From an uncultured Verrucomicrobiae bacterium (GTDB taxonomy: Bacteria > Verrucomicrobiota > Verrucomicrobiia > Limisphaerales > Palsa-1400): a DNA stretch of 64,000 nt. Made by a program: the position numbers and the translations under genes. Position 1 is the first letter of the stretch. Every line of letters begins with the position of its first letter. Below, in pieces: positions 1 through 64,000 of this stretch. Under the pieces are notes generated by a model. That model made no database searches. It saw only the letters and a list, made by a program, of their open reading frames with translations, and was not told the origin of the DNA. Location of the stretch: contig CAVPOM010000006.1 in NCBI GenBank assembly GCA_963707025.1, forward strand, positions 737,191 through 801,190, read 5' to 3'.

Positions 1-2122
1 GTGGATGTCGGCTGGGGCGACTTGATCTTTCACCTGGGTGACGATCCCGGCACCCGCAGCATCGTCATTTACATGGAAACCATCGGCGACGCCCGCGCCT
101 TCCTCTCCGCGGCCCGGGAAGTTGCCCTGACCAAGCCCATCATCGTCATCAAGCCCGGCCGCAGTTCCGCGGCGGCCAAGGCGGCTGCCTCGCACACCGG
201 CTCATTGACCGGCAGTGACGAGGTGTTGCAGGCGGCCTTCCAGCGCGCCGGGGTGTTGCGGGTCGAGAACATCTCCGAGTTGTTCGACATGGCCGAAGTT
301 CTTTCCAAGCAGCCGCGTCCCCGGGGCCCGCACCTGACGCATCATCACCAATGCCGGCGGTCCGGCCGTGCTGGCCACGGACATGCTGATCACCGGCGGC
401 GGCCAGTTGGCGGAACTGACGCCCGAAACGATGGCGGCCTACAACCAGATTCTGCCCCCTACCTGGAGCCATAACAACCCGGTGGACATCATTGGCGACG
501 CCGGCCCGGAATTATACGCCAAGGCGGTGGACCTTGCGGCCAAAGACCCGAATACCGATGGCTTGCTGGTGATCCTGACGCCCCAAGCCATGACGGATGC
601 GACCGCGACGGCCGAGCAACTCAAGCCCTTCGCCCGCCTGGAAGACAAACCGATCCTGGCCAGTTGGATGGGGGCGGACGAAGTGGAGGGGGGGGAGGAC
701 ATTCTCAACGCCGCCAATGTGCCGACCTTTAAATATCCGGACCGGGCGGCCCGGGCCTTCTGTTACATGTGGCGCTACACGCAGAACCTCCGCGCCCTCT
801 ACGAAACTCCCGTGGCGGCGCCCGAATCGGAGGATGTGGCCAGCGCGCGCCACGACGCCGACGCCATGCTCAAGGCCATTCGCCACCAGGGACGCAGCCT
901 GCTGACTGAATTTGAGTCCAAGCAACTTCTGGCCGCGCATGGCATCCCTACTGTGGAAACCCATGTCGCCGCCACTGAGGCCGAAGCCGTGGGGCACGCC
1001 ACCCGCTTGGGTTTTCCCGTCGTGCTCAAGCTCTACTCGGAAACCATCAGCCATAAGACCGACGTCGGCGGCGTGCAGTTGAACCTGCGCAATGCGACCT
1101 CGGTGCGCCGCGCCTGGCACGCCATTCAAAACTCCGTCGTGGCCAAGGCCGGCGAGGAACATTTCCTGGGCGTGACGGTCCAGCCGATGATCAAATTGGA
1201 GGGCTACGAGTTGATCATCGGCAGCAGCATTGATCCGCAGTTCGGACCGGTGCTGTTGTTTGGCGCTGGCGGTCAGTTGGTGGAAGTCTCCAAGGACCGC
1301 GCCCTGGCTTTGCCGCCGCTCAATGCCACCCTGGCCCGGCGCATGATGGAGGGCACCCGCATCCTCACCGCCTTAAAGGGCGTCCGTGGGCGCGCCGCGG
1401 TGGATGTGCCCGCGCTGGAACAATTGCTGGTGCGCTTCAGCGAGCTGGTGGTGGCGCATCCGTGGATCAAGGAAATTGACATCAATCCGCTCATCGCCGC
1501 GCCCGGACGCCTCCTGGCCCTGGACGCGCGCGTGGTGCTGCACCCGCCCACGACCCCGGAAACGGCGCTGCCCACTCCCGCCATCCGGCCCTATCCGGTG
1601 CAATACGTCGGGGTGTGGAAATCGAAGAACAAAAAGCGCATCGTCATCCGGCCCATCCGTCCGGAAGACGAACCCTTGATGGTGAAGTTCCACCAAACCC
1701 TCTCCGAACAAAGCGTCTATCAACGCTATTTCAGCGTCCTGCAATTGTCGCAGCGCACCGCCCACGAACGGCTGACGCGGATTTGTTTCAATGATTACGA
1801 CCGCGAGATCGCGCTGGTGGCCGAACACCGGGAAACCCCGGGGGCGGAACCGTGCATTCTGGGCGTCGGGCGCTTGAGCAAGCTGCACGGCGTGAACGAG
1901 GCCGAATTCGCCCTCCTCGTCAGCGACCCCTGGCAGGGGATCGGGCTGGGCACCGAACTGCTCAGGCGCATCGTGCAGGTCGGCCGCGAGGAGAAACTGA
2001 AACGCCTTATCGGCCACGTTCTGGCGGACAACCACGCCATGAAGCTGGTTTGCCAGCAGGTCGGGTTCAAAGTCGGGCACGAGGCTGATCACCACGATCT
2101 ATTGGCCGAATTCAAGTATTAA
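1..2122 (+). pseudogene. Pat-like bifunctional ADP-forming acyl-CoA synthetase / GNAT acetyltransferase; 5' end lies outside the window; frame interrupted near 335-345
   Basis: ORF 1..474 ([29 protein letters not shown], CoA-ligase-type domain) continues in another frame as ORF 368..2122. The junction reads ...RGPHLT / [16 protein letters not shown]. An ATP-grasp region and a C-terminal GNAT motif (QGIGLGTELL) follow. Confidence 0.8.
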
Positions 2123-2203
2123 CTCATCCGCCGCGCGGGGGAGCGCGCGCCGGGGTGGCCGGCAAGCACCTGCCATGGCGCGGACCGCCGCAAAGATCAA
2201 CCC

Positions 2204-4231
2204 ATGATTCCCAAGCTGACTACTTGCACTTTCTGCGGCACCGGCTGCGGCATTTATTTGGAAACCGAGGGCAACCGGATCGTTGGCGCCTATCCGAGCA
2301 TGTCGCATCCGGCCAACAAAGGGAAGATTTGCCTGCGCGGCTGGCATGTGCATGAAGTGGCCAGTTCCCCGGACCGCGTCTTCAGCCCGCTGCTCCGCAG
2401 GAACGGCCGGTTTGAGAAAGCCTCCTGGGGTGAGGCCCTGGACTTCGTCGCCTCACGCCTCGGGAAAATCCGCGACCAATACGGCCCCGAGTCGGTCGCC
2501 TTCCTCGACTCGCCCCGTTGTTCCAACGAGGAAGCCTACCTCACGCAAAAGCTGGCCCGCACCATCATCGGCACCAACAACGTGGATCACGGCGCCGGTG
2601 TCTATTGCAACAACTCCATCAATGTCCTCCTCGACATGCTCGGCATTGCCGCGGCCACCAACTCCATCGGCGAACTGGCCCGCAGCGGCGTCATCATCGT
2701 GGACGGCGTTGACCTGGGCCGCCAATTGCCGACCATTGGCGGCTGGGTCATTCGCGCAAAACTTAGCGGGACCCGGCTCATCGTCGTGGATTCCCGCCGT
2801 CATCGGGTGGCGGAAAACGCCGACATTTTCCTGCAGATCAAACCCGGCACCGAATCCCTCCTCTACGGCGCCCTGGCCAAGGTCATCGTGGACCGTGGCC
2901 TGCTGGACCTGCCCTTTGTCAAGGCCCGCTGCGAGGGGTGCGAAGCGTTTCTGGCGCGGGTGCGGGATTACGATCTGCTCCAGGCCGCCGAAGGTTGCGG
3001 CGTGCCGGCGGAGTTGATCGAGGAGGCGGCCCTGGCCTACGGCCGGGCGAAGAGCGCGGCCATCCTTTATTCGACCGGGGTGGAAGCCCGCGACGAGGAC
3101 AGTATCCGCGGCATCATCAACCTGGCGCTGCTCACCGGCAACTTGGGCAAGGAAGGGGCGGGCGTGTTCCCCTTGACCGAGCACAATAATTTGCAGGGCG
3201 TGTGCGACATGGGCATGTTGCCGGACCGGTTGCCGGGTTATCAGTCCATCCACAATCCCAAGGCGCGCGCCGCGCTGGAAGGCCTCTGGCGGGCGACGGT
3301 GCCCGCCATGCCGGGGGTGGGAGCCGACACGCTCTTTGCCGGGGGCGGGCGCGCGCCGCTCAAGGCGCTCTGGCTTGGGCGTTATGACCCGATTAGCACG
3401 GCGTTTTTCGGCGACGCCGCCGCCGCGCTGGCCCGCTGCGAACTGGTCGTCGTGCAGCATTTGTTCATGACCGAATCCACCGCCTTCGCCGATGTGGTGC
3501 TGCCGGCCACGGCCTTCGGCGAGGAACGTGTTTCCTTCACCAGCACCGAGAGACGGATTCAAATCGCCGAGCGCGTGATTGACCCGCCCGAGGGTCCCAT
3601 GCCCGCCTGGGAACAACTGACTCGCCTGGCCCGGGCCATGGGCGCCCCCTGGAGTTATGAGTCCGCCGCGGAGGTCATGCGCGAGATCGGGGAGGTCATC
3701 CCCTTCTACAGCGGGGCCAGCCATGACAACTTGATGCGCGATTACGGCCGCCAATGGCCCTGCACCACCGACCGCCCGCTCGGCACCGCGCGTCTGTTTG
3801 CCGGGGATGAAATGGACCGGCCTTTCAAGTTTGTTCCCGTCGCCCGGCCGCCGAAACCGGCCGGAAATCCGGACGGGTTCCCCTTCACTTTGGTCTTCGG
3901 ACATTCCCTTTACTATTGGCATCAAAATGTCCTCATCCGGCACAGTGAGACACTCAAGCGCGAATATCGTCTCCTGTTGCTGGATTATCCGGACGGCTTC
4001 GTCGAGATCAACAGCGACGACGCCAAGCGCCTGGGCATCCGCGACGGCGACCGGATCCGCCTGAGCACGGCCGGCGGCACGCTGACCTCCGCGGCGCGAG
4101 TGACGCCGGAAGTGCGCAGCGGCACGGCGTTTGTTCCGTACTTTGTGCGGCAAATGAAACGGGAAATGCTCGGCCCCACTGGCGACGGCACAGCCCTGGT
4201 TCCGGTGCGCGTGGAAAAGGAGGCGTCATGA
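2204..4231 (+). CDS. Molybdopterin oxidoreductase, formate dehydrogenase H (FdhF)-like catalytic subunit
   Basis: 675-aa intact ORF. N-terminal 4Fe-4S motif CTFCGTGCG...C(43)LRGW and the GTNNVD block typical of FdhF-type Mo/W-bisPGD enzymes. Its stop overlaps the next gene's start (4228/4231). There is no in-frame TGA. Confidence 0.85.
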   Translation: MIPKLTTCTFCGTGCGIYLETEGNRIVGAYPSMSHPANKGKICLRGWHVHEVASSPDRVFSPLLRRNGRFEKASWGEALDFVASRLGKIRDQYGPESVAFLDSPRCSNEEAYLTQKLARTIIGTNNVDHGAGVYCNNSINVLLDMLGIAAATNSIGELARSGVIIVDGVDLGRQLPTIGGWVIRAKLSGTRLIVVDSRRHRVAENADIFLQIKPGTESLLYGALAKVIVDRGLLDLPFVKARCEGCEAFLARVRDYDLLQAAEGCGVPAELIEEAALAYGRAKSAAILYSTGVEARDEDSIRGIINLALLTGNLGKEGAGVFPLTEHNNLQGVCDMGMLPDRLPGYQSIHNPKARAALEGLWRATVPAMPGVGADTLFAGGGRAPLKALWLGRYDPISTAFFGDAAAALARCELVVVQHLFMTESTAFADVVLPATAFGEERVSFTSTERRIQIAERVIDPPEGPMPAWEQLTRLARAMGAPWSYESAAEVMREIGEVIPFYSGASHDNLMRDYGRQWPCTTDRPLGTARLFAGDEMDRPFKFVPVARPPKPAGNPDGFPFTLVFGHSLYYWHQNVLIRHSETLKREYRLLLLDYPDGFVEINSDDAKRLGIRDGDRIRLSTAGGTLTSAARVTPEVRSGTAFVPYFVRQMKREMLGPTGDGTALVPVRVEKEAS

Positions 4232-5304
4232 AGGCGCGCCTGCTGGCCCTGGCCGACGTACTGAAGATTACGGACCTGCTGCGCGGACGCGGCTACGAGG
4301 TCATCGCGCCGTTCTGCGGGCGCGGCCGGGACAGTTACTTCGACACCGTGACCGACGCGAATCGCATGCAGGTGCAGATTCATCTGCCCAATCCGTATTA
4401 CCCTCCCAAGCGCTTTGTCTTTCCGCACATCGAGCGCTTGCTCAAGGTTCGAGGGCCCAACGGTGCCATGAAGATTGAGCCGACTTATGAGGAGCCCCGC
4501 CGCGCCATTTTCGGCATCCGCTCCTGCGATGTCGCCGGCCTGTGGCATCTGGACCGTTTCTACCTGGGCCGTGATTTCCGGGATGTCTATTATGAGAAGC
4601 GCCGCAAGAATCTCTTCCTGGTCAACGTCGTTTGCACCGACCCGGCGCGCGACATTGGCGAGGACTGCTTTTGTCTGTGCGCCGACACCGGACCGGCCGC
4701 GCGCGATCATTTTGACTTGCAGCTCATGGACCTGGGTGACGGTGATTTCATGGCCGTGGCCGGAACGCCGGCTGGCGAAGAACTTTTCTCCGAGCCGATT
4801 TTCCGCCAGGCGACCGCCGCGCATGTGGAACGCCGCCGCGCTCTTCTGGCCGGGGTGCGCCAGCAATTCCGCACCACGACCAGTTGGTTTCCCGCCACCG
4901 TCCGCTACGTTTCGCAGGGCGCGATCCTGGACAAGACCTGGGAGGAAATCGGCAACCGCTGCCTGGAATGCGGCGGCTGCACCTACGTCTGTCCCGCCTG
5001 CACTTGTTTCACCGTGTCCGACCGCCAGGTGGGGCCGGAACAAATCGAGCGCGTGCGGATTTGGGATTCCTGCGCCCTGCGCGGCTTCACGCGCATGGCG
5101 GGCGGTTTCAACCCCCGCCGCGCGGTGCATGACCGCCGCAACCGCCGCTTTTTCCGCAAGCTGGCGTATTACTTCATCCAGCGCGAACTGTCCATGGCCT
5201 GCGTCGGCTGCGGCCGTTGCGCCGCCGTCTGCCACGGCGACATCGGCATGCCCAGCGTCGTGGAGATGATCCGGCGCGCCGCGCCTAAGAATGAGAAGTC
5301 TTAG
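4228..5304 (+). CDS. 4Fe-4S cluster protein, AsrA / sulfhydrogenase beta (HydB)-like
   Basis: 358-aa ORF with the motifs CLECGGCTYVCPACTC and CVGCGRCAAVCHGDIGM. It overlaps both neighbouring genes. Confidence 0.72.
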   Translation: MKARLLALADVLKITDLLRGRGYEVIAPFCGRGRDSYFDTVTDANRMQVQIHLPNPYYPPKRFVFPHIERLLKVRGPNGAMKIEPTYEEPRRAIFGIRSCDVAGLWHLDRFYLGRDFRDVYYEKRRKNLFLVNVVCTDPARDIGEDCFCLCADTGPAARDHFDLQLMDLGDGDFMAVAGTPAGEELFSEPIFRQATAAHVERRRALLAGVRQQFRTTTSWFPATVRYVSQGAILDKTWEEIGNRCLECGGCTYVCPACTCFTVSDRQVGPEQIERVRIWDSCALRGFTRMAGGFNPRRAVHDRRNRRFFRKLAYYFIQRELSMACVGCGRCAAVCHGDIGMPSVVEMIRRAAPKNEKS

Positions 5305-6154
5305 AGCCGAAATGCATCCCACTGACAACATTTATCTGCCCAAGCTGGCGGTCCTGGACCGGGTGGCGGAGGACATCCCGGAAGTGAAGACGTTTTACTG
5401 GCGCTTCGAGGACCCGGCGGCGCAGGCGGAGTTCAAACGCTTCCGCCCGGGACAATTCGCCCAGATTTCCGTGTTCGGCGCGGGCGAATTCCCGGCCTCG
5501 CTTCCGCCCAGCCCGACCGAGGAGGAGACCTTTTTCACCATCCGGCAAGTCGGCAGTTGCACCGCCGCCCTCCATCAACTTAAACCGCGCGACAAATTCG
5601 CGGTGCGCGGCCCTTACGGCAACGGCTTTCCGATGGAGGATTATCAAGGGATGAACCTGACCTTCGTCGCCGGCGGCATCGGGTTGATTCCCTTGCGCTC
5701 CTGCATCGTCTATGCGCTCAAACACCGCTCCAAATACGGGCGGATCCAGGTGTTCTATGGCGCAAAAACTCCCGGCGAACTCATGTACCGGGCGGATTTG
5801 CGGGCGTGGGAGAAGGCCGGCGGCATGGAGTGTCATCTTACCGTGGACCGCGGCGGGGGCGGCTGGACCGGGCATGTCGGCGTAGTGGGCAGCCTCTTCA
5901 AGAAAGCCGGGGTGGACGTGCCGGTGGACAACACCACCGTCTTCGTCTGCGGCCCGCCGGTCATGTTCCGCTTCGTCATCCGGGACCTGCTCGCGCTGGG
6001 TTTCAAGGAGCGCCACATCGTCTCCACTCTGGAGCGTTACATGAAATGCGGGGTGGGCAAGTGCGGCCATTGCTGCATTGGCGTCGCCTATATATGCGTG
6101 GACGGCCCGGTATTCACCTACGAACAAATCAAAAAACTTGGGGAGGACATTTAA
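5291..6154 (+). CDS. FAD/NAD(P)-binding oxidoreductase with a C-terminal Fe-S Cys cluster, AsrB / sulfhydrogenase gamma (HydG) / PyrK-like
   Basis: 287-aa ORF with a ferredoxin-reductase-type fold signature (RPGQFAQISVFG, LTFVAGGIGLIPLRS). C-terminal CGVGKCGHCCIG...CVDGPVF. Confidence 0.78.
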   Translation: MRSLRAEMHPTDNIYLPKLAVLDRVAEDIPEVKTFYWRFEDPAAQAEFKRFRPGQFAQISVFGAGEFPASLPPSPTEEETFFTIRQVGSCTAALHQLKPRDKFAVRGPYGNGFPMEDYQGMNLTFVAGGIGLIPLRSCIVYALKHRSKYGRIQVFYGAKTPGELMYRADLRAWEKAGGMECHLTVDRGGGGWTGHVGVVGSLFKKAGVDVPVDNTTVFVCGPPVMFRFVIRDLLALGFKERHIVSTLERYMKCGVGKCGHCCIGVAYICVDGPVFTYEQIKKLGEDI

Positions 6155-6675
6155 TGCCCGGCCTGCGCGAACAAATTCAGTCCGCTCTTCATGGCCGGGT
6201 CTGTTTCCTGGGCCTGGGCAATGTGGAGGGCGGCGACGACGGTTTGGGAGTGCGGCTGGCGGAAGCGCTGGCCCGCGCCGGGGTGCCCGATGTCCTCGTC
6301 GGCGGAACCGCCCCGGAGCAACTGGCCGGCCGTTGCGTTGCCAGTGGGTTCGACCATCTGGTTTTTCTGGATGCGGTGGATGTTGGCGCCGCGCCCGGCT
6401 CGGTCGTCTTCCTGAATTCAGAGGAAATGGCTGCGCGCTTTCCGCAGATTTCCACCCACCACCTCGCGCTGGGCCTGTTGGCCCGGTATGTTGAATCCAG
6501 CGGCAGGACGCGGGCCTGGCTCCTGGGCGCCCAACCGGCCTCCTTAAAACGCGGGCTGTTGCTTGCGCCCGCCATGCAAACGACCTTGGCCATCCTCACC
6601 GAACTGATTGTGAGTTCTTTTTTGGGCCGCGGTTGTTCCACTCCTAATCTTTATGAATTGGAGCAGATTCCCTGA
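6154..6675 (+). CDS. hycI: [NiFe]-hydrogenase maturation endopeptidase (HycI/HyaD family)
   Basis: The start lies in a TAATG overlap with the upstream stop. The product MPGLREQ...VCFLGLGNVEGGDDGLGVRLAE carries the GxGNxxxxDDGxG motif. It sits inside the hydrogenase operon. Confidence 0.8.
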   Translation: MPGLREQIQSALHGRVCFLGLGNVEGGDDGLGVRLAEALARAGVPDVLVGGTAPEQLAGRCVASGFDHLVFLDAVDVGAAPGSVVFLNSEEMAARFPQISTHHLALGLLARYVESSGRTRAWLLGAQPASLKRGLLLAPAMQTTLAILTELIVSSFLGRGCSTPNLYELEQIP

Positions 6676-6678
6676 AAC

Positions 6679-8678
6679 ATGATGACTCCCGAAAAGGCCG
6701 TGTTTGCGTCCATGCTCGTCTGCATCGCCGGAGCGCTGCTGACGTGGCTGACCGCCCGGAACCGGACGCTGGCGGGCTGGCTCGCCTTCCTGGTGACCGC
6801 CGCGAGTGCGACCCTCGTCTTCCTGGCCGTGGGGACCGTGCTGGCTGGCGGCGCTTCCGCCGGCTCGGAAGCATTTCTCCCGCTGCCGGCGCTGGGTTTC
6901 GCCCTGCGCTTGCATGTGGACGGATTGACCGCGTTGTTCCTGCTGCTGGCGGCGCTGATCGCGGTGCCGGCTTCGTTTTATTCCATTGCCTACATGAGGC
7001 ATTATCCCGATTATGGCGTCGCCCGGTATTATCCCTGGTTCCTCCTGTTCCTGGCGGCGATGTTCGGCCTGCTCAGCACCACGGACATGATGTGGTTCTT
7101 CCTCATTTTCTGGCAGATGATGACTCTGCCCGGCTACGCGCTCATCCGTTTCGAGCACAAAAAACCGGGCAACATTCGCGCGGCCAACAAATTTCTGTGG
7201 ATGATGCAAATCGCATGCGCGGCGACTCTCCTCGGCGCGCAGATTCTGGCCGGCGCGGGCGCCTCTGCCAATGCGGGCATGGGGGTGAAGTATGACTTCG
7301 ACACCGTGAGCGCGAATCTGCCGGCGTTGTTGCACTCCCACCCAGTCCTCACGGCGACGGCCTTCGCGCTGTTCCTCGCCGGTTTTGGCATCAAGATGGG
7401 CATGTGGCCCTTTGGGCAGATATGGCTGCCGGACGCGCACCCCGCGGCGCCTTCCCCGGTCAGCGCGATGCTTTCCGGTGTCATGATCAAGACCGGGGTT
7501 TATGGCCTGATGCGCTATTTCCTCTGGCTGACGCCCGCGCCGGCGCAGGCCGCTTTCCCCTGGGACGCTGGGGTTTGGTGGTGGCGGTGCTTGGGACCAT
7601 CACGCTTTTCACCGGCACCATGCAGGCCCTCAAGCAGGAGCAGACCAAGCGCCTGCTGGCCTTCCACAGCATCGGCCAGGTCGGCTACATCCTGCTCGGT
7701 TTCGGGGCCTGCATGGCGCTGCTGCCGGCCGCAGGACCGGAGGCTGCCACACTGGCGGCCCTGGGCATGACCGGCGCGCTCTTTCACACCCTCAACCACG
7801 GCGTCTTCAAGGCGCTGCTCTTCCTCAACGCCGGCTCCATGCTCCACGCCACCGGCACGCAGGACCTGAACAAAATGGGCGGTTTGCTCAAATACATGCC
7901 GCTGACGGCTGCCACGGCGCTCGTCGCCTCCCTCTCCATTTCCGGCGTGCCCTTGTTCAACGGCTTCGCCAGCAAATGGACGATTTACGTGGCGACGGTG
8001 CAAGGCAGCCATCTGGCCGGCTATCTGGCCGTGTGCGCCGCCATTGCCATCCTGACCAGCGCACTGACCCTGGCCTCGTTCGTCAAGTTCTTTGGGGCCG
8101 GCTTCCTGTCACGCACAAGCGCGCTGGTGAAGGAGAAGGCCGCCTGCCGGCGCCGGCTGGAGGTTGGGATGATCATGCAATTACCGCAGTTGATGCTGGC
8201 GCTGATCTGCCTGCTGCTGGGGATCATGCCGGCCATTGCCTGCAGCCTGATTCAGAGCGCGCTGGCGGCAAGCCCTCATGGTTTTGGCCAGGCCCTCGGC
8301 CGCGCGGTGCCTGCCCCAGGCAACCTGTGGGCCGGCCTGTCCGGGACCGGGTTGCGTTGCCTGTTCGTTCCGCTGGCCTTGCTGGCCGTCCTGGCGCTGG
8401 CGCTTTTTGCGGCCGGGTTTATTTCAAAGCTCGGCGGCGCGCCGCGCCGCGCCTCGCCTCCCTGGCTTTGCGGCTACGCGCGCGAGGCGGAATGCAACCG
8501 TTACGTGGCGCACGGCTTTTACGGCGAGATCAAACGTTATTTCCGCTGGCTCGGCGGCGCACCCGCGCCGCAGCACGAATCCTCTCCTAATCCTAATCTT
8601 AATCCTAATCTTAATCTTAATCCTAATCGTAATCTTAATCCTAATCGTAATCCGAATGAATCCCGTCTTCGACCATGA
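6679..8678 (+). pseudogene. hyfB: Hydrogenase-4 component B / formate hydrogenlyase subunit 3 (NuoL/ND5-like membrane subunit); frame interrupted near 7555-7575
   Basis: ORF 6679..7770 is homologous up to ...MIKTGVYGLMRYFLWL. Homology continues in ORF 7404..8678 from ...WGLVVAVLGTITLFTGTMQALKQEQTKRLLAFHSIGQVGYILLG. The C-terminal tail (P/L/R)N x12 is encoded by the hexamer array. Confidence 0.85.
8586..8657 (+). repeat. Tandem hexanucleotide array, 12 units of CYTAAT-type (cctaat/cttaat/cgtaat/ccgaat)
   Basis: Read directly from the sequence: cctaat cctaat cttaat cctaat cttaat cttaat cctaat cgtaat cttaat cctaat cgtaat ccgaat. It lies inside the 3' end of the hyfB reading frame. Confidence 0.95.
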
Positions 8679-8695
8679 AAAGCTACAAAAAGGAG

Positions 8696-8725
8696 ATTAA
8701 GATTAAGATTATGATTAAGATTAAG
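8696..8725 (+). repeat. Inverted partner array, 5 units ATTAAG (attaag attaag attatg attaag attaag) flanked by AGGAG on both sides
   Basis: ATTAAG is the reverse complement of CTTAAT. The array lies 38 nt downstream of the first array and 35-70 nt upstream of the hycE start (8765). Confidence 0.95.
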
Positions 8726-8764
8726 AGGAGCAGAGACCCATGCGCCTTTTGAAGGAACCTTGAA

Positions 8765-10454
8765 ATGATTGCGCGCGAAAAACTGGATCAGTTGCAGGCA
8801 AGGTGGGCTTCCGCCATCCGGCGGGCCGACTTGCCCTCCGACCGCTGCCTGTTCGTCTTCGTGGAAGCGTCCGCTTTGAAGGGCGTGTGTCAGTACGTTT
8901 TTCGCGATCTGAATGCCCGCTATGTGACCAGCATCGGGGCGGATGACCGGCCCTTCTCCGGTTCGTTCCTGGTGGCGCACCATTTTGCCTTTGATCAGGA
9001 CCATGTATTGTGCAGCATCCTGGCGGAGATTCCGCCCGGCGATCATCCCAGAGTGGACAGCATCTCGGAGGTGGTGCCCCCGGCGAATTGGGCCGAGCGG
9101 GAAATGCGCGATCTGGTGGGCATCGAGCTGACCGGCCATTCCTATCCCAAGCGCCTGGTCCTGCCGGACGGCTGGCCGGAGGGCGTCCACCCGCTGCGCA
9201 AGGACATCCCCTGGAATTTTGTGCCCGAAGGCTACGATGAGGAACGCGAATTCAAGTTCGACGAACCGCCCGAAGGCTGCACCGTCGTGCCGTTCGGCCC
9301 GTTTCATCCCACCCTGGATGAACCGGCCCATTTCCGGCTCTACGTGGACGGCGAGCGGGTGCGCGGGTGCGAATACCGCGGCTTCATGGCCCATCGCGGG
9401 ATCGAGAAACTGGCCGAGTCGGTGCTCAGCTACAACGACATCCCGATCATGGCCGAGCGCATCTGCGGCATCTGCGGCTGCGTGCATAACGTGACCTACG
9501 CGCAGGCGGTGGAAAGCGCCGCGGCCTTGCAAGCGCCGCCCCGCGCGGAGTATCTGCGCACCATCATGCTGGAACTGGAGCGGCTGCACAGTCATCTCCT
9601 TTGGGTCGGGCTGGCCTGCCACATCGTCGGTTTTGACACTTTGTTCATGCAATGCTTCCGCATTCGCGAGCCGGTCATGTGGGTGGCGGAGAAAATCACC
9701 GGCAACCGCAAAACTTACGGCCTCTGTGTCATCGGCGGGGTGCGGCGGGACTTGACGGATGAGTTGAAGGCCGAACTGCAACAGGTGCTCGCCGGGCTGG
9801 AAACGGAATGGCAGGCAGTGACCGGCGCGGTGCTGAAGGACCGGAACATCCAGCAGCGCACGCGCGGGGTGGGCATCGCCGACCGCAACTTGGTCAAGGA
9901 AGCCGGGCTGATCGGACCGGTGGCGCGCGCGGCGGGTGTGGAAATTGATTGCCGCCGCGATCATCCTTATGCCGCTTATGACCGCGTGGCTTTCGAGGTC
10001 ATCACCGCCGCCGACGGCGACGTTCTGGGCGCGGCTGGTGGTGCGGGCGCGAGAAGTATTTGAGTCCATTAAAATCATCCGGCAATGCCTCGACAAAATG
10101 GAAAGCGGGCCAATCCAGTTGGAGTTGAAGGACGAATTGCCGGTTGGCCGGCTGGGCATGTCAAGCATCGAAGCCCCGCGCGGGGAGTGTCATCACTTCG
10201 TCATCACCGGCGAGGGCAACCGTCCGCGCCGCTGGCGGGTGCGCGCCCCCACCTATCAGAATCTACAGGGCGTTCCGGCGATGATCAAGGACCAGCAACT
10301 GGCGGACATGACGATTACGCTGGGCAGCATAGACCCGTGTTTCTCCTGCACCGACCGTCTCGAAACCATTGACATCAAGTCCGGAGCGATCAAAGTCTGG
10401 TCGCCGGAAGAAATGCTCAAATTGGGCCAAGCCAAACAACGAATAGAGCCATGA
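8765..10454 (+). pseudogene. hycE: Group 4 [NiFe]-hydrogenase large subunit (HycE/HyfG-like, NuoC-NuoD fusion); frame interrupted near 10020-10030
   Basis: ORF 8765..10063 carries the NuoC-like N-terminus and the L1 Ni-binding motif RICGICGCVHNVTY. ORF 9936..10454 carries ...ARLVVRAREVFESIKIIRQCL and the L2 motif DPCFSCTDR followed by a 31-aa C-terminal extension. The junction is at GDV / (W)ARLVVR. Confidence 0.9.
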
Positions 10455-11164
10455 AAACAACAAGGCCATTTGCCACATCATGGTCAGCGACATTCCTCGC
10501 CGTGCTTTCGGCACAAGCCCAAGGCACATTTCAAAACCTGAATTTTGAGTCCGCTAATTTGTCGCCGATCGTATCGGGTCAATATGGAGGGGAGGTTGCG
10601 ATCAGTTCAGCCTTGCCGGGATGGAGCGCTACAATCGGCGGAGTTGCAGTGACACAGGTTTTGCAAAACAATTACACCCTTGGAGAAGCAAGCATAAGCA
10701 TCTTTGGCCCGAGCTGGAATGACGTTGACCCCGGCATTATTGACGGAAACTATACTGTGTTTCTGCAAGCGTTTAACCCAGGCCAAGGCAATGTGTCGCT
10801 GTGGCAAACCGGCACGATTCCGGCAAATGCGGCTTCGCTTCAATTCAGCGCTTGGAACTACACGTCAGTTAACGAAGCTTTTTCTGTGTCTTTCGCCGGT
10901 AACAGCTTGTCCCCGGTTTCCCTCGGCTCCGGACAATCCGCATCCGGACAAGCTTACACCGTCTACGGTGTCAGCATAGCCCCTTATGCTGGTCAGACAG
11001 GGCAACTCGAATTCACAGCCTTCGGTGGTCAAGGCCCGGACTGGATCGAGCTTGATGACATCGCGTTTTCCCCAAACGGCGTGCCCGAACCCAGCACGCT
11101 GGCGCTCGTCGTCATCGGCGGACTGGCGCTGGCCGCCCGCCGCTGGCGCAAAGTGGCTTCATGA
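10451..11164 (+). CDS. PEP-CTERM sorting-domain secreted protein
   Basis: Signal peptide (MKTTRPFATSWSATFLAVLSAQAQG). C-terminal VPEPSTLALVVIGGLALAARRWRK. ATGA start/stop overlap with hycE. GC is lower than the flanks. Confidence 0.85.
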   Translation: MKTTRPFATSWSATFLAVLSAQAQGTFQNLNFESANLSPIVSGQYGGEVAISSALPGWSATIGGVAVTQVLQNNYTLGEASISIFGPSWNDVDPGIIDGNYTVFLQAFNPGQGNVSLWQTGTIPANAASLQFSAWNYTSVNEAFSVSFAGNSLSPVSLGSGQSASGQAYTVYGVSIAPYAGQTGQLEFTAFGGQGPDWIELDDIAFSPNGVPEPSTLALVVIGGLALAARRWRKVAS

Positions 11165-11179
11165 AAACCACAACCTTAT

Positions 11180-12106
11180 ATGCAACGTGACCTGATATGG
11201 ATAATGGCAAGGGGACTGGCCAATGTGGCCGCAGTGCTGCTCTTCGCGCCGCTGTGCGAAGGGGTGCTGCGGAAGGTGACGGCGCGCCTGCAATCGCGCC
11301 GGGGACCACCGCTGTGGCAGCCTTATTTTGACCTGCTGAAGTTGCTCGGCAAGGAGGACATTGAATCGGGCGAATCACCGGGCTTGCAGCGGTTTGTCGC
11401 CCGGCTGGCGCTGGCGGCGGTGCTGACAGTGGCCTGCCTGGTGCCGATGGGATTTGCCGCGCCCATGAACGGAGCAGGGGACGTGATTCTGCTCATTTAC
11501 CTGCTGACCCTCTGCGGCATCAGCACGTTGCTCGGCGGCCTGGCGGCGGGGTCCACTTATTCGCTGCTCGGCATCGGGCGCGAGATGATGACGATGATCG
11601 CCCTGGAACCGTTGTTTGCCATTGCCCTCCTCATCGGCGCGGTCCATGTGGGGTCGTTCCGGCTGGACGCCGTTTTGAACGGCTCAGTTTATGCCGTCAC
11701 TGGCATTCCGTGGTCGGGGCTGATCCTGCTGGTGGTGATGGTGCTGTCCTTCCAGGCGTTTGTGCAACGGATGCCGTTTGACATTTCCGAGGCGGAAACG
11801 GAAATTATGGAAGGGCCGCTGGTGGAGTACTCCGGCCCCAAGCTGGCCCTGTTCAAGTACGCGCAAATGGCGCGGCTGGTGGTTCACAGCGGGTTGTTCG
11901 TCGCGTTGTTTGTGCCCTGGGGAGCGGGGCTGGCCTTCCCGCTGGGCTGGTTGTTGTTCTGGGCAAAAGTGCTGGCGCTGGTGCTGATCGTGACGGTCGT
12001 GGCGGCGACGCACGCGCGCTACCGGATTGACCAGGCCATTCGATTTTTCGCCGGATTGCTGGCGGCGGCGTTCGCGGCCCTGGCCCTGGCGGCTTACGGT
12101 CACTGA
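11180..12106 (+). CDS. hycD: Formate hydrogenlyase subunit 4 (HycD/HyfC, NuoH-like membrane subunit)
   Basis: 308-aa polytopic ORF with the motif LFAPLCEGVLRKVTARLQSRRGPPLWQPYFDLLKLLGKE. An alternative start is at 11207. Confidence 0.85.
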   Translation: MQRDLIWIMARGLANVAAVLLFAPLCEGVLRKVTARLQSRRGPPLWQPYFDLLKLLGKEDIESGESPGLQRFVARLALAAVLTVACLVPMGFAAPMNGAGDVILLIYLLTLCGISTLLGGLAAGSTYSLLGIGREMMTMIALEPLFAIALLIGAVHVGSFRLDAVLNGSVYAVTGIPWSGLILLVVMVLSFQAFVQRMPFDISEAETEIMEGPLVEYSGPKLALFKYAQMARLVVHSGLFVALFVPWGAGLAFPLGWLLFWAKVLALVLIVTVVAATHARYRIDQAIRFFAGLLAAAFAALALAAYGH

Positions 12107-12119
12107 TGGAGGCGCATTC

Positions 12120-12644
12120 ATGTCCATGATGAGCAAATTCAAAGAAGCGATGGTCGGCCTCAAGGCCGGCTGCGTGACCCTGGATTATCCGGCGCAGCCG
12201 CGGCCGGTGGCGGAGAATTTCCGCGGCCGGCCGGTCTTCGACGCCCAAAAGTGCATCGGCTGCGCGGGCTGCGCCAACAACTGTCCGGCGCGCGAGATCC
12301 TGGTTTTCGATGTCTGCCAGGAAATTCGCATCCTGCAGTATCTGGGGCGGCGTTGCACCTACTGCGGACGGTGCGCGGAGGTTTGCCCGGAGAAGGCCAT
12401 CACCATGAGCCATGACTACGAGACGGCGACCAACAAAATTGGCGACATGGAGCAACGATTGGATTTGTTCATGAGCACCTGCCAGCGCTGCGGGCGTTGT
12501 TTCAAGGAAACTTCGCCCTTGGAAACGCTCAAGCTCAAGGGCTACCGCTTTGACGAGCTGGCCAGCGAGCGCTGGATTTTCCGCTCCCGCGCCTACCTGG
12601 AAAAGGAGCCGGTGGTGGATGACCTCAAGATCGAACTGGATTAA
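12120..12644 (+). CDS. hycF: Formate hydrogenlyase 4Fe-4S subunit (HycF, NuoI-like)
   Basis: ATG at 12120 within ORF 12027..12644. Two ferredoxin motifs, CIGCAGCANNCP and CTYCGRCAEVCP. Confidence 0.85.
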   Translation: MSMMSKFKEAMVGLKAGCVTLDYPAQPRPVAENFRGRPVFDAQKCIGCAGCANNCPAREILVFDVCQEIRILQYLGRRCTYCGRCAEVCPEKAITMSHDYETATNKIGDMEQRLDLFMSTCQRCGRCFKETSPLETLKLKGYRFDELASERWIFRSRAYLEKEPVVDDLKIELD

Positions 12645-12650
12645 ACCGCC

Positions 12651-13187
12651 ATGCTGAAGAATCTTTGCCAAAAAATGTTCGGCCGCTCGCTCTGGGTCTA
12701 TCACGCCAACAGCGGCGGCTGCAACGGCTGCGACATCGAGGTGCTCAACGTGCTCACGCCCTATTATGACGTGGAGCGTTTCGGCATCAAGCTGGTCGGC
12801 TCGCCGCGCCACGCGGATGTGATGCTCTGCCAGGGGCCGGCCCTGCGCGCCACTGCGCGGGCTTTGCGCTGCGCCTACGAGGCGATGCCGGCGCCCAAGC
12901 TGGTCTTTGCCATCGGCGGCTGCGCCTGCGGCGGCGGCATCTGGCACGACACTTATGCTGTGCTCGGCCCGGTGGAAAAAGTCATCCCGGTCAACTTCTA
13001 CATTCCCGGCTGCCCGCCGCGGCCCGAAGCCATCATCTATGGCGTGGCGGTGGCCGTCGGGCTGGTGGACAAGAAGGTGGCGCCGGTGGAGTTCAAGCAA
13101 CTGGAAATGCCCATTCCACGCTACCACCCCGCCGACCTCCGCGGCCGGGACGAAATGGTGGTTTACGAAAAGGTGGAGAAGGTTTAG
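12651..13187 (+). CDS. hycG: Group 4 [NiFe]-hydrogenase small subunit (HycG, NuoB-like)
   Basis: Motifs SGGCNGCDIEV, GGCACGGGIW and IPGCPPRPEAIIYG. Confidence 0.9.
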   Translation: MLKNLCQKMFGRSLWVYHANSGGCNGCDIEVLNVLTPYYDVERFGIKLVGSPRHADVMLCQGPALRATARALRCAYEAMPAPKLVFAIGGCACGGGIWHDTYAVLGPVEKVIPVNFYIPGCPPRPEAIIYGVAVAVGLVDKKVAPVEFKQLEMPIPRYHPADLRGRDEMVVYEKVEKV

Positions 13188-13191
13188 CTTA

Positions 13192-13539
13192 ATGCACGAG
13201 TATTCCATTATGCAAAGCGCGCTCCATCAGGCCTTGCGGGAAGCCCGGCTGGCCGGAGCCGCGCGCGTGCATGAAATCCGGCTGCGCGTCGGCGTGCTCA
13301 GTGGAGTCGTGCCCGACGCGCTCCAGTTCGCCTTCGAGGCGCTCACGCCCGGAACGTCCGCGGAAGGCGCTTTGTTGAGGATTGAGGAAGTGGCGGCGCG
13401 ATTCTGGTGCGCCCCGTGCGGCCGGGAGTTTGTGTCGGCCAATTTGTACGCCGAGTGCCCGGATTGCGGCGCCGCCAGCGGCGAACTTCGCGCCGGGCGG
13501 GAATTGGAATTAAGCTCGATGGAGGTGGACCATGTGTGA
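13192..13539 (+). CDS. hypA: Hydrogenase nickel-incorporation protein HypA
   Basis: MHEYSIMQSAL... N-terminus. Zn-finger pairs CAPCG and CPDCG. Overlaps the hypB start. Confidence 0.85.
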   Translation: MHEYSIMQSALHQALREARLAGAARVHEIRLRVGVLSGVVPDALQFAFEALTPGTSAEGALLRIEEVAARFWCAPCGREFVSANLYAECPDCGAASGELRAGRELELSSMEVDHV

Positions 13540-14368
13540 AGATTGCGGCTGCGGGTTGACCGCGGGAATTCCAGTGACCGTTTCCGGCCACAACCAGCAT
13601 GACCCTGGCGATCATGAACACCATCACCACGACCCTGAGCACGGACACGGGCATTCGCACGACCATCCTCATTCGCACGAACCCGGCGCGGCAGAGCGTC
13701 AGACGATGGAACTGCGGCACGCCATCCTTGAGAAGAACGACCGCCTGGCCGAACGCAACCGCGGCTTCTTCCGGGCGCGCGGGCTTTTGGTCATCAATGT
13801 CCTCTCCGCTCCCGGCTCGGGCAAAACGACGCTGATTGGCGAAACCATCCGCCGGCTCGGCCCGCGCCTGAAGACGGCCGTGATTGTCGGCGATCTGGCG
13901 ACCGACAACGACGCCCGCCGCCTGCGCGATTCCGGCGCGCCGGTCGTCCAGATCAACACAGGCACGGTCTGCCATCTGGAAGCGGACATGGTGGCCCGCG
14001 CCGTCAAGCAACTGGATCTGGCCGGGCTGGACCTGCTCATCATCGAGAACGTCGGCAACCTGGTCTGCCCGGCCAGCTATGATTTGGGCGAGGACCTGCG
14101 CATCGTGCTGTTGTCGGTCACGGACGGCGAGGACAAGCCGCTGAAATATCCCCCCATCTTCCACCTGGCCAACGCGGTCATCGTCAGCAAATTGGATCTG
14201 GACCGGGCCTGCGACTTCAACCGCGAGGCGGTGACGGCGAACATCCGCCACATCGCGCACCACGCCCGGCTGTTCGAAATCTCCGCCAAGACCGGGACCG
14301 GCCTGGATGACTGGTGCGACTATCTGTTACAGCAGCACCAAGCTGTCCAACACCGCGATCCGCTCTAA
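13532..14368 (+). CDS. hypB: Hydrogenase nickel-incorporation GTPase HypB
   Basis: N-terminal CEDCGCG. His-rich tract HEHHHHDPEHGHGHSHDHPHSHE. P-loop GSGKTTL. ENVGNLVCP motif. Confidence 0.9.
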   Translation: MCEDCGCGLTAGIPVTVSGHNQHDPGDHEHHHHDPEHGHGHSHDHPHSHEPGAAERQTMELRHAILEKNDRLAERNRGFFRARGLLVINVLSAPGSGKTTLIGETIRRLGPRLKTAVIVGDLATDNDARRLRDSGAPVVQINTGTVCHLEADMVARAVKQLDLAGLDLLIIENVGNLVCPASYDLGEDLRIVLLSVTDGEDKPLKYPPIFHLANAVIVSKLDLDRACDFNREAVTANIRHIAHHARLFEISAKTGTGLDDWCDYLLQQHQAVQHRDPL

Positions 14369-14480
14369 TCGGCGCGCCCATTAATGATGCACTGTGAAAC
14401 TTGGCGCAGGCAAGGGCGCCGGACTATCTCGTATTGGGCGCCCGATGAGGAAGAGTAGAATTCGGTTTGGCCAATGATTT

Positions 14481-16355
14481 ATGAGCGACCCCCTGCACAA
14501 GGAGGACAATGTCACCTACCAAAACGTGGCCACGGTTTCGGGCGGCAAGCTGACCGATATCAAGCCGGCCCAGCGGGCGGGCGCGTTGCGCGGCGCCCAG
14601 TTGCTGGCCAAGGCCCTGCGCGCCGAGGGCGTGGATACGCTGTTTGGCTATCCCGGCGGCGCGAATCTGGAAATCTTCGACGTGCTGCGCGAATTCGACA
14701 TCCGCTGCATCCGCACGGAACACGAGCAAGGCGCGGCCCATGCGGCGGAGGGCTATGCCCGCGCCACCGGCAGGGTGGGGGTGTGCCTGGCCACCTCGGG
14801 TCCGGGAGCCACCAACCTGGTCACGGGCCTGGGCGATGCCCATAGTGATTCCACTCCCATCGTCGCCATTACCGGCAATGTCCCGTCGCATCTGCTGGGC
14901 AAGAATGCCTTTCAGGAGGTGGATATCGTGGGCGTGACCAAGCCGATCACCAAAAAGAATTACCTGGTGAAAAGGGTGACGGACATCCCCGAAGTGGTGC
15001 GCGAAGCCTTCGCCCTGGCAGGCGGCAATCGCCCCGGACCGGTGTTGATTGATATTCCCAAGGATATTCAGCAACAGTATCCGCGCGACGCGGAGGGCAA
15101 TTACACCCCGCCCCGCATTCCGGCCATCATCGAAGCGCCGGAGCCTGAGATCGGCGGACTGACCGCGGATCAACTGGGCGAGTGCTGCCGCCTGCTGGAG
15201 GAGGCCCGGCGTCCGGTCATTTACGCCGGCGGCGGCATCGTCTCCTCCGGCAGCGCGGCGGCCTTGTTGCAGTTGGCCGAACGCCTCCAGTGCCCGGTGA
15301 CCACGACCCTGATGGCTTGGGGCGCGTTTCCGCCGCAACATCCGCTGGCCCTGCATTGCCTGGGCATGCACGGCGGCAAATATGCCAACATCGCCGTCAA
15401 CGAGGCGGATTTGGTCATCGCGGCGGGCGTGCGCTTCGACGACCGGGTGACGGGAAACGTCCGCGAATTCATCAAGCGCGGCAAAATCATTCATATTGAC
15501 ATAGATCGCGACGAACTGAACAAGAACAAGACGGTGACGCTGCCCATCTGCGCCAATGTGGCGGTGGCCCTGGCGCAACTGGCCGGCCGGGCCAGCGGCG
15601 GCGATTACAGCCAGTGGCGCAAGTATCTGGCGTCGTTGCGGGAGCAACACCCGTTTCAAGTTCCGGCGTCGGAGAAGATCAAGCCGCAACACGCCATCCG
15701 GTTGCTGAGCGATTTAACGGGCGGCGAAGCCATCATCACTCTGGGCGTGGGCCAGCACCAGATGTGGGCCATGCAACACTACCAGTCCAAGCGGCCCCGT
15801 TCCTTTCTGAGCAGCTCCGGCTTTGGCACCATGGGCTACGGGCTGCCCGCCGCCATCGGGGCCAAGGTGGGTTGCCCGGACCGGATGGTGATTGATATTG
15901 ACGGCGACGGTTCGCTCAACATGACCGTGCATGAACTGGCCACCTGCCGCCGCTTCGGCCTGGGCGTCAAGGTGGTCGTGATCAACAACCAATGGCTGGG
16001 CATGGTGCGCCAGTGGCAGGACATGATTTATGGCGGACACCGTTCCGGCTCAGCCATGGCGGACCCCGCCACGGCGGTGAAACCCGAGGGGGAAGATGAT
16101 GTTTATCCCGATTTCGTGACCATCGCCGCGGGCTATCGCGTCCGCGCCGAACGCGTCAAGCAAAAAGCGGAATTGCCGGCCGCGTTTGCCCGGATGCTCG
16201 CCGACCCCGGCGAGCCGTTTTTGCTGGACGTGATTGTGGAAGGGGAGGAAAACGTGTTTCCGATGATTCCGGCCGGCGGCAGCTACCGGGACATCATCAT
16301 GAGCGCGGAGGATCTGGCGGCGCGCAACCGCGGTTCGCAGGGCAGTTCTATTTAA
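14481..16355 (+). CDS. ilvB: Acetolactate synthase large subunit (biosynthetic type, ThDP-dependent)
   Basis: 624-aa intact ORF with the motifs FGYPGGANLEIFD, GQHQMWAMQHY and GDGSLNMTVHELAT. Confidence 0.88.
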   Translation: MSDPLHKEDNVTYQNVATVSGGKLTDIKPAQRAGALRGAQLLAKALRAEGVDTLFGYPGGANLEIFDVLREFDIRCIRTEHEQGAAHAAEGYARATGRVGVCLATSGPGATNLVTGLGDAHSDSTPIVAITGNVPSHLLGKNAFQEVDIVGVTKPITKKNYLVKRVTDIPEVVREAFALAGGNRPGPVLIDIPKDIQQQYPRDAEGNYTPPRIPAIIEAPEPEIGGLTADQLGECCRLLEEARRPVIYAGGGIVSSGSAAALLQLAERLQCPVTTTLMAWGAFPPQHPLALHCLGMHGGKYANIAVNEADLVIAAGVRFDDRVTGNVREFIKRGKIIHIDIDRDELNKNKTVTLPICANVAVALAQLAGRASGGDYSQWRKYLASLREQHPFQVPASEKIKPQHAIRLLSDLTGGEAIITLGVGQHQMWAMQHYQSKRPRSFLSSSGFGTMGYGLPAAIGAKVGCPDRMVIDIDGDGSLNMTVHELATCRRFGLGVKVVVINNQWLGMVRQWQDMIYGGHRSGSAMADPATAVKPEGEDDVYPDFVTIAAGYRVRAERVKQKAELPAAFARMLADPGEPFLLDVIVEGEENVFPMIPAGGSYRDIIMSAEDLAARNRGSQGSSI

Positions 16356-16369
16356 TGTGAGCAGACGAA

Positions 16370-17761
16370 TTAGGGTTTGCGGCGGGGCGGGGCGTGAATG
16401 GACTCGCCGTGGAGGGCGTGGGCCGTCTCCATCCAGGCTTCGCTGAAGGTGGGATGGGCGTGGATGGTGCGGCCCAGTTCGCGCGCGGTCCACTCGGCGC
16501 GGATGGCGGCGGTGGCCTCGGCAATGAGTTCAGTGGCGTGCGGGCCGACGGCGGCGGCGCCGAGAAAGCTGGTCGGTGGCGGCGTCGGCAATCCATTTGA
16601 CAAAGCCCAGGGTTTCCCCCGAGGCGAGGGCCTTGCCCAGGCCGGCGAAGCGGAACTTGCCGGTTTTGACGGCGCGTTCCGCCTTTTTGGCGTCGTTCTC
16701 GCCCAGGCCGACCGTGCCGACCTCCGGGGAGGTGAAGATGACGTTGGGGACGAGGGTGTCGCAGGGCTGGTATGTATTCATTGACAGCGTTGGCGGCGGC
16801 GGCCAGACCCTGCGCGGTGGCGTAGTGGGCCAACTGGGTTTTGCCGGTCACGTCGCCGATGGCAAAGATGTTGGCGGCCTGGGTGCGGCAGCAGTCGTCC
16901 GCTTCAATAAAACCGCGCTCGGCCGGTTTTCAACCCGGCGTTCTCCAGTTGCAACCCGTCGGTGACGGGCTGGCGGCCGACGGCGCTGAGCAGCAGGGCG
17001 GCCTGCAGCGATTCGCCGCCGCAATCGCCGCGCACGCCCTGGCCGCCGGCGGATGTTTTCCAGCGCTTTGCCGGTGAGGATGCGGATGCCAAGGGCTTTT
17101 TCCATGTGGGCGCGCACTTCGCGGCGCACATCGGGATCGAGCAGGAGCAGAATGTCTTCCAGCAATTCCACGATGGTCACCTTCACGCCCAACTGCGCGG
17201 CCATGCAGGCGAGTTCGCAGCCAATGAACCCGCCGCCCAGGACGATCATGCTGGCGGGCAGCGCGGTCAGTCCAGGAAGCCCCGGCTTTCCACCACGCGC
17301 TCATGCTTCGGCGAAGAAAGGCGGGCATGGCGGAGGTCGAGCCGGTGGCAATGATGATCTTCTTCGCGCCGATGGTCGCGCGCCGCCGCTAATGGCGATG
17401 GTGTGCGCGATCCTTGAAGGAAGCCACGCCGGTGAATTGCTTGACGCCGTTGGCCGTGAGCAGTTGTTTGACGCCGCTTTTGAGCTGGCCGACGATCTTA
17501 TTCTTGTTGCCCGATCATGGCGGCGTAATCCACGGACATGCCGGTGACGGTGATGCCGAAAGCGGCGGCGCGTTTGATTTTGGCCAAGGTATCGGCGGCG
17601 GCGATCAGCGTCTTGGTGGGGATGCAACCCCAGTTCAGGCAGGTGCCGCCGAGCTGTTCCTTTTCCACGATGGCGACCGACGCGCCCAGTTGCGCGGCGC
17701 GGATGGCCGCGGGATAACCGCCCGGTCCGGCGCCGATGACTACGATGTCAAACGTTTCCAT
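16370..17761 (-). pseudogene. lpdA: Dihydrolipoyl dehydrogenase (E3), at least 9 frame changes
   Basis: Homologous fragments sit in alternating frames: [26 protein letters not shown]...[13 protein letters not shown]; KKIIIATGS; MIVLGGGFIGCELA; AIGDVTGKTQLAHYA; VIFTSPEVGTVGL; AHPTFSEAWMETA. I traced nine frame switches by hand. Confidence 0.85.
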
Positions 17762-19115
17762 AATTCCATGTCCTCCAGTTTGGCTTTGATGGCGTTGCTG
17801 AATTGAGCGCCCAGCGCGCCGTCAATCAGGCGGTGGTCGACCGAGAGCGTCATCTTCATGATCTGGCGGACGACCACCTGGTCGTCGCGCACGACGGGCT
17901 TGCGGCAGGGTGCTGGCGACGGCGAGGATGGCGCTTTCGCCGGGATTGATGATGGCGGTGAAGTTCTCCACATCCAGCATGCCCATGTTGGAGATGGTGA
18001 ACGTGCTGCCGCTCATCTCGTCGGGGGTGAGCTTGCCGGCGCGGGCCTTGTCGGCGAGCGCCTTGGAGCGCGCGCTGATTTCCAGCAGCGTCAGTTCGTC
18101 CGGCGTTGCGGATCACCGGCACGACCAGGCCCTGCTCCAGCGAGACCGCGAGGCCGAGATGGACGTGGCTGTTCCAGCGCGTGGTCTTGCCGTCGGTCGC
18201 GCTGTTCACCGTCGGGGAATTCCTGCAGCGTCAGCACCACCGCCTGCGGAGATGAAGTCCGTGACGGTGTAGGGCGCGCCCGCCGCCTTGAGCTGCGTTG
18301 CGGAACGCCACAAGGTCGGTCATGTCCACCGACGACGGTGACGTAGAAATGCGGCGTGTCGCGGAAGCTTTGCGTGAGCCGCTGGGCGATGATCTGCCGC
18401 ATCTTGGTCATCGGCCTTTGGCTTCTCGGCGATGGCGCGCTCGACGTCGGCCAGGCTGATGCGTCCGCCGAATCGCCGTGGCCTGGATGCGCCAGCACAT
18501 CGAGCTTTTCCTTCGCCGCGAGTTCCTTGGCGGCGGGACTGATGCGCAGACTTGTTGTAGCCGTGCGCTTCCAGATAATGCCTGCACGTCCTTCTCCACG
18601 ACGCGTCCCTGCGGGCCGGTGCCTTTGATGCGGGGCCGGGTCAATGACGCAATCGCCTGGCCAAGGCCGCCGCGCGCGGGCTGATGCGGAAGAGGGCGGG
18701 AGCCGCCGGAGCGGGTGCGGGCAGGGCTGGAATGGCGCCGGGGACGGAGGCCGCGGCCGTTGGCGCCGCGCCCGGCGGCGGCGGCGATGGCGGCGCGACG
18801 GGCGACAGCGCGCCCTGCTTCCGCGGGCTTGGGAGCGGGGACCGGGCGCGGGCGGTCACTGCGGGAATCGGCTTCGCCCGGTTGGCCGAGAAAACCGACC
18901 GTGCTTTGCACCGGGACGCTGACTCCCGGCGGCACGACGATTTTCAGCAGCGTGCCGGCCTCGAAACTCTCCACTTCCATGACCGACTTGTCGGTTTCGA
19001 CGGTGAACAGGATGTCGCCCTTGGCGACCTTGTCGCCTTCCTTCTTGAGCCATTCGACGATGGCGCTTTCTTCGGTCATCTGACCGAACTTGGGCATGAT
19101 GATGGGGGTAGCCAT
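17740..19115 (-). pseudogene. Dihydrolipoamide acyltransferase (E2), multiple frame changes
   Basis: Lipoyl domain (MATPIIMPKFGQMTEESAIVEWLKKEGDKVAKGDILFTVETDKSVMEVES). E3-binding segment (KGTGPQGRVVEKDV). Catalytic-domain pieces ([49 protein letters not shown]). These fall in at least 5 different ORF fragments. Confidence 0.8.
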
Positions 19116-19124
19116 GGTCGTGCC

Positions 19125-21434
19125 TTACAGGATGGAGTTGGCGGCGGCGAGGATGTCGTCGACGTTGGGCAGGAACGCCGCTTCCAGAACGTGCGATTGC
19201 GGCGCGATGCCGTTCTTGGCGCCGACGCGTTTGACGGGGGCGTCGAGGTAATCGAACGCCGCGTCCTGAATGGTCGAGGCGATTTCGCCGGTGTAACTGC
19301 CGATGTGAATGGCCTGGCTGGCGACCACGCAGCGGCCGGTCTTCTGCACCGAGCGCAACACCGTGTCCATATCCAGCGGCACGAGGCTGCGCAGGTCAAT
19401 GACCTCGGCGCTGACATTTTTTTCCGCCTTCAACTTGTCCGCGGCCTTGAGGCAGTCGTGAACCAGCGGACCCCAGGCGACGAGCGTGATGTCGGCGCCC
19501 GCGCGCTTGATGTCGGCGACGCCCAGCGGGAACGAGGTATTCCGCCTTCCGGCACCGGACCTTTCATGCCGTAAAGCCCCTGCGACTCGACAAACAGGAC
19601 GGGGTTGTTGTCGCGAATGGCCGATTTCAGCATGCCCTTGGCGTCGTCGGGCGTCGCGGGGTAAACCACATAGAGGCCGGGGATGTGGCAGAACATGGAT
19701 TCGAGCGTCTGCGAATGCTGGCCGCCGTAGCCCTTGCCCGCGCCGGCCGAGACGCGGATGACCAGCGGCACCTCGGTTTGCGCGCCGCTCATGTAATGCC
19801 ATTTGGCGGCCTGGTTGCTGATCTGGTCGGACGACATCAGCGCGAAATCGAAGTACATCAATTCCACCACCGGCCGCAGTCCGATCATGGCCGCGCCGCA
19901 GCCGGTGCCGCAGATGCAGGCTTCGCTAATCGGCGTGTTGAAGACGCGATCGCGCCCGAAGGCTTCGAGCAATCCCTTGGTCACCTTGAACGCGCCGCCG
20001 TAATCGGCCACGTCTTCGCCATAGAAGATGACGCGCTTGTCGCGCGCCATTTCCTCGACCAGCGCTTCTTTGATGGCGTCCTTGTAGGTGAGTTCGCCGT
20101 TGACGCGCTTGATTTCCGGGAGCGGGCCGGACGAGTTCCACCTTGGCAAATTCCGCCGGCACGGTCTCGCACTTCGTGTCGGTGTACATGAACTTGATGA
20201 CGTCCTTGGCGAGCGGATCGGCCGCGGCGGCGGCGCGCTTGGCGGCGCGGGCGTTGCGGTCGGCGACGCGCTTTTCCACCGCGGCGAGTGCCTTCGGCGT
20301 CGAGCACCCCGGCTTCCAGCAGCTCCTTCTTGAAGGTCTCGATGGGATCGACGGCTTTCCAGGCGGCTTCCTCTTCCTTGGTGCGGTATTCGTTGCGCGG
20401 GTCGCTGAGCGAGTGGCCCCAATAACGGTAGCAGTCCACATCGAGGAAGACCGGGCCCTTGCCTCGCGGCAGAGCTGGGCGGCGCGCAGGACGGCGTCGC
20501 GCACGGCCAGCGACGTTCATGCCGTTGACGATCTCCGCGTGCATGTTGTTGTCGGCAAAGCCGGCCGGCGCGGCGCGCGATGCGGTCCACGCCCATGACT
20601 TCGTCATCGGTGCGGTGGGTCATGCCGTAATGGTTGTTGCAGACGAGGAAGATAATCGGCAGGCCGAATTTGGGGCCGGTCGGCCAGGTGGTTGGTGAAC
20701 TGGGCCTGGGCGGCGAAATTCAAGCGATTCCAGCACCACGCCGTTGGCGTAGGCGCCGTCGCCGGCAAAGCAGCAAACCACGTTGCCGCGCTGGAGATAG
20801 CGGTTGGCCAGGGCCGCGCCGGTGGCAATGGGCACGCCGCCGCCGACGATGGCGTTGGCGCCGAGGTGGCCGACGGTGAAATCGGCGATGTGCATCGAGC
20901 CGCCGCGGCCGCGGCAATAGCCGTCGTCCTTGCCGAAGAGTTCGCAAATGGTGCGATAGACGTGTTGTTCCAGCGCGGCTTCGAGCAGGTCCTCGTGCTT
21001 GGGTGGATGGGCAGTGGGGCACGCGCTGGCGCAGTTGCGCGTCGGTCATCTGGCGGATGGCGACGGTGCCCTTGGCCAGGCTTTCGCCATGGCCGCGATG
21101 CGTGCTGGTGATGTTGTCGGGCAACTGCAGCGCGCAGCACGCGCCCGGCCGCGGTGCCTTCCTGGCCGATGGAAACATGGGTCGGCCCGCGATAGTTGTA
21201 GTCGCGGATCGGCTCGTAGGCGCCGGACCGCAGCTTGACGATCATCTCTTCCATCTCGCGGATGATGAGCATGTCTTCGAGGATGGCCACCGCTTCCGCC
21301 GGCGGGAGGGTCCCGGCTTTGAGTTCGGCCTGGAGCGTGCCGTGGTAGCGATAGGCGGGAATCCGGCCGCAGTCTATGTCAAAGGGGGTCAATTCGGGGC
21401 GTGAATCGCTGAGATAGGCGGTTGATTTCTTCAT
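19125..21434 (-). pseudogene. 2-oxoacid (pyruvate/acetoin-type) dehydrogenase E1 component, apparently fused alpha+beta, multiple frame changes
   Basis: Alpha pieces: IREMEEMIVKLRSGAYEP...GPTHVSIGQEG, GANAIVGGGVPIATGAALA, CCFAGDGAYANG, CYRYWGHSLSDP. Beta pieces: YKDAIKEALVEEMARDKRVIFYGEDVADYGGAFKVTKGL...NTPISE, PLGVADIKRAGADITLVAWG. I found no start or stop between the two halves. Confidence 0.78.
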
Positions 21435-21437
21435 CGG

Positions 21438-22280
21438 TTATTCCGGGTTGCTGGCTCGGACAATTTTAATGCCTTTGTGAACCAGGGCGCTGGCAAAAGC
21501 CAGGGGCTTGTCGGTGATCAAAACGTGGACGCTGGACCAGCGGCCGGCGCTGGCGAAAGAAACTTTGCCAGCCTTGCTGCTGTCAGCCAGGACGATCACC
21601 TGGCGCGCCTGGGCCATGACGGCTTGTTTGGTAAAGGCCTCGCTGGGGTCGGTGGTGGTCAGTCCTTCTTTCAAGGCGAATCCCATGGTCCCCATGAAGG
21701 CTTTGTCCAGATGCAGTTCCTGAAGGACCAGGCGCGTCAGCGGCCCCACCAGGGTCTGGCTGAGGCGCCGCAATTCGCCGCCAATGACAATGAGTCGCGG
21801 CCCGCGCCCGGCCAGTTCGTGGGCGGCGTGCAAGGAATTGGTGACGACGGTCAGGTTGCTCCGTTCGCCCAGCAGGCGCGCCAGCTCCAGAACGGTGCTG
21901 CCGCCGTCGAGGTAGATGGTGTCGCCCGGCTCGATAAATGACAAGGCGGCCCCGGCAATGCACCGCTTCTCCCGCACGGCCAGGGATGTCTTGTCCTCGA
22001 AAAGCGACTCGTCCAGCCGGTTCTCCACGCTGACCGCGCCGCCATGCACCCGGCGGACGGCCCCGCGGCGCTCCAACAGGTCCAGGTCCCGCCGCACCGT
22101 GGCGGGGGAGACATGGAGGCGGCGGCAGAGATCCTCGACGCGGTTGACGCCGTTGTCGCGGATCAAGGCGCGCAGGTTGTCCCATCGCTGGGGCGCCAGC
22201 GCTTTCTGGTCCAAATCCGGGTTGACGAGTTTTGATTGAATATGATCGAATATAGGGTGGAATTGGTTTAAATCAATCAA
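21438..22280 (-). CDS. DeoR-family transcriptional regulator
   Basis: Intact ORF with HTH ...VEDLCRRLHVSPATVRRDLDLLERRGAVRRVHGGA and a C-terminal sugar-phosphate-binding-type domain. A more likely start is TTG at 22214. Its stop lies 3 nt before the E1 start. Confidence 0.85.
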   Translation of the reverse strand: MIDLNQFHPIFDHIQSKLVNPDLDQKALAPQRWDNLRALIRDNGVNRVEDLCRRLHVSPATVRRDLDLLERRGAVRRVHGGAVSVENRLDESLFEDKTSLAVREKRCIAGAALSFIEPGDTIYLDGGSTVLELARLLGERSNLTVVTNSLHAAHELAGRGPRLIVIGGELRRLSQTLVGPLTRLVLQELHLDKAFMGTMGFALKEGLTTTDPSEAFTKQAVMAQARQVIVLADSSKAGKVSFASAGRWSSVHVLITDKPLAFASALVHKGIKIVRASNPE

Positions 22281-22413
22281 AATATTTCAGAATGTTTCAT
22301 TCATCTATATAGTTGGGCTGGGCTGGTTCCTGGGCGAACCTGTTGCCTCACGCCGAAAGACAACGATAATATGCGATTATTCGGGACCGACCCCGATTTC
22401 GCGGCGGGGGGTA

Positions 22414-23169
22414 TCAGATTTTTAAGGCGCGCTGGCGGTAGGCTTCGTCGGGACGGCCGGCGATGCGCGCGATGTTTTCGCTGGAGAAAAAAACGGGGCC
22501 GCCCAGGGCGGCGGCGCCGATGAAAATTCTGGCGGCTTTCTCGGCCATGAGCATGGCGGAGAGAACGGATTGCCAGGTGCCCCCAAGGGTGATAAGGCCG
22601 TGGTTTTGCATGAGGATGACCCGGGGCTGGCACTGTTCCTTTTGAAGGAACGCTTCGGTCTGGCGACGGATGGCCTGGGCCAGTTTCAAGCCCGGATCGG
22701 TAAAGGGAACGAAGACCGAGGCGGTGCCGCAACAAACGATTTCGTCGGGAAACATGCGGTGTTCGCTGAAATCCCGCGCGCGGGGCGAACAAAGGATTTG
22801 ATTGACGGTGGTGGCATGGGTGTGGCCGACGAATTTGACGCCGGGCAGGGAAAGCAGCCAGGCATGGAAGACGGCTTCGACGGACGGTTTTTTCGCCTTG
22901 GAATCAACGCGGGCGGCGAGCAGGGCGTCGTCCACCTGCTGATCGGCCAGGCTTTCTTGTTCGAGCATGGGCAGCAGGGCGGAGAAACGGCACTCGATGA
23001 GGTCGTCGTCTTTGAGAGTGCCGAGGCAGGTGCCGCTGGCTTTGACGAGAAAGGATTTGTCGCCCAGGCGGGCGGAGGTGTTGCCTTCGCCGAGGATGGC
23101 CAGACCGCGGTCTTCGCGGCCGAGATCGTGGGAAAGGGCGAGGAGTTCTTGGCGGATGGTATTTTGCAT
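22414..23169 (-). CDS. Class II aldolase/adducin-family protein
   Basis: 251-aa intact ORF with GEGNTSARLGDKSFLVKASG and VGHTHATTVN (metal-binding His cluster). Confidence 0.78.
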   Translation of the reverse strand: MQNTIRQELLALSHDLGREDRGLAILGEGNTSARLGDKSFLVKASGTCLGTLKDDDLIECRFSALLPMLEQESLADQQVDDALLAARVDSKAKKPSVEAVFHAWLLSLPGVKFVGHTHATTVNQILCSPRARDFSEHRMFPDEIVCCGTASVFVPFTDPGLKLAQAIRRQTEAFLQKEQCQPRVILMQNHGLITLGGTWQSVLSAMLMAEKAARIFIGAAALGGPVFFSSENIARIAGRPDEAYRQRALKI

Positions 23170-23174
23170 TTGGG

Positions 23175-23987
23175 TTAGTTCATTTCCTGGCCGCCGGCCA
23201 CGCTCAAGGCAACGCCGGTGATGTAAGAGGACTGGTCGGAGGCGAGAAAGACGACGGCGTTGCAGACGTCCTCGTAAGTGCAGCCGCGTTTCATGGGGAC
23301 TTGATTGACATAGGCCTGGCGGACGTCGGCCACGTTTTTGGCGCCGGGGACTTTGCCGGCACGAAGGTACTGGGCAAACAAGCCTTTTTCAGGATGGGTC
23401 CAAAGCGGGGAGTCGAGCAGGTTGCCGGGGCAGACGGCGTTGCAGCGGACCTGGAACGGGGCCATTTCCAGCGCGACGCTCTGGGTGTGGCCGATGCCGC
23501 CGAACTTGCTGGCGGCGTAGGCGGAGTTGGCGGCGCTGCCCTTCTTGCCGGATTTGGAATTAATATTGATGATGGAACCGCCCCCCTGGCTCTGCATGAG
23601 GCGGCAGGCGTATTTGGTGACCAGGAAATAGCCGAATAGGTTCACCTCCAGGACCGCGCGCCATTTGCCGGCATCGGCCTCGGCAATGGGTTCGGCCATG
23701 AGGATGCCGGCGTTGGCCACGACGATGTCCAGGCGGCCGAACTCCTGCGCGGCGCGGGCGAAGAGCATTTGGACGTCGGCTTCCTGGGTGACGTCCACTT
23801 TGACTCCGAGGACGGTACCGGCGGTTTGGGCGGCGATAGCGGCGGCGGTTTCGGCAACGCCCTTCTCGTTGACATCGGCAATAAGGACCTTGCAGCCTTC
23901 GCGGACGAGGCGGAGGGAGATGGCCTGGCCCAAACCCTGCGCGCCGCCGGTGACGATGGCGGTCTTGTTCTTCAAATCCGCGCTCAT
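23175..23987 (-). CDS. Short-chain dehydrogenase, sorbitol-6-phosphate dehydrogenase (SrlD)-like
   Basis: TGGAQGLG Rossmann motif. INSKSGKKGSAANSAYAASKFGG (YxxxK). VPMKRGCTYEDV...ITGVALSVAGGQEMN parallels my recollection of E. coli SrlD. Confidence 0.82.
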   Translation of the reverse strand: MSADLKNKTAIVTGGAQGLGQAISLRLVREGCKVLIADVNEKGVAETAAAIAAQTAGTVLGVKVDVTQEADVQMLFARAAQEFGRLDIVVANAGILMAEPIAEADAGKWRAVLEVNLFGYFLVTKYACRLMQSQGGGSIININSKSGKKGSAANSAYAASKFGGIGHTQSVALEMAPFQVRCNAVCPGNLLDSPLWTHPEKGLFAQYLRAGKVPGAKNVADVRQAYVNQVPMKRGCTYEDVCNAVVFLASDQSSYITGVALSVAGGQEMN

Positions 23988-25606
23988 GTTTTGGGGAATT
24001 GTTGCAAGAGAGCTTCTTCGGCCTGTTTGTTCCAGTGGCCGTCGGAAAGCGGCAGCGAGCCGGCCAGTTCGGCCAGCGGGGTGAGCTTTAATCCGCGGCA
24101 GGAAGGGTAAACCAGGATTTTGCCGGGCATGAGATTTTTTTCCACGGCGCGGATGCCGTCAATCGCGCCGTCCAATCCGGCCACGGCGGCGACGGACAGA
24201 TTGGTGTCGAGGCGGCGGGAAACGACTTTGGCCAGGACCTGTTTCATGTCCTCGAGGACCGAACCGCTGGTGCCGATGAAGTAAAGTTTCTTCTGGATGT
24301 AGGCGTCCAGGTCAAGGGCGGCGGTCTTGTCGGCGGGAATGCCGGCGAAGATGTTGATGAGGCCGCCGGGCGCGGCGTCCTGGACGGCCTGGGCGACCAG
24401 GGCGGGCACGGGGGCCATGAGAACGATGTAGTTGAAAGGGCCGGGAAGCTTGTCTTTGGACGGATTGCAGGGGCGGAAGGTGAGGTTGTTCCTGGCGGCC
24501 AGGGGTTCGGCCAGCCTTTGCAGCACGGCCAAACGCTCGTCGCTCAGGTCGCAAGCGAACACGGTGACGCCGGGCACGCCCTGGCAGAGGTCGCGGATGA
24601 CGTGCATGGTGCCCATCGGACCGGCCGCGCCGATGATGTTGATTTTGTCGTTGGGACGGATTTCGGCCGTGGCGGGAATGGCGGACAAGGCCGCGGCGGC
24701 GTCCCTGCCGGTGGTGCCGACCAGGCGGATGCCGCCGTAGTGAACGCGGCCGACCTGGGAGACGACCGGACGGCCAAACTTGCCGCCGGCTTGAACGATG
24801 TTGAACAAGCCGCCGACGGCGACTTTGGGGAAAAGTTGTTCCACCGTCGCCGGGTTTGAGCCGAAGTAAATGACGTCGTCAAAAGCGGCGTTGTTCAGTT
24901 CGGCAATTTTGGCAGCGGCGGTGAAGGTGGTGGTTTTGGGCTTGCCCGGCAGGCTCCAGACCCGGCTTTTGTCCACCAGCGTCTCGCCGACGACGAGCAA
25001 CTGGCCGCCGTCCTTGAGGGTCTGGCGTTGCTTCTCGACGTAGGAATCTTCGACGCAGGCCCACGGCTCGACCAAGGCGAGGGCGGAGGAGGACAAATCT
25101 TCGGGGACGGGAATGAGCATGGATTCTCCCTCCGGGGCGGTGATGACGCGCTCGTCCAGAAGGACATATTCCTGGAGGGCGCCTTCAAAATTGTAGCCGA
25201 AGGCGGAGCAAGAGTTGGCGGTGGGCAGCCAGCGGTAATCGGTTTGCACCAGGTAGCGCCCGCCGACCTTGTGGCGCTGGACATTGGCGCCGACCTGGAC
25301 CAGGCGGATGACCGTCTCATGGCCGGGCACGGCCGGTTGGTCGCCGGGCACATAGTTGGGCATTTGCCGCAAAAGATCCGGAGCAATGCCGGCGGTGATG
25401 GGAGATTTGCGGGCGTGGCCGGAAAATTGTTTGAGCAGCTTGAGGTCGGAAAAGCACAAGCCGACGACTTCCACCCGTCCCAGCACCTGATCGGGACCCG
25501 GTTGCAAGACGGGCTTGGTTTCGTTCATCTGCAACTGGTCGGGTCCGACCAGTTGCACGGCGCGCTGTTGTTTTGGAATGGGGGCGGCTGACATAATGTT
25601 GCTCAC
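23984..25606 (-). CDS. Zinc-type (MDR) alcohol/polyol dehydrogenase family protein, unusually long (540 aa)
   Basis: N-terminal GroES-like region (VLGRVEVVGLCFSDLKLL...VPGHETV). Rossmann-type segments (IIGAAGPMG). Overlaps both neighbouring genes. Confidence 0.68.
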   Translation of the reverse strand: MSNIMSAAPIPKQQRAVQLVGPDQLQMNETKPVLQPGPDQVLGRVEVVGLCFSDLKLLKQFSGHARKSPITAGIAPDLLRQMPNYVPGDQPAVPGHETVIRLVQVGANVQRHKVGGRYLVQTDYRWLPTANSCSAFGYNFEGALQEYVLLDERVITAPEGESMLIPVPEDLSSSALALVEPWACVEDSYVEKQRQTLKDGGQLLVVGETLVDKSRVWSLPGKPKTTTFTAAAKIAELNNAAFDDVIYFGSNPATVEQLFPKVAVGGLFNIVQAGGKFGRPVVSQVGRVHYGGIRLVGTTGRDAAAALSAIPATAEIRPNDKINIIGAAGPMGTMHVIRDLCQGVPGVTVFACDLSDERLAVLQRLAEPLAARNNLTFRPCNPSKDKLPGPFNYIVLMAPVPALVAQAVQDAAPGGLINIFAGIPADKTAALDLDAYIQKKLYFIGTSGSVLEDMKQVLAKVVSRRLDTNLSVAAVAGLDGAIDGIRAVEKNLMPGKILVYPSCRGLKLTPLAELAGSLPLSDGHWNKQAEEALLQQFPKT

Positions 25607-26904
25607 TGAATTCTCGCCAAAATATGGCCGGGCGCAACCGCCGCGGTCAAGCCGCGCAACTGATTCTCTTTCGCCGGCTCCAGTTGGCGTCCCAGCTTCT
25701 CAAAAAACTCGTTTTTGGCGGGGACCGTTGGGAAAGAGCTGGCGGCCCACGGGCTGAGGTAGCCCAAGCCGCTCTGGCGCTGCAAGACCGAGTGAGCATA
25801 GAAGATATGCGCGCCGCGCAGGAACACCGGCGCCAGCGGCTTGAGTTCCGCCGTTTCAAATGAATCCACGAACTTGTTGCCCGGGGAATTCATCTCAGTG
25901 CCGACGATGATGGGGAAGTGATGCTTGTCCGCCAGGGCGACGACCTCGTGGAGTTTCTGGAGTTTCTGGTCGCGCCGGCCGGGGGTATAGTTGCGGTCGG
26001 GGATGAGATTCAGCGCCGCCGCGCCGGAGGCCATGCCCAGGGCGAACAGCTCCTCCATGCACTGCTCCCCCTGGCTGGCGCCGTCCAGCCAGGCCAGCGT
26101 GGGAATGGCGCCGGACTGGAGGACGAAACGGTTCATGTCAGCCAGCAAAGGAAAGGAGCCTTCGCCCGGCTGCACGTAGCCCACGCCGCCTTGCTTCATC
26201 GTCCTGGCGCGAATGAGGTTCTGGAGATTGGCGCCGGGGGACGGGGCGTCGCCGAGTTTTTGTTTCCAAAATGCGGCGCGGTCGGCGGGGTCGGGAAAGA
26301 CCTGGGCGGCCTTGCGCTCGAAGGCTTCGCAGAGGTGGCGCTCGGTGGCATTGCCCTGCGGCGTGATGGCCGCCACGTCCTTCTCGTAATCCAGTTCGAC
26401 CGGCCGCAGGTAGCGGTTGACCCGGGCCAGCAGATCGCGAGTGCGTTGGGCGGCGGCCCCGCGCATCCGGGCCAGAAACGGATGCGGCGCGGCGCTGGTG
26501 AAGCCCACGCCCATGTGATAGGCGATCCCTGGTTCGCCGGGAGAATTGATGACGCGCGCGGCAAACTCCGGGACAAAAGTGCGCGATTCCAGGCTGACGC
26601 AGGTTTTCAGGCCCAGGAGACGCCCGGCTTCCAGAAATTCTTCCAGGCCGTCCAGCACATCGAAGTCAACAATGCCCGCCGCGGCCAAGCCGGCCTTGCG
26701 CGCCAGCCAGGCAAATTTGGAGGGAGAATAGCCATAGGCATTGTAGGAAAAGAAAGTGTGCGCGTGGAGATTGACGGCGGTTCCCGGCTGCGGCAGTGTC
26801 GTCCGCCCGTCGCCGACCTGCCGCCAGAGGGCGGCCAGCGCGCGGCGGCGCTGCGCCGCATCAAAACTATCGAGTTGTTGTTCCAGTGATTCGGTCATCG
26901 GCAA
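25603..26904 (-). CDS. PHP-domain-like metal-dependent phosphoesterase (function uncertain)
   Basis: 433-aa intact ORF, first gene of the operon. VNLHAHTFFSYNAYGYSPSKFAWLARKAGLAAAGIVDFD resembles the PHP HxH...D signature. Confidence 0.5.
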   Translation of the reverse strand: MPMTESLEQQLDSFDAAQRRRALAALWRQVGDGRTTLPQPGTAVNLHAHTFFSYNAYGYSPSKFAWLARKAGLAAAGIVDFDVLDGLEEFLEAGRLLGLKTCVSLESRTFVPEFAARVINSPGEPGIAYHMGVGFTSAAPHPFLARMRGAAAQRTRDLLARVNRYLRPVELDYEKDVAAITPQGNATERHLCEAFERKAAQVFPDPADRAAFWKQKLGDAPSPGANLQNLIRARTMKQGGVGYVQPGEGSFPLLADMNRFVLQSGAIPTLAWLDGASQGEQCMEELFALGMASGAAALNLIPDRNYTPGRRDQKLQKLHEVVALADKHHFPIIVGTEMNSPGNKFVDSFETAELKPLAPVFLRGAHIFYAHSVLQRQSGLGYLSPWAASSFPTVPAKNEFFEKLGRQLEPAKENQLRGLTAAVAPGHILARIQ

Positions 26905-27166
26905 AATTTCTCAAGCAAGCTGAGGGCGGCAGGTTAGCGCGGACAGCGTCGAGATCAATCCAAAAAGGCCGCGACATCCAAAAAGGCCGGGAGGGGAGGG
27001 CGCGACGGCCACGGTCTGTCTGTGACCGGTGAACGGCGCCGGGTTGGCATACCAACGCCTGCATCGGGCGATAAAACAACCGGGACAGACGGCGGCGTTG
27101 GCCCTGGCCTGGCTGGGCGATGAGATTTGCCGGCCAGAGGCGGGACCAGCCGGGAGCCGTCTGCAC

Positions 27167-28474
27167 CTAGAGCAAATTGGCGGCCAGTTCGGCCAGTTCG
27201 GAGCGTTCGCCTTTCTGGAGTTCGATGTGGGCGGAGATGGATTGGTGGCGGAATTTGCTGACGATGTAGTTGAAACCGTTGGAGGTGGAATCCACATAGG
27301 GATTGTCAATCTGGTAAGGGTCGCCGGTGAAGATGATCTTGGTGCCCTGGCCCACCCGGGTGATGATGGTCTTGACCTCCAGGGGCGTGAGGTTCTGCGC
27401 CTCGTCAATGACCATGAATTGGTGGGCGATGCTGCGGCCGCGAATGTAGCTCAGGGCTTCGACCACGATGGTGCCCGAGCGCATCAGGTCGGTGCTGCGC
27501 CGGTGGTCGGTGCCCATGTTCAAATCGCTCAACAATTCCAGCGCGTCGTGAATCGGCTGCATCCACGGATTCAGTTTTTCCTCCAGTGTGCCGGGGAGGA
27601 AACCGATTTCGCGGCCGACGGGGACGGTGGGGCGGGCGACGATCAAGCGGCGGAATTCGCGGTCCATGACGGTGCGCTTGAGACCGGCGGCCATGGCCAG
27701 GAGGGTTTTGCCGGTGCCGGCCTTGCCCATGAGGGTGACCAGTTTGATGCGGTCGTCGAGCAAGGCGTCGAAGGCGAAATGCTGCTCGCGGTTGCGCGGC
27801 TTGATGCCCCAGATGCCTTCGCGGCAATCGAGGATGGGGACCAGTTTGGCGGCGGCCTGGTCCACCTTGGCCAGGGCGGTGCGCTTGGGGTTGGTTTCCT
27901 CGGTCAAGGTGCAGAATTCGTTGGGGGAGAATTTGCCGTGGCCGTTGAGGTCCAGTTCGCCCTCGGCGCGGAACCGGGCCATTTTATCGGCGGGGATGTT
28001 GAGATCGAACATGCCGGTGTAGAGGTCGGTGAGAGGAACACGGTCGCTTTCGTAGTCTTCGGCCTCCAGGCCGACGATGTCGGCCTTGAGGCGGAGGTTG
28101 ACGTCCTTGGAGACGAGGATGGCGGGGATTTTCGGCTCGGCCTTTTGGATGGCGAGGGCGAGATTGAGGATGCGGTTATCAACACTATTATTGCCAAAGA
28201 CCGAATCGGGGTCGTCGCCCCGGCCGTGAAAGATGATGCGGAGTTTGCCGCCGTTTTCCAGCCGGACCCCCTTGTTGAGGTGGCCTTTGGCGCGCAGGGC
28301 GTCCAGGGAGCGGGACACGGTGCGGGCATTCTGGCCCAGCTCGGTGGATTCGCGTTTGAAGCGGTCCACCTCCTCGATCACCTCGATGGGGATGAGAACG
28401 GCGTTGTCCTTGAAGCAAAGGAGGGAATGGGGGTCGTGCAGGAGGACATTGGTGTCAAGAATGTAATTTTTCAC
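27167..28474 (-). CDS. PIN domain + PhoH-like ATPase (YlaK family)
   Basis: GTG start at 28474 gives (M)KNYILDTNVLLHDP (PIN). PhoH P-loop MGKAGTGKTLLAMAAG and a C-terminal PhoH block (FMVIDEAQNLTP...GDPYQIDNPY). The longer ORF 27167..28606 has a non-homologous N-terminus. Confidence 0.85.
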   Translation of the reverse strand: MKNYILDTNVLLHDPHSLLCFKDNAVLIPIEVIEEVDRFKRESTELGQNARTVSRSLDALRAKGHLNKGVRLENGGKLRIIFHGRGDDPDSVFGNNSVDNRILNLALAIQKAEPKIPAILVSKDVNLRLKADIVGLEAEDYESDRVPLTDLYTGMFDLNIPADKMARFRAEGELDLNGHGKFSPNEFCTLTEETNPKRTALAKVDQAAAKLVPILDCREGIWGIKPRNREQHFAFDALLDDRIKLVTLMGKAGTGKTLLAMAAGLKRTVMDREFRRLIVARPTVPVGREIGFLPGTLEEKLNPWMQPIHDALELLSDLNMGTDHRRSTDLMRSGTIVVEALSYIRGRSIAHQFMVIDEAQNLTPLEVKTIITRVGQGTKIIFTGDPYQIDNPYVDSTSNGFNYIVSKFRHQSISAHIELQKGERSELAELAANLL

Positions 28475-29138
28475 GGTTCGGAACGGTTTTGCCGGCCTTG
28501 GACATGCGCCCGTGCCATTCGTGCAAGCGCCCGTGCGGGGCGGGCAGTTGGTAGTGCCCGGAATAAAGGAAGCAGGCCAGCATCCCCCAGAGGTCGAAAT
28601 CCACAAAGTGCGGTTCGTCGCGCAAGAGGAAGGGCCTGGTGGCCAGCATCAACTCAAAGGGAACCAGGTTCTGGGTGAGCTGCTCGATCCAGGACAATTG
28701 CTGGGCGCGCCATTGTTCCAGGCAGCCGCGGCCAAACTTGCGCTCCTTGTGCCGCCGGTAGGCCAGTCGTTCCGCCGGGGGCACCATTTCCTCAAAATAA
28801 ATGTCGTTGAGCCGGAAGCACGGGCCTTCGATCTGGTCTTCGATGTTGCGCCAGACCAGGCGGTCAATGCCCTGCCAGGGCTTGGGGAACAGATTGAGCT
28901 GGAACTTGGCGTCCAGGTACTTGGCGATGATTTGGGAAAAGTCGTCGGTTTCAAATACCACCGTGTGGCCATCCTTGATGATGGGCACCCCGTAATAGCG
29001 CTGCCGGCTGAGCCGCCAGACGCGGGAGCGGTCGGAAGGCGCGATATTGGTCGTTTTGAACGGCATGCCGGAGTATTCCAGGATGCGGCGCTGGACCAGA
29101 CAGAACGGGCTCCATGGAAATTGGATAAGTTCGATCAT
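28455..29138 (-). CDS. Glutathione S-transferase / glutaredoxin-fold family protein
   Basis: 227-aa ORF with a thioredoxin-like N-terminus (MIELIQFPWSPFCLVQRRILEYSGMPF...YGVPIIKDG). Confidence 0.6.
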   Translation of the reverse strand: MIELIQFPWSPFCLVQRRILEYSGMPFKTTNIAPSDRSRVWRLSRQRYYGVPIIKDGHTVVFETDDFSQIIAKYLDAKFQLNLFPKPWQGIDRLVWRNIEDQIEGPCFRLNDIYFEEMVPPAERLAYRRHKERKFGRGCLEQWRAQQLSWIEQLTQNLVPFELMLATRPFLLRDEPHFVDFDLWGMLACFLYSGHYQLPAPHGRLHEWHGRMSKAGKTVPNREKLHS

Positions 29139-29413
29139 CTCTGTGGGCTAAACCACCCGGTCAGACTAACGGCGCGCGGCGGCCCTTGCAAGAAAAGTTT
29201 GGGCGTAAAGTCCGGTGCCCGCATCCGGGACGGCTTGCCTGGGAGCGGGACCGTCCTCCCGCCGCTGGCAACCAGGGTCTGACACCGGCCAGCTCCCGAT
29301 TCTCAGTAAATTTCAGTTGATTTCAGGCCTGACCTGCCCAAAAATCCGATCCTCTCAGCGCCGCCATAGTCAAGAATCATGCAACGCCAACCAGATGCTC
29401 AGTCCGCCGTTTT

Positions 29414-30415
29414 ATGGGAACCGCACCAATGAGCCAGCCCAGCCGCATCTCCTTTGCCATGCTTCCGCTGATTCTGGTATTGACTGGATGGCTGCACATG
29501 GGCGCGCTGCTGCTCTCGGTGTTGTTTTCCTATTTTGCCATCGCCAAGCTGGATTTCCTCAAGCCCCGGGGCAAATGGCTGGCGGTGGCCCTGTTTCTGG
29601 CGCTGCTGGCCGGTCTGGCCTACGGGCTGACCTATTTTATCCAGGCCACCGTCCAGGCCCTGCCCAACATTGCGGAGAAGGCGGTGCCCGCCATCATGCA
29701 ATGGGCCTCCGACCACAAGATCAAGCTGCCGTTCACCGATCTGGACAGCTTGAAGGACCGGGCCTTCGAGTTCGCGCGCAGCCAGGCGAGCAATCTGGGC
29801 AAGTTCGCCGACTTCGCGCGCGGGGCCACCACGCAGTTTGTCTATTTGGTGGTTGGCTGCCTGGTGGCCATCGGATTGTTTCTCAATCCGCGGCTGGAAC
29901 ACGGTGACCCCGCCGGCGCGCCCGTCCCCAACTTGTACTCCCTGTGTTGCGAAGAAATCAGCCGGCGTTTCGCCACCTTTTACCGCAGCTTTGACATCGT
30001 CATGAACGCCCAGGTCGCCATCTCCGCCATTGACGCGGTGCTGACGGGCATCTTCATGGCCTGCCAGGGCCTGCCCCACCTGGTGGTCGCGGTCGGAGTC
30101 ACCTTTCTTTGCGGCCTGATTCCGGTGGTGGGCAATCTGGTGAGCAACACCCTGGTGGTGGCGGTTGGGTTCATGGTTTCCCCGGCCAAGGGATTGTGGG
30201 CCCTGGCTTTTTTGGTCTTCATCCACCAATTGGAATACCTCCTGCGCAGCAAAATCATCGGCGCCAAAACCCGCACCTCCCTCTGGCTGACGCTGCTGGC
30301 TTTGTTGCTGGGCGAAAGGCTCATGGGCATCACCGGCATGATGCTCGCCCCGGCCGTGCTGCATTACATTCGCATCGAAGCCTCGATAATCACAGTCAAT
30401 CCTAATAATGGCTGA
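29414..30415 (+). CDS. AI-2E (PerM/UPF0118) family transporter
   Basis: 333-aa polytopic ORF with the conserved C-terminal block FLCGLIPVVGNLVSNTLVV...LLGERLMGITGMMLAPAV. Confidence 0.8.
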   Translation: MGTAPMSQPSRISFAMLPLILVLTGWLHMGALLLSVLFSYFAIAKLDFLKPRGKWLAVALFLALLAGLAYGLTYFIQATVQALPNIAEKAVPAIMQWASDHKIKLPFTDLDSLKDRAFEFARSQASNLGKFADFARGATTQFVYLVVGCLVAIGLFLNPRLEHGDPAGAPVPNLYSLCCEEISRRFATFYRSFDIVMNAQVAISAIDAVLTGIFMACQGLPHLVVAVGVTFLCGLIPVVGNLVSNTLVVAVGFMVSPAKGLWALAFLVFIHQLEYLLRSKIIGAKTRTSLWLTLLALLLGERLMGITGMMLAPAVLHYIRIEASIITVNPNNG

Positions 30416-30500
30416 GCGCGGGCGGAGCCGCCCCTGGCTTTCCCGGCCGCCCGGCAAAATTTGACTTTGAATCGCGGGGCGGAAAGTCCATTGTGCGCGC

Positions 30501-32091
30501 ATGGAAGCGGTTGATCAGTTGGACGAAATCCTGAGTTGCCGGCTGGACGCCGGCCGCAGAACGGTCGAGCCTTGCACCATGGTCATCTTCGGCGCCAGCG
30601 GCGATTTGACCGCGCGCAAACTCATCCCCGCGCTCTACCATCTCTGCGCCGAAAGTCAGATGCCCAATCCTTTCCGCATCGTCGGCTTCGCCCGGCGCGA
30701 CAAAACCAGACGAATCCTGGCGGGAGGAATTGCGCCAGGCCACTAGTTTTCCCGCACCCAGCCGGTGGACGAGGCCGCCCAATGGGAGGCCTTCGCGCCC
30801 AATCTGTTTTATTGCCCGGGCGAGTTTGGCGATGCCGCGGCTTACCAAAAGCTGCGCGCGCAACTGGACGGATTCGGCAGCGAGCCGTTGCGCCGCAACC
30901 TGGTTTTTTATCTGGCCACCTCACCCAGCCAGTTCGGCGAAGTGGCCGAGCAACTGCACGAGGCCGGACTGCTGGCGCGCCACGACGGGGAGGGCAGCGG
31001 CCCGCGGCTCGTGGTGGAGAAACCCTTCGGCCACGACCTGGCCTCGGCCCAGGCGCTGAACCGCGAATTGACGCGCTTCGCCCACGAAAAACAGGTTTGC
31101 CGCATTGACCATTACCTCGGCAAGGAGACGGTGCAGAACATTTTGATGTTCCGCTTTTCCAATTCCATTTTCGAGCAGCTCTGGAACCGCAATTCCGTGG
31201 ACCACGTGCAGATCACCGTCAGCGAAAAACTCGGCGTGGGCGACCGCGGCGGCTATTACGAGGAAGCCGGCGCGCTGCGCGACATGGTGCAAAACCACAT
31301 GCTGCAGGTCCTGTCGCTGGTGGCGATGGAACCGCCCGTGTCGCTGGAAGCCGAATCCGTCCGCGACGAAAAGGTGAAGCTGCTCAAATCCATCCGCGCG
31401 CTTCGACGCCGGACAGACGTGCGCGCGGCAGGTCGTGCGCGGCCAATATTTCGCCGGCACGATCAATGGACGAAGCCGGTGCCCGGCTACCGGCAGGAAC
31501 CCAAGGTGAAGCCGGATTCCAATGTGGAAACCTACGTCGCGCTTGAAGCTGTTCATTGACAACTGGCGCTGGTCGGGCGTGCCGTTTTATCTGCGCACCG
31601 GCAAATACCTGCCGCATGAGCGCCAGCGAGGTGCGCATCCAATTTCGTCCCACGCCGCACGTCCTGTTCGCCGCGCAATGCGGGCAGAACCTCGACGCCA
31701 ATGCCCTCACGCTGCGCCTCCAGCCGAACGAGGGGATTTATCTGCGGTTCAACGGCAAGGTGCCCGGCATGAGCCTGGGCGTGCGGCCCGGTGCGGATGC
31801 ATTTCAGCTACGACGCCGAATTCGGCGCTTACACGCCCGAAGCTTACGAACGGCTGCTGCTGGAAGCCATCGCCGGCGACGCGACGCTCTTCATCCGCCG
31901 CGACGAGGTGGAGACCGCGTGGCAGAATCGTGGACTCCATCCGCCAGGGCTGGGATGGCAAGCCGCTGACGAACCGCGAATTTTACGCCGCCGGCACCTG
32001 GGGTCCGGTGGCCGCCGACGAAATGCTGGCCGGGCGCAACCACAAGTGGCGGATGACCTCCGACGTTTCAGCCGCTCCCAAGGCGGGCTGA
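30501..32091 (+). pseudogene. zwf: Glucose-6-phosphate 1-dehydrogenase, at least 5-6 frame changes
   Basis: Fragments: [19 protein letters not shown]; RIDHYLGKETVQNILMFRFSN (active-site block); EEAGALRDMVQNHMLQVL; [14 protein letters not shown]; [19 protein letters not shown]; [19 protein letters not shown]. They are distributed over all three + frames. Confidence 0.9.
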
Positions 32092-32186
32092 GCCGCCCGG
32101 CCGTCGTCGCGCCGCGAAATGGCCGGGGAAGACGCGGGAAGATTTGCGGCTGAAAAATTGATAGAACTTTGAATTGAAGACAGCGT

Positions 32187-32933
32187 ATGAAGAACCTTGA
32201 AGTGATCCACCTTGCCAGCAGCGTTGAACTGGCCGAAACCGCGGCCAAAGACTGGCTGAATTTGATCCCCGGCTCGCCTTCCGCGCATTTGGTGGCGCTG
32301 GCCGGGGGCCGCATTGCCAGCACTTTTTTTGACGCCGTGACCGAGCATGCCGTCGCCTCCGATGTTTCCTTCGACCACGTCCATTTCTTCTGGTCCGATG
32401 AACGTTGCGTTCCGCCGGACCATCGCGACAGCAATTTCCGCATCGCCTACAAAGAGTTGCTCGGCCCTCTGGGCATTTGCCAGGATAGAATCCACCGCAT
32501 CAAAGGCGAATTGAAGCCGGCCCAGGCCGTGACCGAGGCCAACACCGCCATCGGCCTGGTCGCCCCCGCCAACAGTTCGGGCCTGCCCGTGCTGGATTTG
32601 GTCTTTCTCGGCATGGGCGAAGACGGGCACGTCGCCTCGCTCTTCCCCAATGCGCCGGCCTCTGTCATCGAAAGCGAAGCGCCCTACCTGGCCGTGCGCA
32701 GTTCCAGCAAGCCGCCGCCCTTGCGCATCAGCCTGAGCTACGCCGCCATTGCCGCGGCCAGGCAGGTCTGGGTTCTGGTGGCCGGGGCGGGCAAGGAAGA
32801 AGTATTCCTCCAATCCCTGCGTCCCGGTGGCAAGACCCCGTTGGCGCACATCGTGCAATCGCGTCGTCAAACCCGGATCTATACAGACATTGCCGCCGAA
32901 CCGTCCGCGCGTCAGCCGGAGGCAAGGAGATAA
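32187..32933 (+). CDS. pgl: 6-phosphogluconolactonase
   Basis: Intact 248-aa ORF with LAGGRIAS, FFWSDERCVPPDHRDSNF and FLGMGEDGHVASLFP. Confidence 0.85.
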   Translation: MKNLEVIHLASSVELAETAAKDWLNLIPGSPSAHLVALAGGRIASTFFDAVTEHAVASDVSFDHVHFFWSDERCVPPDHRDSNFRIAYKELLGPLGICQDRIHRIKGELKPAQAVTEANTAIGLVAPANSSGLPVLDLVFLGMGEDGHVASLFPNAPASVIESEAPYLAVRSSSKPPPLRISLSYAAIAAARQVWVLVAGAGKEEVFLQSLRPGGKTPLAHIVQSRRQTRIYTDIAAEPSARQPEARR

Positions 32934-33213
32934 ACAAACCGCGATCAATGTGGCATTACCGGGGCGGCGGGGCGGCGCCACAGCACCACTCGACAGGATA
33001 AGGCAACGATTAGCCAAAACTTCTCGTTCCCGACGCCAATTCTGTCAAATTTGCCGTCCGCAAATCCAGCAGGGCCGATGGTTAAAAAGAGCCACTCTGC
33101 TAAATTCGCCTCAGCAGAGGCAGGAGCAGGCCGGCTGTTTGGCCCGTAATCTCCTGTGCCTAAATCATTACTACCCATGTTGTTAGAAAGTTGTAAGAGT
33201 TTTTCCAACCCGT

Positions 33214-33229
33214 TGGCATTGAGCTTGCT
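33214..33229 (+). promoter_or_regulatory. Sigma-54 (-24/-12) type promoter
   Basis: TGGCAT-tgagc-TTGCT matches the consensus TGGCAC-N5-TTGCW at 10 of 11 positions with exact spacing. It lies 139 nt upstream of the glnB start. Confidence 0.55.
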
Positions 33230-33349
33230 AGACGGTTCCCATGCCCGATTTCTGATGCGCCTTGTCAGGCAGCCGTAGGCGGGTTTATGCCGGTGAAAGA
33301 GGGGTGATGCCGTCGTCCCGTCCGACAGCGGCCGGGCGCGCGACCGTGA

Positions 33350-33706
<357 letters not shown>

Positions 33707-33732
33707 ACCCAATCCATCCATCCCAAAATCAA

Positions 33733-35262
33733 ATGAATCGAAACCTGAAAAAATCCTGGCTCTGCTTGACACTGCTGGCCTGCCTTTGCGCCAGCCCACT
33801 GGCCGTGCGCGCGGGCGAGGGCGCCCCGCCCAAAAAACTGGCCGAACCGACCGTCGAACAGCGCCTGGAAGACTTGGAAGCCTATATTAACAACGCCGGA
33901 CGACAGGCCGACACCGCCAGCAACAACGTCAGTTCCAAACTGGGCACCTACGACGAGAAGGCCAACACTTTCACCGCCAACCCCGGCCCGGGCCACAACG
34001 CCTGGCAGATGACTTCGGCCGCCTTGGTCCTGTTCATGACCCTGCCCGGACTGGCCCTTTTCTACGGCGGTTTGGTGCGGCGCAAGAATGTCCTCTCCGT
34101 CATCGCGCAATGCTTCTTCATCACGGGCCTGGTCACCATTCTGTGGTGGCTTTGCGGGTATAGCATGGCGTTTGCCTCGGGCAACACCAACAGCGGATAT
34201 TCGATGTGGGGCAGCCTCACCAAATACGCTTTCTTCAATGGTGTGGATTCCAGCCCGAATACCGATTACTCGGCGTGGGTTTCGCACAACGTCTATGCCA
34301 TTTACCAACTGATGTTTGCCATCATCACCCCGGCGCTGATTATCGGCGCCATTGCCGAGCGCATGAAGTTCTCGGCCATCTGCCTGTTTATGACGCTGTG
34401 GATGTTCATCGTCTATTTCCCGCAAGCCCACATGATCTGGGGCGTGGATGGGATGATGAACGGGGTGTCCAACGCCAAAGCCAGCATTCACGCCATTGAT
34501 TTCGCCGGCGGCACGGTCGTCCACATGACCTCCGGCTGGTCGGCGCTGATTCTGTGCCTGATCCTGGGCAAACGACTGGGCTGGGGCAAAACCAACTTCG
34601 CCCCGCATAGCATGGTGCTGTGCTTCGTCGGCACGGGCATGCTCTGGGTCGGCTGGTACGGCTTCAATGCCGGCAGCGCCGTGGCCGCCAACGTCATCGC
34701 CGCCAACGCCTTCACCACCACCACCCTGGCCACCGCTGTCGCCTCCTTCACATGGCCGATGATGGAATGGATTGTCCGGGGCAAACCGAGCGTGCTCGGC
34801 TTCTGCTCCGGCGCCGTGGCGGGCCTGGTAGTGATCACGCCGGCCTGCGGATTCGTCACGGCCAGCGGCGCGGTCCTCATCGGCATCGCCGCCGGTGTGA
34901 TACCCTGGTTCTTCTGCTACAAAGTGAAAAGATGGTTTGGCTATGACGATGCGCTGGACACCTTCGGCGTCCACGCCATCGGCGGAACCCTCGGCGCGCT
35001 CATGACCGGCATGCTGGCCAGAAACAGCGCCAATGGGAATCTGGCCAACAACCTGAAGGCTTACGTCACGGATTCCTACTTTCAGCCGCTGGTGGGCCAG
35101 CAACTCAAGGCCATCGGCGTGACGCTCCTGCTCGCCACCGTGGGCACGACGGTCATCGCCTGCATCGTCAAATTCACCATCGGTCTGCGGCCGAGCGAAG
35201 AAGAGGAAACGCAGGGGCTGGACCTCTCCGGCCACGACGAAGAAGGCTACTCCTCCAGCTAA
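33733..35262 (+). CDS. amtB: Ammonium transporter (Amt family) with signal peptide
   Basis: 509-aa ORF with FAGGTVVHMTSGWSAL, GWYGFNAGSA and DDALDTFGVHAIGG. Confidence 0.95.
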   Translation: MNRNLKKSWLCLTLLACLCASPLAVRAGEGAPPKKLAEPTVEQRLEDLEAYINNAGRQADTASNNVSSKLGTYDEKANTFTANPGPGHNAWQMTSAALVLFMTLPGLALFYGGLVRRKNVLSVIAQCFFITGLVTILWWLCGYSMAFASGNTNSGYSMWGSLTKYAFFNGVDSSPNTDYSAWVSHNVYAIYQLMFAIITPALIIGAIAERMKFSAICLFMTLWMFIVYFPQAHMIWGVDGMMNGVSNAKASIHAIDFAGGTVVHMTSGWSALILCLILGKRLGWGKTNFAPHSMVLCFVGTGMLWVGWYGFNAGSAVAANVIAANAFTTTTLATAVASFTWPMMEWIVRGKPSVLGFCSGAVAGLVVITPACGFVTASGAVLIGIAAGVIPWFFCYKVKRWFGYDDALDTFGVHAIGGTLGALMTGMLARNSANGNLANNLKAYVTDSYFQPLVGQQLKAIGVTLLLATVGTTVIACIVKFTIGLRPSEEEETQGLDLSGHDEEGYSSS

Positions 35263-35273
35263 TTCGCGGAGTG

Positions 35274-35297
35274 GCCGGCGGCATGGACCGGCTTTTT
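35274..35297 (+). terminator. Possible weak rho-independent terminator after amtB
   Basis: gccgg-(9 nt loop)-ccggc followed by TTTTT, 12 nt after the amtB stop. The stem is only 5 bp. Confidence 0.35.
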
Positions 35298-35484
35298 GGA
35301 TGTATCACCTGGTCGCAGGAATCGGCGCGGGCCTCCCGGCTCGCGCCGATTTGTCTGGCGCAGGGAAGCGAAGCCCCGTTTCGATTCCCCGGCCTTTTGC
35401 ACAGATCTGCTGCGCCGCACCTGAAACATTTCGCCTTGCCCTTTTTGGGCTGTTTTTTTCGCATTGAAGGTTGAATGATCCGAT

Positions 35485-38400
35485 TTGCCCATGCCTGAGC
35501 CATCTGAACGCGAAATTGAAGTTTTCAACGCGGCGCTGGAATTGCCGGCCGCGGAGCGAGGCGCTTACCTCGACCAGGTCTGCGCTGGCGACGCCGCTCT
35601 GCGTGGGCGCGTCGAGGAACTCCTTCAGGCTGGCGACAAAGCGGGCACCTTCCTCCAAAGCCCGGCCGCCGTTCCCCCAGGACCGGGCGGAACCATACGG
35701 CTCGCGCTGACTCCCGCCGAGAAACCTGGCGACCGGATTGGCCGCTACAAATTGCTCCAACAAATCGGCGAAGGCGGCTGCGGCATGGTCTATATGGCCG
35801 AGCAGGAAGAGCCAGTGCAGCGGCGGGTGGCACTGAAGGTGATCAAGCTGGGGATGGACACCAAGAGTGTCATTGCCCGGTTCGAGGCGGAGCGGCAGGC
35901 GCTGGCCTTGATGGATCATCCGAATATTGCCAAGGTGTTGGACGCGGGCGCGACGGAAACGGGACGCCCGTATTTCGTCATGGAACTGGTGCGCGGCATC
36001 AAGATCACGGATTACTGCGACCAGAACAATCTCTCCACCCAGGAACGGCTGGAGCTTTTCATGCAGGTTTGCCGCGCCATTCAGCACGCGCACCAGAAAG
36101 GCATCATTCACCGGGACATCAAACCGTCGAACATTCTGGTGACGATGGACGACGGCGTCGCCCGTGCCCAAGGTGATTGATTTCGGCATTGCCAAAGCGA
36201 CGCACGGCAAATTGACCGATCAAACCCTTTTCACCGCCTTCGAGCAATTCATCGGCACCCCTGCCTACATGAGTCCGGAGCAGGCCGAGATGAGCGCACT
36301 GGATATTGACACGCGCAGCGACATCTACAGCCTCGGCGTGCTGCTTTACGAACTGCTGACCGGCCAGACCCCGTTTGACGCCAAAGAACTGCTGCAAGCT
36401 GGCCTGGATGAAATCCGCCGCACGATACGTGAGCAGGAACCAGCGCGTCCCTCGACCTGCTTGAGCACGATGCTGGGTGCTGACCTGACCGCGGTCGCCA
36501 AACACCGGAAATCCGAGCCGCCTAAGTTGATTCATTTGGTGCGGGGCGACCTGGACTGGATCGTGATGAAGGCGCTGGAGAAGGACCGCACGCGCCGTTA
36601 CGAAACGGCCAACGGTCTGGCGATGGACATCCAGCGTCATTTGAGCAACGAACCGGTGGTGGCGCGCCCGCCCAGCGCCGCCTACAAATTTCAGAAAGCA
36701 TTTCGCCGCAACAAGCTTATGTTTGCTGCTGGGACGGCGGTGCTCATCGCCTTGGTCGCCGGTTTGGGTTTGGCCGCCATCGGCTGGCATCAGACGCGCC
36801 TTGAAAGGGACAAGGCAGTTCAGGCTCGGGCAGAAGAAGAGGAGCAGCGGAAGGCAGCGCAGTTGGCAGAGAAGGCGGAACAAGCCAGTGAGAAGGAACG
36901 GGGAAGCCTGCGGAGCGTCAATTGGGCGCTGGAAACGGCGGTGCCGGAAATCGAGCAGTTACTCGACAAGGATGATTACACGGGCGCCTTTAAACTGGTC
37001 GAGCAAGCCCGGCCCTTCATGGAAGACAACGCCAGGTTCCAGGCGCTGTCGGCGCGGGTCGTCGGCGCGATCTCGGTCGAGACCACGCCCCCGGGCGCCC
37101 AAGTCTTCATCAGGGATTACAAAGACCTCAGCCCTAATTGGGAGCCTGTCGGCAAGTCTCCCCTCAACGAAATGAGGGTGTCTCAGGGCTTCAAGCGTTG
37201 GAAAATCACGCTGCCCGGATACGAAGTGGCGGAGGGCGCCCTGCCCGCCGGTCCAAAGACCGTTGAGCTCAAGGTTGATTTGGACAAGATTGGAACCATT
37301 CCTCCTGATATGGTGCGGATTAAGGGAGGACGACTTACCCCTAACCTGCAACATCTCGATCGCCAGGCAATGCCGGCGATGAACGTGTCCGAATTTCTGC
37401 TGGACCGATATGAGGTGTCCAATCGGCGCTATCGAGATTTCGTCCAAGCCGGTGGTTACCGGAAGCCGGAGTACTGGAAACATAAGTTCGTCAAGGACGG
37501 TGTGGAACTCAATTGGCCGGCGGCGATGAAGCTGTTCGTGGATCAGACGGGTCAGCCCGGCCCCGCCACTTGGGAAAACGGGGACTTCCCGAAAGGCCAG
37601 GAGGACTACCCGGTCGCCGGCGTCAGTTGGTACGAGGCTGCCGCCTACGCCGAGTTCGCCGGCAAGCGCCTGCCCAGCATTTACCATTGGAGCTTGGCGG
37701 CCGTAAATCCAAATAATCATGAGCCCAGTTTCATCATCCCTCTAAGCAACTTTGGAGGGAAGGGTCCGGCACCCGTCGGGACCTTCCAGGGAATAACCCG
37801 CCAGGGAGTGTATGACATGGCGGGAAATGTCAAAGCCTGGTGCTTCAATGAGTGTCCTGACGGCTACCGAATCATGACCGGAGGCGCCTGGAATGAACCG
37901 CAGTACCTGTTTAACTATGCCGATAAGTACCCGCCAACTTTCCGCTCGGCGAATTTTGGGTTCCGCTGCATGAAACCGCTCACGGACGACGCTGATTGGG
38001 AGCAGGCGGCTGGTCCGGTTCCCTGGCTTCCTCTTCCAGTCCTGGGCGACCAAAAGCCCTGCTCGGACGAAGTATTCCAAGCCTATCTGAGCTTATATAA
38101 GTACGATAAATCAGAATTACAACCTGCGATCGAGGCCACCGAAGACCTGGGCATCTATACAAGGCGGGAAAAAGTCGCTTTCAATGCGGCCTCTGGCAAC
38201 GAAAGGATGAACGCCTACCTTTATCTCCCCCGCACCGGCAAACCGCCTTTCCAGACCGTGATCTACTTTCCTGGAGCCAACGCCGCGATGGTCTCGTCCT
38301 TTAGTGACACTGACGGAATGCCCGAGCTTTTTGAAAAGCACACGAGGAACGGCCGTGCATTTGTCATTCCTGTTCTGCAGGGAGACTTCGAAAGGAAATC

Positions 38401-38941
38401 ACCCCGCCAAAAACAAGGCGAAACCACAGATCGGAGTGTTCCGCAAGGATCCGGACTTCGGAAATTACCCCAGCAAAAACAAGGCGAAACGACAGACCCC
38501 GAGCCTGGAATCCTGTGGGTCAAAGATTTCGAAAGAACCATAGACTACCTGGAAACCCGTCCAGACGAGTTCGACACCCACAAGCTGGCCTATGAAGGAA
38601 TGAGCAGGGGAGGCCGCTGGGGCGGCGTTTTGCCTGCCATTGAGACCCGGATTAAGGTCGTGGTCCTGGTTAGCGGCGGCCTGAACGCCGCCATGCCCCC
38701 GGAATGCAGCCAGGTTAACTTCGCTCCTCGAATCAAGATTCCGATCCTCATGCTGAATGGCAGATGGGATTCAACCTTTCCGCTTGAATCGAGCCAAAAA
38801 CCCCTTCTGGGGCTCTTCGGCACGGCGGAAAGGGACAAGCAGCTTAAGATTTACGAAGCCAGCCACAACGTCTGGGCTTTAAACGAAGCCCACAAAGATG
38901 AGCTCGATTTCCTGGACAAATATCTTGGCCCCGTGAAATGA
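35485..38941 (+). pseudogene. Ser/Thr protein kinase fused to TM/coiled-coil, PEGA-like, FGE-sulfatase (SUMF1)-like and alpha/beta-hydrolase domains; one frame change near 36150-36165
   Basis: ORF 35485..36180 (N-terminal EREIEVFNAALELP..., GEGGCGMVY, HRDIKPSNILV) joins ORF 36164..38941 (PKVIDFGIAKA...GTPAYMSPEQ). Later motifs are YEVSNRRYRDFV...YPVAGVSWYEAAAYAEFAG...FGFRCMKP (FGE-like) and a C-terminal hydrolase-like region (YEGMSRGG). The junction DGVA/(V)PKVIDFG implies a 1-nt change. Confidence 0.85.
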
Positions 38942-39244
38942 GGAACCCCTGGCGATATGACTTACGTGCCCGAAAGCTAAAGGACGCCGCCGCAGTGAAA
39001 CTATGGAACTTGGCGAGCGGTCGTAAGGTCATTACTTTTAAGGCCGATATCCCTCTGTTGTAAGATGCTGACCGGCAGGCGGCCGGCATTCCCCCTGCCG
39101 GACCGAGCTGGATTCAGGCAAATAATTTGCCCCTTTGTCCCCGCCATTTCGCACTGGTTAACGATGGGCAAACTTGTCCACCGATTAAAAATTAAAAACC
39201 GGCCTGCGGGCCCCAACAAAAACAACAAAGTGAAGGAGTAAATT

Positions 39245-40279
39245 ATGAAACAGACAAATGACATCAACAACAGAACACAAACCGGGTCGGCACCGGCGGA
39301 CGAAATCGCTGTACTGCCGGTTCGCCACTTGCAGGCGTCCGGTCGAGGATTATTGCCGAAGGCCGGAGTTATCGCCTTGCTGCTGGGGACGGGTTTGCTC
39401 ACGGCAATGGGGCAGACGCATCCACCGCAATATCGCTTCATCGAAATCCCGTTGCCCGTTCCGTCGTATGCTGTCGGCATCAACGACGAAGGACTCGTCA
39501 CGGGATTCTACCAGGATCCGACCACGGGTGACGTCTTCAGCTTCCAATCGCACCACGGCGACCTGATTACTGGCATCTCTGCCCCCGGAGCCACTTTCAC
39601 GGCCATCGGCCCCGCCAACAACTTCGGCTTTGAGGGCGGCAATGTAGGCAGCGAGACGACTTCGCTAGCGGTGCTCTATGACATTCGCCGCGGATCGTAT
39701 TTCTACCTTCCCGAAATCCCGGGTATGCCTTACAGCTTGGGCGATGGCGTTAATGACTTCGGCCACGCCTCTGGCATCGCGTACCCAAGCGGCGGTTTTT
39801 TTACCGGAGGCGTCGGCCTTGGCACGAGTTGGATCTGGGATGGCAAGGATTATACCTTTTTCGATGTCCCGGGCGCGGTCAATGGGACGGTGGCCGGCGG
39901 TATCAACGATTCGGACCAGGTAGCCGGCTTCTTCATAGACGCCTCGGGCTATCCGCAAGGGTTCGTCAAGCATGGCTCGCACTACACGACCTTTAATGCG
40001 CCCGGAGCGCTCTTGACCGTGGCCTTCGGCATCAACAATCAGGGCTTGGTGGCCGGCCTTTATGTGAACCCGGACGGCAGCCAACACGGTTACATCTGGT
40101 CCGACGGTAAATTCACCACCGTGGATGTGACCCTCCCAGCCGCGAAGAACGGGACCTTGTGGTACCAAGCCAATGACCAGGGAGACCTGGCCGGTGTTTA
40201 TTACGATTCCACCGGCGCGGAACATGCGATCATCGCCCTGCGCCTGGACGGAGACCGGGACCGGGACGACCGAAAGTAG
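39245..40279 (+). CDS. Secreted HAF-type extracellular repeat protein
   Basis: aaggag RBS 7 nt upstream. A hydrophobic N-terminal segment. Five or more repeats of the form G(I/V)ND.G.v.G (GINDEGLVTGFY, GVNDFGHASGIAY, GGINDSDQVAGFF, GINNQGLVAGLY, ANDQGDLAGVYY). Confidence 0.7.
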   Translation: MKQTNDINNRTQTGSAPADEIAVLPVRHLQASGRGLLPKAGVIALLLGTGLLTAMGQTHPPQYRFIEIPLPVPSYAVGINDEGLVTGFYQDPTTGDVFSFQSHHGDLITGISAPGATFTAIGPANNFGFEGGNVGSETTSLAVLYDIRRGSYFYLPEIPGMPYSLGDGVNDFGHASGIAYPSGGFFTGGVGLGTSWIWDGKDYTFFDVPGAVNGTVAGGINDSDQVAGFFIDASGYPQGFVKHGSHYTTFNAPGALLTVAFGINNQGLVAGLYVNPDGSQHGYIWSDGKFTTVDVTLPAAKNGTLWYQANDQGDLAGVYYDSTGAEHAIIALRLDGDRDRDDRK

Positions 40280-40341
40280 GCTCAATCCGCCAGCGCGCCT
40301 CATGCTGGCTCCGTCTCACCCTGGGATGCGGCAGCTTTTCA

Positions 40342-40380
40342 GGCCATGGTCCTGTGGAACAAACCCACAGGGCCATGGTT
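40342..40380. repeat. Strong inverted repeat / stem-loop
   Basis: ggccatggtcctgtgg-aacaaac-ccacagggccatgg gives a 14-bp stem (one G-U) and a 7-nt loop. It lies 63 nt after the HAF gene stop with no U-tract. Confidence 0.7.
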
Positions 40381-40502
40381 CTTCACCGGCACTGAAAGGA
40401 TTTTCCTGCCCGGCAACGAAATTGCCGACGTGATTTTTTTGTTTGCAGTATTGATGCCAAATTGACTGGCACAAGGCCGGGTAATTTGATAGCAGTCGCT
40501 GG

Positions 40503-41063
40503 TTGAGCGAATTTACCCAGATTCTTGAGTCTGTTGAGCGCGGCGATCCCAAGGCCGCAGATGAACTGCTGCCGCTGGTTTATGGAGAACTGCGCAAGCT
40601 GGCGGCGTCGAAAATGGCCAATGAAGCGCCCAATCAGACTTTGCAGCCCACGGCGCTGGTGCATGAAGTCTGGCTGCGGTTGGTGGGCAGCACGAATCCC
40701 AACTTCTCTGGCCGGGCTCATTTCTTCGGCGCCGCCGCCGAAGCCATGCGCCGCATTCTCATTGAGAAGGCCCGGCGCAAGCGCGCCCAACGGCATGGCG
40801 GGGACCAGCAACGCGTGGACCTTGAAAGTATTGAAGTGGCAGGGCCCGGTGACGACGACCAACTCCTCGCAGTAAACGACGCGCTCGACAAGCTCGCCGC
40901 CACCCACGCCCTCCAGGCCGAGGTGGTCAAGCTGCGCTATTTTGTGGGCATGACCAACCTTGAAGTCGCCCAGACCCTGGGTCTGTCCGAGCGCACCGTC
41001 AAGAATTACTGGACCCACGCCCGCGCCTGGCTCTTCCGCGAGATGCAAGCGCAACGGCCTTGA
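40503..41063 (+). CDS. ECF-type RNA polymerase sigma factor (kinase-associated ECF family, TIGR02999/ECF43-like)
   Basis: TTG start. N-terminal ILESVERGDPKAADELLPLVYGELRKLA. Region 2 ALVHEVWLRL. Region 4 HTH MTNLEVAQTLGLSERTVKNYWTHARAWL. Confidence 0.85.
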   Translation: MSEFTQILESVERGDPKAADELLPLVYGELRKLAASKMANEAPNQTLQPTALVHEVWLRLVGSTNPNFSGRAHFFGAAAEAMRRILIEKARRKRAQRHGGDQQRVDLESIEVAGPGDDDQLLAVNDALDKLAATHALQAEVVKLRYFVGMTNLEVAQTLGLSERTVKNYWTHARAWLFREMQAQRP

Positions 41064-41178
41064 CCCGGCTTGCCGCGGATCCCCGGAACCATGAAAAATC
41101 CGCCGGGCTTAACAGGGCCTTGCTGATTTCCGACGGTTTACGGAGATTTGGATGCGTCTGCCCCGCCGGGGAGAAGGA

Positions 41179-41814
41179 TCATGGGGCCAGACGGGCGACG
41201 TTCCACGAGCCATCGGGCTGGCGGGTGTAGAGAAAGCGGTCGTGCAAACGGCTGGGCCGGCCCTGCCAGAACTCGATTTCCCGGGGCACGACGCGGTAGC
41301 CGCCCCAAAATGAGGGAAGGGGCACCTGGCCCTGGCCGAATTTGCGCTTCATTTCCTCCCATTTCTGCTCCAGCAGGGAGCGGGTGGTAATGATGGAGCT
41401 TTGCGACGACACCCAGGCGCCCAGTTGGCTGCCGCGCGGGCGGGTGATGAAATAGGCCAGGGTTTCGGCCGTGGAAACCTTCTCCGCCGAGCCGCAGATG
41501 ATGACCTGGCGTTCCAGAGCCAGCCAGGGAAAGAGCAGGGAGACGTTGGGATTGTCCGCCATCTGACGGGCCTTGCGGCTCTGGAAATTAGTGTAAAAAA
41601 CGAAGCCGCGCTCATCATAACTTTTCAGCAGGACGGTGCGGACCAATGGACGCTGATCGGCCCCCGTCGTGGCCAGGCTCATGGCGTTTGGCTCGACGAC
41701 TTTGGCGTCCATCGCCTGCTGGAACCAAAGGGCAAACTGGTCCAGCGGACTTGGCTTGAGCTGGGCGCGGGCCAATTCACCGCGCGTGTATTCCGAGCGG
41801 ATTTCTATGTTCAT
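41179..41814 (-). CDS. pdxH: Pyridoxamine 5'-phosphate oxidase
   Basis: Start at MNIEIRSEY. Motifs RTVLLKSYDERGFVFYTNFQSRK, IEFWQGRPSRLHDR and C-terminal RLAP. Confidence 0.9.
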   Translation of the reverse strand: MNIEIRSEYTRGELARAQLKPSPLDQFALWFQQAMDAKVVEPNAMSLATTGADQRPLVRTVLLKSYDERGFVFYTNFQSRKARQMADNPNVSLLFPWLALERQVIICGSAEKVSTAETLAYFITRPRGSQLGAWVSSQSSIITTRSLLEQKWEEMKRKFGQGQVPLPSFWGGYRVVPREIEFWQGRPSRLHDRFLYTRQPDGSWNVARLAP

Positions 41815-41913
41815 GGCCTGGTCAATGATTCCGGCATGCGCCACGAGCGTTGCCCCGGGCCGTGAAAATGTCAAAAGGCAAAACGAATCAGGCCGGGCGG
41901 GACGCAGCAGCCG

Positions 41914-44490
41914 TCATGGGCGCAGAAGCTGTCGGCCGGGAGAGGTGGAATTGGCCTGGGACTGATTTCCAGCGTCACCCGGCCCCCATTTGGCCAGGGG
42001 CGGCAGCGGCGGCAGTTGCGTGCTGAAGCCGTGCTCGACCAGGAAAGGCTTGCTGGACAGGGTGAGAGAGGCCGGCCGCAAAGTGCCGCAGCGCGCACGC
42101 ACCGTGACGGCCCCGGCCACCAAGGTGGACCGCACGGCGACGCGGTTGATGCCGCACTCCACATCCAGAAAGGAATTGTTGATGGAGTTGGTTTTGCCGC
42201 TGTTGTAGCCGCCCCGCCAGACGCCGGGCCCGGCGAGGTCAAAATCCACCCGCTCCTGAAAGGTCGGACAACGTTGCCCGCCGGCATCCACCACTTCCAC
42301 GTCAATGAGCGCCACGTCCGATCCGTCGGCCTGGAAACCCAGCGGGCCGAGCAGGGGAGTCAAGCGCAGCGCCACGGGCGCGCCCGCCGTCCGCTTGGTT
42401 TCGGAGGCGGCGGGTTGGCGGTTGCGGTAAGCCACTGCTTTGATTTCACCCGCCTCCCAAGTCACGTCCGGAAAGGTGAAAAGGCAGCGCTCGGAAACCT
42501 GGCCGGGGCCGAGCGACCTGCCGTTGAGGAGTAGTTCAACCGACTCGCAGTTGGAGGTGACATAAACCGGTTTTTTCGTGCCGGCCGGGTAATTCCAGTG
42601 GCCGATGATATGGACCTGGGGATCATCCCGGAAGAGGGTGCGGCAAACATAATAGGCCTCCTTGGGCAGCCGCACACCGTCCACTTCGCCGCTGGCGCGC
42701 GCCACTTCGCAGCCCACCCGGCCGCCGCTGGTGGAATCGGAAAAGATCCAGTTGGCCCCGCCGCAGTGATTGGAGGCGCCCACCTTCTCCATATACTGCG
42801 CGACCTGGTTGACGGCGTATTGCTCGGAGGTCAATTGATAAGTCTGATCCCTGGCTTCCGGATAGCCGAAATGGGGCGGCGAAAAATCGTCCCACACCCG
42901 GCGCGGCGATTCCTCCCGGTCATACTCCCCCTCCACCACCGGCAAGGCGCGCACTTGCCGCTCGCCCTCGGTGCCGATGTCCACGTTCATAAACTGGCCG
43001 GTGACTTGATCGGCCCGGCGGTGGGCGTAAGCCCGGCCGCCGTGCGGGTCAAACAAATCCATGGTCGCGCGCAATTCGGCGGCGTGGTCGCGCGTGACTT
43101 TTTGGTTGCCTCCTTCCCAAATGATGATGGAAGGATGGTTGCGGTAGTACACAATCATGTCGCGGAAGGCCGAGGCGCGCAGTTTCCAGGCCTCCCCTTT
43201 GGCGTCGCCCTCGCCGTCCAGGCCGGGTTGATCCACCAGCAGCCCCAGTTGGTCGGCGCCGGTGATCTCCACTGGCGCGCCCGCGCAATGCCCCCAGCGG
43301 AGAAAATTGCCCCCCGCCTCCTTCATCAGGCCCAGGGTGAAATAATGCATCCAGTCCGGCTGGGCCGCGCCCAAGCCCGGCCACTCATCGGTGGGCCGTT
43401 GTCCCCAGCCGTGCAGTTTGAGGTGATGTCCGTTAATGTAAAATCCGGTGTCCAAATCCCACCGCACGCTGCGGATGCCGAAGGGCACTTCCGCAGTATC
43501 CGTCTGCTGCCCCCGCGCCGCCAGGGTGCAGAGGGCCGTGTATAAACTGGGATGCTCCGGCTCCCACAGGCGCGGGCCTTTGAGCGGCCCGGAGACCAGG
43601 AACATCTCCTGGGCTCCGGCGGCGATCTTTTGCCGGCCTGTCAGGGAGAGCACCGTTTTGCGGTCGCGGTCGAAAACGACCACGCGCAAGTCCACGGTTT
43701 CCGCGGACAGGCGGTCGTTTTGGACGGGCACTTCCAAATGAACCGTGGCGGACTTGTCGGCCACCTCGGTGCAATAGACATAGGGCCCGGCCGTGCCCAG
43801 GCTGCTGTAAAGCGGCAGGCTGATGTGCAGCGGATCGGTCACATGCAGGAAGACGTTGCGGTAAATGCCCCCGTGCGCCGGATGCCAATGCGGACTGTTC
43901 CACGGCAGCTCGGTCGCCGCGATTTTCGCCATGTCCGTCTCCAGGGTGAAGCGGTTGTCCGCCATGACCGCCAGCACATTGGAGCCTCCGCCGAAGAGCA
44001 GCTTGCCGGTCAGATCAAAGCCAAAGGGGAGAAAGCCGGTTTTGTTGGTGCCGAGCGGCTGGCCGTTCAAATAGACCTCGGCCACCTGGCGCACCGCCTC
44101 GAATTCCAAAATGATTTTCCTGTCCCGGTACGAATCGGGCAGGGTGAACGATTTGCGGTACCAGGTTCGCCCCGCCCATTGGTTGGTCTCGCCAATATGA
44201 CCTGGCACCGACCGATGATCAAAAGTATCCACGTCGTTGAAGGTGTGGGGCGCGGAAACGCCGGCCCAATCCTGATCGTTGAATCCGGGTTCAAAAGCTC
44301 CGGGCGGGTCGGCCTTGATGAATTTCCAGCCGGGGTTGAAATTTAATTTCACCCGGTCTCCCGGCGCCGCCCGCGCGGGAAAAGGGGCGATGGCCAGCCA
44401 GCACAGCGCCAGGGCGCAAAGCGTCCACCAGCATGTCCGGCCAAACAGATGGCAGTCTTCGTTCACGGTTCGGATTGGAAGTCGTCCCAT
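41914..44490 (-). CDS. Glycoside hydrolase family 2-like protein with signal peptide
   Basis: 858-aa intact ORF with GH2-like sugar-binding, Ig and TIM-barrel order (VYLNGQPLGTNKTGFLPFGFDLT; YRNHPSIIIWEGGNQ). Confidence 0.75.
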   Translation of the reverse strand: MGRLPIRTVNEDCHLFGRTCWWTLCALALCWLAIAPFPARAAPGDRVKLNFNPGWKFIKADPPGAFEPGFNDQDWAGVSAPHTFNDVDTFDHRSVPGHIGETNQWAGRTWYRKSFTLPDSYRDRKIILEFEAVRQVAEVYLNGQPLGTNKTGFLPFGFDLTGKLLFGGGSNVLAVMADNRFTLETDMAKIAATELPWNSPHWHPAHGGIYRNVFLHVTDPLHISLPLYSSLGTAGPYVYCTEVADKSATVHLEVPVQNDRLSAETVDLRVVVFDRDRKTVLSLTGRQKIAAGAQEMFLVSGPLKGPRLWEPEHPSLYTALCTLAARGQQTDTAEVPFGIRSVRWDLDTGFYINGHHLKLHGWGQRPTDEWPGLGAAQPDWMHYFTLGLMKEAGGNFLRWGHCAGAPVEITGADQLGLLVDQPGLDGEGDAKGEAWKLRASAFRDMIVYYRNHPSIIIWEGGNQKVTRDHAAELRATMDLFDPHGGRAYAHRRADQVTGQFMNVDIGTEGERQVRALPVVEGEYDREESPRRVWDDFSPPHFGYPEARDQTYQLTSEQYAVNQVAQYMEKVGASNHCGGANWIFSDSTSGGRVGCEVARASGEVDGVRLPKEAYYVCRTLFRDDPQVHIIGHWNYPAGTKKPVYVTSNCESVELLLNGRSLGPGQVSERCLFTFPDVTWEAGEIKAVAYRNRQPAASETKRTAGAPVALRLTPLLGPLGFQADGSDVALIDVEVVDAGGQRCPTFQERVDFDLAGPGVWRGGYNSGKTNSINNSFLDVECGINRVAVRSTLVAGAVTVRARCGTLRPASLTLSSKPFLVEHGFSTQLPPLPPLAKWGPGDAGNQSQANSTSPGRQLLRP

Positions 44491-44722
44491 CCGGCTTATC
44501 CTCTCTGAAGGCGCGGCCGAACGCCATTGAACATTCGTTCAATCCCATAAACTGGTGAGCCAAGGCAAGGGCAGGGGAGTGAGGGCCCAGGGAATGGGAA
44601 GAAGGTTTTTCAGGAGGATTCCTCTGAGCAGGATCCGTTGAGGTCACTTTCAGGCCCCGCTTGACGCCAGGCCGGGTTGGCCGCATGATGTGACGGCCGG
44701 GTAATTTCCACTATCCATTATT

Positions 44723-45946
44723 ATGAGCCTCGACAATCTTTATGCAAAATTGACAGTCAAGACCAAAGCCAAAATCGTCCTGGTGGTCCTGGATGGGTTG
44801 GGCGATCTGGCGACGGCGGAACAGGGTTTTCTCACCCCGCTGGAAGCGGCGCGCACGCCGAACCTGGATCCCCTGGCCCGGCTGGGAGCGCAAGGGCGCA
44901 TGATCCCGGTGGCGCCGGGCATCACCCCGGGCAGCGGGCCGGGGCATCTGGGGTTGTTCGGTTATGATCCCCTGGAATATGAAGTGGGGCGCGGCGTCAT
45001 TGAGGCGCTGGGACTGGGGCTGGAGTTGAAGGCGGGCGATATCGCCGCCCGCGCCAATTTTTGTACGCTGGACGAAAAAGGGATCGTGAGCGACCGCCGC
45101 GCCGGACGGATTGAAACCAAAGTCACCGAGGAACTGTGCGCGCGGCTGTCGCGCAAGGTCAAAAAAATCGGCGACGCCCAGGTCATCATCCAGCCGGGCA
45201 AGGGGCATCGCTTCGTGGTCATCTGGCGCGGGCCGGGCTTGGAAGGTCCGCTGACGGACGCGGACCCGAACCGGGAAGGAGCGCCCGTGCCGGTGGCCAG
45301 GGCGGTGGATCCCCAATCGGCCAGGCAACGGAAGACGGCGGAACTGGTGGCGGAATTCTATAAAGCGGTCTTGCCGGTGCTGGCGGGACAGCATCCGGCC
45401 AACGGTTTTTTGTTGCGCGGCATTGCCCATCGGCCGGCCATCCCGCTCTTTGAGGAGCGCTATCGCCTCAAGCCGGCCTGCCTGGCGGTTTATCCCATGT
45501 ACAAGGGGCTGGCCCAACTGGTGGGCATGACCAAGATCGAAGGACCGCAAACCATCGCCGAACAATTCCAGCGCTACCTGGCTGAATACGACCATTACGA
45601 CTATTTTTTCATCCACTACAAGTACACGGACATGTACGGGGAGGACGGCAATTTTGCCGCGAAGAAAAAAGCGATCGAGGAATTCGACGCGGCCCTGCCG
45701 GTGCTCCTGCAAAAGCGGCCCGAGGTTTTGGTCATCACCGGCGATCATTCCACCCCGTGCGCGCTCAAGGGCCACTCCTGGCATCCCCAGCCGGTCCTGC
45801 TCGTCTCGCCGCGCTCCGGTTCGGACAAGCTGGAGCGGTTTACCGAAACGGGCGCGAACCAGGGCTCGCTGGGCGTATTCGAGGCCAAGTATCTCATTCG
45901 CCTCATGCAAGCCAACGCGCTGATGTTTGACAAATTTGGCGCGTGA
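44723..45946 (+). CDS. apgM: Cofactor-independent phosphoglycerate mutase, archaeal-type (ApgM)
   Basis: 407-aa ORF with VLVVLDGLGD, PGSGPGHLGLFGYDP and ITGDHSTP. Confidence 0.82.
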   Translation: MSLDNLYAKLTVKTKAKIVLVVLDGLGDLATAEQGFLTPLEAARTPNLDPLARLGAQGRMIPVAPGITPGSGPGHLGLFGYDPLEYEVGRGVIEALGLGLELKAGDIAARANFCTLDEKGIVSDRRAGRIETKVTEELCARLSRKVKKIGDAQVIIQPGKGHRFVVIWRGPGLEGPLTDADPNREGAPVPVARAVDPQSARQRKTAELVAEFYKAVLPVLAGQHPANGFLLRGIAHRPAIPLFEERYRLKPACLAVYPMYKGLAQLVGMTKIEGPQTIAEQFQRYLAEYDHYDYFFIHYKYTDMYGEDGNFAAKKKAIEEFDAALPVLLQKRPEVLVITGDHSTPCALKGHSWHPQPVLLVSPRSGSDKLERFTETGANQGSLGVFEAKYLIRLMQANALMFDKFGA

Positions 45947-47235
45947 GTCTGCCCGCCCCGCCAGACCCGGAGACCAGCCCTTACGCGGTCCTGCGCAACC
46001 GCGATTTTCTTTTTTACGCGGTGGGGCGCTTCATCGCCTCCTTCGGGCAGCAGATGCTCACCGTGGCCGTCGGCTGGGAGCTCTACGAGCGGACCCACTC
46101 GGCGCTGGCCCTGGGATTCACGGGGCTGACGCAATTTCTGCCCATGGTGGCCATGACGCTGCCGGCCGGGCACTTCGCCGACACGCGCAGCCGCAAAGGA
46201 ATCATCATGGTGGCGCAAGGGGCGATGGCGGCGGCTTCGCTGGGACTGGCGCTGATTTCGTGGCGGCAGGCGCCCGTTTCCCTGGTCTATCTTTGCCTGC
46301 TGCTTTCCGGCGTGGCGCGCACTTTTCACTGGTCGGCCAGCGCGTCGTTTTTGCCGCTGTTGGTTTCGCGCGAGGAATTTCCCCGCGCCTTGAACTGGTC
46401 GTCCAGCACCTTTCAATTCTCGGCCGTGACCGGTCCGGCGGTGGGCGGCCTGCTCATCGGCTGGCTGGACAGCGCGCTGGTCGTCTATCTGTTCAATGCC
46501 GTGGCGGCACTGGTTTGCCTGATGCTGATCGCCTGCGTGCGGGCCCATCACAAGCCGGTGGTGAAGGAAACACCTTCCCTGAAGGCGCTGCTGGGCGGGT
46601 TCGATTTTGTGTTCAAGCACCGCATCATTCTGGGGATGATCAGCCTGGACCTTTTTGCGGTTTTGTTCGGCGGGGCGGACATGCTGCTGCCGATTTACGC
46701 GAAGGATATTTTGCACGTCGGCCCGCGCGGACTGGGATGGCTGCGGGCGGCGCTGCCGGCCGGATCGCTGCTTTGCGCGCTGATCGTGGCCCATCTTCCG
46801 ATCTTCACCAGGGCTGGGCGCGCCCTGGTTTGGGCGGTGGTGGTGTTCGGCCTGGCCACCATCGGTTTTGGCCTCTCCCGCTTGTTCTGGCTCTCGCTGG
46901 CGATGCTCTTCATCTGCGGCATGGCCGACACCATCAGCATCCTGGTGCGCCACACTTCGGTGCAATTGCTCACGCCGGACGAGATGCGGGGCCGGGTCTC
47001 GTCAGTCAACAATCTGTTCATCAGCACCTCCAACGACTTGGGCGGGTTTGAGTCCGGTTCGGTCAGCTATTTCTTTGGCCCGGTTTTTTCCGTGGTCTTC
47101 GGCGGCCTGGCCTCCATCGTGGTGGTGGCGGTGGTGTGCTGGCTGCTCCCAGAAATCCCGCGTTACGGCAGGCTGGTGCAACCGGCCCCGCCGTCCCTTC
47201 CGGGTGCGGACGGGCCGGGGGCGAACACGGCTTAA
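45943..47235 (+). CDS. MFS transporter
   Basis: 430-aa polytopic ORF whose start overlaps the apgM stop. MFS-like loop GHFADTRSRKG. Confidence 0.78.
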   Translation: MSLPAPPDPETSPYAVLRNRDFLFYAVGRFIASFGQQMLTVAVGWELYERTHSALALGFTGLTQFLPMVAMTLPAGHFADTRSRKGIIMVAQGAMAAASLGLALISWRQAPVSLVYLCLLLSGVARTFHWSASASFLPLLVSREEFPRALNWSSSTFQFSAVTGPAVGGLLIGWLDSALVVYLFNAVAALVCLMLIACVRAHHKPVVKETPSLKALLGGFDFVFKHRIILGMISLDLFAVLFGGADMLLPIYAKDILHVGPRGLGWLRAALPAGSLLCALIVAHLPIFTRAGRALVWAVVVFGLATIGFGLSRLFWLSLAMLFICGMADTISILVRHTSVQLLTPDEMRGRVSSVNNLFISTSNDLGGFESGSVSYFFGPVFSVVFGGLASIVVVAVVCWLLPEIPRYGRLVQPAPPSLPGADGPGANTA

Positions 47236-47258
47236 AAGTGAGAGTGGAACAACCCGGA

Positions 47259-47621
47259 TCAAGCGCCCGCCGCTCCCGCCGCGCCGGCGGAGGCGTCGCC
47301 TCCCGACGATCTCCGGGCGGCCATGGCCGCGAAGGCAGCCGTGGCGGGTGCGGGCGGCCCCCCGGGCAGGCAGATGGAGGCAATTCCGTAACCATATCCT
47401 TTGAGTTCATTGCGCCAGAGGATTTGGCCCGAAAACAAATCAAGGCAGTGAAATTGCCCATGAGCGCAAGCGAAAACGCGGCGGTCATCGCAACTGAGCG
47501 TGACAAACCCGTCTCCCAGCCCGCCCGGAAGCTCGGTTGTCCAAACCATCTGACCGTCGTTCCTGCCCGGGGCGGCGACGCGATTTTTAAGGCCGAGGAA
47601 TACGAAGTCACTGGCATTCAT
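47259..47621 (-). CDS. Small hypothetical protein with one or two PQQ/beta-propeller-like repeats
   Basis: 120-aa ORF starting 23 nt after the secretin stop. DGQMVWTTEL and SGQILWRNEL resemble PQQ-like propeller repeats. The function call is weak. Confidence 0.4.
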   Translation of the reverse strand: MNASDFVFLGLKNRVAAPGRNDGQMVWTTELPGGLGDGFVTLSCDDRRVFACAHGQFHCLDLFSGQILWRNELKGYGYGIASICLPGGPPAPATAAFAAMAARRSSGGDASAGAAGAAGA

Positions 47622-47643
47622 AACGGCGCCTTGGAGCGAATTG

Positions 47644-49939
47644 CTATGGCTTGGACTTGATGATCACCGTGGTCGAGTTGGTGTCGTTGAGATGGTAGTT
47701 CTCAGGCTGGTTGGTGCCTCTGAGATTGAATTCATCGGAATGGCGGATTACCGGATGGCCGGTTTTTTTGGCTTTTTCGGCATCGTCCTTTTCTTGTTTT
47801 GTGAGGGCTTTGGCGGCCTCGTCGTTGCGCTGGTCTTCATCCCGGCGAATTTCCATCTCCGCCTGTTTGACGGCGGCCATTTTATCCCGTTGTTGGGTGG
47901 CAGCCAGGGCGGCCTCCCGCGGGTCGTTGAGGACGGTGGGCCGCATCAGGACAATCAGCTCGGTGCGGGTGTTTTGCGCGGAGGAGCTTTTAAACAAGTT
48001 GCCGAGCACCGGAATATTCATCAACCAGGGCACGCCGGAGTGGTCCAGGGAGCGGCTGGCGCTGATGAAGCCGCCCAGGATGATGGTTTCCCCGCTCATG
48101 ACCTCGACCTTGGCGCCGGCATCGCGTTTGGTGGTGGTGGGAACGTTGCCCGCGCCGGGGATGGCCACGCTGGGCCCCAATTGCTCGATTTCCTGGTCAA
48201 TGTCCATGACGACCAGCCCATCCGGGTTGATGAGGGGCAGAACGCGCAGGCGGATGCCGACTTCCATTTGCTGGTAATTAACACTGGGGCCGGAGGAATA
48301 GCCGTAGTTCATGGTGCCGGTGACGTAGGGGACGGTGTTGCCGATGAACAGTTCGGCCTCGACGGCGTGGCAGGTTTGAATCTGCGGGCGGGACAGGACG
48401 CTGATGCGGCTGTCGCTGGCCACCGCTTCCAGGACGGCGTTGAAGTCGTTGCCATATTTGGCGAAATAACTGAATCCGCCGGGCAAGCTGGGCAGGATGG
48501 AGCTGGCCACGCCCGAGGCCGCGCCATTGGTGCTGGTTGACGTTCCGCTCAAAAACGTAGTGGCGCCTGAACTCAAATTCTGCGAGCCCCCGCGCCGGTG
48601 AATTGACCGCGGGTGGACTGGTTCTGGAGAAGGCTGAAGTTGAAGTTCTTGCCATCGGTCAGGTTGACTTCCAAGATGATCGCCTCGATGAGGACCTGGG
48701 CCAGAACGACATCCAGTTGCTTAACGATTTTTTTGATCATTTTCATGTCCTCGTCGTTGGCGAAGACGAGCAGGGAATTGGTCCGCTCATCGGCGATGAT
48801 CTTGGTCTGGCCGAAGAGGGAAAAACTGCCCGCGCCGCCGGCGGCGCCGTTGACGATGCTGCCCAGCCTGCCGGCAAAATTACTGGGCCGTCCGCCCGCG
48901 CCACCGCTCAAGCCTGTCTGCGCGGCCTGGCCATAGGCACCCCCTCCCGGCGACATGCCGCCGCCCGTGCCCATGCCCGTGCCGGTGGTGCCGGAGCTGG
49001 GTTTGAAATTCGCCCCGGTCGAGCTGCGGCCCACCGCGCCGCCGCCCTGCGCACCCAACTGGCTCAGGGCGGCGGAAATGTCCTCGGCCAGCGCGTAGCG
49101 GATGGGGATGACTTCGGATTTGATGGTGAGCGAGGATTCCACGTCCAGTTTCTCCACCATTTCCAGCATGCGCTTGACGTTTTCCGTGTAGTCGCGCAGA
49201 ATGAGGCTGGCCGTGCTCGGTATGTAAATGACGCTGGCGGGCGATTTGGCAAACAAACTCAGCGCCCGCACCACCTGGTCGGGGTCGGCGTACTTCAATT
49301 GCACGATCTCCGTGATGAACTTTCCAAACTCGGGCAACTTGGCGGCCGGGAGGCTGTAAGCCAGGCCGGCGGCCGCGGCCGCGTTGGCGTCGGTGACCAC
49401 TTTGAAAAACTTGTCGCCGATGGGGACGACGGTAATGCCGTTCATGCCCATCACGGTTTCCAGCGCCATGATCGCTTCGGACTTGGTCAGGTCGGACTGG
49501 GTCTTGAGGGTCAAAAGCGCGCCTTTGTCAACGGCCAGGCCTCCCGCGGCCGCGCGAAGCGGGGTGCGCCCGATCAGAGGCGCGTAAATCTCGTCGAGCA
49601 CCTGTTCGAAGGGCATGGTGAAATTGTAATGGATATCCGCCGGTTCGGGGGGAGCGGCGGGAGCGGGATTGGGCGGCGGCGCCAACGCTTGGGGAGGCAG
49701 GGTTGGGAGGCCGGCAGCATTGGGGGGGGCCGCGGTGGCGGAGGAATCGGGATTGGCCCCCGGCGCCGGGGGCGCGGGCGGGGCGGCGTTATTGGCGGAG
49801 GGCGACAGTCTGGCGGGGCGGGACTGGATGGGCCTTCCGGCCTGCGGCGGACCCAGCCCGGGGGGGCATTGGTTTGCGCGGCGGCCACCAGGGGCAGGGC
49901 CGTGAGCAAGGATAATGAGAAAACGTTTTTGAGTTTCAT
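47644..49939 (-). pseudogene. Type II secretion / type IV pilus secretin (GspD/PilQ family); two frame changes, both at homopolymer runs
   Basis: Signal peptide MKLKNVFSLSLLTALPLVAAAQ at 49939. N-domains (ORF 48573..49685: IVQLKYADPDQV..., KIIADERTNSLLVFANDEDMKMIKKIV). Secretin core (ORF 47644..48576: RISVLSRPQIQT...GVPWLMNIPVLGNLF). The shifts are at C5 (48587-48591) and G7 (49860-49866). Confidence 0.85.
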
Positions 49940-49979
49940 AATGTTTTCATGGGTGCATTCGCATCGGCGCGGGTTTCTA

Positions 49980-50816
49980 CTAGTCAACTTCCTTTCCCTG
50001 GACCGGCGTTCGCGGAGTCCGGCCTGGCACGGGCGGCCCGGCGGATCGGGCTGGCGCAGTCGGCCCGGGCGATCGGGCTGGCACAGGCGGGTTGGTGGGC
50101 GGGGCCAGCGTTTTTTTCGCCGGCGCCCGATTGACATTGGTGGCAGCGGAGGTCGGGCCGGTTCTTTGGGGGACGGACGTTGGAGCCTGGGCGGCGATCT
50201 TGGCGGGAGCGGCCGGTTTGAGCGGGGCTGCATTGGTCGCGACGTTTTTCTGGTAGTCAGCGGTCAAGGTGATGGAGGCGCTGAGTTTATAGCGTTGGGC
50301 GAGGTCCAATGGGTTCAAGGTCAGTTCCCAAACACGAATCATGGCGGGATCATTGCCCACATCGTAGAGGAATTTCACCAAGGCGTCCTCCGTGGCCTGG
50401 ACGGCGATTCTGACGGATTGGCGCGCAAAGAATTGATCGGACTGGCTGGACGGCCCAAGAAGCTGAGGGGCGACGTTGTTGATGGTTTGGATAAAAATGC
50501 CGTTGGCCCTGGCCTGGGCCGTCACGGTCTGCTCCAATTGGATTTCCTTGAACGAGACGGCGCCTTCCGGCTGCTTGGACAGATCGCGCAGGATCTTTTT
50601 ATAGCCGTCCACCTCATTGGTGTCCTTGAAGATGACGGCGTTGTTCGTGGCGATCTTCGCGCGTGTGGCCGCCAGCTCTTTTTGTAGCTTTCCGTAATCC
50701 TGGAAGTGGGGAACCACCAGCAAAAGATTCAGGACCACGAAGACCACCACGGCAATGGCGACCAGGATCCGCTTTTCCTGCGGGCGCAAATTCATGCTGT
50801 CGGACATGGCGCTCAT
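49980..50816 (-). CDS. PilO/GspM-like pilus/secretion assembly protein with a Pro/Ala-rich tail
   Basis: ATGA overlap with the upstream stop. A single N-terminal TM (ILVAIAVVVFVVLNLLLV), then a coiled segment. The family call rests on position and topology only. Confidence 0.5.
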   Translation of the reverse strand: MSAMSDSMNLRPQEKRILVAIAVVVFVVLNLLLVVPHFQDYGKLQKELAATRAKIATNNAVIFKDTNEVDGYKKILRDLSKQPEGAVSFKEIQLEQTVTAQARANGIFIQTINNVAPQLLGPSSQSDQFFARQSVRIAVQATEDALVKFLYDVGNDPAMIRVWELTLNPLDLAQRYKLSASITLTADYQKNVATNAAPLKPAAPAKIAAQAPTSVPQRTGPTSAATNVNRAPAKKTLAPPTNPPVPARSPGPTAPARSAGPPVPGRTPRTPVQGKEVD

Positions 50817-52186
50817 TGGCTTTCTTTGCTCCTGAGATTGCAAGTGAAACTCCAGGTCGTCCTGTTTCCCTGCACGCGAAGGGTGGGGACGGTGATGTCG
50901 GAGAAGAGCCGTCCGCTGTGGCTGGCATCCTCGGCCTGGCGCAAACCATCGTGGAAGGCATAAACGTCGTCCGGCTGCTCGGCGGCGACGCTGCCGCTCA
51001 CATCAATTCTGGTGCGGTTGAAATAGAAGGTTTCCAACGTCAGGCTCTCGGGCAGATTCTCCGCCACCGCCTTCCAGCAATCCAGGGCGGCATATTTGAG
51101 ATTCTGGCGCTGGGTGAGGATTCCGATCTTAAGATTGTCCCCCAGCGCGTTGGTGTACTCGGCCCCAACCCTGGCCAGATCGCGCTGGGCGTCAGTGTAG
51201 GTTTTATTGCAACCGTACAGGACGCCGAAATAGACGAGCGCGCCGAATATATAAACGCCGGCCACCGCCATCAGGCCGCGCATCCAGAGCCGGTCCACCA
51301 ATTGCTGGCGGTAACGCTTGCTGAACTCGGGAGGCAGCAAATTGGTGGTGGCGCCATTGTTCCCGGTCCGCTGGGCGCTGCGGGCCGCCAGCTCCGCCGG
51401 AGCCGCCGCAGGCACGACCTCCACGGCGTGATCGGCCCAGGCCGCGAAGAGCGGCTTCCAAGCTTCGGCTTCGCCGGGCTTGGCCACCAGATGGATGCGG
51501 GGCGGTCCGGTCAGCCAGCCCTCCAACTCGCCCGCCCAGGCGATTTGCTCGATGTGTGCCTTGAGTTGCGGGCCGTTCTCCGGGCTTGGCGCCACGGCCA
51601 GGAGCGTCAAATTTTGAATGGCGCCTCCGTAGTGCCAGGCCAGCAACGCCGGTTCGCCCGGTCCGCCGGGAAAGAACCAGAGGCCGTCCCCGTCCATTTT
51701 GGCCGTGAGCAACTGATCCAGCCCGGGGCATTCGATCCGGTCGGCCAGGAAACCCCGCCCCTCCAGTTCGCCCAAAAACTCCTCCACATAGCTGCGCGCG
51801 GCTATAATGACAATGACCGTCCGCAAAGCGTCCGGCTGGCCGGCGATGCGGGGCATCAAATAAAGGCTCCAGACAATATGAGTGACAGGCAGGGGTGAAA
51901 GTTTTTCCAGTTGCAGTTCCACCATGGAGGCGATTTCCGCCTCGTCGGCGCCGGGCAACTGCACGGCCCGGAAAAACACCTTGTCCGGCGGCAGCCAGGC
52001 GACGTTGAGCTTGGGGCGGAGGAAGGACTGCCAGCTTTTGCCTACCACGGCGGCCGGGGCCGCCTCCTGCAAGGTCAGCGTCTTGTCCCCGTCAAAGACA
52101 AAGTGGTCCCCCTTGGCGGAAAAGCGCCAAAGGCGGCGCCCGCCGGGCAGGGCTTGCAAAACGTTGGCGGAATACCAGCGCGACAT
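50813..52186 (-). CDS. GspL / PilM-PilN-like assembly protein
   Basis: 457-aa ORF with a TGATG overlap with the ATPase stop. A cytoplasmic N-domain, one TM (LMAVAGVYIFGALVYFGVL) and a PilN-like C-domain. Confidence 0.5.
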   Translation of the reverse strand: MSRWYSANVLQALPGGRRLWRFSAKGDHFVFDGDKTLTLQEAAPAAVVGKSWQSFLRPKLNVAWLPPDKVFFRAVQLPGADEAEIASMVELQLEKLSPLPVTHIVWSLYLMPRIAGQPDALRTVIVIIAARSYVEEFLGELEGRGFLADRIECPGLDQLLTAKMDGDGLWFFPGGPGEPALLAWHYGGAIQNLTLLAVAPSPENGPQLKAHIEQIAWAGELEGWLTGPPRIHLVAKPGEAEAWKPLFAAWADHAVEVVPAAAPAELAARSAQRTGNNGATTNLLPPEFSKRYRQQLVDRLWMRGLMAVAGVYIFGALVYFGVLYGCNKTYTDAQRDLARVGAEYTNALGDNLKIGILTQRQNLKYAALDCWKAVAENLPESLTLETFYFNRTRIDVSGSVAAEQPDDVYAFHDGLRQAEDASHSGRLFSDITVPTLRVQGNRTTWSFTCNLRSKESQ

Positions 52187-53940
52187 CAGGGGACCTTCTT
52201 GCGGAGGACTGTTTTCCCGTCTTCCGACAGCGCCATGAGATGCTCCTCGGTTTGGGTGACGCGCAGCACCTCCTCGATGGTGGTCTGGCCCGCCCGGACT
52301 TTTTTCCAGCCGTCGTTGCGCAAGGTGCGCATGCCGCGGGACATGGCCATTTGCGCGATGGTGGAGGAGACGGCCCGGCCCATGATGAGGGGGCGGATGG
52401 CCTCATCCATGAAGAGCAATTCGTAGATGCCCATGCGCCCTTGGTAGCCGAGCATGCGGCAATCCTCGCAGCCGGCCCCTTTGCAAAAGTCGGTGGTGGC
52501 GATTTCGTGCTCGGGAAAGCCCAGGCTCATCACATAATCGGGCTTCACCGGAATAATGATTTTGCACTTGGGACATATCGTCCGCACCAAGCGCTGGGCC
52601 AGCACCGCCTCCACCGAGGAGGCCACCAGGAACGGTTCAATCCCCATGTCAATCAACCGGGTAAAGGCGCTGGGGGCGTCGTTGGTGTGGAGGGTGCTGA
52701 AGACCAGGTGGCCGGTCAAGGCGGCGCGGATGGCGATTTCCGCCGTTTCCAGGTCGCGGATTTCCCCCACCATGATGACGTTGGGGTCCTGGCGGAGGAT
52801 GTGGCGCAGCCCCATGGCGAAGGTCAGTCCAATATCCCCGCGCACCGCGATCTGGTTGATTCCCTTCAACTCATATTCCACCGGCTCCTCGATGGTGATG
52901 ATCCGTTTGGTCACCGAATTGATCGTGCTGAGAAAGGCATAGAGCGAGGTGGATTTGCCCGACCCGGTCGGCCCGGTCACCAGAAAAATGCCGTGCGGTT
53001 TGACGATGATTTCGCGGATGTGATCTTCCTCCACTTTGTCAAAGCCCAGCTTTTCCAGGCTGAGGAAAATCTTGCCGCGGGTGAGCAGGCGCAAGGAAAC
53101 GCTTTCCCCATAAACGGTCGGCACGGTGGAAACGCGGATGTCTATTTCCTCCCCCTTGATGCGCACGTTGATGCGCCCGTCCTGGGGCAGGCGCTTCTCG
53201 GCGATGTTCATGCCGGACATGACTTTGATGCGGGAAATCAAGGAGGCCTGGTAACGCTTCAACTGCGCCGGCATGGGCGTCTGATGGAGGATGCCGTCAA
53301 TGCGGTAGCGGATGCGCAATTCGTCCTCCGCCGGCTCAAAATGAATGTCGGTGGCCCGGTCCTTGAAGGCCTCCCAGATGATCTGATTGACGAATTTGAT
53401 GACGCTGGCTTCCTGGTCGCTTTCCGTGATCTCCTTGTCCTCCACCAGCAATTCCAACGGCTCGTCCGCCCCGGCCATTTCGTCCAGGGTTTCGGCCCCC
53501 ACCCCGTAATACTTCTTCAGCGCTTTCTCCAGCTCGCTCCTGGTGGCCAGGCCAAAATGCACCGGATCGCGCGCGTCAAACTGCACGGCGTTGAGCATGG
53601 CCGTGTCGAAGGGATTGCTCACGGCGACCAGCAGCCGGCCATTGTCGAATTGAGCGGGCAGCACGCCATACTGGAAGGCGACCTTGGTGGAGATTTTTTT
53701 GCGGGCCTCGGGGGTCACCTCCATCTTGCCGATTTCAATAAAGGGCCAGCCCAGCGCCCTGGCCAGGTCCTGCAAAAAAAGGTCTTCGGAAGACCCCCGC
53801 TCGCGCGCCATGAAACTGAGGAGCGATTCCGGCGACCCCCCCTCCACAGCCAGCCGCCACGCCTTGCTCCAGGCCTCAAACTGCTGAGGGCTGGCCAGGT
53901 TGTGCTGCGCCAAAAGGCTTCTGATAGAGACAAGCGCCAT
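52186..53940 (-). CDS. Type II secretion / type IV pilus assembly ATPase (GspE/PilB family)
   Basis: Start at MALVSIRSLL (53940). Walker A GPTGSGKST. Walker B/Asp box IMVGEIRD. Tetracysteine CPKC...CEDC. His box. Confidence 0.9.
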   Translation of the reverse strand: MALVSIRSLLAQHNLASPQQFEAWSKAWRLAVEGGSPESLLSFMARERGSSEDLFLQDLARALGWPFIEIGKMEVTPEARKKISTKVAFQYGVLPAQFDNGRLLVAVSNPFDTAMLNAVQFDARDPVHFGLATRSELEKALKKYYGVGAETLDEMAGADEPLELLVEDKEITESDQEASVIKFVNQIIWEAFKDRATDIHFEPAEDELRIRYRIDGILHQTPMPAQLKRYQASLISRIKVMSGMNIAEKRLPQDGRINVRIKGEEIDIRVSTVPTVYGESVSLRLLTRGKIFLSLEKLGFDKVEEDHIREIIVKPHGIFLVTGPTGSGKSTSLYAFLSTINSVTKRIITIEEPVEYELKGINQIAVRGDIGLTFAMGLRHILRQDPNVIMVGEIRDLETAEIAIRAALTGHLVFSTLHTNDAPSAFTRLIDMGIEPFLVASSVEAVLAQRLVRTICPKCKIIIPVKPDYVMSLGFPEHEIATTDFCKGAGCEDCRMLGYQGRMGIYELLFMDEAIRPLIMGRAVSSTIAQMAMSRGMRTLRNDGWKKVRAGQTTIEEVLRVTQTEEHLMALSEDGKTVLRKKVP

Positions 53941-54054
53941 GCGTTCCTTTCCAATTCTTAAACAAGGCAGGATATAAAAAGTTTCGGCAAGGTCAAAGGA
54001 TTTGCGGCTATTTGCGCGGGTCCGGTATCGCTTTCTCAGGCATCCATCCCCATT

Positions 54055-54090
54055 CCCAATCTTAATCTTAATCTTGATCTTAATCCTCAT
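54055..54090 (-). repeat. Third copy of the hexamer repeat family: on the minus strand AGGAG-atgagg-attaag-atcaag-attaag-attaag-attggg
   Basis: The plus strand reads cccaat cttaat cttaat cttgat cttaat cctcat ctcct. It lies 115-150 nt upstream of the gspE/pilB start, in sense orientation relative to that gene. Confidence 0.9.
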
Positions 54091-54322
54091 CTCCTTTGCC
54101 CCCCGGCCGTCAGAACCGTGCCCTCCGATTTAGCTTGCCTGGGGGCCAGGACGGCTTTAGCGTGCCCCCATGCCTTGGGAAAATATGCGCGCCGAAGAAC
54201 TGGATTCTCCCTGGCCGCGCCATGATTTCAGCCAAGTCAATCAGTCCCCGGTGAAGCATCTCGGCCGGCGGCCTGGCAACATCAAAACGCGAGAGATTTA
54301 AAGACTCCAACCCAAAATTCTT

Positions 54323-55100
54323 ATGAAACGAAATGTGCTCTGTGCCGCCATGGTCCTTATGGCAGGATCGCTCCTGGCGGCCGATAAAGACGACGTCAGC
54401 GCCGCCATCGCCAAGCTGGCCGCGTCGGACAATTATAGCTGGAAAACTTCGACCACAAATATTCCTGCTCCAGGCGCCGATGCCAATGCCGGCGGCGGGC
54501 GCCGCGGGCGGGGCGGATTTGGCGGCGGGGCGGTGAGTGGCAAGGTCCAGAAAGATGGTTTGATCTATGTCTCCATGCCCGGACGCGGAGGCGCGGTGAC
54601 CCGAAGGGTATGTCAAAGGCACCAAAGGCGCGATCAAAGCCGGCGACGACGCCGCGTGGACCTCCCTGGCTGACGCGACCGCGGACGACGGCGGCGGCGG
54701 ATTCAATATGGCGGCCTTCGCCGCCAGACGCGTGCAGAACACCAAAGCCCCGGCCGATATTGCCAAGGACCTGCTGTCCAAAACCAAGACCGTCAGCAAG
54801 ACGGGCGACTTCTATACCGCAGCATTGACTGAGGACGGCGCCAAGGGGTTAATGACCGCCGGCTTTGGCGGTTTCCGCGGCGGTGGCGGCGGCCAAGGCC
54901 CGGACATCACCGGCGCAAAAGGCACCGTCAAGTTCTGGGTCAAGGATGGCATGCTGAGCAAATATGAGACCGAGGTGCAAGGCTCCATAGACTTTAACGG
55001 CAATTCCAGGGACATGCATCCTCTTACGACGATTGAAATCAGGGAGGTCGGCACGACGAAGATAGACGTGCCCGCCGAGGCCAAGAAGAGCCTCTCCTGA
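54323..55100 (+). pseudogene. Secreted Gly-rich hypothetical protein; one frame change near 54598-54602
   Basis: Signal peptide MKRNVLCAAMVLMAGSLLAA. ORF 54323..54673 continues in the frame of ORF 54708..55100 (junction ...GRGGAVT / EGYVKGTKGAIKAGDD). Confidence 0.5.
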
Positions 55101-55105
55101 CAATT

Positions 55106-55936
55106 CTATTTGACACAGCCGGACGGCTCCCTGCGGAGCTGTCCGGCCTTTTTTGTCTCCGCCGGCGCCGGTTTCCCATCCTCCGCGCAAGCGGCCAGCG
55201 TCTGTTCAACCGCGGCGGGCAGACGGAGAAAGCAGGTCTGGAGAATTTCCTGGCGGGCCGCTTCGGATAAACCCGCCGCGCGCCCCGCTCCCAAGGCCAG
55301 TCCGCAAAGCGTCTCCCGCGCGTAGGTGAAAAGGCCGTGCCGCAGCGGCCGGGAATAAACCGCCAGGGCGAGGCCATAGACCACGGTGTGCCAGCCCGCC
55401 GCGTCCCCCGCCTCCACGGCGGCCAGGTAGCGCTGCACGGTGCGTTCATCGCGCAAGGGCCGCAGCCGCTCCAGTTGGGCGCGGCCAGTCCGGCGGCTGG
55501 CGGAGGCGAAGGCGGGCCAGACCGGTTTGGTCTCCAGCTGCCGGTCCAGCGCGAGCAATTCCCGCAGATGGCCCCGCGCCGCCTGGGCGCGCGCCCGGGT
55601 GATGGCCGGCATTTCCAGCGGCACCAGAACATGGGTTTGGTAACCTTCCAGAAAATCGCGCAGACCGTTCCCGGCGCGGATGGCGCCCGGCGGCAGCCGC
55701 GCCGCCAGATTCTCCCAAAAGCCGTCCGGCGAGCCGAGCTGGCGCAGCAGGGCGGAAAACTCCCCCGGCAGCAGATCTGCTTCCTCCGGCGCGTTCTCCC
55801 GGCCTGGCGGCCGCGGTAGAGCGCTTGTTTCTGGCGGTCTCATGGGCTTCGCGTTGCCACGAACGTCGCTCAAAATTCCGTTCGCTCTGCCAGAGCCTAG
55901 CCGCCAGGCAGGCCCCGTCCAGCGGTAAAAGCTCAA
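55106..55936 (-). CDS. Hypothetical protein, weak UreF-like helical pattern
   Basis: 276-aa ORF (alternative start 55843). The segment WHTVVYGLALAVYSRPLRHGLFTYARETLCGLALGAGRAAGL loosely resembles the UreF core. No other urease genes are nearby. Confidence 0.4.
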   Translation of the reverse strand: MSFYRWTGPAWRLGSGRANGILSDVRGNAKPMRPPETSALPRPPGRENAPEEADLLPGEFSALLRQLGSPDGFWENLAARLPPGAIRAGNGLRDFLEGYQTHVLVPLEMPAITRARAQAARGHLRELLALDRQLETKPVWPAFASASRRTGRAQLERLRPLRDERTVQRYLAAVEAGDAAGWHTVVYGLALAVYSRPLRHGLFTYARETLCGLALGAGRAAGLSEAARQEILQTCFLRLPAAVEQTLAACAEDGKPAPAETKKAGQLRREPSGCVK

Positions 55937-56038
55937 AAAGAAAAATTTTTAAGTTGCATTTGCGCAAAATCGCAGTCTGCGCCCGGTTGGAAATTCCAGG
56001 CTGGCCAATTCTTTCCAGCCGGGTTAAATAACACGCCC

Positions 56039-56317
56039 ATGACCGGAAAACGTCACTGCCATCGTTGCGGATGGGAATGGACCCTGGCGGGCCAGCCCGG
56101 ACGCGGCGATTCCTGCAACCAATGCAACGCCGATTTGCGCGTCTGCCTCAATTGCGTCAGCTTCGATCCCCGCGTCGCCCACCAATGCCGCGACCGGCGG
56201 GCCGAGCCGGTGGAGGAGAAGGAGCGGGGGAATTTCTGCGAGTATTTTGAAATGGCCCGCCGCCCCTTCGTGGCCCGGGCCGGGAACAACCCGCGCGAAG
56301 CCGCCGCCCGCGATTAG
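56039..56317 (+). CDS. Small Cys-rich (zinc-ribbon-like) protein
   Basis: 92-aa ORF with CHRC...CNQC...CLNC...C and a NFCEYFE motif. Confidence 0.5.
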   Translation: MTGKRHCHRCGWEWTLAGQPGRGDSCNQCNADLRVCLNCVSFDPRVAHQCRDRRAEPVEEKERGNFCEYFEMARRPFVARAGNNPREAAARD

Positions 56318-56447
56318 TTGAAGAAATTATTCGGCGATTGATCCGGCCGGCGCGGCGCTTCCAATACGCGCCGGTGCGCCTGAAGTTCGCGCTGTCCTTG
56401 GTGCGCTTGTTGTCGGCGCGGATGCGGCCGGCCAGGGTCCGGCTGAC

Positions 56448-56654
56448 TGAATGTGCGCTGGTCCGTTTCCAAATGATTTCGTTCTGGAAATTTGTTGGCC
56501 CAAAAATTCCATCCAACAACATTCGCAGATAATGGTTCGCGGTCGGGTCGCCATGGAGATGCAGGCTGCCGGTGGGTTTGAGGACGCGGTCCAATCGCTC
56601 GGATGCCGTCCAAGACAAAAGGCCAGTGTTTCCAGTAGTTTCTTCGCTTACCCG
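56448..56654 (-). pseudogene. Relic of an N4/N6 DNA methyltransferase (internal fragment only)
   Basis: ...ERLDRVLKPTGSLHLHGDPTANHYLRMLLDGIFGPTNFQNEIIWKRTSAHS matches the conserved central block of beta-class DNA methylases. The DPPY and SAM-binding motifs are absent. A stop lies at about 56655-56657. Confidence 0.5.
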
Positions 56655-56747
56655 CTATCAATCAAGCGATTGGATTCGGCTGCACGGCGGTGCGCAAGGA
56701 CTGTAAGCAGCCGGGCAGTGTGAACCGGCCGATTCACGCGCGCTTCA

Positions 56748-57371
56748 TCAACCTTTGGCTGGTGCGCCGGCTTCGGCTTTCTTCGTTACGGCCTGGGCCT
56801 GGTCGAGCGCCACATTCAGCAGCAATACATTGACCCGCGCCTGGCCGAGAAAGCCCCACTGCGGCGGCTCAACGAATCGCTCAGTCAGCTCTTTGACTTT
56901 GTCCTCGCTCATGCCGCGCGAGGCGGCGACGCGGGAGATCTGAAGACGGGCCGCTTCGGGACTGATATGAGGGTCAAGGCCGCTGGCGGAGGCGAAGATC
57001 ATGTCGGCCGGCACGATGGTATTCGTCGGCAGGTTGTTCCCGCTGATGAATGCTGCGGCGTTGTTCACGACATTCGTATGCAAGGCCCCGCTGGTGGGTC
57101 CCAGGTTGCTGCCACTGGACGCAGTAATGCCCGTTCCCCCCGTGCCGTAGCTGCAAGCCGACGGCCGCGGCCAGAAATAATTGGTGCCTTGGAACTGCTG
57201 CGCCAACAAGGCGGAGCCAATGAGTTTTCCGTCCTGTTCCACCAGACTTCCATTCGCCTGTTTGGGAAACACGGTCTGGGCGAAGATCGTCATAACCACC
57301 GGATACATGACTCCGGCCACAATACTCCACAGAATGGTCTGTCTGACTGCTTGGATAATAAGTTTAATCAT
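56748..57371 (-). CDS. kdpC: Potassium-transporting ATPase subunit KdpC
   Basis: Intact. Start at MIKLIIQAVRQT. Motifs SASGLDPHISPEAA and GMSEDKVKELT. Confidence 0.9.
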   Translation of the reverse strand: MIKLIIQAVRQTILWSIVAGVMYPVVMTIFAQTVFPKQANGSLVEQDGKLIGSALLAQQFQGTNYFWPRPSACSYGTGGTGITASSGSNLGPTSGALHTNVVNNAAAFISGNNLPTNTIVPADMIFASASGLDPHISPEAARLQISRVAASRGMSEDKVKELTERFVEPPQWGFLGQARVNVLLLNVALDQAQAVTKKAEAGAPAKG

Positions 57372-57408
57372 AGTATTTCCTTGTTTGTAACTTTTGGCAT
57401 GAGCGGTA

Positions 57409-59600
57409 TCAGGGAGCCAGATGGACTGCCACCAGCAGCACATCAATCAATTTGATGAAAATGAACGGGACGATGATGCCGCCGATTCCGTAAATGAGCA
57501 TGTTGTTGCGCAAAATCACCGCGGCGCCCAGCGGACGATATTTCACGCCCTTCAAGGCCAGGGGAATCAGCGCCACGATGATCAAGGCGTTGAAAATGAC
57601 TGCCGACAGGATCGCGCTTTGCGGGGAGTGAAGATACATGATATTGAGCTTGTCCAGCGGGCCGCGGCCGCCAACGGTGGTGGCGTAGAGCAGTCCAAAC
57701 ATCGCCGGAAGAATCGCGAAGTATTTTGACACGTCGTTGGCGATGCTGAACGTGGTCAGCGCGCCGCGCGTCATCAGCAATTGTTTGCCGATTTCCACCA
57801 CTTCGATGAGCTTGGTGGGGTTGCTATCCAGGTCCACCATGTTGCCGGCCTCGCGCGCGGCCTGGGTGCCCGTGTTCATGGCCACGCCCACGTCGGCCTG
57901 GGCCAGGGCCGGCGCGTCGTTGGTGCCATCGCCGATCATGGCGATCAATTTGCCGCCTTCCTGCTCCTTGCGGATGCGGGCCAGTTTGTCTTCGGGCTTG
58001 GCTTGGGCGATGAAATCGTCCACGCCCGCCTCGGCGGCGATGGCGGCAGCGGTGAGATTGTTGTCGCCGGTAACCATGATGGTCTTGATGCCCATTTTGC
58101 GCAGCTGGGCGAACCGTTCCTTGATGCCGCCTTTAACGATGTCCTTGAGATGGATGATGCCAAGCGCCTTGCCGCCATCGGCCACGAGCAGCGGGGTCGC
58201 GCCTTGGCGGGAGATTTCGTCAACTTTGTCCATCAGGCTCTTGTGGACCTGGCCGCCGTTCGAGCCGACGTACCGGACGATGGAGTCGGCCGCACCTTTG
58301 CGAATGGAGCGGATGGGATGCGGAGCTCGCCTCCTTTTCAGTTGTGGCCAGTGCGGACACCGAGGACGAACGCCCGGCGAGAACTGATTCCCCTTTCGCT
58401 TTAAGGGAGGGAGTGTGCAAAACTTGCGGCTCGGCGAAGAGGTCAACGCCGCTCATGCGCGTTTGCGCGGTGAACGGGAACGAAGGTGGCGAAATGTATC
58501 GCCGACCTCCCGGCCGCGCAGGCCGTATCTTTCCTTGGCCAAAACCGCGATGGAGCGGCCTTCCGGCGTTTCGTCGGCCAGGGAGGCGAGTTGGGCGGCT
58601 TCGGCCAGTTCTTCGATCTTGACGCCCGGCGCGGGAATGAATTCGGTGGCCTGGCGATTGCCCAGGGTAATGGTGCCGGTCTTGTCCAGCAGCAGCACGT
58701 CCACGTCGCCGGCGGCTTCCACGGCCCGTCCGCTGGTGGCCAGGACATTGCGGCGCATCAGCCGGTCAATGCCGGCGATGCCGATGGCGCTCAGCAAGCC
58801 GCCGATGGTCGTGGGAATCAAACAAACGATCAGCGACAGCAGCACAGGAATGGAGGTCAGCACCACTGCCTTCTGCCCGGCCTGGGCTTCGTTGTAATGG
58901 GCGTAGGGCGGCAGCACAAAGACCACCACGATGAACAGCGCCGTCAGGCTGACCAGCACGATGTTCAGCGCGATCTCGTTGGGGGTCTTCTGCCGTCGCG
59001 CGCCTTCAATCATCTCAATCATGCGGTCAAGGAACGAATGGCCGGCCTCTGCGGTGACGCGCACCACGATCCGGTCGCTGAGCACGCGGGTGCCGCCCGT
59101 CACGGCGCTGCGGTCGCCGCCGCTTTCCCGCACCACGGGCGCGGATTCGCCCGTGATGGCCGATTCATCCACCGTCGCGATGCCCTCGACGATTTCGCCG
59201 TCGGCGGGGATCAACTCCCCGGCTTCGCACACAAACAAGTCGCCCGAATTTCAACTCCGTGCTGGCAGACCTGGACTTCCTTGCCGTTGACCAGCGTGCG
59301 GGCCATGGTCTTGGTGCGCATTTTGCGCAAGGCGTCGGCGTGGGCCTTGCCCCGGCCTTCCGCCATCGCCTCGGCGAAGTTGGCGAACAGGCAGGTGAAC
59401 CAGAGCCAGAAGCAAATCTGGACGTTGAACAGGTTGAACTGGCCGGGCAGGAAGAGAATGACGGTCGTCCAGATGGAGCCCAGCCACACGACGAACATGA
59501 CCAGGTTCTTGATCTCGTCGCGCGGGTGCAGCTTCTTGAAAGCGTCAATCACCGCCTGGCGGAACAACTCCTTGTAATTGAATTCGACTTTAGTGCTCAT
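57409..59600 (-). pseudogene. kdpB: Potassium-transporting P-type ATPase subunit KdpB; several frame changes plus a 124-nt insertion
   Basis: N-terminus [24 protein letters not shown] phosphorylation motif. MVTGDN and [16 protein letters not shown]. The 3' 0.9 kb (57409-58305) is a single clean frame. The 5' 1.3 kb is split over at least 4 fragments. Confidence 0.9.
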
Positions 59601-59632
59601 AATAGATTTTGCTAAACAGCATTGGACTGAGC

Positions 59633-61549
59633 TTAGAACGCTCGGCCCGCCAGCATCAACCCGTGCTCGACAATGGGCCCCAGGCAAAGCGCCGGGAAGA
59701 AGGTCAGCGCGGCGACGACGATGATCACGCCCGTCAAGCGTCAGGCCGAAGGTCCAGCCGTGGGTGGGCAGGGTGCCCGAGGAGGCTTCGACGGTCTTCT
59801 TGGAGGCCAGCCTGCCCGACGATAGCCAGCGCGGCAATAATAGGGATGAATCGTCCAATCCAAATGACAATGCCGGCGCCGATATTGTAGAAGGGCGTGT
59901 TGGCGTTGAGGCCGGCAAAAGCGCTGCCGTTGTTGTTGGCCGCCTCGCCAAAGCAGTAAAGGACCTCGGTCAATCCGTGCGGACCGCCGTTGTTCATGCT
60001 GGACAGGCCTTGCGGCATCATCACGGCCAGAGCCGTCGGGATCAGAGCAGGCGACGTTTGGAATCAGAACGCCGATGACCGCCCAGGTGGCACACCAGGC
60101 GTCGAGTTTCTTGCCCAGATACTCCGGCGTTCGGCCGATCATCAGCCCGGCGATAAACACCGTGATGAGCACATGGAACAACATGCAATACATGCCGCAG
60201 CCGATGCCGCCGAACAGAATCTCGCCAATCAGGATGTTCCACAGCGGCATCATGCCAGCCAGCGGCATCCAGCTATCGTGCATCGAATTGACCGAGCCGT
60301 TGTCAATCGCGGTGCAGGAGGTGCCCCACAGGACGCTGTTCATCACTCCGATCCGTTGTTCCTTGCCTTCCATGTTCGGCATCGCGCCCGCCAGTGACTG
60401 GATTGGGCCGCGTCTCGAAATACCACGCCACTCACGAAGGAGAGCACATACAGCGCGAGCATCACGTAGAACAGGCACCAGGCGTGCTTCTTGTTGCCGA
60501 CCAGCAAGCCGAACATGTAAACCTGCGCCATCGGCACGACGATGATCGCCAGCATCTCCAGGAAGTTGCGTCAACGGCGTGGGATTCTCAAACGGATGCG
60601 AGCTGTTGACGTTGAACCAGCCGCCGCCATTGGTGAAGAGCTGCTTGATGGCCTCGAAGCGAGGCCACGCGGCCCGAGCGGGATGGGCTGGGTCGTCCAC
60701 TTTCGCATCCACCATGACGGGCGCGTTGGTCATGATCGGCTGCGCCTTTCGCATCCACCTGCGGCACATCCACCATCACGGCCACGCCGTTGGTCAGGAC
60801 CGGCTTGCCGTTCGCGTCCAGCTTCGGCGACTGACACGACCAGTTGGATATTGGTCGTCACGTTGTTGCCCTTGTCATCGGTCTTTTGCACCTGGGTGGT
60901 GTACGGCTCCATCAGATTGGCGGTTTGGTAAGGCTTCCAGGTCTGCGGAACGCCCTGCCAGGCAAGCGGAATGGCCCACAGCGCGCAGAGCGGCATGACG
61001 AAATAGAGCAGGCCGCGGGTCATGTCCGTCCAGAAATTGCCGATGGTTTTGACCGAGGCGCGTTTCAAGCGCCCGCCCCACCGCCACCAGCACCGCCAGC
61101 CCCGCCGCGCCGCTGAGAAACTGATGCACCATGATGGCGAAGATTTGCGAAGAAGTAACTCATGGTGGTTTCGCCCGCATAAGACTGCCAATCGGCGTTG
61201 CAAGTGAAACTCCAGGCCTGCATGAACGCCAGGTGCCAGGAGCAGTTGTCCAGACTCCTGCGGATTGAGCGGACGGCCATTTCTGCGTCATGAAGATGGC
61301 CATGTCCGCCACAAAGCCGACTGCCGGCGAAAAGCAGCACCGCCCAGAAGTATTGCAACCAGGTCATCTCCTCCGCTGGGATCAATCCCCGTCAGCCGGT
61401 AAATCAGCTTCTCGATCGGGCGGAAGAATGGGCTGGAGAAACGTTCTCTCGCCCGTATAGACCTTATACATGAAGCGCCCCACCGGCGGCGTCAGCGCGA
61501 TGCCCAGTCCGAAAAATAGCACGATCTGGATAATTTCAATTGTTGTCAT
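59633..61549 (-). pseudogene. kdpA: Potassium-transporting ATPase subunit KdpA; many frame changes
   Basis: N-terminus MTTIEIIQIVLFFGLGIALTPPVGRFMYKVY. EEMTWLQYFWAVLLF, NADWQSYAGETTMSYF, LFTNGGGWFNVNSSHPFENPTPLT, FIAGLMIGRTPEYLGKK, NNNGSAFAGL. C-terminus [16 protein letters not shown]. These are spread over at least 8 ORF fragments. Confidence 0.85.
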
Positions 61550-61846
61550 AATTCAAGTTGCTCAATGTCATTTCAACTGCGGCCAACACCTTGCACACGC
61601 CGTGCCAACCTGGTTCGAAATGTGATAATCAGCTATGAGACAGCCGATTTTTGCATTGGATTCACAGTGCCGCCAGAGGGATTGCGCGGCTATCCGTGGT
61701 CAAAATGCTTAAATTTCAACACGGGTGGCCATGAAGAAACTCAAAGAACCCGTGGAAGTATCAAAATTCCATTAACGCGCCCGCCCGTTCGCGGCGAATA
61801 AACGCTTTTGCAGTGAAGTTCAACTGGAACAGAGGCGGGATTCTGC

Positions 61847-62589
61847 TCAGGCAGCGGCGCTTATCATTGCCGGCGAAGCGGATTCGGGCGAGGTATTCTG
61901 GCCATTCATCGGAAGAAGGAGACGATAGCCGGCGCTGCCTTCGGTTTGGATCGCACTTTCGTTGCCGGCTCCGTTCAACTTTCGGCGGAGACTGCGGATA
62001 TAGACGTGAAGATCGTGAAGTTTGTGTTCCGAGTCTATTCCCCAAACGCAACGGAGCAGATGTTTGCATGTGACCAGTTTTCCGGCATGCCGGGTGAGTA
62101 TGTAAAGCACGGCCTCTTCGGTCGGTGTAAGATCCACTCGGCGACCCCCAAGGGCGACCCGATGGGACATAACGTCCACTTCCAGGCCGCCGTTTATGAA
62201 CAGAGGGCCGTCGGGCTCACACGGCATCGAACGCTGGAGGACGCGCAGACGCGCCAGCAATTCAGAAGCGCCGAAGGGTTTGGTCATATAGTCATTCGCC
62301 CCGCTGTCCAGCCCCGCCACCTTGGTGCTCTCGTCGTCCCGGGCCGACAGAATCAGGACCGGAGCCGGTTCCATTCGCGCAATTGCAGCAGCACGGTGAG
62401 GCCGTCTATATCCGGCAAAGCCAGGTCCAAAATGATCACATCCGGTCGCCGCGCTACTGCTTCTTTAATCCCAGTCTGGCCACACTCGGCTTCATAGACT
62501 TTGTAATGGTGCGGTTCCAGGACGGCGCGCAGCAGGCGTCGGATCGGACGGTCCGCATCTATAAGCAAGGCGGTCGGATTGGGTTTCAT
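61847..62589 (-). pseudogene. OmpR/KdpE-type response regulator; one frame change near 62355-62366
   Basis: Receiver domain MKPNPTALLIDAD...DVIILDLALPDIDG (ORF 62353..62643) joins ...PVLILSARDDESTKVAGLDSGANDYMTKPF and a winged-helix C-domain (ORF 61847..62374). Confidence 0.85.
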
Positions 62590-63019
62590 TGGGCATCCTT
62601 CATGGCGCTTCGCGGGACAGTCATTCGCGGCGTGTAGATTCACACGCCATGGCCCAGTTCGGCGCGGCTGAAACTTCTTTCATGTCACAAATATGAAGCT
62701 GCTTGATCCCGACGGCTAGTAAAAAGCAAAGCAAATCCCGTAAAAAAATTGTAAAAAAGCCGAAAGGACCAGGAGGTCAACACTATCCCGGCTCTTGATA
62801 TTCTTTTTACGCCCTTTGCCCCGCTTTTAATTACCCCGGAAACTGCTCGTGTGACATAGTGCATGCATGAAAAACGCGATGAGCATTTGCAGCACAGAGG
62901 AGCGGTTGGCGGTTGCCGCCCCTTTGAGGCAACCATCGCGTTTTCATGAAGGAACGGCAACACCTGCATTCGGAGTCGAAAACAACCAGGCATCCTCAAC
63001 CTGTCCTGCCTCTTTTTCC

Positions 63020-63994
63020 ATGACGAACGACCTTCAGGTTGGCCAGGTGTTGGATGATCGTTTCAAGATTTTGGCTGTCATCAATCGCGGTGGAATGGCC
63101 TGGATCTACGAGGCCCTGGATCGTCAGACCGGACGATCCGTGGCTCTGAAAGTTCCATTCCTTGAGATGGAATGCGATCCAGGCTTCCTTTCCCGGTTTC
63201 AACGCGAAGAGAATATCGGCCTTACCTTGGACCACCCCTGTATTGTGCATGTTCTGCCTGCCGCGGAAAAGAGCCGGCCCTACATCGTGATGGAACACCT
63301 CGCAGGCCAGACCCTGGCCGCCGTTCTTCGCGAAAAAGCCCCCTTGCCTGAAAGCGAAGCCGTGCGCATCGTCAGCCGGATTTGCGAGGGGCTTGAGTAC
63401 CTGCACCGGAAAGGAGTGGTGCATCGGGACTTGAAGCCGGACAACGTCATCCTCTGCAAGGATGGCACCATTCGCATCATGGATTTTGGCATTGCCAAAT
63501 CCGAACATGTGCGGCGTCTCACGGTTGTCAACTTCCTGGCTGCGATGGGTACGCCCGACTACATCGCGCCGGAGCAGGTCCAGGGAAAGCGCGGTGATGC
63601 CCGGACCGACATTTATGCGCTGGGAGCGATGCTCTACGAAATGACCACGGGCTATCCTCCCTACGACGGCGACAACCCTTATGTCATCATGAATGCCCGC
63701 CTCGCCGGGGATCCCGAAGCGCCCCGCCACCGAAACCCGCGATTATCCCCCGAAATTGAGGAGATTATTTTACACGCCCTTGAACGCAACCCGTCGAAGC
63801 GATTCCCATCCGCTGCCTCCATGAGGGAGGAGTTGAACAACTACAGCGAGGTCCATTTGACGGAACGATCCAAAAGGCTGCTATCTCCCCAACTTTGGAA
63901 AGCACGTTTCCCATGGTTGCCGACAATCGCTGTTTTTGTTGCTCTCCAAATTGCGGTTTTCTTTCTTCTCTCCAGTCTCCTGAGTCAGAAATAG
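63020..63994 (+). CDS. Ser/Thr protein kinase with a C-terminal membrane anchor
   Basis: Probable start MTNDLQVGQ (the ORF extends to 62867). Motifs GGMAWIYEA, VALKV, HRDLKPDNVIL, DFGIAK and GTPDYIAPEQ. C-terminal TM IAVFVALQIAVFFLLSSLL. Confidence 0.85.
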   Translation: MTNDLQVGQVLDDRFKILAVINRGGMAWIYEALDRQTGRSVALKVPFLEMECDPGFLSRFQREENIGLTLDHPCIVHVLPAAEKSRPYIVMEHLAGQTLAAVLREKAPLPESEAVRIVSRICEGLEYLHRKGVVHRDLKPDNVILCKDGTIRIMDFGIAKSEHVRRLTVVNFLAAMGTPDYIAPEQVQGKRGDARTDIYALGAMLYEMTTGYPPYDGDNPYVIMNARLAGDPEAPRHRNPRLSPEIEEIILHALERNPSKRFPSAASMREELNNYSEVHLTERSKRLLSPQLWKARFPWLPTIAVFVALQIAVFFLLSSLLSQK

Positions 63995-64000
63995 ATTGCA

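Follow-up and report, generated by a model that had tools for sequence, protein, structure and literature searches.

Predicted NAD(P)H-linked Hyc-type [NiFe]-hydrogenase operon with a HydB/HydG-like pair and an FdhF-like subunit lacking formate-oxidizing residues

Background

Gene clusters combining a formate dehydrogenase (Fdh)-like protein without the catalytic Cys/Sec, homologues of the beta and gamma subunits of soluble hydrogenase I (SHI), and a membrane-bound group 4 hydrogenase have already been described in a 2026 study (in silico only), which placed them in "Group 4b" and included Acidobacteriota and Methylomirabilota among their hosts (PMC13582414). A comparable "oxidoreductase module" was noted in 2019 in Saganbacteria RX5A beside an Mrp-Mbh-type hydrogenase; there, the genes beside the group 4 hydrogenase are asrA-like, asrB-like, and one for a one-cluster fdhH-like molybdopterin protein unclassifiable as FDH (PMC6349859). 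The 64-kb stretch of DNA analyzed here (the window) contains an example of this combination with a Hyc-type core. It resembles the 2026 clusters in gene content, but those typically include a HyfE-like subunit along with multiple antiporter subunits and ferredoxins, whereas the window encodes a single antiporter subunit, nothing HyfE-like, and HycF only. RX5A differs in its CooF-like protein, Mrp-type antiporter subunits, and Mbh-like hydrogenase; in the window, the core is Hyc-like and CooF is absent. Given these precedents, the novelty implied by an earlier note on this DNA was overstated.

Three better-known systems share parts of the arrangement. Escherichia coli FHL-1 (FdhF-HycBCDEFG; HydDB group 4a; PDB 7Z0S) has the same NuoC-NuoD-fused large subunit (41% identity), HycG, HycF, HycD, HycI, a single HycC/HyfB-type antiporter subunit, and an FdhF-fold subunit with one [4Fe-4S] cluster; the window differs in having no HycB, an FdhF-like protein without Sec/Cys-His and Arg, an added HydB/HydG pair, and a HycF without the second Cys pair. 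The beta/gamma subunits of Pyrococcus furiosus SHI (group 3b) and Salmonella AsrAB share the HydB/HydG folds and all cofactor motifs, but the window proteins score far below the equivalog cutoffs, and their partner is a membrane-bound group 4 enzyme rather than HydA/HydD or AsrC. The N-module of complex I (NuoE/F/G) is alike by function, with a flavoprotein NAD(P)H port, an iron-sulfur relay, and an FDH-derived subunit lacking FDH catalytic residues on a NuoB/C/D/H/I/L-type core (PMC9474812 discusses how FdhF relates to NDUFS1); however, HydB/HydG are not homologous to NuoE/NuoF, a NiFe site stands in place of the quinone site, and the window has one antiporter-like subunit.

Results and Discussion

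The locus comprises the following features.

2204..4231, + strand, FdhF-like molybdopterin-oxidoreductase-fold subunit, 675 aa (Pfam Molybdop_Fe4S4, Molybdopterin, and Molydop_binding)
4228..5304, + strand, HydB/AsrA-like iron-sulfur subunit, 358 aa, 16 invariant Cys (Pfam Fer4_22)
5291..6154, + strand, HydG/AsrB-like flavoprotein, 287 aa (Pfam NAD_binding_1 and DHODB_Fe-S_bind)
6154..6675, + strand, HycI-type large-subunit maturation endopeptidase (Pfam HycI, TIGR00072)
6679..8678, + strand, HyfB/HycC-like antiporter-type membrane subunit, ~666 aa corrected (Proton_antipo_N/M over two frames)
8585..8726, no strand, hexamer-repeat hairpin, (TCCTAA/TCTTAA)n opposite (AGATTA)n (TRF arrays 8585-8657 and 8694-8726)
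8765..10454, + strand, HycE-type [NiFe] large subunit, NuoC-NuoD fusion, 562 aa corrected (Pfam Complex1_30kDa, NiFeSe_Hases, and Complex1_49kDa)
10451..11164, + strand, PEP-CTERM sorting-domain protein, 237 aa (Pfam PF07589, TIGR02595)
11180..12106, + strand, HycD/NuoH-like membrane subunit (Pfam NADHdh, E 6e-61)
12120..12644, + strand, HycF/NuoI-like 2x[4Fe-4S] subunit (NF009053; 7z0s_F, E 5.7e-23)
12651..13187, + strand, HycG/NuoB-like small subunit (Pfam Oxidored_q6)
13192..13539, + strand, HypA nickel metallochaperone (Pfam HypA, E 1.9e-30)
13532..14368, + strand, HypB GTPase with a His-rich N terminus, translation showing HEHHHHDPEHGHGHSHDHPHSHE (Pfam cobW)

The eleven co-directional, tightly packed genes named by the earlier note were confirmed in coordinates and strand, each with Pfam/NCBIfam backing, but its list was short by one: the PEP-CTERM gene between hycE and hycD brings the count to twelve. 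Neighbors lie −14 to +15 nt apart, the sole exception being the 86-nt hyfB-hycE spacer (junctions in gene order, −4, −14, −1, +3, +86, −4, +15, +13, +6, +4, and −8 nt, using HycI start 6154 and HypA start 13192, both reread from the sequence). The FdhF-like stop and HydB-like start overlap by 4 nt, and the hycI ATG overlaps the hydG stop codon (TAATG). A scan for consensus promoters and terminators gave nothing exceeding chance. The twelve genes may well form a single operon, predicted to encode one Hyc-type membrane-bound [NiFe]-hydrogenase and its maturation factors.

The core is of the Hyc/Hyf (group 4-like) type that the earlier note had recognized. The best solved relative of the large subunit is E. 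coli HycE (7z0s_E, 410 bits), and its NiFe motifs RICGICGCVH and DPCFSCTDR are present, with their Cys residues 100% conserved in the family. HycG is the most conserved subunit (mean column top-frequency, 0.92), and corrected HyfB matches NF005086 ("hydrogenase 4 subunit B") at 392 bits. The subunit order C-E-D-F-G does differ from hycBCDEFG, but the difference is trivial and had been overstated as a point of interest. With the NiFe ligands, HycI, HypA, and HypB all present, the hydrogenase itself looks functional.

Nine of these genes recur in one order (FdhF-like, HydB-like, HydG-like, HycI, HyfB, HycE, HycD, HycF, and HycG), identical in every one of the ~85 fetched loci whose length allows it to be seen, from at least six phyla (Verrucomicrobiota, Acidobacteriota, Nitrospirota, Planctomycetota, and others); the arrangement is therefore not due to chance. 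All of these loci contain the synteny fdhF-asrA-asrB-hycI-hyfB, which had been suggested as a check. One relative at merely 35 to 52% identity (L089) keeps the same order, and two further loci (L090 and L091) follow it as far as their short contigs extend.

Such constancy also bears on whether the genes encode two independent, cotranscribed enzymes, namely a soluble FdhF-like/HydB/HydG oxidoreductase and a ferredoxin-dependent Ech-like hydrogenase. The position of hycI between the two blocks would fit this, as would one locus (L088) with a second HydB/HydG pair that adjoins no hydrogenase core, and ferredoxin can donate directly to NuoI-type subunits in Ech-type enzymes. Yet the blocks are never apart in the loci examined, even at 35 to 52% identity, the large subunit is Hyc-type rather than Ech-type, and, unless its FdhF is catalytic, the trio lacks a second substrate, making two separate enzymes quite improbable.

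No HycB-type polyferredoxin is encoded in the whole 64-kb window, where CxxCxxCxxxC motifs occur only in HydB and HycF; on this point the earlier note was right. It was also right about the AsrAB-like pair sitting where HycB would be expected: in the loci examined, the pair always lies between the FdhF-like gene and hycI. HycF carries a C-terminal extension with CxxCxxC, unlike E. coli HycF, whose extension contacts HycB and has a second Cys pair that is absent here (PMC9474812 describes the E. coli Cys quartet and this contact).

Both proteins of the pair are homologues of the NADPH-oxidizing beta/gamma pair of P. furiosus SHI, with sulfhydrogenase I beta (9nez_B, E 2e-38) and gamma (9nez_C, E 1.5e-60) as their best solved relatives, and every cofactor Cys is conserved in the family. 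The HydG-like protein combines an NAD(P)-binding domain of the FNR type with a [2Fe-2S] Cys motif at its C terminus; AGGIGxIPL (GGxGxxP) and C253/258/261/269 are conserved. Scores are far below the equivalog cutoffs (HydB, 148 versus 750 bits; HydG, 213 versus 650; AsrA, 118 versus 323; AsrB, 189 versus 289), and the scanned cluster genes include neither a group 3b large or small subunit nor a siroheme protein of the AsrC type. The invariable position of the pair makes it a credible connector substitute and a link of the hydrogenase to NAD(P)(H) plausible. To this extent the proposed link to formate and/or NAD(P)(H) is supported; its formate part is not.

The FdhF-like protein retains the N-terminal [4Fe-4S] Cys motif, while the FDH catalytic residues are gone. 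In alignments with PDB structures, Y134/C135 occupy the Sec-His position and T325 occupies that of the Arg. Across the family, Sec/Cys140 is replaced by Y/F, His141 by C/S/G/A/T, Arg333 by T/S/A/N, and Lys44 by Arg. The catalytic Arg is missing from all 80+ members and from the wider clade; the candidate ligand C135 is kept in 75% of the family (otherwise S/G/A/T), is missing in the wider clade, and is not followed by His or Gln. The C-terminal domain has lost the TGR, PFH, and N..DP motifs of canonical FDHs, and the protein scores 543.5 bits against TIGR01591 (NCBI Fdh-alpha), under the cutoff of 666.25. Its nearest nonfamily neighbors show the same residue and motif losses. With the residues for formate oxidation lost, the operon probably encodes a hydrogenase linked to NAD(P)H, of a kind common among bacteria of soil and peat, rather than a formate hydrogenlyase (FHL).

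An FHL variant, in which a noncanonical FdhF-like active site would oxidize formate and HydB/HydG would substitute for HycB while providing a port for NAD(P)(H), is unlikely on the same residues, with the Cys dispensable in ~25% of species. No formate channel or pyruvate formate-lyase gene was found in the flanks inspected. It does draw some support from the match to genuine formate dehydrogenases as the closest solved relatives (E 1e-126 to 1e-101) and from Bacillus subtilis YjgC, which likewise has a Y-C pair without His and whose ligand Cys aligns with C135; Acidobacteria clusters of similar makeup have been annotated as FHL (PMC6018796).

Family identity of 62 to 90% signals clear purifying selection on the FdhF-like protein, 65 of the 115 columns conserved in 10 canonical FDH neighbors are kept (37 lost), and the replacement residues E326, D170, E441, Q471, and R45 are invariant, so the protein may bind a pterin cofactor and act on some other substrate. 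On the basis of AlphaFold models, a three-substrate complex has been proposed for comparable clusters (PMC13582414); here, a remodeled Mo/W-pterin site would serve another substrate, and a branched FeS network would tie this third couple to H+/H2 and NAD(P)+/NAD(P)H, possibly through confurcation or bifurcation. The retained GTNNVD, NNLQGVCD, and TERRIQ motifs and invariant E326, R45, and Y/F134 at or near the active site suggest remodeling over decay, but the variable candidate ligand, the lost or variable C-terminal motifs, and the lack of any Mo-cofactor or FdhD-type gene in the flanks inspected make this reading rather unlikely. Nor does HydG, a simple flavoprotein of the FNR/PyrK type, offer evidence of a bifurcating flavin module.

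We favor a single Hyc-type complex that would couple NAD(P)H/NAD(P)+ to H+/H2 via HydG and HydB and in which the FdhF-like protein would be an iron-sulfur subunit without a role in formate oxidation; together with the single operon, this explanation has a probability of about 0.5. HycE, HycG, HycF, HycD, and one HyfB-type antiporter subunit would form the core, and the HydG-like, HydB-like, and FdhF-derived proteins would assemble on it as an input module replacing the catalytic FdhF and HycB polyferredoxin of E. coli. The HydG-like protein would contribute FAD, an NAD(P)(H) site, and a [2Fe-2S] cluster, the HydB-like protein several [4Fe-4S] clusters, and the FdhF-derived protein its retained [4Fe-4S] cluster beside the lost formate-oxidizing site. 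Electrons would pass along NAD(P)H <-> FAD <-> FeS (HydG) <-> FeS (HydB) <-> HycF <-> HycG <-> NiFe. The FdhF-like protein would form a side branch of this path or act as a scaffold, by analogy with NuoG of complex I, whose Mo-domain carries no cofactor. Since the two couples are close in potential (NAD(P)+/NAD(P)H, −320 mV; H+/H2, −414 mV), the complex would work near equilibrium; either an ion gradient might drive NAD(P)H-dependent H2 evolution in fermentation, or H2-dependent NAD(P)+ reduction might yield a small energy gain. An independent AlphaFold-based study of comparable clusters described a branched FeS network that joins the large subunit with SHI-gamma and the Fdh-like protein (PMC13582414).

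Two core genes are broken in this window, hyfB by a 1-nt deletion near 7552-7560 and hycE by a 1-nt insertion at 10023/10024 (each versus 8 relatives); the Pat-like gene upstream carries an indel of this kind too, again of a single base (versus 5 relatives). These indels, with a foreign gene and a repeat hairpin inside the operon, could mean a pseudogene cluster decaying in this genome, the frameshifts and the inserted PEP-CTERM gene being real. That is very improbable: indels aside, the coding sequence is 85 to 91% identical to intact relatives, and frame-split or truncated genes at unrelated loci in the window (the Pat-like gene, a secretin, G6PD, KdpA/KdpB, and a kinase) fit an error-prone (long-read) assembly. 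Assembly error is the most likely cause of the hyfB and hycE frameshifts. The PEP-CTERM gene, where GC falls to 0.55, was matched by tblastn in none of the related loci and appears as a lineage-specific insertion in the operon, outside the conserved cluster. Also outside it, the hexamer-repeat hairpin is probably absent from the closest relatives, judging only by the short hyfB-hycE spacing of tblastn hits; it extends over the 3' end of hyfB and the spacer between hyfB and hycE, with a fold energy of −42.4 kcal/mol (z, −5.6).

Operon layout and assembly

Twelve genes, all co-directional on the + strand, make up the operon at 2204-14368.

Genes of the operon (coordinates, strand, product)
2204-4231, +, FdhF-like molybdopterin-fold protein (three Pfam domains, TIGR01591 score)
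4228-5304, +, HydB/AsrA-like Fer4_22 iron-sulfur protein
5291-6154, +, HydG/AsrB-like FNR-type flavoprotein with [2Fe-2S] tail
6154-6675, +, HycI
6679-8678, +, HyfB/HycC-type antiporter subunit
8765-10454, +, NuoC-NuoD-fused [NiFe] large subunit (HycE-type)
10451-11164, +, PEP-CTERM protein
11180-12106, +, HycD/NuoH-like
12120-12644, +, HycF/NuoI-like
12651-13187, +, HycG/NuoB-like
13192-13539, +, HypA
13532-14368, +, HypB

An earlier note had listed eleven genes; its coordinates and quoted motifs were right, and it missed the PEP-CTERM gene. The junctions are, in gene order, -4, -14, -1, +3, +86, -4, +15, +13, +6, +4, and -8 nt. A scan of 1900-14700 for promoters and terminators returned counts at or below shuffle expectation.

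Both hyfB and hycE occupy two reading frames. DNA alignment with eight relatives showed 1 nt deleted from hyfB near 7552-7560 and 1 nt, an extra T, inserted in hycE at 10023/10024; against five relatives, an insertion of 1 nt is likewise seen at ~337 in the Pat-like gene upstream. Removal of the extra T from hycE regained ...GDVWARLVVRAREV..., the same as in the relatives, and gave a corrected large subunit of 562 amino acids. Read as pseudogenisation, the frameshifts would point to a decaying gene cluster, a less likely explanation that was not adopted, as the window has split or truncated genes all along its length: a secretin unrelated to the operon (47644-49946), a G6PD and a Ser/Thr protein kinase (30471-31559, 36164-38941), and KdpB/KdpA (57409-60769). 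Since unrelated genes are affected too, the indels in hyfB, hycE, and the Pat-like gene are probably assembly errors, a pattern that suits error-prone assembly over gene decay.

Hydrogenase core

The large subunit is a HycE-type NuoC-NuoD fusion with L1/L2 NiFe motifs and, after DPCFSCTDR, a tail of ~31 residues of the HycI-cleavable type. Among solved structures, the best relative of the corrected protein was Escherichia coli HycE (7Z0S_E; group 4a; 410 bits, 41% identity), against 248 bits for Pyrococcus furiosus MbhL (group 4d). HycG, HycF, HycD, and the HycC-type subunit are all present. The NiFe Cys ligands, the HycG cluster Cys, and both HycF ferredoxin motifs are invariant in the family (~80 species-level relatives with the same type of cluster). 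Because these cofactor Cys are invariant and HycI, HypA, and HypB are encoded alongside, the core looks, from its residues, like a functional Hyc-type hydrogenase. Assignment to group 4f, which HydDB lists as "formate-coupled (putative)" beside 4a, formate hydrogenlyase (PMC5037454), was considered and found no match; 4f clusters in the literature pair FdhA with NuoE/F-like genes or lack the NiFe ligands.

HydB/HydG pair in place of HycB

The claim that no HycB is encoded, and that an AsrAB-like pair stands in its place, was upheld. Throughout the 64-kb window, CxxCxxCxxxC motifs occur only in HydB and HycF, and no open reading frame for a HycB polyferredoxin (four [4Fe-4S] clusters) was found in the cluster or the window. 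HycF itself keeps its CxxCxxC stretch and lacks the second Cys pair of the C-terminal extension, the pair that fills out a metal site of the HycB-contacting extension in the E. coli protein (PMC9474812).

HydB (a Fer4_22 protein with sixteen conserved Cys) and HydG (an FNR-type flavoprotein with conserved GGxGxxP NAD(P)-binding motif and C-terminal [2Fe-2S] Cys) matched best, among solved proteins, P. furiosus sulfhydrogenase I (SHI; 9NEZ), HydB its beta and HydG its gamma subunit (E values of 2e-38 and 1.5e-60, respectively). The pair shares folds and Cys motifs with SHI beta/gamma and with AsrA/AsrB; it differs in lacking equivalog-level scores, which fall far under the cut-offs (HydB, 148 versus 750; HydG, 213 versus 650; AsrA, 118 versus 323; AsrB, 189 versus 289), and in lacking the usual partners, with neither group 3b HydA/HydD nor the siroheme protein AsrC found in the cluster or in the gene tables read for related loci. 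A sulfite-reductase remnant was rejected because AsrC is absent and the AsrA/AsrB scores are below cut-off. In databases, the HydB relatives carry the name "sulfhydrogenase subunit beta (sulfur reductase)" or simply "ferredoxin."

FdhF-like subunit

Three Pfam domains give the first protein a molybdopterin-oxidoreductase fold, and its N-terminal [4Fe-4S] motif (C8/C11/C15/C43) is 100% conserved. The earlier note had proposed that the complex could link formate to the hydrogenase. That link is now doubtful. The TIGR01591 (Fdh-alpha) score of 543.5 bits lies under the curated whole-protein cut-off of 666.25 bits. In alignments to three solved formate dehydrogenases (F420-dependent FdhA 9T1S, Thermoanaerobacter kivui HDCR FdhF 7QV7, and 7BKB), Y134-C135 falls opposite the Sec/Cys-His pair (E. 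coli U140-His141), so that C135 is one residue off the aligned ligand position, and T325-E326-H327 falls opposite Arg-Gly-Gln (T325-E-H-N-N versus R-G-Q-N-N; E. coli R333). E. coli FdhH was also among the solved matches. Alignment to Bacillus subtilis YjgC is shifted by 1 residue, which puts C135 opposite the YjgC Cys; Asn follows, and the Arg is still missing. Across the family (~80 species), position 134 is Y or F, 135 is C in 75% and otherwise S, G, A, or T, 325 is T, S, A, or N, and E326 is invariant; all ten canonical neighbours have R-G at 325-326.

The loss also reaches the C-terminal motifs. Of 115 columns conserved at 90% or more in the ten canonical neighbours, 65 persist in the family and 37 have been lost, including K45R, C130G, R132G, T-G-R at 565-567, H647, and N654/D661/P662 near the C terminus. 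These columns bear only indirectly on whether a Mo/W-bis-PGD cofactor would be bound. The lost C-terminal motifs are presumably pterin-cofactor contacts in the FdhH structure. On this residue pattern, the subunit is not a canonical formate dehydrogenase, and a true formate hydrogenlyase is the less likely reading. Several of the replacements are themselves invariant, so the protein is constrained rather than decaying. The main rival explanation would have the site remodelled for a third substrate, as was put forward from AlphaFold models (PMC13582414).

An exhaustive search of 1.84 billion representatives returned family representatives at 58% and 51% identity and everything else at or below 38%; by this measure, the family is sharply separated from other proteins. 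Its nearest outside protein neighbours (P0125, P0126, P0128, P0129, P0130, P0141, P0149, and P0158) likewise have neither the Cys-His pair nor the Arg, and the next neighbours outward are canonical formate dehydrogenases with both. A HydB-like gene lies downstream in all five of the nearest outside neighbours that were looked up, and HycI and hydrogenase genes follow in each of the three with enough downstream contig.

Conservation and spread

The HydB-like protein had 1,076 homologues at an E value of ≤1e-10, and identity was 78% or higher in each of the best 120. With one genome scanned per GTDB species, 174 stretches proved to encode a close HydB relative, from which 80 loci were fetched. 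All are from metagenome-assembled genomes (MAGs), assigned to Verrucomicrobiota (Limisphaerales/Pedosphaerales), Terriglobia/Acidobacteriota, Nitrospirota, Tepidisphaeraceae, and Methylomirabilota, with one Methylacidiphilum MAG and one Chlamydiota MAG; sources, where record titles give one, are mostly bog, fen, or groundwater. The closest HydB (95% identity) is from Verrucomicrobiota SPRUCE 604.

Synteny, which the earlier note had proposed checking, held throughout: tblastn with all window proteins, together with gene tables, recovered the order FdhF-like-HydB-HydG-HycI-HyfB-HycE-HycD-HycF-HycG in every sufficiently long locus. A reading as two independent enzymes is less likely beside this unbroken order. 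The same nine genes are in order in the distant locus L089 (FdhF-like, 35%; HydB, 41%; HydG, 53%; HycE, 52% identity), and two further loci (L090 and L091) have the same cluster start. In most of the Verrucomicrobiota loci closest to the window, the core has hypAB downstream of it, and an Acidiferrales locus (L021) gave a weak HypA match.

HydB is 73 to 95% identical (loci L006 to L085) across MAGs of Verrucomicrobiota, Acidobacteriota, Nitrospirota, Planctomycetota, Methylomirabilota, and Chlamydiota. Identity this high between phyla is unusual and points to very strong constraint, to a recent horizontal spread of the cluster as a whole, or to both. A plasmid search with HydB gave only matches under 33% identity, with no indication of plasmid carriage.

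Proposed function and relation to known systems

The evidence best supports a single complex, with HydG and HydB linked to the HycF-HycG-NiFe chain; we infer its physical assembly, substrate identity, and ion coupling. HydG (FAD, NAD(P)(H)) and HydB (FeS) would feed or drain this chain, and the FdhF-like protein would be an FeS subunit with no formate role. The NAD(P)+/NAD(P)H couple has a standard potential of -320 mV and the H+/H2 couple one of -414 mV; as these lie close, the reaction would be near equilibrium. Coupled to the membrane, the enzyme could work both ways, spending the ion gradient to make H2 from NAD(P)H or conserving a little energy as it reduces NAD(P)+ with H2.

The general architecture is already in the literature, in silico only, having been described in 2019 and 2026. 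For Saganbacteria, Matheus Carnevali et al. (2019) reported a one-cluster fdhH-like protein that resisted classification, along with asrA-like, asrB-like, and cooF-like genes, adjoining an Mrp-Mbh-type hydrogenase, and suggested an "oxidoreductase module" (PMC6349859). In September 2026, about half of the Fdh subunits in the group 4b clusters of one study were reported to lack Cys/Sec; these clusters co-occur with SHI-beta/gamma homologues, and a three-branched FeS network was proposed (PMC13582414). The window likewise has an Fdh subunit without the Cys/Sec ligand and SHI-beta/gamma homologues in a group 4 cluster. It differs from the group 4b-type core, with HyfE-like protein, multiple antiporters, and multiple ferredoxins, in having one antiporter subunit and only HycF; no HyfE-like gene or extra ferredoxin was found in the window. 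With FHL-1 it shares the HycE-type large subunit, HycG, HycF, HycD, and the HycC-type subunit, but it lacks HycB and, to judge from the aligned residues, a catalytically competent formate dehydrogenase partner. A "fdhF, hyf operon" formate hydrogenlyase has been reported in peatland Acidobacteria (PMC6018796), a label that may cover clusters of the present type.

The window carries a streamlined Hyc-like version of a kind described computationally and never characterised. What is new, on the alignments, is that the loss reaches the His, the Arg, and the C-terminal motifs and is common to the whole neighbouring clade; new also is a synteny kept without exception across more than 80 species-level genomes. 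In HydDB, the redox partners given for group 4 are formate, CO, or ferredoxin, with no NAD(P)H-coupled class (PMC5037454). We give roughly one chance in three to the wider proposal of a widespread, previously unrecognised group 4 class, in which Verrucomicrobiota and Acidobacteriota of soil and peat would have a Hyc-type enzyme that couples to NAD(P)H and translocates ions. Its peripheral arm of flavoprotein, FeS relay proteins, and catalytically dead FdhF would then have reinvented the complex I N-module (NuoEFG) independently and would offer a living parallel to the step proposed to lead from formate hydrogenlyase to NADH dehydrogenase.

Such an enzyme, if real, would change models of fermentative H2 production and H2 uptake in peat and soil, where the cluster is common (~174 GTDB species-representative stretches and >1,000 HydB homologues in the protein database). 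Matches to "asrA/asrB" and "fdhF" in these genomes would then be no markers of sulfite reduction or formate oxidation, and formate hydrogenlyase and sulfhydrogenase labels would inflate inferred formate and sulfur cycling. The combination of Hyc-type core, degenerate FdhF, and flavoprotein port is relevant to the debated transition from FHL to complex I (PMC9474812). The significance would be greater were the hydrogenase shown biochemically to be coupled to NAD(P)H and to translocate ions.

Additional features

The PEP-CTERM gene (10451-11164; 237 amino acids with sorting domain) overlaps the hycE stop by 4 nt and lies in a local GC dip (0.55 versus about 0.63); tblastn of window proteins found no counterpart in any related locus. 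In this Verrucomicrobiota clade, the hycE-hycD junction, where the window has its PEP-CTERM gene, resembles a hot spot for insertions: related locus L007 has open reading frames there (16014-16762) resembling, by eye, an AbrB/MazE-type antitoxin and a PIN toxin, and L001 (16048-18884) has a HARE-HTH protein, a PIN/MazE pair, and one further gene. Acidobacterial loci have no insert at this junction.

Between hyfB and hycE, L032 carries a second, paralogous HyfB-type antiporter gene (14165-16300), giving two antiporter-like subunits; L034, L035, L039, L043, L049, L057, and L064 have a gap of comparable size (~2 kb). In the window, AT-rich hexamers (TCCTAA/TCTTAA)n and a complementary (AGATTA)n arm form a long hairpin at 8585-8726 (-42.4 kcal/mol, z -5.6), spanning the hyfB 3' end and the hyfB-hycE spacer, with the left arm encoding an NPNLNPN... 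tail of HyfB. Judged by gene spacing, the closest relatives probably lack the hairpin; the same hexamer recurs in a shorter array at 54058-54092.

In distant locus L088, a second HydB/HydG-like pair (644-3175) adjoins a Rex-type regulator (Put_DNA-bind_N plus CoA_binding), a neighbour that hints at NAD(P)H-responsive regulation of such modules; it lies on the opposite strand from an FdhF-like/HydB-like pair, which is downstream of a two-component sigma-54 system. The Pat-like gene of the window (1-2122), which encodes an ADP-forming acyl-CoA synthetase with a fused GNAT acetyltransferase, stops 81 nt short of the operon; it adjoins the operon in the nearest relative (L006) as well and lies ~4.7 kb upstream in other close relatives.

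Follow-up and report, generated by a model that had tools for sequence, protein, structure and literature searches.

The window analysed here is a 64,000-nt stretch of contig CAVPOM010000006.1 (assembly GCA_963707025.1) from an uncultured Verrucomicrobiae bacterium, and it carries an operon of the formate-hydrogenlyase type according to Pfam and tblastn. At the junction of hyfB and hycE lie two AT-rich hexamer arrays, 12 CNTAAT units (arm 1) and 5 ATTAAG units (arm 2; Table 1). Both genes carry one frameshift in this assembly, hyfB near 7524-7560 and hycE near 10025. In tblastn, HyfB of the relative L118 aligned with residues 1-294 at 6679-7560 and residues 284-636 at 7524-8585, and for hycE residues 1-419 were located at 8765-10024 and residues 420-558 at 10026-10442. 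The operon in the window may itself be decaying. Homology to HyfB orthologues ends exactly at 8585, and the whole PN tail that follows is therefore foreign to HyfB. This end and both frameshifts were missed in a preliminary description of the locus, which had been made from the sequence alone.

Table 1. Positions of the features discussed (numbering of the window).
Feature	Position	Strand	Basis or remark
Possible scar of a second cassette, CTAAGAATGAGAAGTCTTAG, at the Fer4/NAD-binding gene junction	5285..5304	+	Match by eye
Native hyfB CDS (proton-antiporter-like FHL membrane subunit)	6679..8585	+	Pfam PF00361/PF00662, tblastn
Arm 1, putative left stem arm of cassette	8586..8657	+	12 CNTAAT hexamers, 18-nt super-period
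Cassette gene remnant, reading MNPVFDHEKL/QK/GD-stop	8656..8700	+	Motif search
Present hyfB stop, TGA	8676..8678	+	Within the cassette loop, 87 nt 5' of the hycE ATG
Arm 2, putative right stem arm of cassette	8696..8725	+	5 hexamers, the first overlapping the stop codon of the remnant gene
Right end of element, AGGAGCAGAGACCCATGCGCC	8726..8746	+	Outer end probable; boundary known to within about 6 nt
Displaced relic of the native hyfB 3' end, TTTGAAGGAACCTTGAAATGA	8747..8768	+	Comparison with empty sites
hycE (NiFe hydrogenase large subunit fused to 30-kDa domain)	8765..10442	+	Pfam, tblastn
Third array, solo, of CTTAAT-type hexamer	54055..54090	+	Repeat scans

Arm 1 is composed of the units CCTAAT CCTAAT CTTAAT CCTAAT CTTAAT CTTAAT (1-6) and CCTAAT CGTAAT CTTAAT CCTAAT CGTAAT CCGAAT (7-12), the last of which is degenerate. 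TRF recognized a period of 6 with 12.2 copies and also an 18-nt super-period with 96% identity. In the hyfB frame, which reads ...SSPNPNLNPNLNLNPNRNLNPNRNPNESRLRP up to the stop codon, the array encodes a (P/L/R)N tail. Arm 2 consists of ATTAAG ATTAAG ATTATG ATTAAG ATTAAG, with the third unit deviating, and AGGAG is present on both sides of it (8691-8695 and 8726-8730). The spacer between the arms is 38 nt long (8658-8695), and hycE starts 35 nt past 8730. The G+C content is 0.33 at 8600-8699 versus 0.6-0.74 in the flanks. Sequence and translation thus agree with the preliminary description as to the 12 translated hexamers at the hyfB 3' end, the 38-nt spacer with the hyfB stop, the five units between AGGAG motifs at 35 nt from hycE, and the AT-rich units in a GC-rich locus. 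The pattern CTTAATCTTAAT, with at most two mismatches allowed, was matched 21 times in the window versus 0.76 expected, and this count was reached in none of 100 shuffles; the arms are far above chance, with a stem potential of about 28 bp. The solo array (CCCAAT CTTAAT CTTAAT CTTGAT CTTAAT CCTCAT) had been overlooked before, and no inverted partner of it was found in the 211 nt of downstream sequence read.

The loop between the arms contains a gene remnant, ATG AAT CCC GTC TTC GAC CAT GAA AAG CTA CAA AAA GGA GAT TAA. It joins in frame the first 10 codons of a PF05635/TIGR02436 gene to the GD-stop at the C-terminal end of that gene, and about 110 codons are missing from it compared with the intact gene of about 125 codons. 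Intact genes start with M..(L)FDHEKLDVY and end with ...GGA GAT TAA/TAG within the first right-arm unit, and an equivalent remnant was found in L073 and at junction 2 of L002. The left AGGAG of arm 2 represents the last codons of the cassette gene (GGA GAT TAA), and the right one probably belongs to the element or to the flank and does not serve hycE as a Shine-Dalgarno site. The native AAGGA of hycE has been kept and is located 8 nt 5' of its ATG.

Intact cassettes in other genomes are about 440-600 nt long and are built of (CNTAAT)~5-6, a gene of about 125 codons for a PF05635/TIGR02436 four-helix bundle, and (ATTANG)~5-6. Arrays of the arm 1 type are situated 0-60 nt 5' of the intact genes. 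The cassette proteins are assigned to PF05635 (E 1e-18 to 1e-22) and to TIGR02436, a family also named S23p, 23S rRNA intervening-sequence protein, or Avd-like, and 2GSC is the closest PDB entry. In a metagenome test set of 80 loci picked on protein alone from at least 552 relatives, hexamer arrays upstream and their reverse complement downstream were seen by inspection at nearly all loci. Local alignment of both sides was computed for the 70 loci with enough flank; 54 non-redundant loci scored at least 36, and the median arm was 34 nt. The same arm-gene-arm design surrounds intact PF05635 genes at hundreds of unrelated loci. The copies sit between protein-coding genes, and with the longest ORF as a heuristic, cassette and upstream gene have the same orientation in 28 of 35 loci.

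A scan of one representative genome per species revealed more than 113 stretches with arrays. Among the matches listed, the sequence-selected arrays were mainly from Planctomycetes-Verrucomicrobia-Chlamydiae (PVC) bacteria, adjacent arrays were paired in opposite orientation 40 times versus 6 times in the same orientation, loop sizes were bimodal (10-85 nt and about 375-490 nt), and 29 gene-less short forms were found versus 7 gene-bearing ones. Fused start and end codons are retained repeatedly in the short loops (L073, L113, L091, L035, and L064). Copies of the arrays are also present in the isolate genome of Chthoniobacter flavus Ellin428. The outer motif GGGCGCAT/ATGCGCCC was considered as the true element terminus and rejected; being present in just 9 of 60 gene-bearing copies (about 15%), it is not family-defining. 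A literature search on the repeat, the protein family, and Verrucomicrobia found no description of the cassette architecture, as the preliminary description had also supposed for an element of this form. The cassette, small and widespread in Verrucomicrobia and their relatives, apparently belongs to an undescribed family.

Orthologous hyfB-hycE junctions are empty in L201 (91% identical), L118, L117, L119, and L202, and in all of them the hyfB stop overlaps the hycE start or is spaced from it by 1 nt. The junction of L201 is GAAGGAACATTGAAATG, and that of the other four is ...GAAGGAACxCTxAAATGA with an ATGA overlap. The segment equivalent to 8747-8768 holds in relatives the hyfB stop that overlaps or abuts the hycE ATG. 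In view of the outer motif and of the sites that are empty in L201 and L202, no more than about 8747-8768 is safely native, and two readings were dropped on these grounds: 8727-8768 as entirely ancestral hyfB tail (GAETHAPFEGTLK, then stop) and 8740-8763 as a coupling uORF. The segment 8726-8746 is conserved at junction 2 of L002 and in L001, is absent at the empty sites, and resembles the right flank of L125 and the outer motif ...ATGCGCCC.

The whole remnant is common to the window and L002, whose HyfB is about 75-80% identical to that of the window, and smaller partial scars are present in L001 and L003. The number of units among relatives is about 3, 3-7, 7, and 12, with differences in multiples of six nt, and relatives with 3, 7, and 12 units are all in frame, as had been predicted for hyfB. 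Clustering by HyfB identity, used for dating the insertion, gave a patchy pattern. Since the remnant occurs in the window and L002 and is absent in closer relatives, repeated clean loss, recombination, or site-specific re-insertion would be needed. At a second site in the same operon, the Fer4/NAD-binding junction, the cassette is intact in L120 and L130 and degenerate in L001; the window, L117, and L118 have an empty or scarred site there. By eye, the possible scar in the window matches the right end of this cassette in L120, L130, and L001.

The arms pair when 8560-8790 is folded, with -59.3 kcal/mol (z -4.8) for the plus strand and -87 kcal/mol (z -6.8) for the minus strand. The stem of about 28 bp is close to the 30 bp expected earlier. 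Cognate arms pair better than non-cognate ones (-84 versus -66 kcal/mol), and in the fold of the intact L120 cassette the closing stem has 31 bp. The arms of the window are no longer mirror images: the variable position is mostly C in arm 1 and always A in arm 2, which results in C-A mismatches in the sense RNA. Duplex energies of whole flanks slightly favoured antisense over sense (42 versus 24 loci, p = 0.008). Neither G-U wobble bias (45 sense-compatible and 47 antisense-compatible transitions versus 218 transversions) nor an excess of transitions was found among mismatches of the aligned arms; a stem conserved as RNA was therefore dropped, the missing wobble bias giving no sign of selection on it. 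The complementarity of the arms may be kept at the DNA level or may be simply inherited. In Rfam, the window region gave no family above threshold and only sub-threshold matches to plant miRNA hairpins, and four intact cassettes gave no match. The scan of 8000-9200 recognized no promoter-like site, and its sole terminator-like site (8970-8982) is outside the arrays; the stem is A/U-rich and does not correspond to an intrinsic (Rho-independent) terminator. Absent from the five empty junctions, the hairpin does not behave as a conserved regulatory RNA.

We assign a probability of about 85% to the reading that the arrays in the window are the stem arms of a gutted PF05635 cassette, which is a decayed insertion at hyfB-hycE and not a purpose-built switch. 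The two arrays would form the terminal inverted repeat of a small gene-bearing cassette, one arm each. In an ancestor of the present verrucomicrobial genome, this cassette, or an already gene-less derivative of it, would have inserted itself into the final codons of hyfB. Deletion of about 110 codons of its gene would have left a hairpin of 140 nt, with the first 10 and last 3 codons in the loop. Three consequences are evident in the sequence. The native HyfB tail of about 8 residues is gone, and the protein now ends in 31 residues encoded by arm 1 and the loop. The hyfB stop codon, which overlaps or abuts the hycE ATG in relatives, is 87 nt upstream of it in the window. Arm 1 has expanded since then through 6-nt and 18-nt slippage.

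The preliminary description had favoured a locally evolved translational-coupling or attenuation hairpin, with ribosomes finishing hyfB melting the stem and exposing the hycE leader. The pairing of the arms over about 28 bp, the translated arm 1 with the hyfB stop in the loop, and the retention of the remnant in two diverged genomes (the window and L002) agree with such a device. Nevertheless, we regard it as highly improbable, as the closest orthologous junctions have a direct stop/start overlap without arrays, the loop is a gene remnant, and the identical architecture surrounds an intact gene at unrelated loci. The codons hidden in the left AGGAG, the native AAGGA of hycE, and the C-A mismatches in the sense RNA, with the antisense strand folding better, are also against it. 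As a fallback, a simple-sequence contingency locus or a recombination element had been put forward, and the recombination element is closer to the truth. A contingency locus, in which slippage of the arrays switches or tunes hyfB or hycE, could account for the unit numbers differing among relatives and for the 18-nt super-period, a mark of recent slippage. It fails because steps of six nt never alter the frame. The arrays moreover occupy a non-conserved C-terminal tail and an untranslated spacer, away from the promoter and start codon and with no promoter-like site in scans, and they belong to a dispersed element family and not to hyfB or hycE, so this reading is hardly credible. The chance that the arrays are an assembly or sequencing artefact is close to nil: the frameshifts in the window are typical of long-read consensus errors, but the same arrays occur at the same junction in independent ENA and JGI assemblies and in hundreds more copies from unrelated projects, including the isolate C. 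flavus Ellin428.

A non-autonomous MITE-like transposon, the arrays of which bind a transposase or recombinase encoded elsewhere with the PF05635 gene as mere cargo, is a possible explanation, to which we give a minor share of the probability. Terminal inverted repeats in many dispersed copies, the preponderance of gene-less forms among the array pairs listed, the presence/absence polymorphism at orthologous sites, and the missing wobble bias, which suggests constraint at the DNA level, are in its favour. However, no transposase was seen adjoining any copy, and within the element no transposase or recombinase was seen either. The only gene in full-length copies is PF05635, which has no transposase domain and does not point to a transposase-encoding autonomous parent. 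Direct repeats that could be target-site duplications did not appear consistently in the flanks beside the outermost paired bases at 70 loci, and the tandem-repeat nature of the arms leaves the element boundaries fuzzy. A 9-bp repeat in L152 was rejected as a target-site duplication, being part of a longer outer palindrome. Arrays accompany almost every copy of this PF05635 subfamily, which speaks for gene and arms as one unit and not as cargo and vehicle.

The closest known relative of the cassette is the intervening sequence (IVS) of 23S rRNA carrying an S23p ORF, described from Leptospira, Coxiella burnetii, Brucella, and Xanthomonas (PMC4990558). In Coxiella, the IVS measures 428 nt; RNase III cleaves its terminal stem of 28 bp, the loop contains an S23p ORF, and tandem heptamers of variable number precede this ORF (PMC4990558). 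Both elements encode a PF05635/TIGR02436 protein in a loop that is closed by terminal inverted repeats with a stem of about 28-31 bp, are about 430-500 nt in size, and have short tandem repeats of variable copy number before the ORF (the heptamers in Coxiella). In both, the ORF is prone to decay, short ORF-less hairpins exist, and co-transcription with the host gene takes place without an own promoter. A closing stem of about 25-30 bp, as in the IVS, is seen in the window (about 28 bp), in L120 (31 bp), and in the median arm, and the ORF is in the loop of intact relatives, with 10 + 3 codons of it retained in the window. Unlike the IVS, which is inserted in helix 25 or helix 45 of 23S rRNA, the cassette occupies junctions in protein-coding operons (here the hyfB 3' end, between hyfB and hycE), its stems are tandem AT-rich hexamers CNTAAT/ATTANG, and it is present in many copies, mainly in PVC bacteria among the matches listed.

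The Correia elements of Neisseria (CREE), ERIC, and REP/BIME are MITE-like, dispersed short inverted-repeat elements located between co-transcribed genes, where they can lengthen or shorten the adjacent ORFs; RNase III processes the Correia hairpins and thereby changes what becomes of the mRNA. Such elements are a good functional analogue of the gene-less hairpin in the window. Their terminal repeats are of unique sequence, and the Correia elements show a TA duplication and have no known gene-bearing parent, whereas the cassette has tandem-hexamer arms, no duplication was found for it, and a gene-bearing parent form exists. The STRR of cyanobacteria are lineage-specific tandem units of 6-7 nt, dispersed in the genome and mostly intergenic; they resemble the cassette arrays in being lineage-specific, dispersed, and short, but their units are heptamers, and to our knowledge they have not been described as inverted pairs around a gene. 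Avd, the accessory protein of diversity-generating retroelements, is a four-helix bundle of the PF05635 class, and as a basic pentamer it binds both nucleic acid and a reverse transcriptase (PMC10053308). The fold of the cassette protein is homologous to it; beside the cassettes examined, neither a reverse transcriptase nor a template or variable repeat was found. We know of no Avd gene enclosed by hexamer-array stems.

Returning to the gutted cassette as the preferred reading, the family would spread as a selfish, operon-hitch-hiking element, and by analogy with rRNA intervening sequences its A/U-rich stem of about 30 bp in polycistronic RNA would be a substrate of RNase III. A broader and rather doubtful proposal is that the operon-junction cassettes of PVC bacteria are an undescribed and very abundant IVS-like mobile class, in which 5-6 hexamers per arm would provide a specific register to which the encoded S23p/Avd-like protein binds as a pentameric ring, with RNase III excision from mRNA or copying through an RNA intermediate, gene-less hairpins like that of the window as non-autonomous processing sites uncoupling cistrons, and the rRNA IVS as a special case. 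TRAP, which binds triplet repeats, is a model for such a register of array and ring.

For the window itself the practical message is modest. Its hairpin is a relic that is most likely neutral, or a mild disturbance, and not a regulator maintained by selection. For genome annotation, cassette insertions append repeat-peptide tails to host proteins and disrupt translational coupling. The origin, mobility, and purpose of rRNA IVS and of S23p/Avd-like proteins have been in question since the early 1990s, with only a handful of rRNA-borne IVS available for comparison. The cassettes point to a large sister population of at least 552 gene copies and more than 113 array stretches, which has the same gene-in-stem design in ordinary operons and whose orthologous sites may be filled, empty, decayed, or scarred. 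With such copies, target choice, decay, RNase III processing, and recognition of the repeat by the protein can be put directly to the test, also with comparative genomics, and culturable hosts such as Chthoniobacter flavus are suitable for simple biochemistry on the cassettes.

The operon in the window is of the formate-hydrogenlyase type, with the gene order FdhA, Fer4, NAD-binding subunit, HycI, HyfB, HycE, HycD, HycF, HycG, HypA, and HypB. Compared with intact orthologues, hyfB and hycE have one frameshift each in this assembly (at 7524-7560 and 10024-10026, respectively), which could mark pseudogenes or long-read consensus errors. In L001 (L numbers designate loci from other genomes or metagenomes), a close relative on a long contig (HyfB 87-88% identical), hycE is likewise split and an IS (DDE_Tnp_1) lies downstream. 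Between hycE and hycD, two genes that overlap in the clean relative L118, lies an ORF of 237 aa with a PEP-CTERM motif (10451-11164).

Two AT-rich hexamer arrays, arm 1 and arm 2, occupy the hyfB-hycE junction, and their layout in the preliminary description agrees with the sequence. Tandem Repeats Finder reported arm 1 as 12.2 copies of period 6 with an 18-nt super-period (CCTAAT-CNTAAT-CTTAAT) and 96% identity. With up to two mismatches, CTTAATCTTAAT has 21 matches in the window against 0.76 expected, a number reached in 0 of 100 shuffles. The GC content falls to 0.33 at the arrays, with 0.6-0.74 in the surroundings. The hyfB frame continues through arm 1 to a stop at 8676-8678 within the spacer, and the C-terminal end is ...SSPNPNLNPNLNLNPNRNLNPNRNPNESRLRP. 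A third, solo array of the same hexamer has no inverted partner within the 211 nt read on its downstream side and no recognised gene remnant.

Table. Array features and cassette remnants in the window.
Feature	Position	Strand	Description
Possible 20-nt scar	5285-5304	+	CTAAGAATGAGAAGTCTTAG; Fer4/NAD-binding junction; right cassette end of L120/L130/L001 matched by eye
Arm 1	8586-8657	+	12 in-phase hexamers, CNTAAT form
Cassette-gene remnant	8656-8700	+	ATG AAT CCC GTC TTC GAC CAT GAA AAG CTA CAA AAA GGA GAT TAA, i.e., MNPVFDHEKLQKGD and stop; one frame off hyfB
Spacer between arms	8658-8695	+	38 nt
Arm 2	8696-8725	+	5 ATTAAG units, AGGAG at either side
hycE ATG	8765	+	35 nt past second AGGAG
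Solo array	54055-54090	+	CCCAAT CTTAAT CTTAAT CTTGAT CTTAAT CCTCAT; between divergent ORFs

The spacer is what remains of a gene. In loci fetched solely for their hexamer arrays, an 'FDHEKL' start likewise lies 3' of a CNTAAT array and begins a protein about 120-130 aa long, which scores against PF05635 '23S rRNA-intervening sequence protein' (E 1e-18 to 1e-22) and TIGR02436 'four helix bundle protein', with XCC0516 (PDB 2GSC) as the nearest solved structure. Intact genes of this kind end in ...GGA GAT TAA/TAG, and their stop codon falls in the opening unit of the ATTANG array that follows. As the spacer resembles both the start and the end of these genes, it represents their first 10 and last 3 codons fused in frame, and the left AGGAG at arm 2 is simply the final GGA GAT of the remnant. 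The gene was deleted from the window copy of a cassette, and the window arrays are the cassette arms.

The homology of HyfB orthologues, the closest of which come from Verrucomicrobiota MAGs, stops at 8585, precisely at the start of arm 1. Their C-termini are mostly ...GGAPAPxPEKSADLKEH or ...PEGTLK, and short PN/LN tails were found in a minority (proteins P0002, P0021, P0033, and P0040). The ...LKEH and ...EGTLK tails are one DNA sequence (GAAGGAACAYTGAAATGA) in two frames (L118 11915-11935, L201 1150-1169, window 8751-8768), and, depending on an upstream indel, the junction has either an ATGA stop/start overlap or 1-nt spacing. At the empty sites L118, L117, L119, and L202, the hyfB stop codon shares bases with the hycE ATG (...GAAGGAACxCTxAAATGA), and in L201, the closest relative (91% identity), it is 1 nt from this ATG. 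The native hyfB end persists in the window, shifted to about 8747-8768. The insertion replaced the native HyfB tail with a repeat peptide and shifted the hyfB stop to 87 nt upstream of the hycE start, where the two codons no longer overlap; arm 1 grew afterwards by slippage. hycE retains its own AAGGA 8 nt 5' of the ATG.

L002 (HyfB about 75-80% identical) has the same remnant as the window before hycE; its arms count 7 and 3 units, and its loop is homologous. At 375-4388, L002 has tandem hyfB duplicates of 654 and 662 aa, each ending in hexamer arrays and then a remnant of the cassette gene. In L001, both arms are reduced to their outer units, and L003 has seven left-arm units continuing into the hycE start. 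On HyfB identity clustering, the insert is patchily distributed, which requires repeated loss, recombination, or re-insertion. At a second site in this operon, the Fer4/NAD-binding junction, L120 and L130 carry the cassette intact, L001 has a degenerate copy, and L117 and L118 have none; in the window, 5285-5304 could be a scar from excision or decay.

A scan with four CYTAAT units against one genome per species gave at least 113 stretches. At least 50 of the 80 loci listed are from PVC bacteria according to record titles, namely Verrucomicrobiota (Akkermansia, Lentimonas, Limisphaerales, and the isolate Chthoniobacter flavus Ellin428), Lentisphaerae, Kiritimatiellia, and Planctomycetota, and the rest are scattered over other phyla. 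The 173 arrays of the listed loci form 40 adjacent opposite-orientation pairs against 6 same-orientation pairs, with the CNTAAT arm first in 34 of the 40. Loop sizes in these loci are bimodal (10-85 nt in 29 pairs, about 375-490 nt in 7), and short loops repeatedly join a start codon to ...CAC GAA GGA G/ATTA (L073, with MNRLFDHEK..GD, L113, L091, L035, and L064). Judging from these sequences, the short-loop forms are a decay series made by internal deletion.

An unbiased metagenome scan by protein alignment alone, without use of the arrays, found at least 552 relatives. Nearly all of the best 80 loci have, on inspection, hexamer arrays upstream and their reverse complement downstream, with CGTAAT, CATAAT, CTTACT, and CTTGCT as lineage variants of the unit. 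Gene-bearing cassettes are about 440-600 nt long with a median arm of 34 nt; the arms of L137 reach 150 nt. By the longest-ORF heuristic, the cassette runs in the direction of the upstream gene in 28 of 35 loci, and in 20 of the 35 both neighbours share that direction. The next start codon often directly adjoins the right arm. In L178 and L186, the gene 3' of the cassette (MKKRVVLGVTGSIAAHKA..., resembling CoaBC) takes its ATG from the last right-arm unit, ATTATG, so a cassette can supply the start codon of the gene next to it. A ATGCGCCC-type motif lies 3' of the right arm in 9 of 60 gene-bearing cassettes, about 15% (L123, L131, L135, L143, L146, L158, L161, L168, and L170), and in 7 of the 9 its complement GGGCGCAT... 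is also present 5' of the left arm; L152, outside this count, has the same motif pair. It may be that the cassettes lie inside, or arose from, another palindromic repeat. L110 (about 830-1735) has one intact and one truncated cassette in tandem, and their near-identical arms and leaders suggest local duplication. No consistent target-site duplication was found at the cassette flanks examined (70 loci), and no mobility enzyme in the cassettes examined.

The arms were proposed to form a hairpin acting as a translational-coupling or attenuation switch for hycE. The pairing itself is predicted by folding: in the fold of 8560-8790, the arms pair across about 28 bp, with -59.3 kcal/mol (z = -4.8) on the + strand. 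The - strand fold is stronger (-87 kcal/mol, z = -6.8) because what are C-A mismatches on the sense side turn into G-U pairs in antisense RNA. In the family, cognate arms pair at -84 kcal/mol against -66 for non-cognate and -55 for shuffled arms, rare unit variants are matched in both arms of several loci (L102, L125, L172, L147, and L178), and the intact L120 cassette folds with a 31-bp closing stem round the entire ORF (z = -5.5). By analogy with the rRNA intervening sequences described below, the A/U-rich stem of the operon transcript may be a site for RNase III. Arm mismatches, 14% of 2231 aligned positions, show neither wobble bias (45 sense-compatible against 47 antisense-compatible transitions) nor transition excess (92 transitions against 218 transversions), and this spectrum weakens the view of selection on an RNA stem. 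Arm complementarity may accordingly be inherited or maintained at the DNA level, for which quasipalindrome correction is one possible route. With the spacer a gene remnant, the arms those of a cassette, and the closest orthologous junctions empty, the switch is not supported.

The nearest described system is the rRNA intervening sequence (IVS) with its S23p ORF. In Coxiella, the IVS is 428 nt long, with a 28-bp terminal stem cleaved by RNase III, the S23p ORF in the loop, and variable heptamer repeats 5' of this ORF (PMC4990558). The cassette shares the stem and the PF05635 ORF but not the location in 23S rRNA; it is at least built like an IVS, yet is not an IVS. The cassette protein is homologous to Avd of diversity-generating retroelements (PMC10053308), but no reverse transcriptase accompanies the cassettes. 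No Rfam family covers the structure, and full-text literature searches with repeat strings and family names turned up no account of a hexamer-array cassette, so the element does appear undescribed, as had been stated. Correia-type MITE hairpins are a functional analogue of its gene-less form. The window feature itself is a decayed relic, probably neutral, and it points to a large family of PF05635 cassettes, IVS-like and with hexamer stems, at operon junctions of PVC bacteria.
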